A stretch of DNA of 64,000 bases, from contig NW_027361840.1 of NCBI RefSeq assembly GCF_039654945.1, positions 8,494,001 through 8,558,000 of the forward strand, given 5' to 3'. The DNA comes from Dendrobates tinctorius (lineage: Eukaryota). A program made the position numbers and the translations under genes. Under the pieces are notes generated by a model that did not search any database, was not told the DNA's origin, and saw nothing but the letters and a program-made list of their open reading frames with translations. Below, piece by piece: positions 1 to 64,000 of this stretch. Each line of letters begins with the position of its first letter. Position 1 is the stretch's first letter.

Positions 1-740
1 TCCAATGTTGGCGAATAATTTTGTGAATCAGATACATAAAGGGATGGTATGTATTCACAAAGGCAACCCTCTTCATCTTGATAGTAGGTTTGGGTTCTGA
101 CCCTAAAGATTGTGTCAGAAAAGAATCAGGGTATCCTCGGGACATAAAATTTTAATTTCATTTCACTAAAACGGAGACTCCGTTTAGATACATCAGAAAC
201 AGAATCGATAGAATTAAGAAGCTGTGATTTAGGAAGAGATCTCTTAATGTGCTTGGGATAACAACTGGTGAAATGCAAGAGACTGTTTCTATCCGTCAGT
301 TTCACAAAAAGATCTGTAGAGAGAGAACCATCATTTCCCTTAATTACTTTAGTATCCAAAAAGGATACAGACTCAAGATCGTGCTGCATAGTGAATGACA
401 AACCGTCAATCTTTGAATTAATATCCTAAAAAAACGTTTCCAAAAAAAACAAATCTCCTGACTAAATGAAAAAAATATCATCTATATACCTCTTCCAAAG
501 TATAACATACTGTTGGAAGAGGCAATGAGAGTAAACAAAATCCAGTTCGAATTCCGCCATAAAAATATTGGCGTAGGGAGGCGCCACATTCGACCCCATA
601 GCCGTTCCACTTACTTGAATAAAAAATTTATCCTAAAAAAGGAAAAAAATTTTTGTAAGAACAATCGTTAGAATAGAGATACAAAAAGTTTTAACATCAT
701 CTGAAAAGTCAGTGTTCCTATCCAAAAAAATTTTTAACCG
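1..740 (-). mobile_element. Penelope-like element, reverse transcriptase segment (disrupted, inverted relative to the endonuclease)
   Basis: Minus-strand translation gives IQVSGTAMGSNVAPPYANIFM, WKRYIDDIF, SVSFLDTKV and TDLFVKLTDRNSLLHFTSCYP, which match PLE RT core and thumb motifs. Stops and frameshifts are present, and the segment runs off the left edge. Confidence 0.9.
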
Positions 741-747
741 CTTGAAA

Positions 748-1128
748 ACCTTTAGTCATCCTAGATCAGGAAAGATCTTCCCAATACGGGATTATTTTAG
801 CTGTGATTCTACTTATGTTGTTTATTTGATTAAATGTCCATGCGGTCTCGGATATGTTGGGGAGACTACGCAACATATCCGGGACCGTATTTCACAACAT
901 AAATCGACTATTCGCTGCAAGAGAACTTTGTTACCTATTCTGGCACATTTTATTTCTCATAACCATAACATTTCCCAACTCCGGTATCAAGTGTTAGAGC
1001 ATGTACCACAGGAGAGAAGAGGTGGAAATAGGATACAAAAATTAAAAGAGAGAGAAGCCTATTGGATTTTTGTTCTTCAGACATTAGAACCCCATGGCCT
1101 CAATAGAGAATATGAAGTTTTCTATTGA
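748..1128 (+). mobile_element. Penelope-like element GIY-YIG endonuclease C-terminus
   Basis: ORF 712..1128 contains CDSTYVVYLIKCPCGLGYVGETT..RISQH..REAYWIFVLQTLEPHGLN, the PLE GIY-YIG signature. Confidence 0.92.
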
Positions 1129-2490
1129 TTCCTTCTTTTTCGTAGAATTATGCCGATCTTAGTGTAGGTGTTTAACCTTTTTTCTTTTTTAGGTTAGGAT
1201 AAGTTATTTGGCACACAGATATATGCATGTATTTTATACGGGTATATATCTTTGTGCATACTTTTTGTGCATACATGTTGATTTATGTTTGGGTGTATTT
1301 GTGTATGTATATGTATGTGTGTATATATGTATATATATATGAGTGTGTGTATATGTGTATTCATTTTTTTTTTATCCGATTATATACAGAAATGGGGATA
1401 TATTTATGCATTGTATGTCCATATGTATATATATGCGTATATATTTATTTTTTTATTTTTTTCAGACTTAATAATATGCTGTAACAAGGTATTGAAGAAC
1501 AATTATTCATAACAGATTTATTGTTTAAATATCCTTTTTCCTGTTTTTTTCTTTCTTGTTCTTTCCCTTTTTTTCCCCCCTTTTTTATAAATATTTTTAT
1601 TATACTGACATAGATGTCATATTTTCTGTTTATTTTCGCTAATATGCCATATTCTGTCTGAAACATGTTGCGTAAGTGATATGGGTACCGTTAGGATATT
1701 ATGATATCTTTAGTCTCAGAGAGGATAGCGCTATGCGCCTATGTCTGTTGGTCTTTGCCACACTTCCTTTATTTTTCTTCCCCATTTCCGTCTTATTAGC
1801 TTAACCGCGCATGCGCGGTTGTCATAGTAACGTGACACATAGGCATACTGGGTTGCTTTGCCACACTTCCTCATTCTCTTCCCCACTTCCATCCTGTTTG
1901 GCGGGCAGCGCATGCGCGGGTTGCGCTAATACATGTGTGATCACTTAATTTACAGCTGCAGTCTATCTTGGTGATCTCCGTGGCTTTAAATAAATTAACC
2001 TCCTCCCCGTCTCATACACATTCTCTCCTACCAAGACGGCGGCGTGGTCCCCTGTACTTAGTGTTTTCATTTAATACAGGTCTGTTTATGGCATCTTCCT
2101 TTCATTTTCTTGGGCTATATCTTTATTCTGGATACTTAGAATTTTTCTTTTTGTTTTGCTCTCTAGAACATTTAGGAATGGAACACTTGATTATACAGGT
2201 ATTATTTTGGCGTTCACCTAATTTTTTACTCAAAAATCCCTTTGTTATTTTTTTGGATATATTTTTACCTTTTATATGTGCGCATATACTTACATATGTG
2301 ATGTGTTTTCTTCTTAACAGAAAATTTTGACACACCTACCGGATGGAATTATTTCTTTTTCCTTATTTATTTTGGCAAAAAAATATCTATATATATAATC
2401 TGATTAATGTATTGATTTTGTATGACAATGAAAATTTTCCCAACATATTATATTGACTATATGTCATGGTTATTCTTTTTTATAGATAAA

Positions 2491-2527
2491 CCCTTGATAA
2501 AGGCTTAGTTTAGCCAAAACGTTGGGG
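2491..2527 (+). ncRNA. Degenerate minimal hammerhead ribozyme-like motif in the PLE 3' region (pseudo-LTR)
   Basis: CCC-TTGATAA-AGGCT-TAGTT-TAGCC-AAAAC-GTT-GGG has the layout of variant PLE hammerheads (UUGANAA, stem II, GAAAC, palindromic stem III). GAAAC has become AAAAC. An AATAAA follows about 25 nt later. Confidence 0.55.
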
Positions 2528-2597
2528 ACTCTGTATTTTTCATGTTCCATGTCAATAAATATTTTTCTGCAAAATTAAAAAATTTTTGCCTCATAAT

Positions 2598-2922
2598 GTA
2601 CAGATAATACAGTGATCACCAGTGACATTATACACAGGAGCTCTGTATATAGTGTCAGTGTACAGGTAATACAGGGAGCACCAGTGACATTACACACTGG
2701 AGTTCTGTATATAGTGTATAGTGTACAGGTAATACAGTGATCACCAGTGACATTATACACAGGAGCTCTGTATATAGTGTCAGTATACAGGTAATACAGT
2801 GATCACCAGTGACATTATACACAGGAGCTCTGTATATAGTGTCAGTGTACAGGTAATACAGGGATCACTACTGATATTATACACAGGAGCTCTGTATATA
2901 GTGTTCAGGTAATACAGTGATC
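2598..2922. repeat. Tandem minisatellite, about 62-bp unit, about 5 copies
   Basis: Repeated GTACAGGTAATACAGTGATCACCAGTGACATTATACACAGGAGCTCTGTATATAGTGTCAGT. Confidence 0.9.
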
Positions 2923-4009
2923 AGGTTGTAATGTAGCAAAATAGATAAAAAGCCAAGGGGTGAATACTTTTGCATGCTATTATAAGCAATGTATTTTACT
3001 CGTAGACAGGTTCTCCTTTATCAAGCTAACAAGAGGTATTTTACATCAAGATATCTGGACTTATATAATCTTGACATGGCGTCCAAGGACAAGGGACTTC
3101 GACCCCTAATTTACAAGGAGTCATATATCTTTATTAATGTTTTTTTCCAGAATCCTGCTGCGATGATTTAAAAAAAAAAACACAGTGAGAATCCGAACAA
3201 AAAACAATGTGATGGCCATTTACTATTCTGTATTGCTTTACTATTCACCTTTCTGTTACTGGTCATTAGCGGTGGGGCATTGTTGCTCCTGGAATTCTTC
3301 CCTCCATAGTTTGTGATTTTGCAGGTTCCTGGTGCTTACAATAGATTCTGGAATCTCTCATCCCCATCAATCATTGATATTATATGATACATGGAGCGAT
3401 AACTTATGATCGGTTGATAGATAAACCCCAGTGTAATTACTTTGTCCCTACACTGACATGTTTGTTATACTTAGCTACACTGCTTATCCATATGTTATAA
3501 GGGCAAATATTGAGACAATTCTTATCTTGGCCATTTTTGTGCAAACATATATTTTCAGTGTCCCGATTCCCCTCCATAATTTATGTCCTTCTGACGCATC
3601 GAGTCGTATTCTTTCTCGCACACTATAATTTCTATGTTTATAATCCCAGCCTGTAATCTGGGCGTCCTGTCCTGTTAGTGCTTGTTTTGTGCATTTTCGC
3701 AGTGACAAAAATGCAACGATTTACAGCAAAGTGAATCTGATTTCTGAAGTATTAATAACACGCTGCTTATTTTTTCCATCAGAACATTTTTTCGATTCTG
3801 CATCCAATCAAGTGTTTTAGCTTTTGTGCAACATTTATCACCCATTCAGATGAATAGGGAATAAACATAAAAACGAAATGAAAATGCAATAGAAACATGG
3901 CAGAAACATGCAGGTGGCATATTTGATGTAAAAGCTTGCACATCGCGTTACTGTGAGCACAATGAGTGAGCTGAATGCATGCTGGACGGCTTAAGGAAGT
4001 GGTAACTAC

Positions 4010-4911
4010 TGTCACTTTGTCACTAGAGGCACTTTGTCACTAGCGTCACTTTGTCACTAGTATCTTTGTCACTAGCGTCATTTCGTCACTAGCCAAACTT
4101 TGTCACTAGCGTCACTGTCACTAGCGCCACTTTGTCACTAGTATCTTTGTAACTAGTGTCACTTTGTCACTAGCGTCACTGTCACTAGCGCCACTTTGTC
4201 ACTAGTATCTTTGTAACTAGTGTCACTTTGTCACTAGCGTCACTTTGTCACTAGCATCTTTGTGACTAGCGTCACTTTGTCACTAGCCTCACTTTGTCAC
4301 TAGCCTCACTTTGTCACTAGCATCTTTGTGACTAGCGTCATTTTGTCACTAGCCTCACTTTGTCACTAGCCTCACTTTGTCACTAGCATCTTTGTGACTA
4401 GCGTCACTTTGTCACTAGCCTCACTTTGTCACTAGCGTCACTGTCACTAGCGCCACTTTGTCACTAGTATCTTTGTGACTAGCGTCACTTTGTCACTAGC
4501 CTCACTTTGTCACTAGCGTCACTGTCACTAGCGCCACTTTGTCACTAGTATCTTTGTGACTAGCGTCACTTTGTCACTAGCCTCACTTTGTCACTAGCGT
4601 CACTGTCACTAGCGCCACTTTGTCACTAGTATCTTTGTGACTAGCGTCACTTTGTCACTAGCCTCACTTTGTCACTAGCGTCACTGTCACTAGCGCCACT
4701 TTGTCACTAGTATCTTTGTGACTAGCTTCACTTTGTCACTAGCGTCACTTTGTCACTAGTGCCACTTTGTCACTAGCGTCATTTCGTCACTAGCACCACT
4801 TTGTCACTAGCGTCACTGTCACTAGCGCCACTTTGTCACTAGTATCTTTGTGACTAGCCTCACTTTGTCACTATTGTCTTTGTCACTAGCGTCACTTTGT
4901 CTCTAGCGTCA
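4010..4911. repeat. Tandem minisatellite, 15-17-bp units with higher-order repetition
   Basis: Repeated GTCACTTTGTCACTAGC and variants such as TATCTTTGTGACTAGC. Confidence 0.95.
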
Positions 4912-5387
4912 TCTCGGTGTAGGAACTTTAGGGCATTCGGCAGGTGAACCATCAGCCTTTAGCTTCTGCTACTAGTAGAAGACAAGCCGTTCTGTCACAT
5001 TCGGAGGATGATTATATTGTATTTTTGCTTTTTGTTCTGGTTCTCGCTGCTTCTCCAATCTCCATCCCTTGTTCTCCGTCTGGACTCGGAGTCGCTGTCG
5101 TCCTTTTATGTGTAGATCAGTCTGGAAATCTCGATGTAGAGCAGACAAGAACCTGAAACGCGTTGCTGTGCTGAGTTTTCACCAATCCCCGTTTGTCACT
5201 TGTCAGATCAAGTCCAGATTATAGATTTTATCGTTGTTACTTTTTGATGCCTTAATAAACAGCAGTAGTTCTGAGGGAATATCCTTCCTGTTACTTCATT
5301 CCCTTTCGTGTGATCTTAGACTTCCCTCTGTTACATCCATTCCAGTATCCAGGTACGGCACAGTTCACACACCATGTACCCACAGGG

Positions 5388-6863
5388 TGCACCGTGCGAC
5401 TTGACAGACACACCGTGCGACATGACGGACACACCGTGCGACATGACAGATACACCGTGCGACATGACGGATACACCCTGCGACATGACGGATACGCCCT
5501 GCGACATGACGGATACGCCCTGCGACATGACGGATACACCCTGCGACATGACGGACACACCCTGCGACATGACGGACACACCCTGCGACATGACGGACAC
5601 ACCCTGCGACATGACGGATACACCCTGCGACATGACGGACACACCCTGCGACATGACGGACACACCCTGCGACATGACGGACACACCCTGCGACATGATG
5701 GACACACCCTGCGGCATGACGGATACACCCTGCGACATGACGGACACACCCTGCGACATGACGGATACACCCTGCGACATGACGGACACACCCTGCGACA
5801 TGACGGACACACCCTGCGGCATGACGGATACACCCTGCGACATGACGGACACACCCTGCGACATGACGGATACACCCTGCGACATGACGGATACACCCTG
5901 CGACATGACGGATACACCCTGCGACATGACGGATACACCCTGCGACATGACGGATACACCCTGCGACATGACGGACACACCCTGCGACATGACGGACACA
6001 CCCTGCGACATGACGGATACACCCTGCGACATGACGGATACACCCTGCGACATGACGGATACACCCTGCGACATGACGGACACACCCTGCGACATGACGG
6101 ACACACCCTGCGACATGACGGATACACCCTGCGACATGACGGATACACCCTGCGACATGACGGATACACCCTGCGACATGACGGATACACCCTGCGACAT
6201 GACGGATACACCCTGCGACATGACGGACACACCCTGCGACATGACGGACACACCCTGCGACATGACGGACACACCCTGCGACATGACGGATACACCCTGC
6301 GACATGACGGATACACCCTGCGACATGACGGATACACCCTGCGACATGACGGACACACCCTGCGACATGACGGACACACCCTGCGACATGACGGATACAC
6401 CCTGCGACATGACGGATACACCCTGCGACATGACGGCTACACCCTGCGACATGACGGATACACCCTGCGACATGACGGATACACCCTGCGACATGACGGA
6501 CACACCCTGCGACATGACGGACACACCCTGCGACATGACGGATACACCCTGCGACATGACGGATACACCCTGCGACATGACGGACACACCCTGCGACATG
6601 ACGGACACACCCTGCGACATGACGGATACACCCTGCGACATGACGGATACACCCTGCGACATGACGGATACACCCTGCGACATGACGGATACACCCTGCG
6701 ACATGACGGACACACCCTGCGACATGACGGACACACCCTGCGACATGACGGATACACCCTGCGACATGACGGATACACCCTGCGACATGACGGATACACC
6801 CTGCGACATGACGGATACACCCTGCGACATGACGGATACACCCTGCGACATGACGGATACACC
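5388..6863. repeat. Highly homogeneous 21-bp minisatellite, about 70 copies
   Basis: Unit GACATGACGGAYACACCCTGC; source of the RHDGYTL and CDMTDTP ORFs. Confidence 0.97.
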
Positions 6864-7407
6864 GGAATTCCTTTTTGTTCCGGTTTCTTCGCTTTATTTC
6901 CAGTGATTCAGGGTTGAAGCCATTAATCACTTTACGGAAAACTGATCACAAAGTAAAGAAACTCATCGTTGTCCTAAAGTCACATAAATGTCGGCTGCCT
7001 GTGTGACAGCGTTGCTGCATCTGGGCGCGGTCGCCCGTCACTGACAGCTTGGCGCTCCGTCACATCACACTCTCGGGCGGTGGGTGTGCTCCCGGCAATG
7101 AGGATATCCATAAAACCGAGCGGAGAAAACAACAGAAGCTTCCGAGTGTTTCATGTTCCCACTATCAAAGATAATTGTCTGTTCACACAACAGGCAGAAT
7201 ATTCCACCCGTCCAGGAGACGGTACAGGGGGTGAGGACTAACGCATCACAGGGGCTAAATTCAGAGATAAAGGGGGGAAATGGGCTAAAATTACTCATCA
7301 GCCACAGATCAGTCTATTTTATAACTTTGTAACTTATTGTGTCACTAATAAAAGATCTCTGCTGTCAGTTGTCTCCAATGTTGTTTCCCTTGTATCCGAT
7401 TTAGTCT

Positions 7408-8362
7408 GAATTGTGATTGCAGCTCTGGATGTGACCGCATTATAAAATGTTATTGAAGAGCAGAATTGTGAATGCAGCTCTGGATGTGACCACGGTATAA
7501 ATTGATACCGAAGAGCAGAATTGTGAATGCAGCTCTGGATTTGACCGCAGTACAAATTGTTATTGAAGAGCAGAATTGTGAATGCAGCTCTGGATGTGAC
7601 CGCAGTATAAATTGTTATTGAAGAGCAGAATTGTGAATGCAGCTCTGGATGTGACCACAGTATAAATTGTTATTGAAGAGCAGAATTGTGAATGCAGCTC
7701 TGGATGTGACCGCAGTATAAATTGTTATTGAAGAGCAGAATTTTGAATGCAGCTCTGGATGTGACCACAGTATAAATTGTTATTGAAGAGCAGAATTGTG
7801 AATGCAGCTCTGGATATGACCGCAGTATAAATTGTTATTGAAGAGCAGAATTGTGAATGCAGCTCTGGATGTGACCGCAGTATAAATTGTTATTGAGCAG
7901 AATTGTGAATGCAGCTCTGGATGTGACCACAGTATAAATTGATATTGAAGAGCAGAATTGTGAATGCAGCTCTGGATGTGACCGCAGTATAAATTGATAT
8001 TGAAGAGCAGAATTGTGAATGCAGCTCTGGATTTGACCGCAGTACAAATTGTTATTGAAGAGCAGAATTGTGAATGCAGCTCTGGATGTGACCGCAGTAT
8101 AAATTGTTATTGAAGAGCAGAATTGTGAATGCAGCTCTGGATGTGACCACAGTATAAATTGATATTGAAGAGCAGAATTGTGAATGCAGCTCTGGATGTG
8201 ACCGCAGTATAAATTGATATTGAAGAGCAGAATTGTGAATGCAGCTCTGGATGTGACCGCAGTATAAATTGTTTTTGAAGAGCAGAATTGTGAATGCTGC
8301 TCTGGATGTGACCACAGTAGAAATTGATATTGAAGAGCAGAATTGTGAATGCAGCTCTGGAT
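7408..8362. repeat. 55-bp tandem repeat, about 17 copies
   Basis: Unit GAAGAGCAGAATTGTGAATGCAGCTCTGGATGTGACCGCAGTATAAATTGTTATT. Confidence 0.95.
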
Positions 8363-8434
8363 CTTACATTATGCAACACCAGAAGACTGACTGTATGTGC
8401 AGAATAAGATGTGATGTATGGTAATAACGGAATG

Positions 8435-10016
<1,582 letters not shown>

Positions 10017-11625
10017 AATCAAATATATAGTATTATGTAGAAAGCAAAAGAAAAACAAACATCAGCTCAGCAGGTAGGTAAATATCTGAAATTATGGCGC
10101 GGCGCACAGCAACCTCAGTCTCTGATCAAGACTAAGAGAGTCATCTGGAAACGCGTAGACCCGGCGTCTCATCTTTTGTATGTATTTTTAATCTCCCCTT
10201 TGGATTTCTACATCCTATAATTAATGGGATTCTTTCATTTACTTATTTTTGTGGTTGCCGGCATTATTTCTCCTTTTTCATGATACATAGTATTATACAA
10301 GGACACCATGGGAGAAGAGTTTGGCAGCCATAGGGGCAATATATGGCCATCAGTCTGCACAGAGCTTGTATGCCGACCACAGGTAACTCGGATCAAAAAG
10401 GGATAAAGACCATAGGATCCACTAGAATCTGGTAAATAATATACATCTAATAATTACACATTGTATCATCGCACATAAAATTTGTATTATGGCAACTGTA
10501 AATCCTAATTATATTGGCGCTGTAATAAATCCCAAGGTGATGAGTGACCAATAAAAGCCTGGAAACGTAATCACAGTCGCGTGATTGTACGAGGCGCGGA
10601 TCGCCTGCATTGTCCAAATGTTCAGTGATTTCTGGGTCTGATCCACAATCTGGACCATAAAAGCAGTGGAAATGATGCACATTTTACATATATGGTGTTT
10701 TGTCACTTTATTTCTTGTTAGGTTGTGCGCACCCTGTCTAGTGATGGATCGCCCATTCGTGGCGAGAGATGAGAGGTGTCCGGACCCGACCATTCTCCGT
10801 GAGTCGGATACATTGTAGCAGAGGGATGGTCTCTTGTGTTTAGGACTCTGGCATTGACTACGTAGGATAACTAGTTAAAAAGTCCTTGGAGATGGTGAAG
10901 AATTGAAATATCAGCACTGTCTCATCATTAGTGTAACTCAGACCAGTCTGTCTGGAAAATGCACCAGTGTCTCATAAAGGGTCATCTCGGCAGAGATCCG
11001 CTGTTTAGTGTAAGTTATGCCAGTTTTTGCCAGAAATGTCACAATTTTGGTATCATTTTTGGTGCCCGGTGCCACATTTTAGCAGCACCACTTTCCCACC
11101 AAGTAGCGTCTTTTTAGTTGGACAATGCACAGTGTCTGGTAATGAGCAGAAAATGTCTAAAACACATAATAAATATGCTGCCCCAGTATTGTGGCACCGT
11201 AACTGGATCAATATGGTGATTGAAGGGGCTGATTATTCATTCCAGAGCCCCATAATAAAAACAATGGATGCTCATCTCCTGCAGCGGCATCTCTACAGCA
11301 ATGTTGGCGCCGCTGTTCCAGGTTGATGACATATTGTATCACTTGACTGCTGCAGCCGATCAGTGGCCATTGATTAGCTGCAGCGGTCTTGTAGCACACC
11401 AGGAACAGCAGCACCAACATTGCTGGGCACAGGCACTGCTCATTACTGGAGGTGAGCAGCCTTTCTTTTTATCCTCTATTGGGCATTATATTGATTAGGT
11501 AGTGGTTTTTTTTTTATCAGTGCACAACCCCTTTAAGTTTTATTTACAGCCCCAATTCCAAGAAAGTTGGACGCTGTGTAAAATGTAAAGAGAACAAGAA
11601 ATCAACGATCTGGAAAGCTCATCAT

Positions 11626-14600
11626 TGTCACGTCGCCGTCAGACTCGGGGCCTGCTGTTCAGGCCTCGGCTACCAGGAGGCGCCGGACTGACATGTCATC
11701 ATCGAATTCAGGGCCTGCTGTTCCGCCCTCAGCCACTAGGAGGCGCCGTGGCTCGCGCCCGAGTAATGGCGGCAACAGTGAAAGGGCTTCTGCACAGGCG
11801 TCTAGTGGACACAGACTCCGCTCCTCTGTCAGTCATGAAGGGGTTGGTGCATCGTCATCAGGTCTGGTCCTGGGGGCGGTCCTGATGACATCATCAGCCC
11901 GGGAGCCTGTGAGGGATGACCTGATCCCTCAAATACCTTTGGACTGGGCTTGCAAGCCGCCGGATATATTCTTGGTTCCCCTGCGTGTTACTGTGTGAAT
12001 TGCTGTTTGACTGACTCTGACTTTTGCCTGGATTCTGACTCTGCTTCTGCCTAACGATTCTGTACCTCTGCGACTCTCCTGGTTTATGACTCTGACTTCG
12101 GCCTGGATTCTGACTCTGCTTCTGCCTAACGATTCTGTACCTCCGCGACTCTCCTGGTTTATGACTCTGGCTTCTGCCTGGAAACTGACTCTGCTACTGT
12201 CTACTGTTTTTGTACCGTTGCTGCCTGACTGGTTTAGTCTCGGATATCATTGCCTCTGTGTCCTGTGTTGGAACACCTTTCTGGCGACCGTCCTGCTCTG
12301 GTCATTGCTCCTATTCAGACAGCGCCTCCTGGGCTCTGCTATAAATCCAGATCCCTGTATAGGGGTAAAGGGTATCAGTGTTTCTCGGGGTGTTGTCTGG
12401 CTGCAGTCCAGACCGCAGGCAGACGTCACATTATATCCGGCCACAAAAAAATAAAACTGCTCTTGTGTCTATACTTAACACATATAAAAGCAGTTTTCCT
12501 CACCTTTTTTTTTTCTTCCTCCTGACTGAGCTGATTCTTGGCCCAAACACCTGTTACACTGCACAGCCTGGAAGGTCACTCTCAGGCTCAAGCATGCTGC
12601 AGCCTGGAAGCTTCAAAGAAAATGCTGGCTGTTGGAAATCCACATTCCTGGATCATCGCCCCCTGGACAGCGCTGGGGGGTCAGGTATTGCCCGCAAAAG
12701 CGGCCAAACTGTTGTTACCAGTTTCCCTTTCTTTTGCTAAGAAACGTCTGTGTGTGAAGGCTTATGTGGATTGTGGTGCTGCCGGCAACCTTATGGATTT
12801 TTTATTTGCTAAGAGTCTGGGTGTACCTCTGCTAAGGCTTAAAGCGCCTATTCAGACTATTACAATTAATGGTACATCTATAGACCAGGGAGGCGTGGAA
12901 TTCATTACTGACGACATTTCTATGTCAGTGGGGACATTACATAACGAACAAATGTCATTTTTTGTTATACACAATTTATCAGATCCAGTTGTGTTAGGCA
13001 TGCCATGGTTGCACCAGCATAATCCAGTTATTGACTGGCGCATAGGTGACGTTGTGCGCTGGAGTCCACGGTGTCAGAATCACTGTATGTCACTGTCAGT
13101 GAACCAAGTTAAAATTAAAAACCCCTCCATTCCATATGCATTCGGAGATTATGAAGATGTCTTCTCCATAGTGGAGTCTGAGAAACTACCTCCTCATAGA
13201 GAGTACGACTGTCCTATAGACTTGGTCCCTGGTGCCCGTCTCCCTAAGGGGAGAATATTCAACCTCTCGGGTCCGGAGCGTGTAGCCATGAATGACTACA
13301 TAGCAGACAGCCTACGAAAAGGCTTCATTAGACCCTCCACCTCACCTGTAGGAGCTGGGTTTTTCTTTGTAGAAAAAAAAGATGGTGGACTCAGACCATG
13401 CATCGATTATCGTGAGCTGAACGCAATTACTGTAAAAAATCAGTACTCGCTCCCACTCATTCCTGATCTGTTTAATCAGCTACTGGGAGCCCGCTGGTTT
13501 ACTAAACTTGACCTCCGGGGGGCATATAACCTGGTCCGCATAAGAAGCGGTGACGAATGGAAAACGGCCTTTAATACACCCCTTGGCCATTTTGAGTACC
13601 TTGTAATGCCGTTCGGACTCAGTAACGCTCCTGCCGTATTTCAACACTTTGTCAATGACATTTTCAGGGACATTTGTGGGGTGTATGTCGTCGTGTATCT
13701 GGATGACATTTTGATTTATTCGGCTGACCCTGTGATACATGCTCAACACGTCCGTTCGGTATTGCAGAGACTGCGAAAAAACTCTTTGTTTGCGAAATTA
13801 GAAAAATGTGTTTTTTTTGCTGAAGAGGTACAGTTCTTAGGATACATGGTCTCAGGCAAGGGGTTTCGCATGGACCCTGCCAAGATTCAACCCATTAAGG
13901 ATTGGGTGCAACCCAAATCGCTGAAAGCGCTGCAGCGGTTTTTGGGATTTGCGAATTATTACCGCAAGTTTATCAGGGGTTTCTCTGAGATTGCCAAGCC
14001 ACTCACGGACCTTACCCGAAAAGGGGCAGACGTGACTAATTGGAATCCTGAGGCAACCCGAGCTTTTTCTACACTAAAGGAGTGCTTCGTGGCCAACCCG
14101 GTGTTGATTCAACCAAACTTGGACCACCCCTTTATTGTTGAAGTAGATGCCTCCGAAGTCGGAGTGGGAGCAGTGCTCTCGCAAGGCACTGCATCCCTCA
14201 CTCAGCTTCGCCCATGTGCGTTTTTCTCCCGCAAATTCTCTGCCACGGAGAGAAACTATGACGTCGGTAATCGGGAATTACTGGCGATCAAATGGGCCTT
14301 CGAGGAATGGCGCCACTTCCTCGAAGGTGCCAAACACAAGGTCACTGTTATTACAGACCACAAAAACCTAACCTACCTAGAGTCAGCTAAAAGACTAAAT
14401 CCCAGGCAGGCTAGGTGGGCCTTGTTTTTCTCCAGGTTTGATTTTATAATCACCTTCCGCCCCGGGACTAAAAATGTGAGGGCAGATGCCCTCTCTCGCA
14501 GTTTCTGCCCCACACAGACCGAGGACTGTGAACCAGTCCCAATATTGGCTAATGGAATCGTCGTGTCGGCAGTGTCTTTGGACCTTCTGGAGGAGATCCG

Positions 14601-16760
14601 TAGGTCTTCAGAGCAAGTTCCTGACACTACGCCCCCCAAAAAATTGTTCGTTCCGGCTAACCTTCGTCTGCAGGTTCTAAAAGAATCGCACGACTCTGTC
14701 CTAGCAGGCCATCCGGGTCTCAATAATACCACCAGGTTGGTAACTAGGAACTTTTGGTGGCCGACGGTGGTCAAGGACTGTAAGGACTATGTTTCAGCGT
14801 GTGAAGTCTGTGCCCGCGTCAAGTCCCTCCATAGTCGCCCTGCCGGCTGGCTTCAGTCCTTGCCCAACCCTGAGAGTCCATGGACCCACATCTCCATGGA
14901 TTTCATTACAGACCTGCCGCCATCCGATGGGAAAACTTGTATCTGGGTGGTGGTAGACAAGTTCAGCAAGCAGGGCCATTTTATTCCCCTGTCTGGGTTG
15001 CCTAACTCTGAGACTTTAAGTAAGTTGTTTATCCTGCACATTGTACGTCTGCACGGCGTTCCGGCAAATATTGTGTCCGACAGGGGTACCCAGTTTGTCT
15101 CGAAGTTCTGGAGGGCATTCTGTAGACGCATTGGTGTGGAGTTGTCCTTCTCTTCGGCATACCATCCCGAAACTAATGGTCAAACTGAGCGTACTAACCA
15201 AGCTCTGGAACAATACCTCCGCTGTTATGTGTCAGGACATCAGACCGATTGGGTGGAACATCTGCCATTGGCTGAGTTCGCCCTCAATAATCGATATCAA
15301 GACTCCATTAAAACTACCCCTTTCTTTTGTAACCTTGGACTACATCCACGCTTTGGGTCGTTTTCGGCCAGGATGTCGGAGCTCCCTGGGGTTGAGCAAA
15401 ATATACATCGGCTAAAAACGATTTGGTCTGAGGTTAATTCAAATTTGAAAGGGGCTCAGGTTAGACAGGCTTCAGCTGCAAATAGACGACGATCTAAGGG
15501 GCCGCACCTGGGAGTTGGCGACAAGGTTTGGCTCTCTACAAAAAATATCAAGCTTAAGGTACCGTCCGCCAAACTAGGTCCCAGGTTCATCGGCCCATAC
15601 GAAATTATCGAGGTGGTTAACCCAGTAGCCTTCTGCTTAAAACTTCCACAGTCATTCAAATTGCCTAACGTTTTCCACAGGTCTCTCCTCAAACCTTATC
15701 GTTCTCCCATTCACCCTGTTCAGTCCCCTCCTCCTCCTGTTTCGGTCGGGGGAGCTCTGGAGTATGAAGTCCAGGGTATCCTTGACTCCCGCCTTGTGAG
15801 GGGCTCAGTACAGTATCTGGTACACTGGAAGGGCTACGGCCCAGAAGAAAGGTCCTGGGTTCCTGCGGGGAACGTCCATGCCAAGGCATTAATTAGGAGA
15901 TTTCATCTTCTTCACCCTGACAAACCGGGTTTTGAGGGTCCGGAGGCCCCTCCTGGAGAGGGGGGTACTGTCACGTCGCCGTCAGACTCGGGGCCTGCTG
16001 TTCCGCCCTCAGCCACTAGGAGGCAACGGACTGTCACGCCACCCTCGGGCTCAGGGCCTGCTGTTCAGGCCTCGGCTACCAGGAGGCGCCGGACTGACAT
16101 GTCATCGTCGAATTCAGGGCCTGCTGTTCCGCCTTCAGCCACTAGGAGGCGCCGTGGCTCGCGCCCGAGTAATGGCGGCAACAGTGAAAGGGCTTCTGCG
16201 CAGGCGTCTAGTGGACACAGACTCCGCTCCTCTGTCAGTCATGAAGGGGTTGGTGCATCGTCATCAGGTCTGGTCCTGGGGGCGGTCCTGATTACATCAT
16301 CAGCCCGGGAGCCTGTGAGGGATGATCTGATCCCTCAAATACCTTTGGACTGGGCTTGCAAGCCGCCGGATATATTCTTGGTTCCCCTGCGTGTTACTGT
16401 GTGAATTGCTGTTGACTGACTCTGACTTTTGCCTGGATTCTGACTCTGCTTCTGCCTAACGATTCTGTACCTCTGCGACTCTCCTGGTTTATGACTCTGG
16501 CTTCTGCCTGGAAACTGACTCTGCTACTGTCTACTGTTTTTGTACCGTTGCTGCCTGACTGGTTTAGTCTCGGATATCATTGCCTCTGTGTCCTGTATTG
16601 GAACACCTTTCTGGCGACCGTCCTGCTCTGGTCATTGCTCCTATTCAGACAGCGCCTCCTGGGCTCTGCTATAAATCCAGATCCCTGTATAGGGGTAAAG
16701 GGTATCAGTGTTTCTCGGGGTGCTGTCTGGCTGCAGTCCAGACCGCAGGCAGACGTCACA
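11626..16760 (+). mobile_element. Gypsy (Tf1/sushi-type chromovirus) LTR retrotransposon, two LTRs, gag missing
   Basis: LTRs at 11626-12430 and 15969-16760 (TG..CA). Perfect 5-bp TSD ATCAT at 11621-25 and 16761-65. PPT GGAGAGGGGGG precedes the 3' LTR. Confidence 0.97.
12622..16404 (+). CDS. pol: Gypsy Pol polyprotein PR-RT-RNaseH-IN-chromodomain, uninterrupted, reading into the 3' LTR
   Basis: Motifs: VDCGAAGN (protease), YLDD (RT), VDAS..GAVL and TDHKNL (RNase H), HHCC plus D,D,E and GPY (integrase), YEVQGILDSR..YLVHWKGYGPEERSW (chromodomain). First in-frame ATG is at 12622. Confidence 0.93.
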   Translation: MLAVGNPHSWIIAPWTALGGQVLPAKAAKLLLPVSLSFAKKRLCVKAYVDCGAAGNLMDFLFAKSLGVPLLRLKAPIQTITINGTSIDQGGVEFITDDISMSVGTLHNEQMSFFVIHNLSDPVVLGMPWLHQHNPVIDWRIGDVVRWSPRCQNHCMSLSVNQVKIKNPSIPYAFGDYEDVFSIVESEKLPPHREYDCPIDLVPGARLPKGRIFNLSGPERVAMNDYIADSLRKGFIRPSTSPVGAGFFFVEKKDGGLRPCIDYRELNAITVKNQYSLPLIPDLFNQLLGARWFTKLDLRGAYNLVRIRSGDEWKTAFNTPLGHFEYLVMPFGLSNAPAVFQHFVNDIFRDICGVYVVVYLDDILIYSADPVIHAQHVRSVLQRLRKNSLFAKLEKCVFFAEEVQFLGYMVSGKGFRMDPAKIQPIKDWVQPKSLKALQRFLGFANYYRKFIRGFSEIAKPLTDLTRKGADVTNWNPEATRAFSTLKECFVANPVLIQPNLDHPFIVEVDASEVGVGAVLSQGTASLTQLRPCAFFSRKFSATERNYDVGNRELLAIKWAFEEWRHFLEGAKHKVTVITDHKNLTYLESAKRLNPRQARWALFFSRFDFIITFRPGTKNVRADALSRSFCPTQTEDCEPVPILANGIVVSAVSLDLLEEIRRSSEQVPDTTPPKKLFVPANLRLQVLKESHDSVLAGHPGLNNTTRLVTRNFWWPTVVKDCKDYVSACEVCARVKSLHSRPAGWLQSLPNPESPWTHISMDFITDLPPSDGKTCIWVVVDKFSKQGHFIPLSGLPNSETLSKLFILHIVRLHGVPANIVSDRGTQFVSKFWRAFCRRIGVELSFSSAYHPETNGQTERTNQALEQYLRCYVSGHQTDWVEHLPLAEFALNNRYQDSIKTTPFFCNLGLHPRFGSFSARMSELPGVEQNIHRLKTIWSEVNSNLKGAQVRQASAANRRRSKGPHLGVGDKVWLSTKNIKLKVPSAKLGPRFIGPYEIIEVVNPVAFCLKLPQSFKLPNVFHRSLLKPYRSPIHPVQSPPPPVSVGGALEYEVQGILDSRLVRGSVQYLVHWKGYGPEERSWVPAGNVHAKALIRRFHLLHPDKPGFEGPEAPPGEGGTVTSPSDSGPAVPPSATRRQRTVTPPSGSGPAVQASATRRRRTDMSSSNSGPAVPPSATRRRRGSRPSNGGNSERASAQASSGHRLRSSVSHEGVGASSSGLVLGAVLITSSAREPVRDDLIPQIPLDWACKPPDIFLVPLRVTV

Positions 16761-18735
16761 ATCATATTTTATCACACAGAACAGATCAGATGTTGTGCGT
16801 TGGACATTTTTGCTTTTTGGCGCTGACATGTCTCATGGCCCAGGTACAATGGTGGACACCATCTGGGTAGAACTGTTCTGAGATTTGTCACTGCAAACAA
16901 TTTCTAAATTAGGTTATTTTTTTCAAATGAAATGTAAAAATGTTCAACTTCTGATCTCTTCTATTATTATTATTATTTATTTATATAGCACCATTGATTC
17001 CATGGTGCTGTACATGAGAATGGGTTTCATACAAATATTTGTATTCTATGCTCTTTATGATAACATACGGCAATCAGAGATTTCAAGATCATTGCTTTCT
17101 GGTTTTCTTTACATTTTATAGCTGCACAACTTTTTTGGAATTATGTTGCACATTAAAATGGAAAACTTATTTATCATCCGAAATGAAAGGAATGAATAGA
17201 ACATTTATCATCAATTTTCTATACTTTTCAATTTTGATTTCATCACTCCACAAAGAACTCAGTTCATGTTGTATTGGGTCTCTAATAAAGATGTTTAAAT
17301 ACAGTATATATTAACATGATACAACAAATCAATGAAAACCCTCCGAAAGAAAAAGGCATCAATGTAACATTAAATTCATGATGTCACAAGAATGATTACT
17401 TATTTCCAAGAAAAATCACAAGGTAATGTGCGTTCAATGGGTCATATTATGCGCCCATGGCGGTGCCCTGAATTTTTACATTGAGGATCAAATTAATGCT
17501 GACTAGACTGTAATTCTCCTAAGAAACATTGGTACGTCTTTCTATAAAGAGTGGCAAATTATGGTTGAAAACCAGAAGAAAACATCTAATATTAACAAAT
17601 GAAATAGCTATGTGATGTAATAGAAGTATAATCAGTATAAAGCCATCATGTGGAAAAGCAGAGTGGTTATGCCAGATAGGAGTTGAGATTTACCTTTCCA
17701 TAAACTAAAAATCGCTGAATAGAATCTTGGACAAAACAAGAACTTTGTGGATTTTTTAAGGAGAAAATGTGATCCCAAAATGTAATATAAAATACTGATA
17801 GTGATGCAGATGCTTCTGCTAATTTGCTGCCTCCATGGTTTGTTGCTCTCATTGTTCCATGTAACATCTAGAAACTTGGTGGCATCTGTGTTTGTGCATG
17901 AGGAGCTGCCACCCTGATGCACTCATATCCACCATCCCTGATACTGTGCTATCAGTCATGAGCAATTTATGTCCTCATTCCTCACATTGTCAGAGTCACT
18001 TCTGTCATTTCCGCCCCACGTTGTTTGCTCAGTGTCTGGGTGTGATGCTCTGGCCTCACCTGTTGTTTTTCAGCTCGGTAATCCGTCTCTCATGATGCGT
18101 CTCAGATCCCTCGTCTTTCCTTGTGCAAGGAACAAAACATGGGAGCTTCTCCTCCTGGCTTCAGACATAGTGACGGCGAGCCCAAAGAGACTGAATGGCT
18201 TCAGAGTGCCCAGACAGCCTTGTAATTAAGATGACGGCAGAAGTTATATTACAGGTGTATTAAAGGCTTGGCGAGGACAATACAGGGCATAAAACATACA
18301 AATCCCATACAAATCACAAGGCCAACCACCTATGGGTTGGGACACGGTGGGAGAAGCAGCCAAGTCTGGGAGAGCAAATCTACCCTCTACAGACCGTCGA
18401 GTTCCCAAGAAGTCAGGATTGACCCTTGGAGACCTAAGACTTCTAGCACAATGCTCTGTGAGCGAAACATCCCCAACTATAGACTGAAACATTGTAACAA
18501 ACGAGCAGATGATGTGTGCAGACCTCAGAGCACTTCATGGACTGGATACATTGTATCTAGGAGATTCTGCTGCAGCTTCTGAATAGAGGCATATTGATCA
18601 TTTACTAACAGCAAGCAGAGATACTGAAAATGTGAAGGAATTAAAACAGAAAGAAGATTTGCAAAGACTTTGTGTTTGTGCGAGCACATCATTTTGCCTT
18701 AAATTTTGAAACTGATTCTTTACAAAAGCCTGTCT

Positions 18736-20428
18736 CATAGAATCCTAGAATGGTAGAGCTGGAAGGGACCTCCTGGGCCATCTGGTCCAACCCCCTGCTC
18801 AAAGCAGGATTTGCTAAATCATCCCAGTCAGATGTCTGTCCAGCCTCTGTTTGAACACTTCTATTGAAGGAGAACTCACCACCTCTCGTGGCAGCCTGTT
18901 CCACTCATTGATCACTCTGTCAAATAGATTTTTCTAATATCTAATCTGTGTCTCCTCCCATTCAGTTTCATCCCATTGCTTCTAGTCTTTCCTTGTGCAA
19001 ATGAGAATAAAAATGATCCTTCTACAATGTGACAGCCCTTGAGATATTTGTAGACAGCTATTAAGTCTCCTCTCAGTCTTCTCTTCTGCAAGCTAAACAT
19101 TCCCAAATTCTGCAACCTTTCCTCATAAGACAGGGTTTGCAGACCTGTCACCATTCTGGTCGCTCTTTTCTGAACTTGCTCCAGTTTGTTGATGTCTTTT
19201 TTAAAATGTGGCGCCCAGAACTGGACACAATATTCCAGATGAGGTCTCACCAAAGAGGAGTAGAGGGAAATAATGACTTCACGTGATCTAGACTGTATGC
19301 TTCTGTTAATACATCCTAGAATTGCATTTGCCTTTTTTGCTGCTGCATCACACTGTTGACTCATATTCAGTCTGTGATCTATTACTATACCCAAGTCTTT
19401 TTCATATGTGCTGTTGCTTAGCCCTATTCCTCCCATTCTATATATGCCTTTTTCATTTTTATTGCCCAGATGTAGTACTTTGCATTTTTCCCTGTTAAAA
19501 ACCATTCTGTTAGTTGCTGCCCACTGCTCCAGTTTATTTATATCTTTTTGAATCCTCTCTCTCTCTTCTCTAGTATTAGCTATCCCTCCTAACTTTGTGT
19601 CATCAGCAAATTTAATCAGTTTACCCTCAATTCCTTCATCTAAATCGTTGATAAAGATGTTGAACAATACAGGGCCCAGGACAGAGCCCTGTGGTACAAC
19701 ACTTGAGACATTCTTCCAACTGGATGTGCAGCCATTTACGACCACTCTTTGGGTCCGATCACTAAGCCAGTTATGAATCCACCTAACAGTTGCCTTGTCC
19801 ATTCTATACTTAGCCATTTTTTCAATAAGGATTGTGTGAGATACTTTGTCAAATGCTTTGCTGAAGTCAAGATATACTATATCTACAGCATTTCCTTGAT
19901 CCACCCAATCAGTGATTCCGTAATAGAAGGAAATTAAGTTAGTCTGACATGACTTATTAGTTACAAACCCATGCTGACTCTGTTTAATCACTTCATTCTT
20001 ATCCAGGTATTGACATACATGTTGTTTAATAATTTGTTCAAAGATCCTTCCTGGTATAGAAGTCAGACTCACCAGCCTATAGTTGCCTGGGTCCACCTTC
20101 TTCCCCTTTTTGAAGATAGGAAGAACATTTGCTCTTCTCCAGTCTTCTGGGACTTCTCCTGTTCTCCAAGAATTTTCAAAGATTATGGAGAGGGGTTCAA
20201 AAATGTCTTCTGCTATCTCCTTCAGTACTCTGGGGAGTAATTCATCTGGACCTGGAGACTTGAATTCATTTAGGTTAGCTAAGTGTTTCCTCACCATCTT
20301 TCTGTTTATAGATATCCTGGATTCTTCTATTCCCTTAATAGGATAGTGAGGATCAGTTGATGTTACATTTTGTTTCTGAGAGAAAACAGATGCAAAATAG
20401 GAATTTAAAAGTTCGGCCTTCTCAACAT
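18736..20428 (-). mobile_element. CR1 LINE, 5'-truncated ORF2 RT portion
   Basis: Motifs KSPGPD, GNYRLVSLTS, YLDFSKAFDKV, PQGSVLGP, FADD, VRPHLEYCVQFW. The 3' end has the CR1-type ATTCTAGG/ATTCTATG tail. Candidate TSD CCTGTCT at 18729-35 and 20429-35. Frameshift near 18910. Confidence 0.95.
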
Positions 20429-21212
20429 CCTGTCTTACCATTAATTCTGCCCTAAAAGTCCGCGTTTGTGAAAGGTCTCGTGCATGTTCTCCATTAGTGC
20501 AGCCATATTCCCTCCTTTGAAAACGGTGTCGGAGCGCACATCTCTGCCTTCCTCTGTTGCGGTACAGATTAGACTTTTTTTTCGTTTGCACATTTTAAAA
20601 AGCCCAATTCCATGTGTCTGTCTGTATCTATGCAGCAGACGAGCTTCTTCATCACCCCAGGATTACAGCGATGTCTATGGCACAAAGGGTGAAACAGATG
20701 ATTAGCTGGCAAAGCGTAAAGAGCAGCAAAACATTAATGAATGTGGGAGAAAGTTTATTAGAAAGGTGCAGCAGAGCTTCCATCTGATGGCTGCGGCCTG
20801 TGCAGACTAATATCCATGCTAATTAGGGGTAATGCTCGGAGGAGCTCGGCTCCCCCAGACACGTGTAGTCAGAAAGCTCCGTGGGTTTGGAGCATCGTGT
20901 CCTCAGTAATTACACAAACAGTGAGAAGGGTGGAGAGGAGCTGACATCAGCATCCCACAAAATGCCCCGAACCTGCGAGAACACACGACGCTTCATTAGA
21001 AGAAACCATTAGTATAATAATAATATCTGGAGCAGAGGGTGGAGGCGTCTCCTCCACTGCCCGGGGCTCCCCAACACCTGCTCCAAACACAACACCGCCA
21101 TCATCACTGTCTGCTGCTATTAGGTGCAATTATAGGGATTCATTACCTCTATGATACAAGATAAAGATGTATTCTGTGACATGGGAGAGAAAGGAAGGAA
21201 GGAGAAAAGAGA

Positions 21213-21270
21213 CAGATAGAGAGATAGATAGATAGATAATAGATAGATAATATATAAGATAATAGATAGA
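21213..21270. repeat. (GATA)n microsatellite; further copies at about 21929-22010 and 22196-22231
   Basis: Direct inspection. Confidence 0.85.
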
Positions 21271-21332
21271 GCTGACTCCTGGCAGTGAGGATATTACATG
21301 CTGTTTGGCTACAGGGCTTCATTTTGAGATGA

Positions 21333-21683
21333 AAGTCTGCATTGACTCTAGGTGACTATGTGACCGCAGCCTTCTGAATCCTCACAGTGCGTGCCCTGCA
21401 CACTTTTAGGATTCTCCCTTGCCAGTGATAAGAATACACGGTCATGTCAGCACAAGCATGTGATTTATATACTTCTGGCCACATTCCGACTAGACGTGCC
21501 CGGCCTCGCTTCGTTCATTATCATTGAGTGAGGCCACACATGTCTAGTCAGCATGTGACCGCATGTATGTAAATTACCGGCACGAGAGAATCCTGACAGT
21601 GTGCAGTGAGCACTGAGAATTCAGAAGTCTGCAGTCACATAGAATGTCTGCAGACTCAGCACAAACCTGGAGACCCCCTGTAA
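21333..21683. mobile_element. Foldback MITE remnant, probably T2/Kolobok-like
   Basis: Long imperfect palindrome centred near 21515 (e.g. TATGTGACCGCAGCCTTCTGAAT / ATTCAGAAGTCTGCAGTCACATA). Confidence 0.6.
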
Positions 21684-22195
21684 TGCTCCTAACAAATAAA
21701 AACATGAGAATTAGTCAGTATCACAAAAAAAATTGCATACAGGTACCTTATAGATGACGTCGTCTCTGGAGTCTGAACCCCGCTAGGAAAAGGACTGTGT
21801 TTTCTTTTTGTTTTGCTGTTTTGGCCCAGAGTTTATGCTGCCTTCAATAAACCAAGCACATTCTTAAAGAGACAGTGTTCCATTTATACCACTGTTTCCA
21901 GCCGAGTGAGCCGATCTACCACAATAAATAGATAGAGAATGAATAGATAGATAGATAGCTAAATACATAGATAGATAATAGACAGACAGATAGATAGATA
22001 GAGATAGATAATACAAAGAATCATGCGCTAAGAACCTTCGCTTTTGTAAGTACATCTTGCTGAGGGACAGAGCGTTTGGAAGTTGTAATTTCCAATGACA
22101 TCATATGTCTTGGCATTCACAGGGTGCTGCTGTGTTTTTTTTCATATATGTTTTGCACCTATTCACACTTGGAAGGTGCTGGTCAGGTTTTTTTG

Positions 22196-22232
<37 letters not shown>

Positions 22233-23164
22233 TAGATTCTCCGGAGATGATAAGAACAGGATCTTCTCAGTAATTCCAGTTACCATCCGGATCTAGTGAA
22301 AGTTCTGATGACTGATGACAGTGAGATCCCGGAGAGTCACTGACACTACAACGTGCGAGCGGCGTCCAGACTGGTGAATACCGGCTGCAGCTAGCCACAG
22401 CGCCTCTGAACTGTTAGATACACTTGTCAGCACAATGTACCACATGTGGAAGGATTAGATACAGACGCTCAGCTGACAGCATCACACATGATATGTTTAG
22501 ATACGCAGCTCTACAGCAGGGGCGTACATTGAAATCATGGGGTCCCATAGCAAAGTCCTGATTGGGCCCCCACAGAAAAAAAAATATTGGGTGGGGCCAC
22601 AGAAAAGCATATTTCACAACTTTGCAGCTTTTACAAAGTAATTTTACCTCTGTTGATGCCCCTCAGTGTTCCTACACATTAAGATTCCCTTTTATTGCCC
22701 CATAAAGAATGATGCCAGCAAATCTGCCCCAAACACAGTATGATACCCCACAGTACCCCTCTCCTCAAAATTTTTATACTCCTAAATTACCACACACAGT
22801 ATAATGGATCCACTATAGCCCTCCAAATAATATAATGGGCCCCACATAGCCCTCCATGCAGAACAATGGGCCCCACATAGCCCTCCATGCAGAACAATGG
22901 GCCCCACATAGCCCTCCATACAGAACAATGGGCCCCACATAGCCCTCCATACAGAATAATGGGCCCTACATAGCCCTCCAAACAGTATAATGGGACCCAC
23001 ATAGCTCTCAATACAGTATAATGGGCCCTACATAGCCCTCCATACAGAATAATGGGCCCCACGTAGCCCTCCATACAGAATAATGGGCCCCACGTAGCCC
23101 TCCATACAGAATAATGGGCGCCACGTAGCCCTCCATACAGAACAATGGGCCCCACATAGCCCTC

Positions 23165-24771
23165 TGTTATGAATGAGTCACCGGAGGAGGAAAAAACAAA
23201 AATACAAGCTAAGTTGTTGTGAGTTCATTTTCCCCTTCGTCACTGAGGTCTGGTGAACTCCCTATTCTGGTAAAGGAAGGTAATGAGCCTGATTATCAGG
23301 CACCTGAGTCTAATGAGGATGACTGGCTGAGTGGAGTCACGGACTGGATATAAGGATGCCGACGCCCTTCTGCCCTGCGGGTGATTTCTCTGTGGACTTC
23401 TAGGACACCAGTCTGATTCCTGCTCCCCTAAAGCTAAGTTTTTTGCTTTGCCTGTTGCATTTGTATTTTGTTTTTGTTTTCCTTGCTTTTCTGGATTCTG
23501 CCATTCCCTGCTGGGGTGAGCTGAATCTCCTTTTGCCTGTTGCTCTGTCTTCAGAATATTCCTGAGTACTGACATAGCTTTTTGAAGCCTAGCGTCTTCA
23601 GGGCCTTTTTCACTGTCAGTCTGTTGGCTCTTATTTTCATAGGGTTTTTCACGGATTGCAGACAGCAGCATTCCTGTCCTTTCCTATGTAGTTAGCTTGG
23701 GCCCTGTCTTTGCTCAGTCTATCTTTCTATCTGTGTTAGTGTTTTCATCTTGCTTCACCGTCATTATATGTTGGGGGCTGCCTATTGCTTTGGGGTCTGC
23801 TCTGGGGCAGTTTAGATTTCCCCTTTCTTTAGGCCTATTTAATTCTCCGGCTGTGATCGAGGGGTCTAGGGCATCGTAGGAACCCCCCACGGCTACTGCT
23901 AGTTGTGTTGATAAGTTCAGGGGACTGCAATCCGATAGCTGCCAACTTCTCTGGTTTTCTGGACTTAGCTAGCATTTCTGTTTTTGCCTCCTACGGTGAC
24001 TCAATCATAACACTAAGTCCAGAAAACCGGTGAGGTTGGTAACTAGCAGATTGCAGACCCCTGATCCTATTCACAACAACTAACAGTAGCCGTGGGGTGT
24101 TCCTACGGTGGTCCTAGACACCTCGTTCACAGCCGGAGAACTAAATAAACCTAAAGAAAGAAAGGGGAAATCTAAACTGCCCCAGAGCAGACCCCAAAGC
24201 AATAGACAGCCCCCAACATGTATTGATGGTGAAAACACAAACACAGACAGAAAGACAGGCTGAGCAAATGATGGGGCCCTCACTAACTAGATAGGACAGG
24301 AAAGAAAAGCAACTGTCTGCAATCACGCAAAAACCCTGCCAAAATGAATGTCCAACACGTCTGATAGAAAAGGCCCTGAAGTCACTAGACTTCAAAATCA
24401 CTATATCAGCACTCAGGTATATTCTGAAAACAGAGCAAAGAGATCAACTGATCAGAGACAAAAAAAATGGCGTTCAGCCAGTCCCAACCAGGGCCGGCTG
24501 AACACAAACACTAAGTAAACCAGACAAAATCTCATGGGACAATAGCAGAGCAAAAACTTAGCTTTAGTAGACAGGACTAAACTGGAGGCCAGAGCTCAGA
24601 GCAGAGAGGATCACCAGCAACCCAGCAGGGCGACGGCGGCCTTATATCCAATCACACTCCACCTGTTCAGATGACAGGTTTTTCCCATCCAAATCAGTTT
24701 CACTACCTCCTTTCACCAGCAGAGAGAGTTCATCGGACATCAAAGGTGAAGGAGAAAATGAGCTCATAACA
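23165..24771 (-). mobile_element. Solo LTR (outer), interrupted by a related solo LTR
   Basis: TGTTATGA..TCATAACA termini; 6-bp TSD GCCCTC at 23159-64 and 24772-77. Confidence 0.85.
23215..24012 (+). mobile_element. Solo LTR (inner), same family, opposite orientation
   Basis: TGTTGTGAG..CATAACA termini; 6-bp TSD CTAAGT at 23209-14 and 24013-18; aligns in reverse to 24013-24771. Confidence 0.85.
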
Positions 24772-25165
24772 GCCCTCCATACAGAATAATGGGCCCCACA
24801 TAGCCCTCCATGCAGAACAATGGGCCCCACAAAGCCCTCCATACAAAATAATGGGCCCTACATAGCCCTCCATACAGTGTAATGGGGCCCACATAATCCT
24901 CCATACAGTATAATGGGAGCCACATAGCCCTCCATACAGTATAATGGGCCCACATAGCCCTCCATACAGTATAATGAGCCCACATAGCCCTCCATACAGT
25001 ATAATGGGCCCACATAGCCCTCCATACAGTATAATGGGCCAACATATTCATCCATATGGTATAATGGGTACCACATAGTCCTCCATACAGTATAATGGGT
25101 ACCACATAGCCCTCCATACAGTATAATGGGCCCCACATAGCCCTCCATACAGAATAATGGGCCCC

Positions 25166-26897
25166 TGTAATGTAAAATGTCTGTAAGGTATGACTTCTAG
25201 AATCTTCTGCAGCTGTGAAACCCGAAACTCCAGTGTAGATTCTCTCCCCCCCCCTTTTTCCTCCTCCTCCCTGCACAGCTAAGTGCAAGGATGTCTTTTG
25301 TTCTGAAACATGAGGCTGGATACAGGTATAGGAAATATTAAAAGAAGCCCTAGCGTGCAGAGATATAATAATTACATTTCTGCGAAGGGCACGAAACCAA
25401 CTTTCTAATCCCTAATTTTCACGGTTCTGGCCCCTCCAGAAACTGAGATATGGATTGCTCCCAAATGGAGTGTCTTAATTACGGCATGTTTGATGTTGTC
25501 TTGTTGGATTTGATGAACTACAACCAATGATACCATATGTGTGTTTGTGCGAGCTTCCCTCGTTCGTTAAGATATGGTTATTATAAGTTTTTAGTTAAAT
25601 TACAACTTAAAGAGTAGGGGGATTGAACCTCACCAGACCGCCCCTTTCGTGAGATTACAAACCCAAAGGGATAATGTATTCCCTCCCAAAATTCTTTCAG
25701 TTTGAGCTGCAGATTTCATGCTGACAAGACCTACCCGATGTCTTGGGATGTCTGGCTGCTGCCCATTCCCCCAGCTACATGGGTTGTCTAAAGAACAATA
25801 AGCAACTGTAAGTAATTTCGGTTTTCATCCCTGTTATGTTATATTTGCATTGTACATATTTAATGTCTCAACTTTGTAACAACTTTTATCTGTGTAATCA
25901 CTGCCCACCATTTTGGGAATAAATGACAAAATTATCAGTTTGTCTCCATGCTCTTAGGGTACGTGCACACGCTGCGGATTCCGCTGCGTATTAATCCGCA
26001 CGGATTTTGCAAAAACCGCAGATAATCCGCAGGTCCAAAGACCTGCGGATTATCTGCGGTTTTGCCTGCGGTTTGGTCCTGTGGATTCACTATCTCCACA
26101 ATGGTGGAGATAGGAACCCGCAGCGGTTTCCGCAGAAAGAATTGACATGCAATTCTTTCTGCGGATTCAAAACCGCAGCAAATCTGCGCAGATTTTTCCG
26201 CAGCGTCGGCACAGCGGTTTTTATTTCCCATTCATTAGAATGGTACTGTACACCGCAGCTAAAGCTGCTGCGGGTCCGCAGCGGCCAAAACCGCTGCGTG
26301 TGCACGTACCCTTAGAAACTAACTATGCGCTTTTTTTAGATAATCGCTACTAATTTGGGGGTTTGCCATGGACCCTCTTAATTAACTCTTTGATTAAGTG
26401 AATCGTGACTGGTGGCAGCGTGGTGTGTTCGGTTGGTTGGGCTAGTTGGCAGTACGGAAGGGTCTTAGATGCGGAATGAGTGGCCGAGGCCAAAGCATTG
26501 ATAATTCCCTTACTGCAGTAATCTAATTGCCCGTGCACAACAAGCAGCCCATCCGGCGACTAATTATCCTAGGTGCAGTTCCCTGACTGACCTGAGGGTA
26601 AGGAGGGCACCGGAGAGCTGTGAGTTCCAAAGTGGAACGGAGAAAGCGGGATATACATAAATCCCCGCAGTTCTTGGAAGGTTGTTAGCAGTGCTGGGGC
26701 ATCCAAAATACCCCCCTGCGGTAAATTGTCAGGGCAAGATTAGCTTGCTGTATATTTTTGTCACATGTGCCGGTGGTGGAATAACTAAGATAAGCCCCCG
26801 CTGTGCCTGTGATAGCCGTGTGCCGGCAGTGCATCGCGTCCCTCCGTCCGCTGACATACCGGTGTCAGTGGTGGGATCGTGACGTATTGGTGGCACA
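25166..26897 (+). mobile_element. LTR-like non-coding insertion, probably a solo LTR
   Basis: TGTAA..GCACA termini; 5-bp TSD GCCCC at 25161-65 and 26898-902; AATAAA near 25918. Confidence 0.7.
25957..26311. mobile_element. PIF/Harbinger-type MITE
   Basis: 16-bp TIR GGGTACGTGCACACGC, TTA duplication on both sides, internal CCGCA/TGCGG palindromes. Confidence 0.88.
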
Positions 26898-27091
26898 GCC
26901 CCATATAGCCCTCCATACAGTATAATGGGCCCAACTTAGCTCTCAATACAGTATAATAGTCGCTACATAGCTCTCCATACAGTATAATGGCCCCCACATA
27001 GTGCTCAACACAGTATAAAGCACATTGTGTTCAATACAGAATAATGGGCCCCGCACAGCCCTCCATACAATTATAGGTCCCATAAAGCTCT

Positions 27092-27871
27092 CACGGCTCA
27101 GCAGACAGTATCACACAGGAGAGGATTAGATACACAGCTCAGCAGACAGTACCACACAGGATAGGATTAGATACACGGCAAAGCAGTCAGTATCACACAG
27201 GAGAGGATTAGATACACGGCTCAGCAGACAATATCACACAGGATAGGATTAGATACACGGCAAAGCAGTCAGTATCACACAGGTTAGGATTAGATACACG
27301 TCTCAGCAGACTATCACACAGGATAGGATTAGATACACGGCTCAGCAGTCAGTATCACACAGGATAGGATTGGATACAATGCTCAGCAGACTGTATCACA
27401 CAGGATAGGATTAGACACATGGCTCAGCAGTCAGTATCACACAGGATAGGATTAGATATACGGCTCAGCAGACTGTATCACATAGGAGAGGATTAGATTC
27501 ACGGCTCTGCAGTCAGTATCACACAGGATAGGATTAGATACACGGCTCAGCAGACAGTATCACACAGGAGAGGATTAGATACACGGCTCAGCAGTCAGTA
27601 TCACACAGGAGAGGATTAGATACACGGCTCAGCAGACAGTATCACACAGGAGAGGATTAGATACACAGCTCAGCAGACAGTATCACACAGGAGAGGATTA
27701 GATACACGGCTCAGCAGTCAGTATCACACAGGAGAGGATTAGATACACGGCTCAGCAGTCAGTATCACACAGGAGAGGATTAGATACACGGCTCAGCAGT
27801 CAGTATCACACAGGAGAGGATTAGATACACAGCTCAGCAGTCAGTATCACACAGGATAGGATTAGATACAG
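27092..27871. repeat. 41-bp tandem repeat, about 19 copies
   Basis: Unit GGCTCAGCAGTCAGTATCACACAGGAGAGGATTAGATACAC; decayed copies also lie at about 22412-22512. Confidence 0.95.
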
Positions 27872-28101
27872 CATCCCTGGAGTACACTGCAGTGACACCT
27901 TGCCATCTGGTCACACGTGTGCGGTTGGTTGGATACATTGTTGCACACTTGCTGGGACATGTGTCATGTCACTTGCTGATTGGACCCTTGTAGCTTTTTA
28001 TTAGTCTTGCTAATTACTAATGTGAAGGAGTCGGAGACTTTTATGCAGATCAGGACACGTCTCGGTGCATTGCTGAGCGATGAGTCGGGCGCTGGCGTCA
28101 C

Positions 28102-28111
28102 ATATATAAAG
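28102..28111 (+). promoter_or_regulatory. Candidate TATA box of the host gene
   Basis: ATATATAAAG in a CpG-containing unique stretch about 50 bp upstream of a Kozak-type ACCATGG. Confidence 0.45.
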
Positions 28112-28156
28112 CTGTGACATCCGCCGCGTGCACACCTGAGCGCCACCGCTGACACC

Positions 28157-28276
28157 ATGGAGGTCTCTATGAAATACCGGACACAGGGGTCTCTGCCCAT
28201 CAGCTCCCAGCATAAAGCCCAGTATATCCCTCGAATCCCAGAAGAGCCGGCGCCGAGCAGCCGAGGCAAAACCAAG
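28157..28276 (+). CDS. Candidate coding exon 1 of an unrecognised host gene (40 aa)
   Basis: ACCATGG start, MEVSMKYRTQGSLPISSQHKAQYIPRIPEEPAPSSRGKTK, strong phase-0 donor AAG|GTGAGG, non-repetitive sequence. Confidence 0.55.
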
Positions 28277-30550
28277 GTGAGGGCCAGAGACAAGAGAGCA
28301 ACTAACACTGACACTGCTGAGGACTTGTTACAGTGTACCAGTGTACTCTGCAGTGCTGAGGGTTTATTACAATGTATCAGTGTGCTCTGCAGTGCTGAGG
28401 GCTTGTTGCAATGTATCAGTGTGCTCTGCAGTGCTGAGGGCTTGTTACAATGTATCAGTGTGCTCTGCAGTGCTGAGGGCTTGTTACAATGTATCAGTGT
28501 GGTCTGCAGTGCAGAGGGCTTGTTACAATGTGTCAGTGTGCTCTGTAGTGCTGAGGCTTATTACAATGTATCAGTGTGTTCTGCAGTGCTGAGAGCTTGC
28601 CCCAATGTGTCAGTGTGCTCTGTAGTGCTGAGGCTTATTACAATGTATCAGTGTGTTCTGCAGTGCTGAGAGCTTGTTACAGTGTATCAGTGTGTTCTGC
28701 AGTGCTGAGGGCTTGTTGCAATGTATCAGTGTGTTCTGCAGTGCTGAGGGCTTGTTACAGTGTGTCAGTGTGCTCTGCAGTGCTGAGGGCTTGTTACAAT
28801 GTGTCAGTGTGCTCTGCAGTGCTGAGGGCTTGTTACAATGTGTCAGTGTGTTCTGCAGTGCTGAGGGCTTGTTACAATGTGTCAGTGTGTTCTGCAGTGC
28901 TGAGGACTTGTTACAATGTATCAGTGTGCTCTGCAGTGCTGAGGGCATGTTACAATGTATCAGTGTACTCTGCAGTGCTGAGGACTTGTTACAATGTATC
29001 AGTGTGCTCTGCAGTGCTGAGGACTTGTTACAATGTATCAGTGTGCTCTGCAGTGCTGAAGGCTTGTTGCAATGTATCAGTGTGGTCTGCAGTGCAGAGG
29101 GCTTGTTACAATGTGTCAGTGTGCTCTGTAGTGCTGAGTGCTTATTACAGTGTATCAGTATGCTCTGCAGTGCTGAGGGCTTGTTACAATGTGTCAGTGT
29201 GTTCTGCAGTGCTGAGGGCTTGTTACAATGTGTCAGTGTGTTCTGCAGTGCTGAGGGCTTGTTACAATGTGTCAGTGTGTTCTGCAGTGCTGAGGGGCTT
29301 GTTGCAATGTATCAGTGTGCTCTGCAGTGCTGACAGGTTGTTACAATGTATCAGTATGCTCTGCAGTGCTGAGGGCTTGTTACAATGTATCAGTGTGCCG
29401 TGCATTGCTGAAGGCTTGTTACAGTGTATCAGTGTGCTCTGCAGTGCTGACAGGTTGTTACAATGTATCAGTATGCTCTGCAGTGCTGAGGGCTTGTTAC
29501 AATGTATCAGTGTGCCGTGCATTGCTGAAGGCTTGCTAGTGTATCAGTGTGCTCTGCAGTGCTGAGAGTTTGTTACAATGTATTAGTGTCCTATGCAGTG
29601 CTGTTGGCTTGATACAATGTATCAGTGTGCTCTGCAGTGCTGAGGGCTTGTTGCAATGTATCAGTGTGGTCTGCAGTGCTGAGGGCTTGTTGCAATGTAT
29701 CAGTGTGGTCTGCAGTGCAGAGGGCTTGTTACAATGTGTCAGTGTGCTCTGTAGTGCTGAGGGCTTGTTACAGTGTGTCAGTGTTTCTACAGTGCTGAGG
29801 GCTTCTTACAATGTATCAGTGTGCTCTGCAGTGCTGAGGACTTGTTACAATGTATCAGTGTGCTCTGCAGTGCTGAGGGCTTATTACAGTGTATCAGTGT
29901 GTTCTGCAGTGCTGAAGGGCTTGTTACAGTGTGCCAGTGTGCTATGCAGTGCTGAGGGCTTATTTCAATGTATCAGTGTGCTCTGCAGTGCTGAGGACTT
30001 GTTACAATGTATCAGTGTGCTCTGCAGTGCTGAGGGCTTGTTGCAATGTATCAGTGTGGTCTGCAGTGCAGAGGGCTTGTTACAATGTGTCAGTGTGCTC
30101 TGCAGTGCTGAGGGCTTATTGCAATGTATCAGTGTGTTCTGCAGTGCAGATGGCTTGTTACAGTGTGTCAGTGTGCTCTGCAGTGCTGAGGGCTTGTTAC
30201 AGTGTGCCAGTGTGCTATGCAGTGCTGAGGGCTTATTACAATGTGTCAGTGTGTTCTGCAGTGCTGAGGGCTTGTTACAATGTATCAGTGTGTTCTGCAG
30301 TGCTGAGGGCTTGTTGCAATGTATCAGTGTGTTCTGCAGTGCTGAGGGGCTTGTTACTGTGTATCAGTATGCTCTGCAGTGCTGAGGGCTTGTTACAATG
30401 TATCAGTGTGCCATGCAGTGCTGAAGGCTTGTTAGTGTATCAATGTGCTCTGCAGTGCTGATGGCTTGATACAATGTATCAGTGTGCTCTGCAGTGCTGA
30501 GGGCTTGTTACAATGTATCAGTGTGCCGTGTAGTGCTGAGGGCTTGTGAC

Positions 30551-33500
30551 TGTCAGGAGCCCCGCACTGCACTTGCTTACTGAGCCAGTGCGGGTGTCCT
30601 GAGTACAAAAACAGTGCTCAAAGATACCTGTGGAGCAGGGCAGCAGCGGTGACGATGTGTGCTTCAGACTATCAGGACCTGAAGCATGTGACTGCTGGGG
30701 GCGGGCGTGACCTAAGCTCCACAGAGCTGGAAGCTGCAGGGAAACTCCTAGAAAGGTAACTACAGGACAATGTTACCAAGGGGCATAGACAGAGACAGAA
30801 ACCAGATGAAGCCAGGGTCAAAGAACAAGATAGCAATACAATACGAAAGGGTTAGACAGAGTGGATAGTCAGGACGTAGCAATAGATCAGAAAACCAGAA
30901 CGGGCAATAGATGGTACAATAGAGACAAACTGTAATGGAGTAACGATAGCCAAGCAAGGAGGTCAGAACCGAAGACAAAAGTACCAAAGCGAGAGACTGA
31001 GTACAGAGTGAGGGAACAGGCCGGGTCATACATGGGAAGCAAACAAGCAACGCAGAATACACGCACACCAGGGGTCAGACACACCAGAACAACAGTATAG
31101 CTGACAGAAAACCCTGGTAAAGAGTGAGTATAAATACCCCTCCCAGATCCAGAAAGAGGCCACGAACACTTAACCCTGTGAGTGCAGGGCAAGAACCCTG
31201 TTCAAACCATGACAATACCCCCCTCTTAACAGGGGGCCACTGGACCCCCCAGGCTTATCTGGGTATCTGGCGTGGAAAGCCCGCACCAGACGATCTGCAT
31301 GCACCGAACTGGCTGGAACCCATGACCGATCCTCCAGAGAGTACCCCTTCTAGTGTATCAGATACTGGAGTCTCCGGCGCACCCACTCGGAGTCAACAAT
31401 GCACCCTACTTCATACTCCAGCTGCCCCTCTACCAGCACTGGCGGAGCATTTGATGAGGATCCTCTCTCACCGTCCCCACAGGCTTTAACAGGGACCTGT
31501 GGAAGACATCAGAAATTTTAAAGGAGGTGGGCAGCTGCAGTCGGTAGGCTACTGGGCTAACAACCTCCACAACTTTGTATGGGCCAATAAACTTGGGGCC
31601 CAGCTTTATAGAAGGTATCTTAAGCTTGATATTGCGGGTGGATAGCCACACCTTCTCCCCTACTGCAAATGCTGGACCTGGCCCCCTCCTCCTGTCAGCA
31701 AACCGCTTATAGTTTTGCTGGGCCTTGGAAATATTCCTCTGAACCTCCCTCCAAAGAATTCTAAGACGTTGTGTCGCACCCTCAGCACCAGGACAACCTG
31801 AATCCATACGGGAAAACTCTCCAAAATGTGGGTTAAACCCATAGTTGACCTGAAAAGGAGACTTCCCAGTAGATTGCATTCAACGGTCGTGTGAGTCAAA
31901 CTCTGCCATGGGCAATACCTCACACCAGTCCTCCTGCCTGGAAGAGGCCAAGCATCTCAGAATCTGCTCCAATGATTGGTTCGTGCGCTCCGTCTGTCCA
32001 TTAGACTCTGGGTGGTAGGCAGAGGAGAAGGACAATGAAATCCCCAACTTTTTGCAAAAAGCCCTCCAGAACCTGGCTACAAACTGTACCCCTCTGTCTG
32101 ACACCACATTCATAGGCACTCCATGCAACCGAATTATATGCTGCATAAATAAGCGGGCCAGGGTTTCAGCAGATGGTAACGCGGGGAGAGGTACAAAGTG
32201 AGCTTGTTTTGAAAACCTATCCACCACCACCCATATCACTGAGTTGCCCCTGTAAGGAGGAAGATTTGTGATAAAATCCATGGACAAATGTGTCCATGGT
32301 CTATCCGGAATTGGCAAAGGCACCAATTCCCCGGCCGGCCGGACCTGAGAACTTTTAGAACGAGCGCACACCCCACATGCAGTCACAAACTTTTTAATAT
32401 CTGTTACCATAGAGGGTCACCAGAAACCCCTCGCAATTGCCCCCTGGGTAGCTGCAATCCCAGGATGAGCACTCAACACAGAATCGTGAAATTCCTGCAT
32501 AAGTCCGAGACGGAAACGTTCCGGAACAAACAATTTACCCGGGGGTTTACCACCAGGAGCCCGAGCCTGGGCCTCCAAAATCCCTCTCTGTAACTCAGGT
32601 GAGTTTTCGGCCACCACTACTCCTGGCTGAAGAATGGAGTAGGGAGGTTCTGGAGGGGACACTGAATCAAAGCTTCGGGATAAGGCATCAGCCTTGATGT
32701 TTTTAGATCCCGGGCGGAATGTGATGGTAAACTGAAATCGAGAAAAAAAAAGCGCCCACCGAGCCTGTCTGGGGGTCAATCTCTTGGCAGACTCGATATA
32801 GGCTAAATTTTTGTGATCAGTGATGACTGTAATGGGATGAACATCCCCCTCCAGGAAATGCCTCCATTCTTCAAAAGCCAACTTTACCGCCAACAACTCT
32901 CTATTGCCGACATCGTAATTTCTCTCGGCAGAGGAAAATTTTTTAGAGAAGGCGCAAGGCCTCAGATTAGTAAAGGTAGGAGGGCCCTGAGACAATACTG
33001 CCCCACCCGTACTTCTGAGGCATCAACCTTCACAACAAAAGGTCTTAACTGGTCGGGTTGTACCAATACAGGGGCTGAAGAAAAGCACTTTTTTAATGTC
33101 ATGAAAGAATTTTTTGCAGCTCAGACCAATTTTTTACATCAGCTCCATTGAGAGTGAGGTCCGTTAGAGGCTTTACCACCTGTGAGAAGCCCTTAATAAA
33201 TTTCCTATAGAAGTTGGCAAAGCCCAAAAATCGCTGCAACCCTTTCAAGTCATGAGGCTGCACCCAATCCGTAACAGCCTGGACCTTCTTAGGATCCATG
33301 CGGAACCCCTCCCCTGACACAATCAACCCCAGAAAGGATACTTCTTGCATGAAAAATGAGCATTTTTCCAACTTGGCATACAAATGATTCTCCCTCAGTC
33401 TCATGAGAACCATCCGCAAATGGTGCAAGTGAGATTGACTGTCCACCGAGTACACCAGAATGTCATCCAAATAGATGACCACAAAACGGCCAATTAAATC

Positions 33501-36150
33501 AGAGAAAATTGCATTAATAAAATTCTGAAAAACAGCAGGAGCGTTGGTGAGACCAAAGGGCATAACCAAGTTTTCGAACAGCCCTTCAGTCGTCAGGAAT
33601 GCTGTTTTCCATTCGTCCCCTTCCCGGACTCTTATAAGGTTATACGCCCCACGTAAATCCAGTTTAGAGAACCACTTGGCCCCGGTGAGTTGGTTACATA
33701 GATCAGGAATTAGGGGGAGAGGGTATGTATTTTTCACAGTAATTTTGATTAATTCCCGAAAGTCGAGGCACGGCCGCAAACCACCATCTTTTTTCTTAAC
33801 AAAAAAGAAGCCACAGGTGAAAGAGAAGGCCTAATATGCCCTTTGCGGAGACTCTCGGTAATGTACTCCTTCATGGCTAGACATTCGGGCCCGGACAAAT
33901 TGAACAGGCGAGCCTTGGGTAACTTGGCTCCAGGGACTAGATTAATGGCACAATCAAAGGGTCTATGTGGTGGTAGCGCCTCAGCCTCACTTTCAGAAAA
34001 TACATCTTCAAAATCTTTCAGGTACTCCGGAATACCTTCCAGACCGACAGACGACACTGACACAGATTTTACTGGGGTGACAAGAGTTGTCAAATTACAA
34101 CATAGACCATTAGCCATACAACCCCAGTGAATGATCTCCCCCGTGACCCAGTCAATAGTAGGATTGTGACGTTGAAGCCAAGGCATACCCAGTACCAGTC
34201 CAGCCGGCAGATTATTTATAACAAAACACCTTAATTTTTCCACGTGAGTGGAACCCACTTTGAGAGAAAAGGTATCAGTCATGAAACAAATTCCCGCCTA
34301 GGTGATAGGAGAAGAATCAATTGTCACGATTTTAACAGGATCTTTTAACCTGACTGTCCCTATCTTATGAAAAGTCACAACTTTGGCATCGATCAGATTA
34401 ATAGAAGAACCACAGTCAACAAAGGCGGTAGTCACAACCGGACCGCCTGTAAGTTCCAGTTCCACCGGAAGCAGAATTTTAGTAAGCGAGTAAAAGGGTA
34501 CCTGGGAGTCTGGGCAACCTCCTCGATTGCTACCCAGACTCAGTCGTTTTCCTGACGGCTTCACTGAAGAAGGGCAAGAAGGACAGTTCCTTCTCCAATG
34601 TCCAGCGGATCCACAGTAAAAGCACAATTGGTTGTTTCTTCGGTGTCTCCTCTCTTTTTCCTCCAATGACGTGGCACCAACCTCCATAGCTCAGGATTAG
34701 ATGCAGAGTCTCTCAGATTGGAGAATAAAGGGGTCTCCTGCAGCATGACCCCTCTTGCCCGCAGCCTACGGTCCATGCGGACAGCCTGGATCATAGCGTC
34801 CTCCAAAGAATCCGTTGGAGGATGAAGGGCTAGGGCATCTTTCAAACGTTTGGACAGGCCTCTACAGAACAAACCCCGGAGGGCAGCGTCATCCCAGGAG
34901 ACCTCCGCTGCCCAGGGTCTGAACGCAGAGCAGAACCATTCAGCAGAGTGCCTCCCCTGTGTCGCACTCATCACCATGTCCTCTGCCAGACACACTCTAT
35001 GAGGCTCATCATAAATGTGCCCCAGAGCCTCAAAGAACAAATTCACAGACATACGTTCAGGAGCAGAGGAAGAGAGAGAGAAAGCCCACGCCTGTGGAGC
35101 CCCCCGAAGTAGGGAAATGATGACCCCCACCCTCTGGAACTCATCCCCAGAGGAGCCGGGCCTCAGAGAAAAAAAAAGCTTGCATCCTTCACTGAACTCC
35201 TTTTTATCCCCTGAGAAAGGGTCGGGCAATTTGACAGGAGATTTGGGGGATGCCAATGACACATCTCTACCCCCAGAACTAGAAGCCCCTGCAGCGACAG
35301 CCCCCTGCACAGTAACCACCAACTGTTGCTGGGTCTGGGCCATCGTGCGCTGTTCCACATTAAGTCTGTGGAACATTTGGATCAGGTGCTTGACCTGATC
35401 AGCCAAAGCTTGTATGGGATCCATGAGGATAACACTTTTTTTTTTTCTCCTCAGAGGAAAAAAAAAAACTGAAATGGTCAGCTATAATGTCAGCAGCCCC
35501 GCACTGCACTTGCTCACTGAGCCAGTGCGGGTGTCCTGAGTACAAAAACAGTGCTCAAAGATACCTGTGGAGCAGGGCAGCAGCGGTGACGATGTGTGCT
35601 TCAGACTATCAGGACCTGAAGCACGTGACTGCTGGGGGCGTGGCCTAAGCTCCACAGAGCTGGAAGCTGCAGGGAAACGCCTAGAAAGGTAACTACGGGA
35701 CAATGTTACCAAGGGGCATAGACAGAGACAGAAACCAGATGAAGGCTGGGGCAAAGCACAAGATAGCAATACAGTACCAAAGGGTTAGACAGAATGAATA
35801 GTCAGGACGTAGCAATAGATCAGAAAACCAGAAGGGGCAATAGACGGTACAATAGGGACAAACTGTAACGGAGTAACGATAGCCAAGCCAGGAGGTCAGA
35901 ACCGGAGAAGACAATAATACCAAAACGAGAGATGGAGTACAGAGTGAGGGAAAAAGCCAGCTCATACACGGGAAGCAAACAAGCAACGCAGCATACACGC
36001 ACACCAGGGGTCAGACACATCAGAACAACAGTATAGCTGACAGAGAACCCTGGTAAAGAGTGAGTATAAGTACCCCTCCCAGATCCAGAAAGAGGCCACG
36101 AACACTTAACCCTGTGAGTGTAGGACAAGAACCCTGTTCAAACCATGACA
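30551..36150 (-). mobile_element. Full-length but frameshifted Gypsy (Tf1/sushi-type) LTR retrotransposon
   Basis: LTRs at 35488-36150 and 30551-31214, visibly diverged. PPT at about 31217-31227. TSD is degenerate (GTGAC/GTACC). Confidence 0.95.
31230..35424 (-). pseudogene. gag-pol: Gypsy gag-pol, fragmented
   Basis: Gag MDPIQALADQV.. (35424), zinc knuckle CFYCGSAGHWRRNC, protease FVDCGS, RT YLDD, RNase H TDHKNL, integrase DRGVQF..ERTNQ and GPY, split over about 7 ORFs. Confidence 0.92.
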
Positions 36151-39100
36151 GTACCAATATATCAGTGTGCTCTGCAGTGCTGAGAGTTTGTTACAATGTG
36201 TCAGTGTGTTCTGCAGTGCTGAGGGCTTGTTACAATGTATCAATGTGTTCTGCAGTGCTGAGGGCTTGTTACAGTGTATCAGTGTGCTCTGCAGTGCTGA
36301 GGGCTTGTTACAATGTATCAGTGTGCTCTGCAGTGCTGAGGGCTTGTTACAATGTATCAGTGTGCTCTGCAGTGCTGAGGGCTTGTTACAATGTATCAGC
36401 GTGCTCTGCAGTGCTGAGGGCTTGTTACAATGTATCAGTGTGCTCTGCAGTGCTGAGGGCTTATTACAGTGTATCAGTGTGCTCTGCAGTGCTGAGGGCT
36501 TATTATAGTGTATCAGTGTGCTCTGCAGTGCTGAGGGCTTATTACAGTGTATCAGTGTGCTCTGCAGTGCTGAGGGCTTGTTACAATGTATCAGTGTGCT
36601 CTGCAGTGCTGAGGGCTTGTTACAATCTATCAGTGTGCTCTGCAGTGCTGAGGGCTTGTTACAATGTATCAGTGTGCTCTGCAGTGCTGAGGGCTTATTA
36701 CAGTGTATCAGTGTGCTCTGCAGTGCTGAGGGCTTATTACAGTGTATCAGTGTGCTCTGCAGTGCTGAGGGCTTGTTACAATGTATCAGTGTGCTCTGCA
36801 GTGCTGAGGGCTTGTTACAATCTATCAGTGTGCTCTGCAGTGCTGAGGGCTTGTTACAATGTATCAGTGTGCTCTGCAGTGCTGAGGGCTTATTACAGTG
36901 TATCAGTGTGCTCTGCAGTGCTGAGGGCCTATTACAGTGTATCAGTGTGCTCTGCAGTGCAGATGGGCTTCTTACAATGTATCAGTGTGGTCTGCAGTGC
37001 AGAGGGCTTGGTACACTGTATCAGTGTACACTACAGTGCTGAGGACTTGTTACAATGTATCAGTGTACTCTGCAGTGCTGAGGACTTGTTACAATGTATC
37101 AGTGTGGTCTGCAGTGTTGAGGACTTGTTACAATATATCAGTGTGCTCTGCAGTGCTGAGGGCTTGTTGCAATGTATCAGTGTGCTCTGCAGTGCTGAGG
37201 CCTTGTTACAGTGTGTCAGTGTGCTCTGCAGTGCTGAGGGCTTGTTACAACGTATCAGTGTGCTCTGCTGTGCTGAGGACTTGTTACAATGTATCAGTGT
37301 GCTCTGCAGTGCAGAGGGCTTGTTACAATGTATCAGTGTGCTCTGCAGTGCTGCAAGTTTGTTACAATGTATCAGTGTGCTCTGCAGTGCTGAGAACTTA
37401 TTACAGTGTATCAGTGTGCTCTGCAGTGCTGAGGACTTATTACAGTGTATCAGTGTGCTCTGCAGTGCTGAGGGGCTAGTTACAGTGTATCAGTGTGCTC
37501 TGCAGTGCTGATGGGCTTGTTACAGTGTATCAGTGTGCTCTGCAGTGCTGAGGGCTTCTTACAATGTATCAGTGTGCTCTGCAGTGCTGAGGGCTTGTTA
37601 AACTGTATTAGTGTGATCTGCAGTGCTGAGGGCTTATTTCAGTGTATCAGTGTACACTGCAGTGCTGAAGACTTGTTACAATGTATCAGTGTACTCTGCA
37701 GTGCGGAGGACTTGTAACAATGTATCAGTGTGGTCTGCAGTGCTGAGGGCTTGTTACAATGTGTCAGTGTGTTCTGCAGTGCTGAGGGCTTGATACAATG
37801 TTTCAGTGTGCTCTGCAGTGCTGAGGGCTTGTTGCAATGTATCAGTGTGCTCTGCAGTGCTGAGGGCTTGTTGCAATGTATCAGTGTGTTCTGCAGTGCT
37901 AAGGGCTTGTTACAATGTATCAGTGTGTTCTGCAGTGCTGAGGGCTTGTTACAATGTGTCAGTGTGTTCTGCAGTGCTGAGGGCTTGTTACAATGTAAGA
38001 GTGTCCTCTGCAGTGTTGAGAGCTTGTTACAATGTGTCAATGTGTTCTGCAGTGCTGAGGGCTTGTTGCAATGTATCAGTGTGCTCTGCAGTGCTGAGGG
38101 CTTGTTGCAATGTATCAGTGTGCTCTGCAGTGCTGAGGGCTTGTTGCAATGTATCAGTGTGCTCTGCAGTGCTGAGGGCTTGTTACAATGTGTCAATGTG
38201 TTCTGCAGTGCTGAGGGCTTATTACAGTGTATCTGTGTGCTCTGCAGTGCTGAGGGCTTGTTGCAATGTATCAGTGTGCTCTGCAGTGCTGAGGGCTTGT
38301 TGCAATGTATCAGTGTGCTCTGCAGTGCTGAGGGCTTGTTGCAATGTATCGATGTGTTCTGCAGTGCTGAGGGCTTGTTACAATGTATCAATGTGTTCTG
38401 CAGTGCTGAGGGCTTATTACAGTGTATCTGTGTGCTCTGCAGTGCTGAGGGCTTGTTACAATGTATCAGTGTGCTCTGCAGGGCTGAGGGCTTATTACAG
38501 TGTATCAGTGTGCTCTGCAGTGCTGAGGGCTTGTTACAGTGTATCAGTGTGATCTGCAGTGCTGAGGGCTTGTTACAGTGTATCAGTGTGATCTGCAGTG
38601 CTGAGGGCTTGTTACAATGTGTCAGTGTGCTCTGCAGGGCTGAGGGCTTATTACAGTGTATCAGTGTGCTCTGCAGTGCTGAGGGCTTGTTACAATGTAT
38701 CAGTGTGCTCTGCAGGGCTGAGGGGCTTGTTACACTGTATCAGTGTGCTCTGCAGTGCTGAGAGCTTGTTACACTGTATCAGTGTGATCTGCAGTGCTGA
38801 GGGCTTATTACAGTGTATCTGTGTGCTCTGCAGTGCTGAGGGCTTGTTACAATGTATCAGTGTGCTCTGCAGGGCTGAGGGCTTATTACAGTGTATCAGT
38901 GTGCTCTGCAGTGCTGAGGGCTTGTTACAGTGTATCAGTGTGCTCTGCAGGGCTGAGGGCTTATTACAGTGTATCAGTGTGCTCTGCAGTGCTGAGGGCT
39001 TGTTACAGTGTATCAGTGTGCTCTGCAGTGCTGAGGGCTTGTTGCAATGTATCAGTGTGCTCTGCAGTGCTGAGGGCTTGTTGCAATGTATCGATGTGTT

Positions 39101-40650
39101 CTGCAGTGCTGAGGGCTTGTTACAATGTATCAATGTGTTCTGCAGTGCTGAGGGCTTATTACAGTGTACCTGTGTGCTCTGCAGTGCTGAGGGCTTGTTA
39201 CAATGTATCAGTGTGCTCTGCAGGGCTGAGGGCTTATTACAGTGTATCAGTGTGCTCTGCAGTGCTGAGGGGCTTGTTACACTGTATCAGTGTGCTCTGC
39301 AGTGCTGAGAGCTTGTTACACTGTATCAGTGTGATCTGCAGTGCTGATGACCTGTTACAATGTATCAGTGTACTCTGCAGTGCTGAGGGCTTGTTGCAAT
39401 ATATCAGTGTGGTCTGCAGTGCTGAGGGCTTGTTACAATGTGTCAGTGTATTCTGCAGTGCTGAGGGCTTGTTGCAATGTATCAGTGTGCTCTGCAGTGC
39501 TAAGGGGTTGTTGCAATGTACCAGTGTGTTCTGCAGTGCTGAGGGCTTGTTACAATGTGTCAGTGTGTTCTGCAGTGCTGAGGGCTTGATACAATGTATC
39601 AGTATGCTCTGCAGTGCTGAGGGCTTGTTACAATGTGTCAGTGTGTTCTCCAGTGCTGAGGGCTTGTTGCAATGTATCAGCGTGCTCTGCAGTGCTGAGG
39701 GCTTGTTGCAATGTATCAGTTTGTTCTGCAGTGCTGAGGGCTTGTTACAATGTGTCAGTGTATTCTGCAGTGTTGAGGGCTTGTTGCAATGTACCACTGT
39801 GTTCTGCAGTGCTGAGGGCTTGTTACAATGTGTCAGTGTGCTCTGCAGTGCTGAGGGCTTGTTACAGTGTATCAGTGTGTTCTGCAGTGCTGAGGCTTGT
39901 TACAATGTATCAGTGTGCTCTGCAGTGCTGAAGGCTTGTTACAATGTATCAGTGTGCTCTGAAGTGCTAAGGGCTTGTTACAACGTATCAGTGTGCTCTG
40001 CAGTGCTGAGGACTTATTACAGTGTATCAGTGTGCTCTGCAGTGCTGAGGGCTTGTTACAATGTATCAGTATGCTCTGCAGTGCTGAGGGCTTGTTACAA
40101 TGTGTCAGTGTGTTCTCCAGTGCTGAGGGCTTGTTGCAATGTATCAGCGTGCTCTGCAGTGCTGAGGGCTTGTTGCAATGTATCAGTTTGTTCTGCAGTG
40201 CTGAGGGCTTGTTACAATGTGTCAGTGTATTCTGCAGTGTTGAGGGCTTGTTGCAATGTACCACTGTGTTCTGCAGTGCTGAGGGCTTGTTACAATGTGT
40301 CAGTGTGCTCTGCAGTGCTGAGGGCTTGTTACAGTGTATCAGTGTGTTCTGCAGTGCTGAGGCTTGTTACAATGTATCAGTGTGCTCTGCAGTGCTGAAG
40401 GCTTGTTACAATGTATCAGTGTGCTCTGAAGTGCTAAGGGCTTGTTACAACGTATCAGTGTGCTCTGCAGTGCTGAGAGCTTGTTACAATGTATCAGTGT
40501 GCTCTGCAGTGCTGAGGACTTATTACAGTGTATCAGTGTGCTCTGCAGTGCTGAGAGCTTGTTACAATGTATCAGTGTGCTCTGCAGTGCTAAGGGTTTG
40601 TTACAATGTATCAGTGTGGTCTGCAGTGCTGAGGACTTGTTACAATGTAT

Positions 40651-41130
40651 GGCCGGAGTCACACTGGCGAGGAATACGGGAGAGTGAGAGGCGCAAAAAG
40701 CACGCATTAGACACGGACAAATGATTCTCTATGGGGTCCCTCGCACCAGGTGTATATTTCTCCTCAGTATCCTACGCTCCGTGCCACTCGCAGCATGCTG
40801 GGACTGTCAGCGTACTACGCCCGTAATACGTCAATGTAAGTCTATGGGTGCGCAAAAAATACGGATTACACACGGATCACACATGTGACTTGCGAGAAAT
40901 ACGCACCCGGTGTCTTTGGAAACCCTGTCATAGGGCTCCATTATATGTCCATTTTGCAAGCCTGCGAGAAAATCTCACCATACGGATTACATACGGATGC
41001 TGACATGCGCAAAATACACGACCACACCTTGATTACGGATGACATACGGAGCACTGTTTAGGGGCCATTCATCCGTATTACGCATGTAAAATACTGACCG
41101 TAATTTGCGCAGGTTAGTGTGACTCCAGCC
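40651..41130. mobile_element. Harbinger-type MITE, internally deleted copy
   Basis: TIR GGCCGGAGTCACACT / AGTGTGACTCCAGCC; TAT duplication. Confidence 0.88.
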
Positions 41131-41707
41131 TATCAGTGTGCTCTGCAGTACTGAGGGCTTGTTACAATGTGTCAGTGTGCTCTGCAGTGCTGAGGGCTTG
41201 TTGCAATGTATCAGTGTGCTCTGCAGTGCGGAGGCCTTGTTACAGTGTGTCAGTGTGCTCTGCAGTGCTGAGGACTTGTTACAGTGTATCAGTGTGATCT
41301 GCAGTGCTGAGGACTTATTACAATGTATCAGTGTGCTCTGCAGTGCTGAGGACTTGTTACAGTGTATCAGTGTGATCTGCAGTGCTGACAGTTTGTTACA
41401 ATGTATCAGTGTGCTCTGCAGTGCTGAGTGCTTGTTACAATGTATCAGTGTGCTCTGCAGTGCTGAGGGCTTGTTGCAATGTGTCAGTGTGCTCTGCAGT
41501 GCTGAGGGCTTGTTGCAATGTATCAGTGAGCTCTGCAGTGCTGAAGGCTTGTTACAATGTATCAGTGTGCTCGGCAGTGCTGAAGGCTTGTTACAATGTA
41601 TCAGTGTGCTCTGCAGTGCTGAAGGCTTGTTACAATGTATCAGTGTGCTCGGCAGTGCTGAAGGCTTGTTACAATGTATCAGTGTGCTCTGCAGTGCTGA
41701 GGACTTA

Positions 41708-42362
41708 GGCTGGAGTCACACTAACCTGCGCAAAATATGGTCAGTATTTTACGTGCGTAATACAGATGAATGGCCCCTAAACAGTGCTCCGTATGTCATC
41801 CGTAATCAAGGTGTGGTCGCGTATTTTGCGCATGTCAGCATCCGTATGTAATCCGTATGGTGAGATTTTCTCGCAGGCTTGCAAAATGGACATATAATGG
41901 AGCCCTATGCCAGTTTTAATAAAGAAATGAAAGAATAGATATATACACATAGAATGCATATATATATGTGTCTCAGTGATGTGTATGTATATATATATAT
42001 ATGTATTCTATGTGTCTATATCTATTCTTTTGTTTCTTTATTAAACCTGTCAGTGTGAGTTTACTGTATCGCGCACTGAATTGCCGGCTTTGCTAAAAGA
42101 CACCGGGTGCGTATTTCTCGCAGGTCACATGTGTGTTCCGTGTGTAATCCGTATTTTTTGCGCACCCATAGACTTGCATTGGCGTACTACGGCCGTAGTA
42201 CGCTGACAGTCCCAGCATGCTGCGATTGGCACGGAGCGTAGAATACGGATGAGAAATATACGGCTGGTGCGAGGGACCCCATAGAGAATCATTTGTCCGT
42301 GTGTAATGCGTGCTTTTTGCGCCTCTCACTCTCCCGTATTCCTCTCTAGTGTGACCCCGGCC
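41708..42362. mobile_element. Harbinger-type MITE, same family, opposite orientation, longer copy
   Basis: TIR GGCTGGAGTCACACT / AGTGTGACCCCGGCC; TTA duplication; reverse-complement match to 40651-41130. Confidence 0.88.
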
Positions 42363-45194
42363 TTATTACAAAGTATCAGTGTGGTCTGCAGTGCTGATGG
42401 CTTGTTACAATGTATCAGTGTGCTCTGCAGTGCTGAGGGCTTGTTACAATGTGTCAGTGTGCTCTGCAGTGCTGAGGGCTTGTTGCAATGTATCAGTGTG
42501 CTCTGCAGTGCTGAGGGCTTGTTACAATGTGTCAGTGTGCTCTGCAGTGCTGAGGGCTTGTTGCAATGTATCAGTGTGTTCTGCAGTGCTGAGGGCTTGT
42601 TGCAATGTGTCAGTGTGCTCTGCAGTGCTGAGGACTTATTACAATGTATCAGTGTGCTCTGCAGTGCTGAGGACTTGTTACAGTGTGTCAGTGTGCTCTG
42701 CAGTGCTGAGAGCTTGTTACAATGTATCAGTGTGCTCTGCAGTGCTGAGGGCTTGTTACAATGTATCAGTGTGTTCTGCAGTGCTGAGGGCTTGTTACAA
42801 TGTATCAATGTGTTCTGCAGTGCTAAGGGCTTGTTACAATGTATCAATGTGTTCTGCAGTGCTGAGGGCTTGTTACAATGTATCAGTGTGCACTGCAGTG
42901 CTAAGGGCTTGTTACAATGTATCCGTGTGCTCTGCAGTGCTAAGGGCTTGTTACAATGTATCAGTGTGCACTGCAGTGCTGAAGGCTTGTTACAATGTAT
43001 CAGTGTGCTCTGCAGTGCACAGGGCTTGTTACAATGTATCAGTGTGCACTGCAGTGCTAAGGGCTTGTTACAATGTATCCGTGTGCTCTGCAGTGCTGAG
43101 GGCTTGTTGCAATGTATCAATGTGTTCTGCAGTGCTGAGGGCTTGTTACAATGTATCAATGTGTTCTGCAGTGCTAAGGGCTTGTTACAATGTATCAGTG
43201 TGCTCGGCAGTGCTGAAGGCTTGTTACAATGTATCAGTGTGCTCTGCAGTGCACAGGGCTTGTTACAATGTATCAGTGTGCACTGCAGTGCTAAGGGCTT
43301 GTTACAATGTATCCGTGTGCTCTGCAGTGCTGAGGGCTTGTTGCAATGTATCAATGTGTTCTGCAGTGCTGAGGGCTTGTTGCAATGTATCAATGTGTTC
43401 TGCAGTGCTGAGGGCTTGTTACAATGTATCAATGTGTTCTGCAGTGCTAAGGGCTTGTTACAATGTATCAGTGTGCTCGGCAGTGCTGAAGGCTTGTTAC
43501 AATGTATCAGTGTGCACTGCAGTGCTAAGGGCTTGTTACAATGTATCCGTGTGCTCTGCAGTGCTGAAGGCTTGTTACAATGTATCAGTGTGCTCTGCAG
43601 TGCTGAGGGCTTGTTGCAATGTATCAATGTGTTCTGCAGTGCTGAGGGCTTGTTACAATGTATCAATGTGTTCTGCAGTGCTAAGGGCTTGTTACAATGT
43701 ATCAGTGTGCTCTGCAGTGCTGAGGCCTTGTTACAATGTATCAGTGTGTTCTGCAGTGCTGAGGGCTTGTTGCAATGTATCAATGTATTCTGCAGTGCTG
43801 AGGGCTTGTTACAATGTAGCAATGTGTTCTGCAGTGCTGAGGGCTTTTTACAGTGTATCAGTGAGCTCTGCAGTGCTGAGGGCTTGTTACAATGTATCAG
43901 TGTGCTCTGCAGTGCTGATGGCTTGTTACAATGTGCCGGTGTTCTCTGCAGTGCTGAGAGTTTGTTACAATGTATCATTGTGCTCTGCAGTGTTGAGGGC
44001 TTGTTTCAGTGTGCTCTGCAGTGCTGATGGCTTGTTACAATGTGCCCGTGTTCTCTGCAGTGCTGAGAGTTTGTTACAATGTATCAGTGTGCTCTGCAGT
44101 GCTGAGGGCTTGTTAAAGTGTTTCAGTGTGCTATGCGGTGCTGAGGGCTTGTTGCAATGTATCAGTGTGCTCTGCAGTGCTGAGAGTTTGTTACAATGTA
44201 TCTGTGTGCTGTGCAGTGCTGAGGGCTTGTTACAATGTATCAGTGTACTCTGCAGTGCTGAGGGCTTATTATAGTGTATCAGTGTGCTCTGCAGTGCTGA
44301 GGGCTTATTATAGTGTATCAGTATGTTCTGCAGTGCTGAGGGCTTGTTACAGTGTGTCAGTGTGCTCTGCAGTGCTGAGGGCTTGTTACAATGTATCAGT
44401 GTGCTCTGCAGTGCTGAGGGCTTGTTACAGTGTGTCAGTGTGCTCTGCAGTGCTGAGGGCTTGTTGCAATGTATCAGTGTGCTCTGCAGTGCTGAGGGAT
44501 TGTTACAGTGTGTCAGTGTGCTCTGCAGTGCTGGGGGCTTGTTGCAATGTATCAGTGTGCTCTGCAGTGCTGAGGGCTTGTTACAGTGTGTCAGTGTGTT
44601 CTGCAGTGCTGAGGACTTGTTACAATATATCAGTGTGCTCTGCAGTGCTGAGGGCTTGTTACAATGTATCAGTGTGCTCTGCAGTGCTGAGGGCTTGTTA
44701 CAGTGTATCAGTGTGCTCTGCAGTGCTGAGTGCTTGTTACAATGTATCAGTGTGCTCTGCAGTGCTGAGGGCTTGTTACAGTGTGTCAGTGTGCTCTGCA
44801 GTGCTGAGGGCTTGTTACAATGTATCAGTGTGCTCTGCAGTGCTGAGGGCTTGTTACAATGTATCAGTGTGCTCTGAAGTGCTGAGGACTTGTTACAATG
44901 TATCCGTGTGATCTGCAGTCATGTAGGCTTGTTACAATGTATCAGCGTATGCTTATATTTGGATAGCCTCACAAGTTCTCGTTGCTAATCCAGTAGCCAT
45001 TATTTACTGCACAGTGGACCCTATAAATCTAACACCAATAACTGATATATAATGATTGCTAACACATAATACTATCATCCTCATCTCACTAAGATTCTAT
45101 ACTGAAAGGCAATGCAGCAGTAATGATTAATGCGTCATTTCTGTGTCACATAGGACTCTAGATGCTACATTATCTGCACACAGAGATCTGTCAA

Positions 45195-45838
45195 TGTGTT
45201 ATCTGTGGGGTTACATAGGACTGCAGGTAACATCTACTACATTATGCTCAGAGTTATCACTGTGTTATCTGTGGGGTTACATAGGACTGCAGGTAACATC
45301 TACTACATTATGCTCAGAGTTATCACTGTGTTATCTGTGGGGTTACATAGGACTGCAGGTAACATCTACTACATTATGCTCAGAGGTATCACTGTGTTAT
45401 CTGTGGGGTTACATAGGACTGCAGGTAACATCTACTACATTATGCTCAGAGTAATCACTGTGTTATCTGTGGTGTTACATAGGACTGCAGGTAACATCTA
45501 CTACATTATGCTCAGAGGTATCACTGTGTTATCTGTGGGGTTACATAGGACTGCAGGTAACATCTACTACATTATGCTCAGAGGTATCACTGTGTTATCT
45601 GTGGGGTTACATAGGACTGCAGGTAACATCTACTACATTATGCTCAGAGTAATCACTGTGTTATCTGTGGGGTTACATAGGACTGCAGGTAACATCTACT
45701 ACATTATGCTCAGAGGTATCACTGTGTTATCTGTGGGGTTACATAGGACTGCAGGTAACATCTACTACATTATGCTCAGAGTAATCACTGTGTTATCTGT
45801 GGGGTTACATAGGACTGCAGGTAACATCTACTACATTT
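45195..45838. repeat. 66-bp tandem repeat, about 10 copies
   Basis: Unit CTGTGTTATCTGTGGGGTTACATAGGACTGCAGGTAACATCTACTACATTATGCTCAGAGKTATCA. Confidence 0.95.
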
Positions 45839-45908
45839 ATTACTGTGTTATTTGTAACTAGAAAGGAAAAGTCACACAATAGGTTCTCCACCAAGAAAAT
45901 ATTCTTAA

Positions 45909-46083
45909 GGGCTCATACAAGTCAATACCCGGCACTGCCGCAGGTACTCGGATCGGAGCGTTCAGCTGCATAGAAATATATAGAAATACATGCCGCTGCA
46001 CGCTCCGCTCCCGAGTGCCGGCGGCAGTGCCGGGTATTGACTTATGAGACTCGTCCGAGTTTCTCACATGTGAGTATGAGCCC
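45909..46083. mobile_element. Small Harbinger-type MITE
   Basis: GGGCTCATAC..GTATGAGCCC termini, TAA on both sides, internal palindrome AGTCAATACCCGGCACTGCCGC / GCGGCAGTGCCGGGTATTGACT. Confidence 0.8.
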
Positions 46084-46324
46084 TAATGTTTCTGTTTTTT
46101 CTTTTTTTATCATTAATTATTACTTTAAAGGGACAGTAATCCAGATTTTTGGTGACAACAGAAAGCAATTGATTATTTTCCTCATATTACAATAAAGTCA
46201 GCCGATCTGATTAATGGCTGATAACAGGGAGCAATAGATTCACTTGTTTGGCGTCAGTTTCATAGCAGCCTAAATTAACCGGCAACCGAAAGAATTTTTA
46301 AAGCACAATTTGGACTGTGAAGGC

Positions 46325-49300
46325 AGGTGCGATGCTCTGCGGGCTTTGTGAGAAGGTGCGATGCTCTGCGGGCTTTGTGAGAAGGTGCGATGCTCTGCGG
46401 GAAGGTGCGATGCTCTGCAGGCTTTGCGGGAAGGTGTAAAGCTCTGCGGGAAGGTGCGATGCTCTGCAGGCTTTGCGGGAAGGTGAGATGCTCTGCAGGC
46501 TTTGTGGGAAGGTGTGATGCTCTGCGGGGAGGTGCGATGCTCTGCGGGAAGGTGTGATGCTCTGCGGGAAGGTGTGATGCTCTGCAGGCTTTGCGGGAAG
46601 GTGTGATGCTCTGCAGGCTTTGCGGGAAGGTGTGATGCTCTGCGGGAAGGTGTGATGCTCTGTGGGAAGGTGCGATGCTCTACAGGCTTTGCGGGAAGGT
46701 GAGATGCTCTGCAGGCTTTGTGGGAAGGTGCGATGCTCTGCGGGAAGGTGCGATGCTCTGCGGGAAGGTGCCATGCTCTGCGGGAAGGTGTAAAGCTCTG
46801 CTGGCTTTGTAGGAAGGTGCGATGCTCAGCAGGCTCTGTGGGAAGGTGTGATGCTCTGTGGGAAGGTGTAAAGCTCTGCGGGAAGGTGCGATGCTCTGCA
46901 GGCTTTGCGGGAAGGTGTGATGCTCTGCAGGCTTTGTGGGAAGGTGTGATGCTCTGCGGGAAGGTGCGATGCTCTGCGGGAAGGTGCGATGCTCTGCGGG
47001 AAGGTGTAATGCTCTGCGGGAAGGTGTGATGCTCTGCGGGAAGGTGTGATGCTCTGCAGGCTTTGCGGGAAGGTGCGATGCTCTGCAGGCTTTGTGGGAA
47101 GGTGTGATGCTTTGCAGGAAGGTGCAATGCTCTGCAGGCTTTGCGGGAAGGTGCGATGCTCTGCAGGCTTTGTGGGAAGGTGTGATGCTCTGCGGGAAGG
47201 TGCGATGCTCTGCGGGAAGGTGCCATGCTCTGCGGGAAGGTGCGATGCTCTGCGGGCTTTGTAGGAAGGTGCGATGCTCTGCGGGTTTTGTGGGAAGGTG
47301 CGATGCTCTGCCGGCTTTGTGGGAAGATGTGATGCTCTGCGGGAAGGTGTGATGCTCTGCGGGAAGTTGCGATGCTCTGCGGGAAGGTGTGATGATATGC
47401 AGGCTTTGTGGGAAGGTGTGATGCTCTGCGGGAAGGTGAGCTGCTCTGCAGGCTTTGTGGGAAGGTGTGATGCTCTGCGGGAAGGTGCGATGCTCTGCGG
47501 GAAGGTGCCATGCTCTGCGGGAAGGTGTAAAGCTCTGCTGGCTTTGTAGGAAGGTGCAATGCTCAGCAGGCTTTGTGGGAAGGTGCGATGCTCTGCGGGA
47601 AGGTGCGATGCTCTGCGGGCTTTGTGGGAAGGTGCGATGCTCTGCCGGCTTTGTGGGAAGATGTGATGCTCTGCGGGAAGGTGTGATGCTCTGCGGGAAG
47701 GTGTGATGATCTGCAGGCTTTGTGGGAAGGTGCGATGCTCTGCGGGAAGGTGAGCTGCTCTGCAGGCTTTGTGGGAAGGTGAGATGCTCTGCGGGAAGGT
47801 GCGATGCTCTGCGGGAAGGTGCCATGCTCTGCGGGAAGGTGCCATGCTCTGCGGGAAGGTGTAAAGCTCTGCTGGCTTTGTAGGAAGGTGCGATGCTCAG
47901 CAGGCTTTGTGGGAAGGTGCGATGCTCTGCGGGAAGGTGCGATGCTCTGCGGGCTTTGTGGGAAGGTGCGATGCTCTGCCGGCTTTGTGGGAAGATGTAA
48001 TGCTCTGCGGGAAGTTGCGATGCTCTGCGGGAAGGTATGATGATCTGCAGGCTTTGTGGGAAGGTGTGATGCTCAGCGGGAAAGTGAGATGCTCTGCAGG
48101 CTTTGTCGGAAGGTGAGATGCTCAGCAGGCTTTGTTTGAAGGTGTGATGCTCTGCGGGAAGGTGTGATGCTCTGCGGGAAGTTGTGATGCTCTGCGGGAA
48201 GGTGTGATGATCTGCAGGCTTTGTGGGAAGGTGCGATGCTCTGCGGGAAGGTGAGATGCTCTGCAGGCTTTGTGGGAAGGTGTGATGCTCTGCGGGAAGG
48301 TGTGATGCTCTGCAGGAAGGTGAGATGCTCTGCAGGCTTTGTGGGAAGGTGAGATGCTCTGCAGGCTTTGTGGGAAGGTGTGATGCTCTGCGGGAAGGTG
48401 TGATGCTCTGCGGGAAGTTGCAATGCTCTGCGGGAAGGTGTGATGATCTGCAGGCTTTGTGGGAAGGTGTGATGCTCTGCGGAAAGGTGAGATGCTCTGC
48501 AGGCTTTGTGGGAAGGTGTGATGCTCTGCGGGAAGGTGTGATGCTCTGCGGGAAGTTGCGATGCTCTGCGGGAAGGTGTGATGATCTGCAGGCTTTGTGG
48601 GAAGGTGCGATGCTCTGCGGGAAGGTGCGATGATCTGCGGAAAGGTGCGATGCTCTGCAGGCTTTGTGGGAAGGTGTGATGCTCTGCGGGAAGGTGTGAT
48701 GCTCTGCAGGAAGGTGAGATGCTCTGCAGGCATTGTGGGAAGGTGAGATGCTCTGCAGGCTTTGTGGGAAGGTGTGATGCTCTGCGGGAAGGTGTGATGC
48801 TCTGCGGGAAGTTGCAATGCTCTGCGGGAAGATGTGATGATCTGCAGGCTTTGTGGGAAGGTGCGATGCTTTGTGGGAAGGTGCGATTCTCTGCAGGCTT
48901 TGTGGGAAGGTGTGATGCTCTGCGGGAAGGTGTGATGCTCTGCAGGAAGGTGAGATGCTCTGCAGGCTTTGTGGGAAGGTGAGATGCTCTGCAGGCTTTG
49001 TGGGAAGGTGTGATGCTCTGCGGGAAGGTGTGATGCTCTGCGGGAAGTTGCAATGCTCTGCGGGAAGATGTGATGATCTGCAGGCTTTGTGGGAAGGTGC
49101 GATGCTCTGCGGGAAGGTGAGATGCTCTGCGGGAAGGTGCGATGATCTGCAGGCTTTGTGGGAAGGTGCGATGCTTTGTGGGAAGGTGCGATGCTTTGTG
49201 GGAAGGTGCGATGCTCTGCAGGCTTTGTGGGAAGGCGCGATGCTTTGTGGGAAGGTGCGATGCTCTGCAGGCTTTGTGGGAAGGTGCGATGCTCTGCGGG

Positions 49301-49450
49301 AAGGTGAGATGCTCTGCCGGAAGGTGAGATGCTCTGCAGGCTCTGCGGGAAGGTGTGATGCTCTGCGGGAAGGTGCGATGCTCTGCGGGAAGGTGCGATG
49401 CTCTGCGGGAAGGTGCGATGCTCTGCGGGAAGGTACGATGCTCTGCGGGC
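46325..49450. repeat. Composite minisatellite of interspersed 20-bp and 29-bp units
   Basis: GGGAAGGTGYGATGCTCTGC with or without an added AGGCTTTGT. Confidence 0.96.
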
Positions 49451-50116
49451 TTTCCAGCTGCAGATAATTGCAGGATCTGTTCTTTGCAGACAAGGACATG
49501 TTGGAGGTTACAGGCAGGGGGGACATGCGGGGCGACCTCTGCTGCGCCTCTCTCCTATCTTCTCCTGGGAGAGCTGGGTGACAGCCTCAGTGATGGTGGA
49601 CTCTGACACCTTGCACTCAGCTATTTCGCATTATTGTGAGAATTTTGGCCGCTGGAATCCTTGTGGATCAGTTTTTGCTTCTTGGGATCTGATTGAAGAT
49701 GGAAGATCCTAAAGTAAGAAAGAACGATGAGATGATGGGGGTGATCACTCTGCTCTCCCAGCAGATGTCAGCACCGGGCCCCGGGGTCAGGGTGTGATGT
49801 GATTGACGCTCATTTGTAGGACATAGTTTCTTGATGTGTCACTATATCTGCTGGCTGTGAGAGTAACAACACCTCTGCTGTGTGCACGTCTGCCTGAAGA
49901 GCTGACGATCTAGAGGCAGCAAATGTGTCACCGCTGACGCAAAATTCCTTTTTTTTCTGCATCATCTGGTATCATGTCCTCATTCAATTATTGTGCAACA
50001 GAAAACAATTACTCCCCGTTATCAGCCAATACTGGGAGAGGTGACTGTAGGACAGGAGACTACAATCTATTACTCCCTGTTTATTCCAACACATGGAGTG
50101 TGTGTGTGTGTATATA

Positions 50117-51337
50117 CACTCACTGGCCACTTTATTAGGTACACCATGCTAGTAAGGGGTTGGACCCCCTTTTGCCTTCAGAACTGCCTCAATTCTTCGT
50201 GGCAGAGATTCAACAAGGTGCTGGAAGCATTCCTCAGAGATTTTGGACCATATTGACATGATGGCATCACACAGTTGGCGCAGATTTGTCGGCTGCACAT
50301 CCCTGATGCGAATCTCCCGTTCCACCACATCCCAAAGATGCTCTATTGGATTGAGATCTGGTGACTGAGGAGGCCATTTGAGTACAGTAAACTCATTGTC
50401 ATGTTCAAGAAACCAATCTGAGATGATTCGAGCTTTATGACATGGCGCATTATCCTGCTGAAAGTAGCCATCAGATGTTGGGTACATTGTGGTCATAAAG
50501 GGATGGACATGGTCAGCAACAATACTCAGGTAGGCTGTGGCGTTGCAACGATGCTCAATTGGTACCAAGGGGCCCAAAGAGTGCCCAGAAAAAATTCCCC
50601 ACACCATGACACCACCACCACCAGCCTGAACCGTTGATACAAGGCAGGATGGATCCATGCTTTCATGTTGTTTACGCCAAATTCTGACCCTACCATCCGA
50701 ATGTCGCAGCAGAAATCGAGACTCATCAGACCAGGCAACGTTTTTCCAATCTTCTACTGTCCAATTTCGATGAGCTTGTGCAAATTGTAGCCTCAGTTTC
50801 CTGTTCTTAGCTGAGAGGAGTGGTACCCAGTGTGGTCTTCTGCTGCTGTAGCCCATCTGCCTCAAAGTTCGACGCACTGTGCGTTCAGAGATGCTCTTCT
50901 GCCTAACTTGGTTGTAACGGGTGGCAATTTGAGTCACTGTTGCCTTTCTATCAGCTCGAACCAGTCTGCCCATTCTCCTCTGACCTCTGGCATCAACATG
51001 GCATTTCCGGCCACAGAACTGCCGCTCACTGGATTTTTTTTCTTTTTCGGACCATTCTCTGTAAACCCTAGAGATGGTTGTGCGTGAAAATCCCAGTAGA
51101 TCAGCAGTTTCTGAAATTCTCAGACCAGCCCTTCTGGCACCAACAATCATGCCACGTTCAAAGGCACTCAAATCACCTTTCTTCCCCATACTGATGCTCG
51201 GTTTGAACTGCAGGAGATTGTCTTGACCATGTCTACATACCTAAATGCACTGAGTTGCCGCCATGTGATTGGCTGATTAGAAATTAAGTCTTAACACACA
51301 GTTGGACAGGTGTACCTAATAAAGTGGCCAGTGAGTG
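50117..51337 (-). mobile_element. Intact Tc1/mariner DD36E (Incomer-type) transposon, 1221 bp
   Basis: Perfect 29-bp TIR CACTCACTGGCCACTTTATTAGGTACACC, flanking TA, single ORF. Confidence 0.95.
50149..51189 (-). CDS. DD36E transposase, 346 aa
   Basis: N-terminal [30 protein letters not shown]; 36 residues counted between the second D and the E. Confidence 0.95.
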
Positions 51338-51353
51338 TATATATATATATATA

Positions 51354-52749
51354 CTAGCTGAAGAGCCCGGCGCTGCCCGGGCATAGTAACTAACTGTGGT
51401 TAGTTATAACAAATTATAATTATCCTCCATCCCATAGTCCCATGCCCATATACCCATCATACATATCCTCCCTCCCATAGTCGAGTGCCCATATACCCAT
51501 CATACATCCTCCATCCCATAGTCCCATGCCCATATACCCATCATACATATTCGCCATCCCATAGTCCAGTGCCCATATACCCATCACACATCCTCCATCC
51601 CATAGTCCCGTGCCCATATACCCGTCATACATATTCGCCATCCCATAGTCTAGTGCCCATATACCCATCACACATCCTTCATCCCATAGTCCAGTGCCCA
51701 TATACCCATCATACATCCTCCATCCCATAGTCCCATGCCCATATACCCATCATACATATTCGCCATCCCATAGTCCAGTGCCCATATACCCATCACACAT
51801 CCTCCATCCCATAGTCCCGTGCCCATATACCCGTCATACATATCCTCCATCCCACAGGCCCGTGCCCATATACCCGTCATACATATTCTCCATCCCATAG
51901 TCCCGTGCCCATATACCCATCACACATCCTTCATCTCATAGTCCCATGCCCATATACCCATCATACATATCCTCCATCCCATAGTCCCGTGCCCATATAC
52001 CCATCATACATATCCGCCATCCCATAGTCCAGTGCCCATATACCCATCACACATCCTCCATCCCATAGTCCCGTGCCCATATACCCGTCATACATATCCT
52101 CCATCCCACAGGCCCATGCCCATATACTCATCATGGATATCCTCCATCCCATAGTCCAGTGCTCATATACCCGTCATACATATTCTCCATCCCATAGTCC
52201 CGTGCCCATATACCTATCATGCATATCCTCCATCCCACAGTCCCGTGCCCATATACCCATCATACATATCCTCCATCCCATAGTCCATTGCTCATATACC
52301 CATCATACATATCCTCCATCCCATAGGCCCATGCCCATATACCCGTCATACATATTCTCCATCCCACAGTCCAGTGCCCATATACCCATCACACATCCTC
52401 CATCCCATAGTCAACCATTATGACATCATAATGAGCGGCGGGGCTTGATGACATCAGCGTCGCCATGGCAACCATTGTGACATCATAATGAGGGGCGGGG
52501 CTTGACGCGCACACACTTTTCCCCCATTGTGTAGACAGTGGCAAAATTGTTTGGTGAATTGGAACGCGCGGGGTTAAAATTTTGCCTCACAACATAGCTT
52601 AGGACGCTCTCGGGGTCCAGACGTGTGACTGTGCCAAATTTTGTGGCTGTAGCTGCGACGGTGCGGATGCCTATCCCGGACATACACACACACACACATA
52701 CATACATACATACATACATACATACACACTTTGCGCTTTATATATTAGA
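51354..52749 (-). mobile_element. Non-autonomous Helitron with an internal 41-43-bp tandem array (about 51420-52410)
   Basis: On the minus strand it starts A|TCTAATATATAAAG followed by (GTAT)n, and ends with the hairpin GCCCGGGCAGCGCCGGGC then CTAG|T. No TSD. Confidence 0.85.
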
Positions 52750-53532
52750 TAATATATTACGCACACACCCCGGTATGGTCACTGCCAGCTCCGCAAAAAC
52801 AGAAGAACCACTTCTTGCTGCCACCACCAATCATTTATACAGGCCGACTGGACACCGGTTACAGGTGGCATATGGCTTCAGGGGTGCGGTTTATAGAGCA
52901 AAAGGAGCAGAGCTATTAAATGTAATATATTTAATCCAGAGAGATAGGCAGTGTTTATTAAAAATATACAAGATGACACAAAATGGGAACAACACAATAT
53001 GGTATTTAGAAATACATCAAATAAAAAGCATTATGAATGAAACTTACTAAACACTGGCCTCGGAAATGACTAGGAGCTTAGGGAAAGGAAGGTAAGGTAA
53101 GAGAAGCATTTTGAATGAAAAAATGGACAGAACCTCCACAGCGAACTATGTCTTCCAAGGGACCAAGACCCAAACCCAGTTTCTGCTTCTTATTAGCTCC
53201 TAAGTTGCGTCCACACACCTCTCCTTGATGACCTCATGTGGGGCAGATTTTATGAGATCCTCAGCTTACAAAATTTCTTCGCCTCTGAAGGTCCCAGGCG
53301 TTAGATTCTGACGTCATATTTTCTATTGTCATTTTTACCTTTTATATATAGAACAAAATTGACCAGATTCACATCCATAGGTCTGATATTAAGTTGGAGG
53401 AGTTCATCGCCCCACAGCGATGTGAGTGAATGCGTACCTTCACTATAATGCCGAAAAGCTATAGTGCATAAATATCAGATGCAAACTCCAATATTCTTTT
53501 TATGACCACTGGAATCGGCTGGTTTGTATCTG

Positions 53533-54080
53533 TGTTAGGGATTGGGTTCCGGTCGCTGCAAAGCAGGAATCCCGAGCCTTGCATTCGGCAGTCTCTCATT
53601 CCTCTCCGACCGCACAGGAGGTTGTTCAGCAGACTCATGGTCCAGGCGCTCTGCTCAGACCAGCTTTATAGAGTTGGTTGCTGCTGCCACCTCTGAGTCA
53701 GCTATAGCAACACATGCTGGTCAGCAGCGAGCTACTCCAGAGACTAAATCCTCCTTTCGGTCCACTGAGCATGTCCGTAGGGTGATCTCTCTTTGGAGAT
53801 CGGAGGTCACATGCTCAGGTCCTTCTCCAGCTCGGATTGGACCATCGGGAAGGTCCCGGAAGGATGCTGCTATAAAAGAGTCGCATGGCCGCACAGCCAT
53901 GCGCTAGTATAGACAAAGGTTAGACCATGTGGAGTGAGTGATGTATGCATGTGTGAATGTCTCTGGTGAATGACTTATTGGAAACCCCTACCCTTGGTAC
54001 GCATGTGTTGTGCAGCCTAGCCTTTATCAATTACAAACTATACAGGCGTGTCAGGGAATCCTGTGGATATTTAGTGAGGC
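53533..54080 (+). mobile_element. Truncated Gypsy-type LTR fragment
   Basis: Begins TGTTAGGG, has TATAAAAG near 53871 and LTR-like composition. No clear CA end or TSD; right boundary approximate. Confidence 0.45.
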
Positions 54081-54161
54081 ACGTCTCCGTATGGTCACTT
54101 TCACAAGAGTATGGGGTGTTAAAAGAGGAAAATCCCCAATGGTAAATAAGCCAGGGGACCT

Positions 54162-54410
54162 GGATGTGTGCACGTGCCTGGAGAAAGACGCAGCGTCCGG
54201 TTTACCTGCGGATTAGCCTGCGGTTTGACACCTGATCATGGAGCAGGTGTAAAAACGCTGCGGAATCCGCACAAAGAATTGTCATGCTGCGGATTAGAAA
54301 CCGCAGCAAATCCGCACGGAAAAATCCGCAGCATGTGCACAGTGTTTTTTGTTTTTCATAGATTTTTATGGTACAAAACCGCTGCGGATCCGTAGCATGT
54401 GCACATACCC
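54162..54410. mobile_element. Degenerate Harbinger-type MITE related to 25957-26311
   Basis: GGATGTGTGCAC..GTGCACATACCC|TAA with CCGCA/TGCGG repeats. Confidence 0.65.
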
Positions 54411-55065
54411 TAATAGTCCTAAAAGCCCCCACCTGCTGTCATCGTTCTGACTTGAATATAGCGCTCATCATTCCCCCCCGCTCTGCCGGCGATCAGAATG
54501 ATGAGAGCCGTCTTCAGCACCTGCCGCCGGGGAACAGCGGTTACTGTAGCGCTTCTTCCCTAGTGCCGATGCGTGTCACACGGATGACATCATTGTGCGT
54601 TCTCCGCGTGCACGTGCGCAGGATGGTTTGTCACCCGTGCTGTTGGTAAAAAAACGGACATGTCTACGTGTGATGCACATGGACACACGGTCCGTGGAAA
54701 CACACTAACGTGCACAGACCCTGGGTCCACATGTGTCAGTGTCTCCGGTACGGGTGAAAACTGTCACCACACACACCGGAGACACCGATGGAAAGAAGCC
54801 TAATGGTGTGGTAGAAAAAGGTGAACAAGCAACAAGAAATAAACCCGTGGAATAGATCTCTCTGTGTGTAATGACTGTAGAATAGAGGAGAGTCACTGTC
54901 TCTATTAAATTCACTTTTTGATGATCTTGTAATTTTGGGAGAAGCTCCTGTGTATCGCCGTCTCCTGTCCTCCTCAGCGGCGGCTGATCACAGAGAGCAG
55001 TAGGGTCGGGTGAGACCGTGTTCACATCCTGCAGTTTCTCACTTCTCTTCCGTTTCTCTTCGCAG

Positions 55066-55371
55066 TTGGAAGCTCCTGTTCTCCAGGGTCCATCTGATGA
55101 AGACCACAGAAAACAACAACTGGCTCCCAAATTCCCGGAGCCCCCCACCCCAAAACTGGAGCCCCTGCGGTTCCGGCGGCCGGCCCACGACCCGTGTAAG
55201 GCCATCATAGAAACCTCCCCGTATTACATCTACTTCAAGATCATCACCACAGAGGACGCGAGAAAGACGCAGGACAAGGATCTGAAGAGCGTCCTCAGTG
55301 AGCTGGTGGTCATTGATGAGGACCTGCCCCGGACCGCCAAGTACCGCCACTTCCGATCCTACGAACAGTGA
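55066..55371 (+). CDS. Candidate coding exon of the unrecognised host gene (about 101 aa)
   Basis: Strong acceptor CTTCTCTTCCGTTTCTCTTCGCAG|, phase 0 and compatible with exon 28157-28276. GC3-rich codons: LEAPVLQG..SPYYIYFKIITTED..DEDLPRTAKYRHFRSYEQ. It ends either at TGA or at a donor CA|GTGAGA (55367). Confidence 0.65.
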   Translation: MEAPVLQGPSDEDHRKQQLAPKFPEPPTPKLEPLRFRRPAHDPCKAIIETSPYYIYFKIITTEDARKTQDKDLKSVLSELVVIDEDLPRTAKYRHFRSYEQ

Positions 55372-57623
55372 GAGCAAGGCATCATGGGAAACTGCACCGG
55401 ATGGTGCAATCACTGCGGACTACCTTCGGACTATGGACTGTCCCCAGGAATCACCAGAAGCCTAAGACAGACATGACAGGCGCAACCTCGGTAGTCCCGA
55501 GCCCCATCCATCATCAGTATTACTCGGCATCACAGAATATTCGCTCTTATTCCCTTCTTTATCTGGTTTCCTTCTCATTCGCTGTACAGTAGGCTGCCCT
55601 TCCATGCTGCACAGACTTGATATCTGCTGTACAATAGACATTCTCTCTGTGCTGCAGAGACTTATCTTCTTGTGTACAGTAAACTCTCTTTGCTATGAAC
55701 TTGAATTATCTGCTGTACAGTAGACTGTCTTTTTATGCTACAAAGACTTGTATTTTCTGTACAATAAACTTTAAATAATGCACAGGTTTCTGTTATCTCC
55801 TGTACAGTGGACTGTCTGTTCATGCTACAGACTTGTATTATCTGATGTATGGCAGACTGACTCTCAATACTACATAGAACTGTATAATGAGCTCTACAAT
55901 AGACTGCTCCTCCATGCTGCACAGACTTGTTTTATCTGCTGTACAATAGACATTCTTTCTGTGCTGCACAGACTTGTATTATATTGTATACAGTAGACTT
56001 TCTATCTTTGCTATGAGCTGTACAGTAGACTGTCTTTTTAAGCTACACAGACTTATATTATTTTCTGTACAATACTTTCCCTAAATACTGCAGATTTCTA
56101 ATATCTGCTGTACAGTGGACTGTCTGTCCATGCTACAGACTTTTATTACCTGATGTACACCAGATTGTCTCTCTATGCTACATAGCATTGTATCATATGC
56201 TGTACAGTAGACTGTTTCTCCATGCTACATAGACTTGTTATCTTATGGACACTAGACTGATTCTCTGCTGCACAGATTTGTATTATCTGCTGCTTAATAC
56301 TTTCTCTCTATGCTGCACATTCTTATACAATCTGCTGTACAGTGGACTGCCTCGCTATGCTGCATACACTTCTAATGTCTGTTTACAATACACTTCCTCT
56401 CGATTACATACCGACTGTAGTATCTGCTGAACAGTAGCTAGTACAAGTCTGTGCCCTATAAGGTGACAATCTGCTATAGAATAAACTGCTTCTCCGTGCT
56501 GCACAGATGTGTATTAACTGCTGTACAGCACACTACTTCTTCATACTGCATAGATTTGTATTACATGCTATACAATAGATTGCCTCTCCAAGCTGCACAT
56601 TATTGTATTATCTGCTGTACTTTTCACAGCCTTACTATGCTGTACAGAATTATATTACCTCTTGTACAGTAGACTGCTTCTCCACACTGCACAGACTTGC
56701 ATTATGTGCAGTGCAATAGACTGCCTCTCCATACTACACATAGTTCTATTTTTCCCTTCACCCATGACAGCACCACATGAGAGAGGGATCCGCCCCGCCA
56801 GGACAGGAACCTACTGAAATATAAGGGGCGGCACCTCTCCCCCGCTTCAGTTGGGTTCCTGTCCTGGAGCGGGATCCCAGGCTGACAGCGGCGGTGCCTG
56901 CCATGGATGAAGACATGGACCCAGGGCCGTCCCGGCGCGGGAAAAGCAGGTCAGCTTACCTGCAGCGCTGGCCGTCGGCGCCTGGAAGCGCAGTCCCCGG
57001 GGTTCCTCCAGCAGGCCCCGGGTTCGTGCGGGTGCGGTAAGGCGGCCTCCATTCGGGGCGCTCCTCCGTGCCTCCCTCCCCCTGCGCGCGCGCCCGCTCG
57101 CTCCTTCTCCCTGGGACAGGGGAAGCCGGGCGCGACTTCCGGTGCCTGACGTCAGCGGCGCGGTGCAGCTTGGGTATGCGCCGGCTGACGTCACGGACGC
57201 GACGGACATGGCGCCTAGTGCGGCGCCGGCCACAAAAGAAGAAGAAAAAAAAAAAGAAGAAGAATGGCCGGCGGTCGCAGGGGGGAGGGTCAAAAGGATC
57301 GCACACCAGGGCCTATTTAAAGGAGGCAAGGAGCAGAACGGCCGGGCTGTTACAATGGGGTCACAGCAGGAACGCTCACCGTCCCCACTGTCTCTACCCC
57401 CGTCGCAGACCTCGGCACGGAAGCACGGTAGCCGTTCGAGCGGTAAGAGCAGCAGCCGTCCGAGCCATAGATCAAATGATTCCTCGAGATCGAGAGAACA
57501 CAGACCACATGCTCCAGCGCAGCCTTCCAGCCCGGTACCCGATTTTGTGGTTGGTGAGTGGATCTTCGTGAATGTTAGACCATTATTAATAGGGTCCTTT
57601 TTGTGTGTTATTTGCTTCCTTAG

Positions 57624-58859
57624 GTGAAAGGCAAAAAAGCAGGGAGCAAAAGAAATAATAGGGAGTGTGCGATATGCCAGAACCCCCTAGCGAAAGATTG
57701 GCAAAAAAACCTTTGCGTTAGCTGTATACAGCAAACAGTGGCGGAGGAAGTGCCGAGCCTAGCAACTCACCTCAGATCTGTCATAAAATCAGAGGTGGAA
57801 GGTTCACTTAAATTATTATTAAAGAAAAAGAAAAAAAGTAGAAGAAACTCCCCAAGTTCTTCATCAGACTCCTCCTCGTCCGAATATCAGGCTGAGCGCA
57901 TGTCCTCTTCCTCCTCGGATAGTGACACAGGGGGCAGACCGTGTTTTCCGGTTGAGGATACTGATAGTCTCCTTAAAGCCATTAGGTCAACTATGGGCCT
58001 TCAGGAGGAAAAAGCGACCAAATCCCTAGAAGATGTAATGTTTGGTGGGTTACAGGAAAGGAAGAAACGCACCTTTCCAGTTAATGAAAAAGTCCAGGCG
58101 CTCATCGAAAGGGAGTGGAAGAAGCCTGAAAAATCAGGTAGCCTTCCTTCCTCCTCAAAAAGGAGATATCCCTTTGACCCTAAGGATACGGAAATATGGG
58201 ACAAGGTCCCAAAAATCGATGCGGCAGTATCCAGGTCATCCAAAAGGTCGGCCCTGCCCCTAGAGGACTTAGGAGTACTAAGAGATCCACTAGATAAGAA
58301 AGCAGACTCCTACCTAAGGCATGCTTGGGAAGCAACAGCGGGAGGACTAAAACCTGCGATAGCCGGTACCTGTACAGCCCGGTCTTTAATGATCTGGCTA
58401 CAGCAGCTAGAAGAAAAAATTGCTTCCAAGATGTCTAGGGAGAAAATTTTAGGAGACATGTATCTGCTACACGGAGCAGCCGCCTTTTTAGCCGACACCT
58501 CGGCCGATTCCATGAGGTTGACGGCGAGAGCAGCGGGACTATCAAATGCTGCAAGGCGTGCGTTATGGCTTAAAGGGTGTCCGGGAGATCTACAATCAAA
58601 AGCCAAATTATGCTCCCTTCCATGTGATGGACAATTTCTCTTTGGAAAAAATCTGGACGAAATCCTAGAAAAAGCGGGTGATAAGAAGAAGGGCTTCCCA
58701 AGGTTTCAGGGAGATCAAAGAAGAACGCCCTTTCGGAGGGGGAAATTCAATAGAGGCCGGCCTCCGGGAGATCGGAAAAGATGGGAAGACAAGAGGAAGA
58801 AAGAGTCTGGATTCATGTTCGGGGGAGCCGCTTCATCCGCAAAAAAGTCCCCTCAATGA
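57624..58859 (+). CDS. DIRS ORF1 (Gag-like), main segment
   Basis: CAIC..CVSC zinc motif, Ser-rich tract, WDKVPKIDAAV, DPLDKK, ARRALWLK, LFGKNLD. Lacks its own ATG start. Confidence 0.85.
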   Translation: MKGKKAGSKRNNRECAICQNPLAKDWQKNLCVSCIQQTVAEEVPSLATHLRSVIKSEVEGSLKLLLKKKKKSRRNSPSSSSDSSSSEYQAERMSSSSSDSDTGGRPCFPVEDTDSLLKAIRSTMGLQEEKATKSLEDVMFGGLQERKKRTFPVNEKVQALIEREWKKPEKSGSLPSSSKRRYPFDPKDTEIWDKVPKIDAAVSRSSKRSALPLEDLGVLRDPLDKKADSYLRHAWEATAGGLKPAIAGTCTARSLMIWLQQLEEKIASKMSREKILGDMYLLHGAAAFLADTSADSMRLTARAAGLSNAARRALWLKGCPGDLQSKAKLCSLPCDGQFLFGKNLDEILEKAGDKKKGFPRFQGDQRRTPFRRGKFNRGRPPGDRKRWEDKRKKESGFMFGGAASSAKKSPQ

Positions 58860-60745
58860 CGCCGGCATCCCCGTAGGGGGGAGACTGATGCTGTTTGGTC
58901 AGGCCTGGGAAAATATATCTTCCAATACTTGGATTTTAAACATCATAAAGGAAGGTTTAAAATTCCCCTTTTTTCAACAGCCAAGAGCATCATTTGTGGT
59001 GACCCCCGTCAGGAGAGGGGTAGAAGAACAGTTGGCCTTAGAGGCAGAGATCCTAAGCCTGCTGGACAAACATGTCCTGATCGAGGTCCCAAGAGGACAG
59101 GAAAGAAGGGGTTTCTACTCGCCCCTCTTTCTAATAAAAAAACCGGATCATTCGTTCAGGACGATTATAAACCTGAGAGGCCTCAACCGTTGGATACAGA
59201 ACCAAACCTTCAAAATGGAGTCAGTGACTTCAGCTATAAGGCTGTTACACCACAACTGCTTCATGGCGGTGGTCGATCTAAAGGATGCTTACTACCACAT
59301 CCCGATCCATTCAGAATACCAAAAATACTTAAGGGTAGCGCTCTACATTCGGGGCAACCTCAAACATTTTCAGTTCAGAGCCCTTCCATTCGGCATATCC
59401 ATAGCACCGAGGGTGTTTACAAAAGTAGTTGCAGAGATGACAGCATTCCTCCGCATCCACAACACAATTATAATACCCTACCTAGACGATTTTCTAATTG
59501 TGGGCAACTCAGAACGTCACTGCACAGAGCAAGTAGAAAGGGTGATAGATACCCTACGGAATCTCGGCTGGATGGTGAATGTCAAGAAGTCAAGGCTACA
59601 ACCCTTACAAAGGCAAATGTTCTTAGGTTTCATCTTGGACTCAAATCAACAAATTTGTCTCTTACCAGACGCCAAGGTGGAAAAGGTAAGGGATATGATC
59701 TTGGCAACAATAGATCAACCTCACACGACCCTGAGAGGGGCAATGTCCTTGTTGGGCACTCTGACGGCCTGTATCCCAGCGGTCAGATGGGCACAATTTC
59801 ATACCCGTAAACTACAAGCAGAGGTCCTATCAGCACAGAAGTCGCTAAAAGGCTGTTTAGAAGGAAGGCTGGAACTTTCCGTAAAAACCAAAGGCTCTCT
59901 CAGATGGTGGCTAGACAGAGCAAACCTACTAACAGGGACATCGTGGCAGAAGCCAGTGTCCGACGTGATAATGACAGACGCAAGCTCCTCGGGGTGGGGA
60001 GCGCACCTAAGGGGACAGGTAGCCCAGGGACCCTGGGGACACCTAGAGCAAAACGCATCCTCCAACCTAAGAGAGCTACGGGCAGTAAACAGAGCCCTAA
60101 GGATATTCATGCCCACTCTAGAAGGCCGCAATGTCCGGATTATGTCGGACAACAGCACAACAGTAGCCTACATCAACCACCAGGGAGGGACAAGGTCACG
60201 CTCCCTAATGCTCGAAACCAACGAGATCTTTCACAGGGCAGAGAGACACCTACACTCCCTATCAGCCCTACACATCAGAGGGGTAGAAAACACACAAGCC
60301 GATTTCCTAAGCCGCAACACGCTAAAACAGGGGGAATGGACCCTGAATCGGGTAGTGTTCCAAAAGATAGTACATCTTTGGGGAGAGCCAATAATAGACC
60401 TCTTTGCCAAAGAAGCAACAGGCAGGTAAAAAGATTCTGTTCACTGAACCCAAAGGAAGAGCCATGGGCAGTGGACGCTTTGCAAATTCCGTGGGATTTC
60501 AAGCTAAGTTATGCCTTTCCTCCGGTAGCTCTAATCCCAGTAGTAGTGAAAAAGATAAGGCCAGAGTGATCTTAATAGCCCCGTTCTGGCCAAAAAGGCC
60601 ATGGTTCTCACTACTACAGATAATGTCCCTCTCAGATCCGTGGGTACTGCCAGAGATTCCAGACCTGCTAGCTCAGGGTCCGGTATTCCACACGCAAGTC
60701 AAGGGGTTCCATCTGACGGCGTGGAATTTGAAAGGTCACTTTTAA
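58855..60745 (+). pseudogene. DIRS ORF2 RT-RNase H-methyltransferase-like, with two frameshifts near the 3' end
   Basis: VGGRL, DLKDAY, LPFG, YLDD, TDASSSGWG, SDN. IDLFA, YAFPP and LIAPFWP are split across three frames at about 60410 and 60560. Confidence 0.9.
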
Positions 60746-61755
60746 GTAATAGAGGATTCTCCCCTGGGTTGGTGGCTACACTGATGAAAAGTAGGAATCC
60801 AGTAACAACTAATATATACGGTAGAATATGGAATACATTTCTGCAGTTTCTGGGGAAACCATTAGACCAAGAACCCCCGATCAAGACTATCTTAGAGTTC
60901 TTACAGGCAGGTCTACAGCTAGGCCTAGCGGTAAATACACTCAAAGTACAAGTTTCAGCGCTAGGCGCTCTATATAATTGTAACATAGCGGCAAACAGAT
61001 GGATAGCTAGGTTTATTAAATCCTGCCACAGGTCTAGACCAGTCCCATCGCAAAAAATGGCTCCCTGGGATTTAAACCTTGTGTTAGAAGCTCTCACAAA
61101 GGAACCATTTGAACCAGTACAACAACTATCAGTGAAATATCTTACCCTAAAAACCATTATTCTAGTGGCCCTTACATCGGCACGTAGGGTAAGTGACCTG
61201 CAGGCCCTATCAGTTAGTCCACCGTATACCCAGGTATACCAGGACAGAATTGTCCTAAAAACAGACCCTGCTTATTTACCGAAAGTGGTGTCGGATTTTC
61301 ACCGTAGCCAGGAAATCGTCCTCCCCTCCTTCTGTGAAAATCCGAAAAACCCAGGAGAGGAGAAATTCCATAATCTAGATGTGAAAAGAGCCCTCTTAGA
61401 GTATATATCAGTAACCAGCCAGTGGAGGAGGTCCCAGTCCCTATTTGTAGCCTTCCAGGGTGCCAGGAAAGGTTATGGAGTATCGAAAGGGACTATTGCC
61501 AGATGGATTAGGGAGGCCATTAGTGTAGCCTACTCAGCTAGTGGTGTTCCGATTCCTGATGGCATCAAGGCTCATTCCACCAGAGCCGTGGCGACCTCCT
61601 GGGCTGAAAAGGCAGAGGTATCAATTGAGCAAATTTGTAAGGCCGCTACCTGGGCCTCACCCTCAACCTTTTTTAAGCACTATAGATTAAATCTATCCTC
61701 CTCGGCTGACTTGACCTTTGGTAGAAGGGTGCTGCAAGCGGTGGTCCCTCCCTAA
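60601..61755 (+). CDS. DIRS tyrosine recombinase
   Basis: Catalytic residues are present: ARRVSDL, HSTR, ATW, FFKHY. Confidence 0.93.
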   Translation: MVLTTTDNVPLRSVGTARDSRPASSGSGIPHASQGVPSDGVEFERSLLSNRGFSPGLVATLMKSRNPVTTNIYGRIWNTFLQFLGKPLDQEPPIKTILEFLQAGLQLGLAVNTLKVQVSALGALYNCNIAANRWIARFIKSCHRSRPVPSQKMAPWDLNLVLEALTKEPFEPVQQLSVKYLTLKTIILVALTSARRVSDLQALSVSPPYTQVYQDRIVLKTDPAYLPKVVSDFHRSQEIVLPSFCENPKNPGEEKFHNLDVKRALLEYISVTSQWRRSQSLFVAFQGARKGYGVSKGTIARWIREAISVAYSASGVPIPDGIKAHSTRAVATSWAEKAEVSIEQICKAATWASPSTFFKHYRLNLSSSADLTFGRRVLQAVVPP

Positions 61756-63194
61756 GGTGTTTCGAAGTCTCCAAAAATCTCTCATGTGGTGCTGTCATGG
61801 GTGAAGGGAAAACCACCATGATTACTTACCGGTAGCCGGTTTTTCCGGAACCCATGACAGCACCCGTATATTCCCCCCCCTTTTTTCACCGTATGGGTGT
61901 GCACAATAGTCGGGTGTATTTGTGTGATGTGGTGTTGGATAAACATGTAACTAACCGGGAAGTCCTCTCAATGCTCTGTAATCCAACTGAAGCGGGGGAG
62001 AGGTGCCGCCCCTTATATTTCAGTAGGTTCCTGTCCTGGCGGGGCGGATCCCTCTCTCATGTGGTGCTGTCATGGGTTCCGGAAAAACCGGCTACCGGTA
62101 AGTAACCATGGTGGTATCTGCTATACACAAGATTGCCTCTGTATACTACACAGACTTGTATTAGCTGCGTACAGTACACTGCCTCTCCATACTGAATGAA
62201 CTTGTATTATCTACTGTACAGTAGACTGCCTCTCCATTCAGCACAGACTTGTGTTATCTGCTGTTCAGTAGATTGCATCTCCTTACTGCACAGAATTCTA
62301 TTATACAATAGATTATTTCTCCAATCTGCACATTCTTTGTTTATTTGCTGTACAGTAGACTGTCTCTCCATGATGTACAGAATTCTATTTGCTACCGTAC
62401 AGTAGACTGCCTCTCCATACTGCACAGAATTCAATTATCTGCTGTATAGTAGACTGCCTCTCCATATTGCATAGATTTGTACTACCTGTTGTACAGTAGA
62501 CTGCCTCTCCATACTGCACAGACTTGTATTACTTACAGTACATTAGAATGCCTCTCCATGCTGTTCAAAAGTCTATTATATGCTGTAAACTAGAATGCCT
62601 CACCATGCTGTATAGACGCGTACAACCTGCTGTACAGTAGACTGCCTCTCTGTACTGCACAGACTTGTATTGCCTGCTATACAGTAGAATGCCTCTCCAT
62701 ACTGTACAGAATTCTATTATCTGTTGTATAGTACAATGCCTCTCCATGCTAAATGGACTGGCACAACCTGCTGTACAGTAGAATACCTCTCTGTACTGCA
62801 CAGAATTCAATTACCTGCTGTACAGTAGAATGCTTCACCGTGGTGTATTGACTTGTACTACCTGCTGTACAGTAGAATGCCTCTCCATGCTGAATGGACT
62901 TGTTTCAAGTTCAACCATTTGTGTGCAATGAAAGCTTTCACCACACCTGAACCTTCCGGCTGCTTCATCTCTGCACAAACCACCGTGGAATCCGGGAGCT
63001 GAAATCAGCGTCATCGAGATACAGAAGTCGTGGCCGTCTCAAGCCTGCGGAGATCGTCTGTGTTTCTTCAGTTTGTTTCTAAGCTGTGAATCATTTGTTC
63101 CCTTCTTTTTCCTCTTTTTTCCCCCTCTCCGCTGTTTTGCCATTTTTGCTATCCTGTGACGGGGCTCAGAGCGTTCGCTGTTACTATACGACAG

Positions 63195-63312
63195 AGCTGG
63201 TGACGAGGAAACCTGTGAGGCCGACTTGGGGCATTTTTTTGCCAAAGAATTTGCACAAAGACTAAATCTCAAGGATAAACTTGTGGAGAAAAAGTTGAGC
63301 CACAAAATGTAA
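63195..63312 (+). CDS. Possible terminal coding exon of the host gene
   Basis: CAG| acceptor downstream of a long pyrimidine tract. Phase 2 matches the donor at 55367. AGDEETCEADLGHFFAKEFAQRLNLKDKLVEKKLSHKM* is followed immediately by AATAAA (63313-18). An upstream AG at about 63169 competes. Confidence 0.35.
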
Positions 63313-63348
63313 AATAAAAATGGTAATTTTGTATACGCCCCAGCTCTG

Positions 63349-63555
63349 TTAAAGGGATTGTGTCAGCAGGTTTTTGCTATGTAATCTGAGAGCAGCATGA
63401 TGTAGGGGAAGAGACCCCAATTCCAGCAATGTATCACTTACTGGGCTGTGTGTTGCTGTTTCAATATTATCAGTATTTTATCAGCAGGAGATTATCATGG
63501 CAGCACTAGGAGCCTCCTGCTCCAACCACAACCCCAGCACAGATTGACAGCTTTC
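63349..63555. mobile_element. Left part of a T2/Kolobok-type MITE
   Basis: TTAA|AGGGATTGTGTCAGCAG terminus typical of TTAA-targeting frog MITEs. Confidence 0.55.
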
Positions 63556-64000
63556 AGTGGTGTGGGCGGGGTTACACACAGGAAGGTGCCAATCAGTGGT
63601 GTGGGCGGGGTTATACACAGGAAGGTGCCAATCAGTGGTGTGGGCGGGGTTATTCACAGGAAGGTGCCAATCAGTGGTATGGGTGGGGTTATACACAGGA
63701 AGGTGCCAATCAGTGGTGTGGGCGGGGTTATACACAGGAAGGTGACAATCAGTGGTGTGGGGCAGGGTTATACAAAGGAAGGTGACAATCAGTGGTATGG
63801 GTGGGGTTATACACAGGAAGGTGCCAATCATTGGTGTGGGCGGGGTTATACACAGGAAGGTGCCAATCAGTGGTATGGGTGGGGTTACACACAGGAAGGT
63901 GCCAATCAGTGGTGTGGGCGGGGGTTATACACAGGAAGATGCCAATCAGTGGTATGGGTGGGGTTATACACAGGAAGGTGCCAATCAGTGGTGTGGGCGG
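63556..64000. repeat. 39-bp tandem repeat running off the window edge
   Basis: Unit GTGGTGTGGGCGGGGTTATACACAGGAAGGTGCCAATCA. Confidence 0.95.

What the first reader, a model, noticed from the sequence alone, without database searches (positions are those of the whole stretch)
11626..16760. Young Gag-less Gypsy element with a fully intact, ATG-initiated Pol
Seen: only about 190 bp separate the 5' LTR end (12430) from an in-frame ATG (12622) that opens 1260 codons of PR-RT-RH-IN-chromodomain. No capsid or intact zinc knuckle occurs in any frame. The TSD is perfect, and the LTRs differ by only about 7 substitutions apart from repeat-unit indels. Known: LTR retrotransposons need Gag, and common non-autonomous derivatives lose pol and keep gag or nothing. 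Inference: the leader is not a clean cut of a fresh gag (at most a decayed CYTAQPG knuckle-like trace near 12550). This may therefore be a Pol-only lineage that borrows Gag in trans, possibly one half of a bipartite Gag-only/Pol-only pair sharing LTRs.
Basis: partly seen in the sequence, partly recalled or inferred. Interest (0 to 1): 0.75.

Follow-up and report, generated by a model that had tools for sequence, protein, structure and literature searches.

The report
Gag-deleted copy of a sushi-like Gypsy
This is a real, young LTR retrotransposon copy that has lost its capsid (gag) gene but keeps an intact enzyme (pol) gene. It is most likely an ordinary deletion derivative of gag-bearing relatives, and whether it founded a Pol-only lineage could not be tested with the data reachable here.

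Summary
The LTRs are 11626-12430 and 15969-16760, with a perfect 5-bp target duplication (ATCAT). The LTRs differ by 7 substitutions in 729 aligned bases, one 1-nt indel and two repeat-unit indels. One ORF (ATG 12622, stop 16404) encodes PR-RT-RNaseH-IN-chromodomain and keeps 225 of 229 near-invariant residues.

No gag is present. A profile of 35 relatives' gag finds the neighbouring element B at E=1e-66 and nothing in any of the six frames of this element.

New here: the element is a self-priming (Tf1/sushi-type) chromovirus. Ten bases in the LTR (11959-11968) are the exact complement of the primer-binding site (12432-12441), and relatives show compensating changes. The pol ORF also runs 435 nt into the 3' LTR.

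Every relative whose 5' part could be read carries gag: element B, three frog loci and three Logan contigs. Gag loss is therefore derived.

No second copy of this family exists in the window or in any searchable collection. "One-off deletion" and "propagating Pol-only lineage" cannot be separated. Gag-less, Pol-keeping LTR elements are already known in plants (BARE-2; Cinful/Zeon). Verdict: real, mostly ordinary, low-to-moderate interest.

The parts
11621..11625 (+). 5' target-site duplication ATCAT
   Evidence: Read directly; identical to 16761-16765.
11626..12430 (+). 5' LTR (805 bp, TG...CA). It holds two 63-bp units at its start and about 2.6 copies of a 75-bp unit at 12012-12203.
11959..11968 (+). 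Predicted start of R and self-primer (GCCGGATATA), the exact reverse complement of the PBS. The same 10-mer sits in the 3' LTR at 16365-16374.
   Evidence: The 10-mer occurs 3 times in the window against 0.07 expected. MFE and centroid folds pair it with the PBS. The TSS itself is inferred.
12340..12345 (+). TATAAA, a candidate polyadenylation signal near the end of R (inferred only)
   Evidence: Read directly. Its position 85 nt before the LTR end fits a poly(A) signal if R starts at 11959. Not tested.
12432..12441 (+). Primer-binding site (TATATCCGGC), one base after the LTR. It has no TGG, so it is not a tRNA 3'-end site.
   Evidence: Element B, L083, L016 and L006 have the same layout with compensating base changes.
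12442..12621 (+). Leader where gag should be: 180 nt with no detectable similarity to gag, NC or any relative's leader. It holds an out-of-frame ATG at 12594.
12622..16404 (+). Pol ORF of 1260 codons (frame open from 12535). Domains: PR 12754-13014, RT 13369-13848, RNase H 14041-14439, IN zinc domain 14650-14826, IN core 14875-15168, SH3 15517-15702, chromodomain 15763-15906. Homology to relatives starts at about 12703.
   Evidence: Keeps 225 of 229 columns that are at least 95% conserved in 103 relatives. DCGA, YLDD and an HHCC-type zinc-motif match are present.
15955..15965 (+). Polypurine tract GGAGAGGGGGG, three bases before the 3' LTR
   Evidence: Read directly. Element B has the same motif before its 3' LTR.
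15969..16760 (+). 3' LTR (792 bp). Its first 436 nt (15969-16404) encode the Ser/Pro/Arg-rich C-terminal tail of Pol, including three 63-bp (21-aa) units.
16761..16765 (+). 3' target-site duplication ATCAT
30551..36150 (-). Element B, the comparator. It is an older, decayed, gag-bearing relative on the other strand (LTRs 93.6% identical; gag 35424-34561; pol broken by frameshifts) and has the same self-priming layout.

Best explanation
This is a non-autonomous, gag-deleted copy of a self-priming, sushi-like (Tf1/sushi-type) Ty3/Gypsy chromovirus.

Shown:
- It descends from gag-bearing ancestors. About 0.75 kb is missing relative to element B (internal region 3.54 kb against 4.27 kb in B), and that stretch would have held the capsid and nucleocapsid parts of gag.
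- PR-RT-RNaseH-IN-chromodomain is left as a single open frame.
- Every cis signal is left in place: LTR ends, self-primer and PBS, and the polypurine tract.
- It integrated by integrase (5-bp duplication).

Inferred:
- It integrated roughly 1-5 million years ago for assumed rates of 1-5e-9 per site per year.
- The copy is a sporadic or low-copy deletion derivative. It was either born deleted in the replication cycle that produced it, then packaged and probably also reverse-transcribed by the Gag and Gag-Pol of a full-length relative, or it lost gag by a genomic deletion after insertion.
- Its Pol is intact simply because the copy is young.
- Alone it cannot form particles.
For: - Structure and age.
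- No gag by Pfam, tblastn, profile search with a positive control, and shuffle-controlled alignment.
- Every relative with a readable 5' part has gag directly upstream of PR. These are element B, L081-L083 and the frog loci L084, L085 (3 copies) and L086 (2 copies).
- In the RT tree the element sits with B and P0012 (95/78) inside a 100/96 clade of gag-bearing elements, so the loss is derived.
- Self-priming layout with compensating changes in five elements.
- Pol integrity. The four deviations at near-invariant sites compare with about 2 expected from neutral drift since insertion.
- An intact ORF has probability about 0.5 under neutrality at this age, so no selection on a Pol-only state needs to be invoked.
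- No second copy and no Gag-only partner in 64 kb.
Against: - A single copy cannot show that it is sporadic. The family is absent from all searchable collections.
- The 180-nt leader holds no recognisable remnant of either end of gag. A very recent simple deletion might have left one, although relatives are too distant (45-60% aa) for short or variable remnants to be seen.
- The in-frame ATG 34 codons before the Pfam protease match (27 codons before homology to relatives starts) is what a selected Pol-only form would have. It would also arise by chance or be gag's own start codon.
Confidence: 0.6

Rival explanations
1. It is an established Pol-only sublineage. The gag-less form has transposed repeatedly using Gag supplied in trans (BARE-2-like), possibly paired with same-LTR Gag-only elements (Cinful/Zeon-like).
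For: - All cis signals and Pol are intact.
- There is an in-frame ATG just upstream of PR.
- No gag remnant is left.
- The insertion is young with a perfect TSD.
- Such systems exist in plants (PMC4350172; PMC8547701).
Against: - No other copy, solo LTR or Gag-only partner is in the window.
- None is in any collection.
- All ten or so relatives examined keep gag.
- From general knowledge: in Ty3/Gypsy elements Pol normally enters particles as a Gag-Pol fusion, so a free Pol may not be packaged and would not be kept by selection.
- Intactness is explained by youth.
Confidence: 0.3
2. It is an assembly artefact. Gag is present at the locus but was collapsed or skipped by the assembler.
For: The window is extremely repeat-rich, and such regions are prone to misassembly.
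Against: - The window has no N.
- The junction region is unique sequence with a continuous reading frame into PR.
- Nothing at 12442-12700 looks like a join of repeats.
- The assembler kept both LTRs with their private differences.
Confidence: 0.04
3. The element is autonomous, with an unrecognisable capsid protein encoded elsewhere. Candidates are the 122-aa ORF in R-U5 (12086-12454), the Pol N-terminal extension, or the LTR-encoded C-terminal tail.
For: ORFs exist at those places. The C-terminal tail is Arg-rich, as nucleic-acid-binding tails are.
Against: - No family match for any of them.
- The 122-aa ORF is a translation of CT-rich 75-bp repeats.
- Only 34 residues precede PR.
- The tail is low-complexity Ser/Pro/Arg sequence.
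- All relatives use a PEG10/RTL-type capsid of about 290 aa in the canonical place.
Confidence: 0.03

Closest known systems
Tf1/sushi group of Ty3/Gypsy chromoviruses (sushi-ichi of pufferfish; related elements of fish and frogs)
   Same: - Same PR-RT-RNaseH-IN-chromodomain order and a Tf2-type SH3 in IN.
- A PBS complementary to the first bases of R instead of to a tRNA. Self-priming is described for this group (PMC6317226).
- Relatives' gag is of the PEG10/RTL type.
- 5-bp TSD and TG...CA LTR ends.
   Different: - No gag at all.
- Pol frame extended 435 nt into the 3' LTR.
- The predicted self-primer is 10 nt. From memory, Tf1 uses 11.
BARE-2 of barley (Tanskanen et al. 2007, 'Life without GAG', as cited in PMC4350172)
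   Same: An LTR retrotransposon that cannot make Gag but keeps pol and its cis signals. It can move only with the Gag of an autonomous relative.
   Different: - BARE-2 is a Copia element of plants and a proven high-copy lineage with a known partner (BARE-1).
- Here there is one copy, no known partner, and the whole gag region is gone rather than only its expression.
Cinful (pol) / Zeon (gag) of maize, and 25 further split families (PMC8547701)
   Same: Pol-encoding copies without gag exist as a stable state in a Gypsy family.
   Different: That system is defined by Gag-only and Pol-only copies sharing LTRs, with fewer than 1% of copies holding both. No Gag-only partner or second copy could be looked for here beyond 64 kb.

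Membership tests
Ty3/Gypsy chromovirus | Domain order PR-RT-RNaseH-IN with a C-terminal chromodomain | tested here: met
   Pfam. Catalytic motifs and 225 of 229 near-invariant columns are kept.
Ty3/Gypsy chromovirus | LTRs with TG...CA ends, a short TSD, and a PPT before the 3' LTR | tested here: met
Ty3/Gypsy chromovirus | A gag (capsid/nucleocapsid) gene upstream of PR | tested here: not met
   Hence a defective member, not an autonomous one.
Tf1/sushi group | Self-priming: the PBS is complementary to the 5' end of the element's own RNA, not to a tRNA | tested here: met
   In silico only. There is a 10-nt exact complement at the same offset in A and B with 3 compensating differences, and the same layout in L083, L016 and L006. 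Statistics are and the fold. The TSS was not measured.
Tf1/sushi group | Placement of RT/IN within the clade that holds Tf1 and sushi-ichi | not tested
   No reference sequences of Tf1 or sushi-ichi were available from the tools. The tree places it only among fish and frog relatives, whose gag is of the PEG10/RTL type.
Gag-less non-autonomous lineage (BARE-2-like) | Several copies with the same gag defect at different sites (different TSDs) | not testable with these tools
   The source genome is not searchable. There is no same-family sequence in any collection and none elsewhere in the window.
Gag-less non-autonomous lineage (BARE-2-like) | An autonomous partner with matching LTR and packaging signals that supplies Gag | tested here: not met
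   Tested within the window only. Element B has gag, but its LTRs are unrelated and it is decayed.
Bipartite Gag-only/Pol-only family (Cinful/Zeon-like) | Gag-only copies sharing the LTR of the Pol-only copies | not testable with these tools
   None in the window. The LTR-tail protein search was empty.

The most novel reading that the evidence does not exclude
The copy belongs to a propagating Pol-only sublineage of a vertebrate chromovirus. That sublineage would be mobilised by Gag in trans, perhaps as one half of a Gag-only/Pol-only pair. So far such systems are described only in plants.
Probability: 0.2. Interest if true: 0.55.

Novelty: new member of a known kind. Interest (0 to 1): 0.25.

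Why it matters
As it stands this is a well-preserved example of a common event, internal deletion in an LTR retrotransposon. It adds a clean in-silico case of Tf1/sushi-type self-priming, with compensating changes across vertebrate elements.

It would matter more if a genome-wide census showed many copies with the same junction. That would be a vertebrate counterpart of BARE-2 or Cinful/Zeon. It would also raise the question of how a Pol that is not fused to Gag gets into particles.

Tried and rejected
1. **Decayed zinc knuckle in the leader.** MAFFT placed ORF residues 19-35 under the relatives' CCHC knuckle. A profile of that region scores at chance, so this was rejected.
2. **Remnant of the gag N-terminus in the leader.** By eye there was an 'AD..KHL' resemblance to element B. 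It does not exceed shuffles at DNA or protein level.
3. **Homology of the leader to relatives' leaders.** Only a T-run matches.
4. **Pol proteins of about 1100 aa in the database as possible gag-less relatives.** Their contigs carry a separate gag ORF, so this was rejected.
5. **Frog gene models that start inside RT (P0025, P0016, P0087).** They are chimeric models over full elements with gag.
6. **Searches for same-family copies.** Whole Pol, N-terminal piece, LTR tail, metagenome and viral collections, and the exact LTR/PBS junction were all empty at family level.
7. **Literature search for 'gag-less'.** It returned mostly glycosaminoglycan papers.
8. **Source organism.** It was not identified. 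The nearest Pol relatives are anuran, but no host gene was found in the window.

Element B's broken genes were used only as separate unbroken pieces.

Full report
**What is there.**
- The 5' LTR is 11626-12430 and the 3' LTR is 15969-16760. Both start TG and end CA.
- The pentamer ATCAT flanks the element on both sides, at 11621-11625 and 16761-16765.
- A gap-aware alignment gives 7 mismatches in 729 aligned bases (6 transitions, 1 transversion; K2P 0.0097).
- There is also one 1-nt indel, one extra 63-bp unit at the start of the 3' LTR and one extra 75-bp unit in the 5' LTR.
- For assumed rates of 1-5e-9 per site per year, the age is about 1-5 million years.
- The polypurine tract GGAGAGGGGGG lies at 15955-15965, three bases before the 3' LTR.

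**The coding region.**
- One frame is open from 12535 to the stop at 16402-16404. Its first ATG is at 12622, giving 1260 codons.
- Pfam finds protease, reverse transcriptase, RNase H, the integrase zinc domain, the integrase core, the Tf2-type SH3 domain and a chromodomain. It finds no gag family.
- In an alignment with 103 relatives, the protein keeps 225 of the 229 columns that are at least 95% conserved. It has DCGA, YLDD and an HHCC-type zinc-motif match; the loose D..35E pattern gives several ambiguous matches.
The last 145 residues, a Ser/Pro/Arg-rich tail with three 21-residue repeats, are therefore LTR-encoded.

**Is gag really absent?** Yes, by every test available.
- Pfam finds nothing in any ORF of the LTR or leader, even at E up to 1.
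- tblastn with the gag parts of six relatives hits the window only at a second element, B, on the other strand.
- A profile built from 35 relatives' gag finds B at E=1e-66 and gives only negative scores in all six frames of this element.
- The stretch 12443-12693, in three frames, aligns to B's gag and nucleocapsid no better than shuffled versions do.
A profile of the knuckle-to-protease region of 51 relatives scores 1.0 bit on the leader, rank 6 of 503 among shuffles.
- Detectable homology to relatives begins at ORF residue 56, about nt 12703. In the frog relatives that point lies 17-26 residues after the end of the zinc knuckle.

**What kind of element it is.** The ten bases that begin one base after the 5' LTR (12432-12441, TATATCCGGC) are the exact reverse complement of ten bases inside the LTR (11959-11968; also 16365-16374 in the 3' LTR).
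- The 10-mer occurs three times in the window against 0.07 expected.
- Element B has the same layout at the same offset with a different 10-mer. The two differ at three positions, and each difference is compensated in the PBS.
- Three further relatives (L083, L016, L006) show the same arrangement. In L083, L006 and B an A/T-rich box lies about 30 nt upstream of the LTR site.
- Folding the RNA from 11959 to 12450 pairs its first ten bases with the PBS in both the minimum-energy and the centroid structure.
- There is no TGG at the PBS, so a tRNA 3' end is not the primer.
- This is the self-priming arrangement described for the Tf1/sushi group (PMC6317226).
- The relatives' gag is of the PEG10/RTL type, which fits the sushi group.
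- The prediction that R starts at 11959 follows from this and has not been measured. It implies a 663-nt 5' UTR with upstream ATGs at 12086, 12161 and 12594. Element B has four upstream ATGs before its gag, so this is normal for the group.

**Relatives.**
- Element B (minus strand, 30551-36150) has LTRs 93.6% identical, lies inside a 39-bp satellite and is 61-71% identical to this Pol in RT and IN. It carries a gag ORF, followed by a frame-shifted knuckle and a decayed pol.
- The best database proteins are 55-66% identical and come from frogs and fish.
- The Pol-only proteins of about 1000-1100 aa among them come from contigs with a separate gag ORF. The proteins of about 1430 aa have gag fused.
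- Three frog loci fetched around truncated gene models hold one, three and two full copies. Each has gag directly upstream of PR.
- In an RT tree the element groups with B and P0012 (95/78). That group sits inside a clade supported at 100/96, in which every member with a known 5' part has gag.
- Gag loss is therefore derived. It happened somewhere on this element's own long terminal branch (0.34 changes per site).
- In relatives the PBS is 0-52 nt from the gag ATG. Here it is 180 nt from the pol ATG, and those 180 nt match nothing.

- The window holds no second copy or solo LTR.
- Three protein word searches found nothing of this family. They used the whole Pol, the N-terminal 254 residues and the LTR-encoded tail.
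- The metagenome scan, the viral scan and an exact search for the LTR/PBS junction also found nothing.
- The internal evidence is neutral. An intact 3.8-kb ORF has a probability of about 0.5 of escaping new stop codons at this age.
- Four deviations at near-invariant residues are close to the roughly two expected from drift since insertion.
- The in-frame ATG could be selected, fortuitous, or gag's own start codon left by an in-frame deletion.
- From general knowledge, Pol of Ty3/Gypsy elements enters particles as part of a Gag-Pol fusion. A free Pol would probably not be packaged. A gag-less copy would then be carried wholly by a helper, and its Pol would not be maintained.
- That favours a recent deletion over an old Pol-only lineage, but the argument is an inference.
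- I put about 0.6 on a sporadic deletion derivative (born deleted, or deleted after insertion). I put 0.3 on a propagating gag-less sublineage, of which a true bipartite pair is a small part. The rest goes to an assembly artefact or a hidden capsid gene.

**Comparison with what is known.**
- Gag-less LTR elements that keep pol are documented. BARE-2 of barley uses the Gag of BARE-1 (PMC4350172).
- Maize Cinful (pol) and Zeon (gag), together with 25 further families, split the two functions between copies (PMC8547701).
- If a lineage were shown here it would be a vertebrate example of a known strategy. As a single copy it is a new member of a known kind.

**Limits.**
- The source organism was not identified. 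Its nearest Pol relatives are anuran, and no host gene was found in the window.
- No contig looked human.
- One bench step is referred.

Noticed in passing
window 30551-36150 (minus strand): Element B is a second, older sushi-like Gypsy element. It has gag (35424-34561), a frame-shifted CCHC knuckle, a decayed pol, LTRs 93.6% identical and an imperfect TSD (GGTAC/GTCAC). It is inserted in a 39-bp satellite. It has the same self-priming layout and PPT motif as the element under study.
   Followed up: yes
window 28315-30547 and 36155-44945: A large 39-bp satellite array totalling about 11 kb, split by element B. Strong GC skew and many spurious long ORFs come from it.
   Followed up: partly
window 11554-11620 and 17077-17142: Inverted repeats of about 70 bp (81% identical) flank the insertion site. 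The element therefore appears to sit inside a MITE-like unit of about 450 bp.
   Followed up: partly
window 15969-16404 (and 11626-11998 in the 5' LTR): The pol reading frame runs 435 nt into the LTR and ends about 40 nt after the predicted start of R. The LTR-encoded tail holds 21-residue Ser/Pro/Arg repeats whose number differs between the two LTRs.
   Followed up: partly
window 46352-49453: A G-rich 20/49-bp tandem array of about 3 kb gives a 948-aa ORF on the minus strand with only sub-threshold Pfam hits. It is not a gene.
   Followed up: partly
window 50149-51186 (minus strand): An intact 345-aa Tc1/mariner-type transposase ORF (HTH_Tnp_Tc3_2 and DDE_3).
   Followed up: no
window 57624-61752 (plus strand): A DIRS-like retroelement with three ORFs. 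The first has a LAP2alpha-type domain, the second has RT and weak RNase H, and the third (384 aa) has no family match.
   Followed up: no
window 18912-20588 (minus strand): A 558-aa ORF with a reverse transcriptase domain only, probably a LINE fragment.
   Followed up: no
L085 (Pristimantis) and L086 (Lithobates): Related gag-pol elements stand as head-to-tail tandem copies (periods of about 4946 and 5122 bp) sharing LTRs. The annotated 'genes' there are chimeric models across copies.
   Followed up: partly
window 4011-4911, 5390-6863, 7408-8362, 27092-27870, 51421-52412: Further tandem arrays with periods of 17, 21, 55, 41 and 43 bp. The whole window looks heterochromatic.
   Followed up: no
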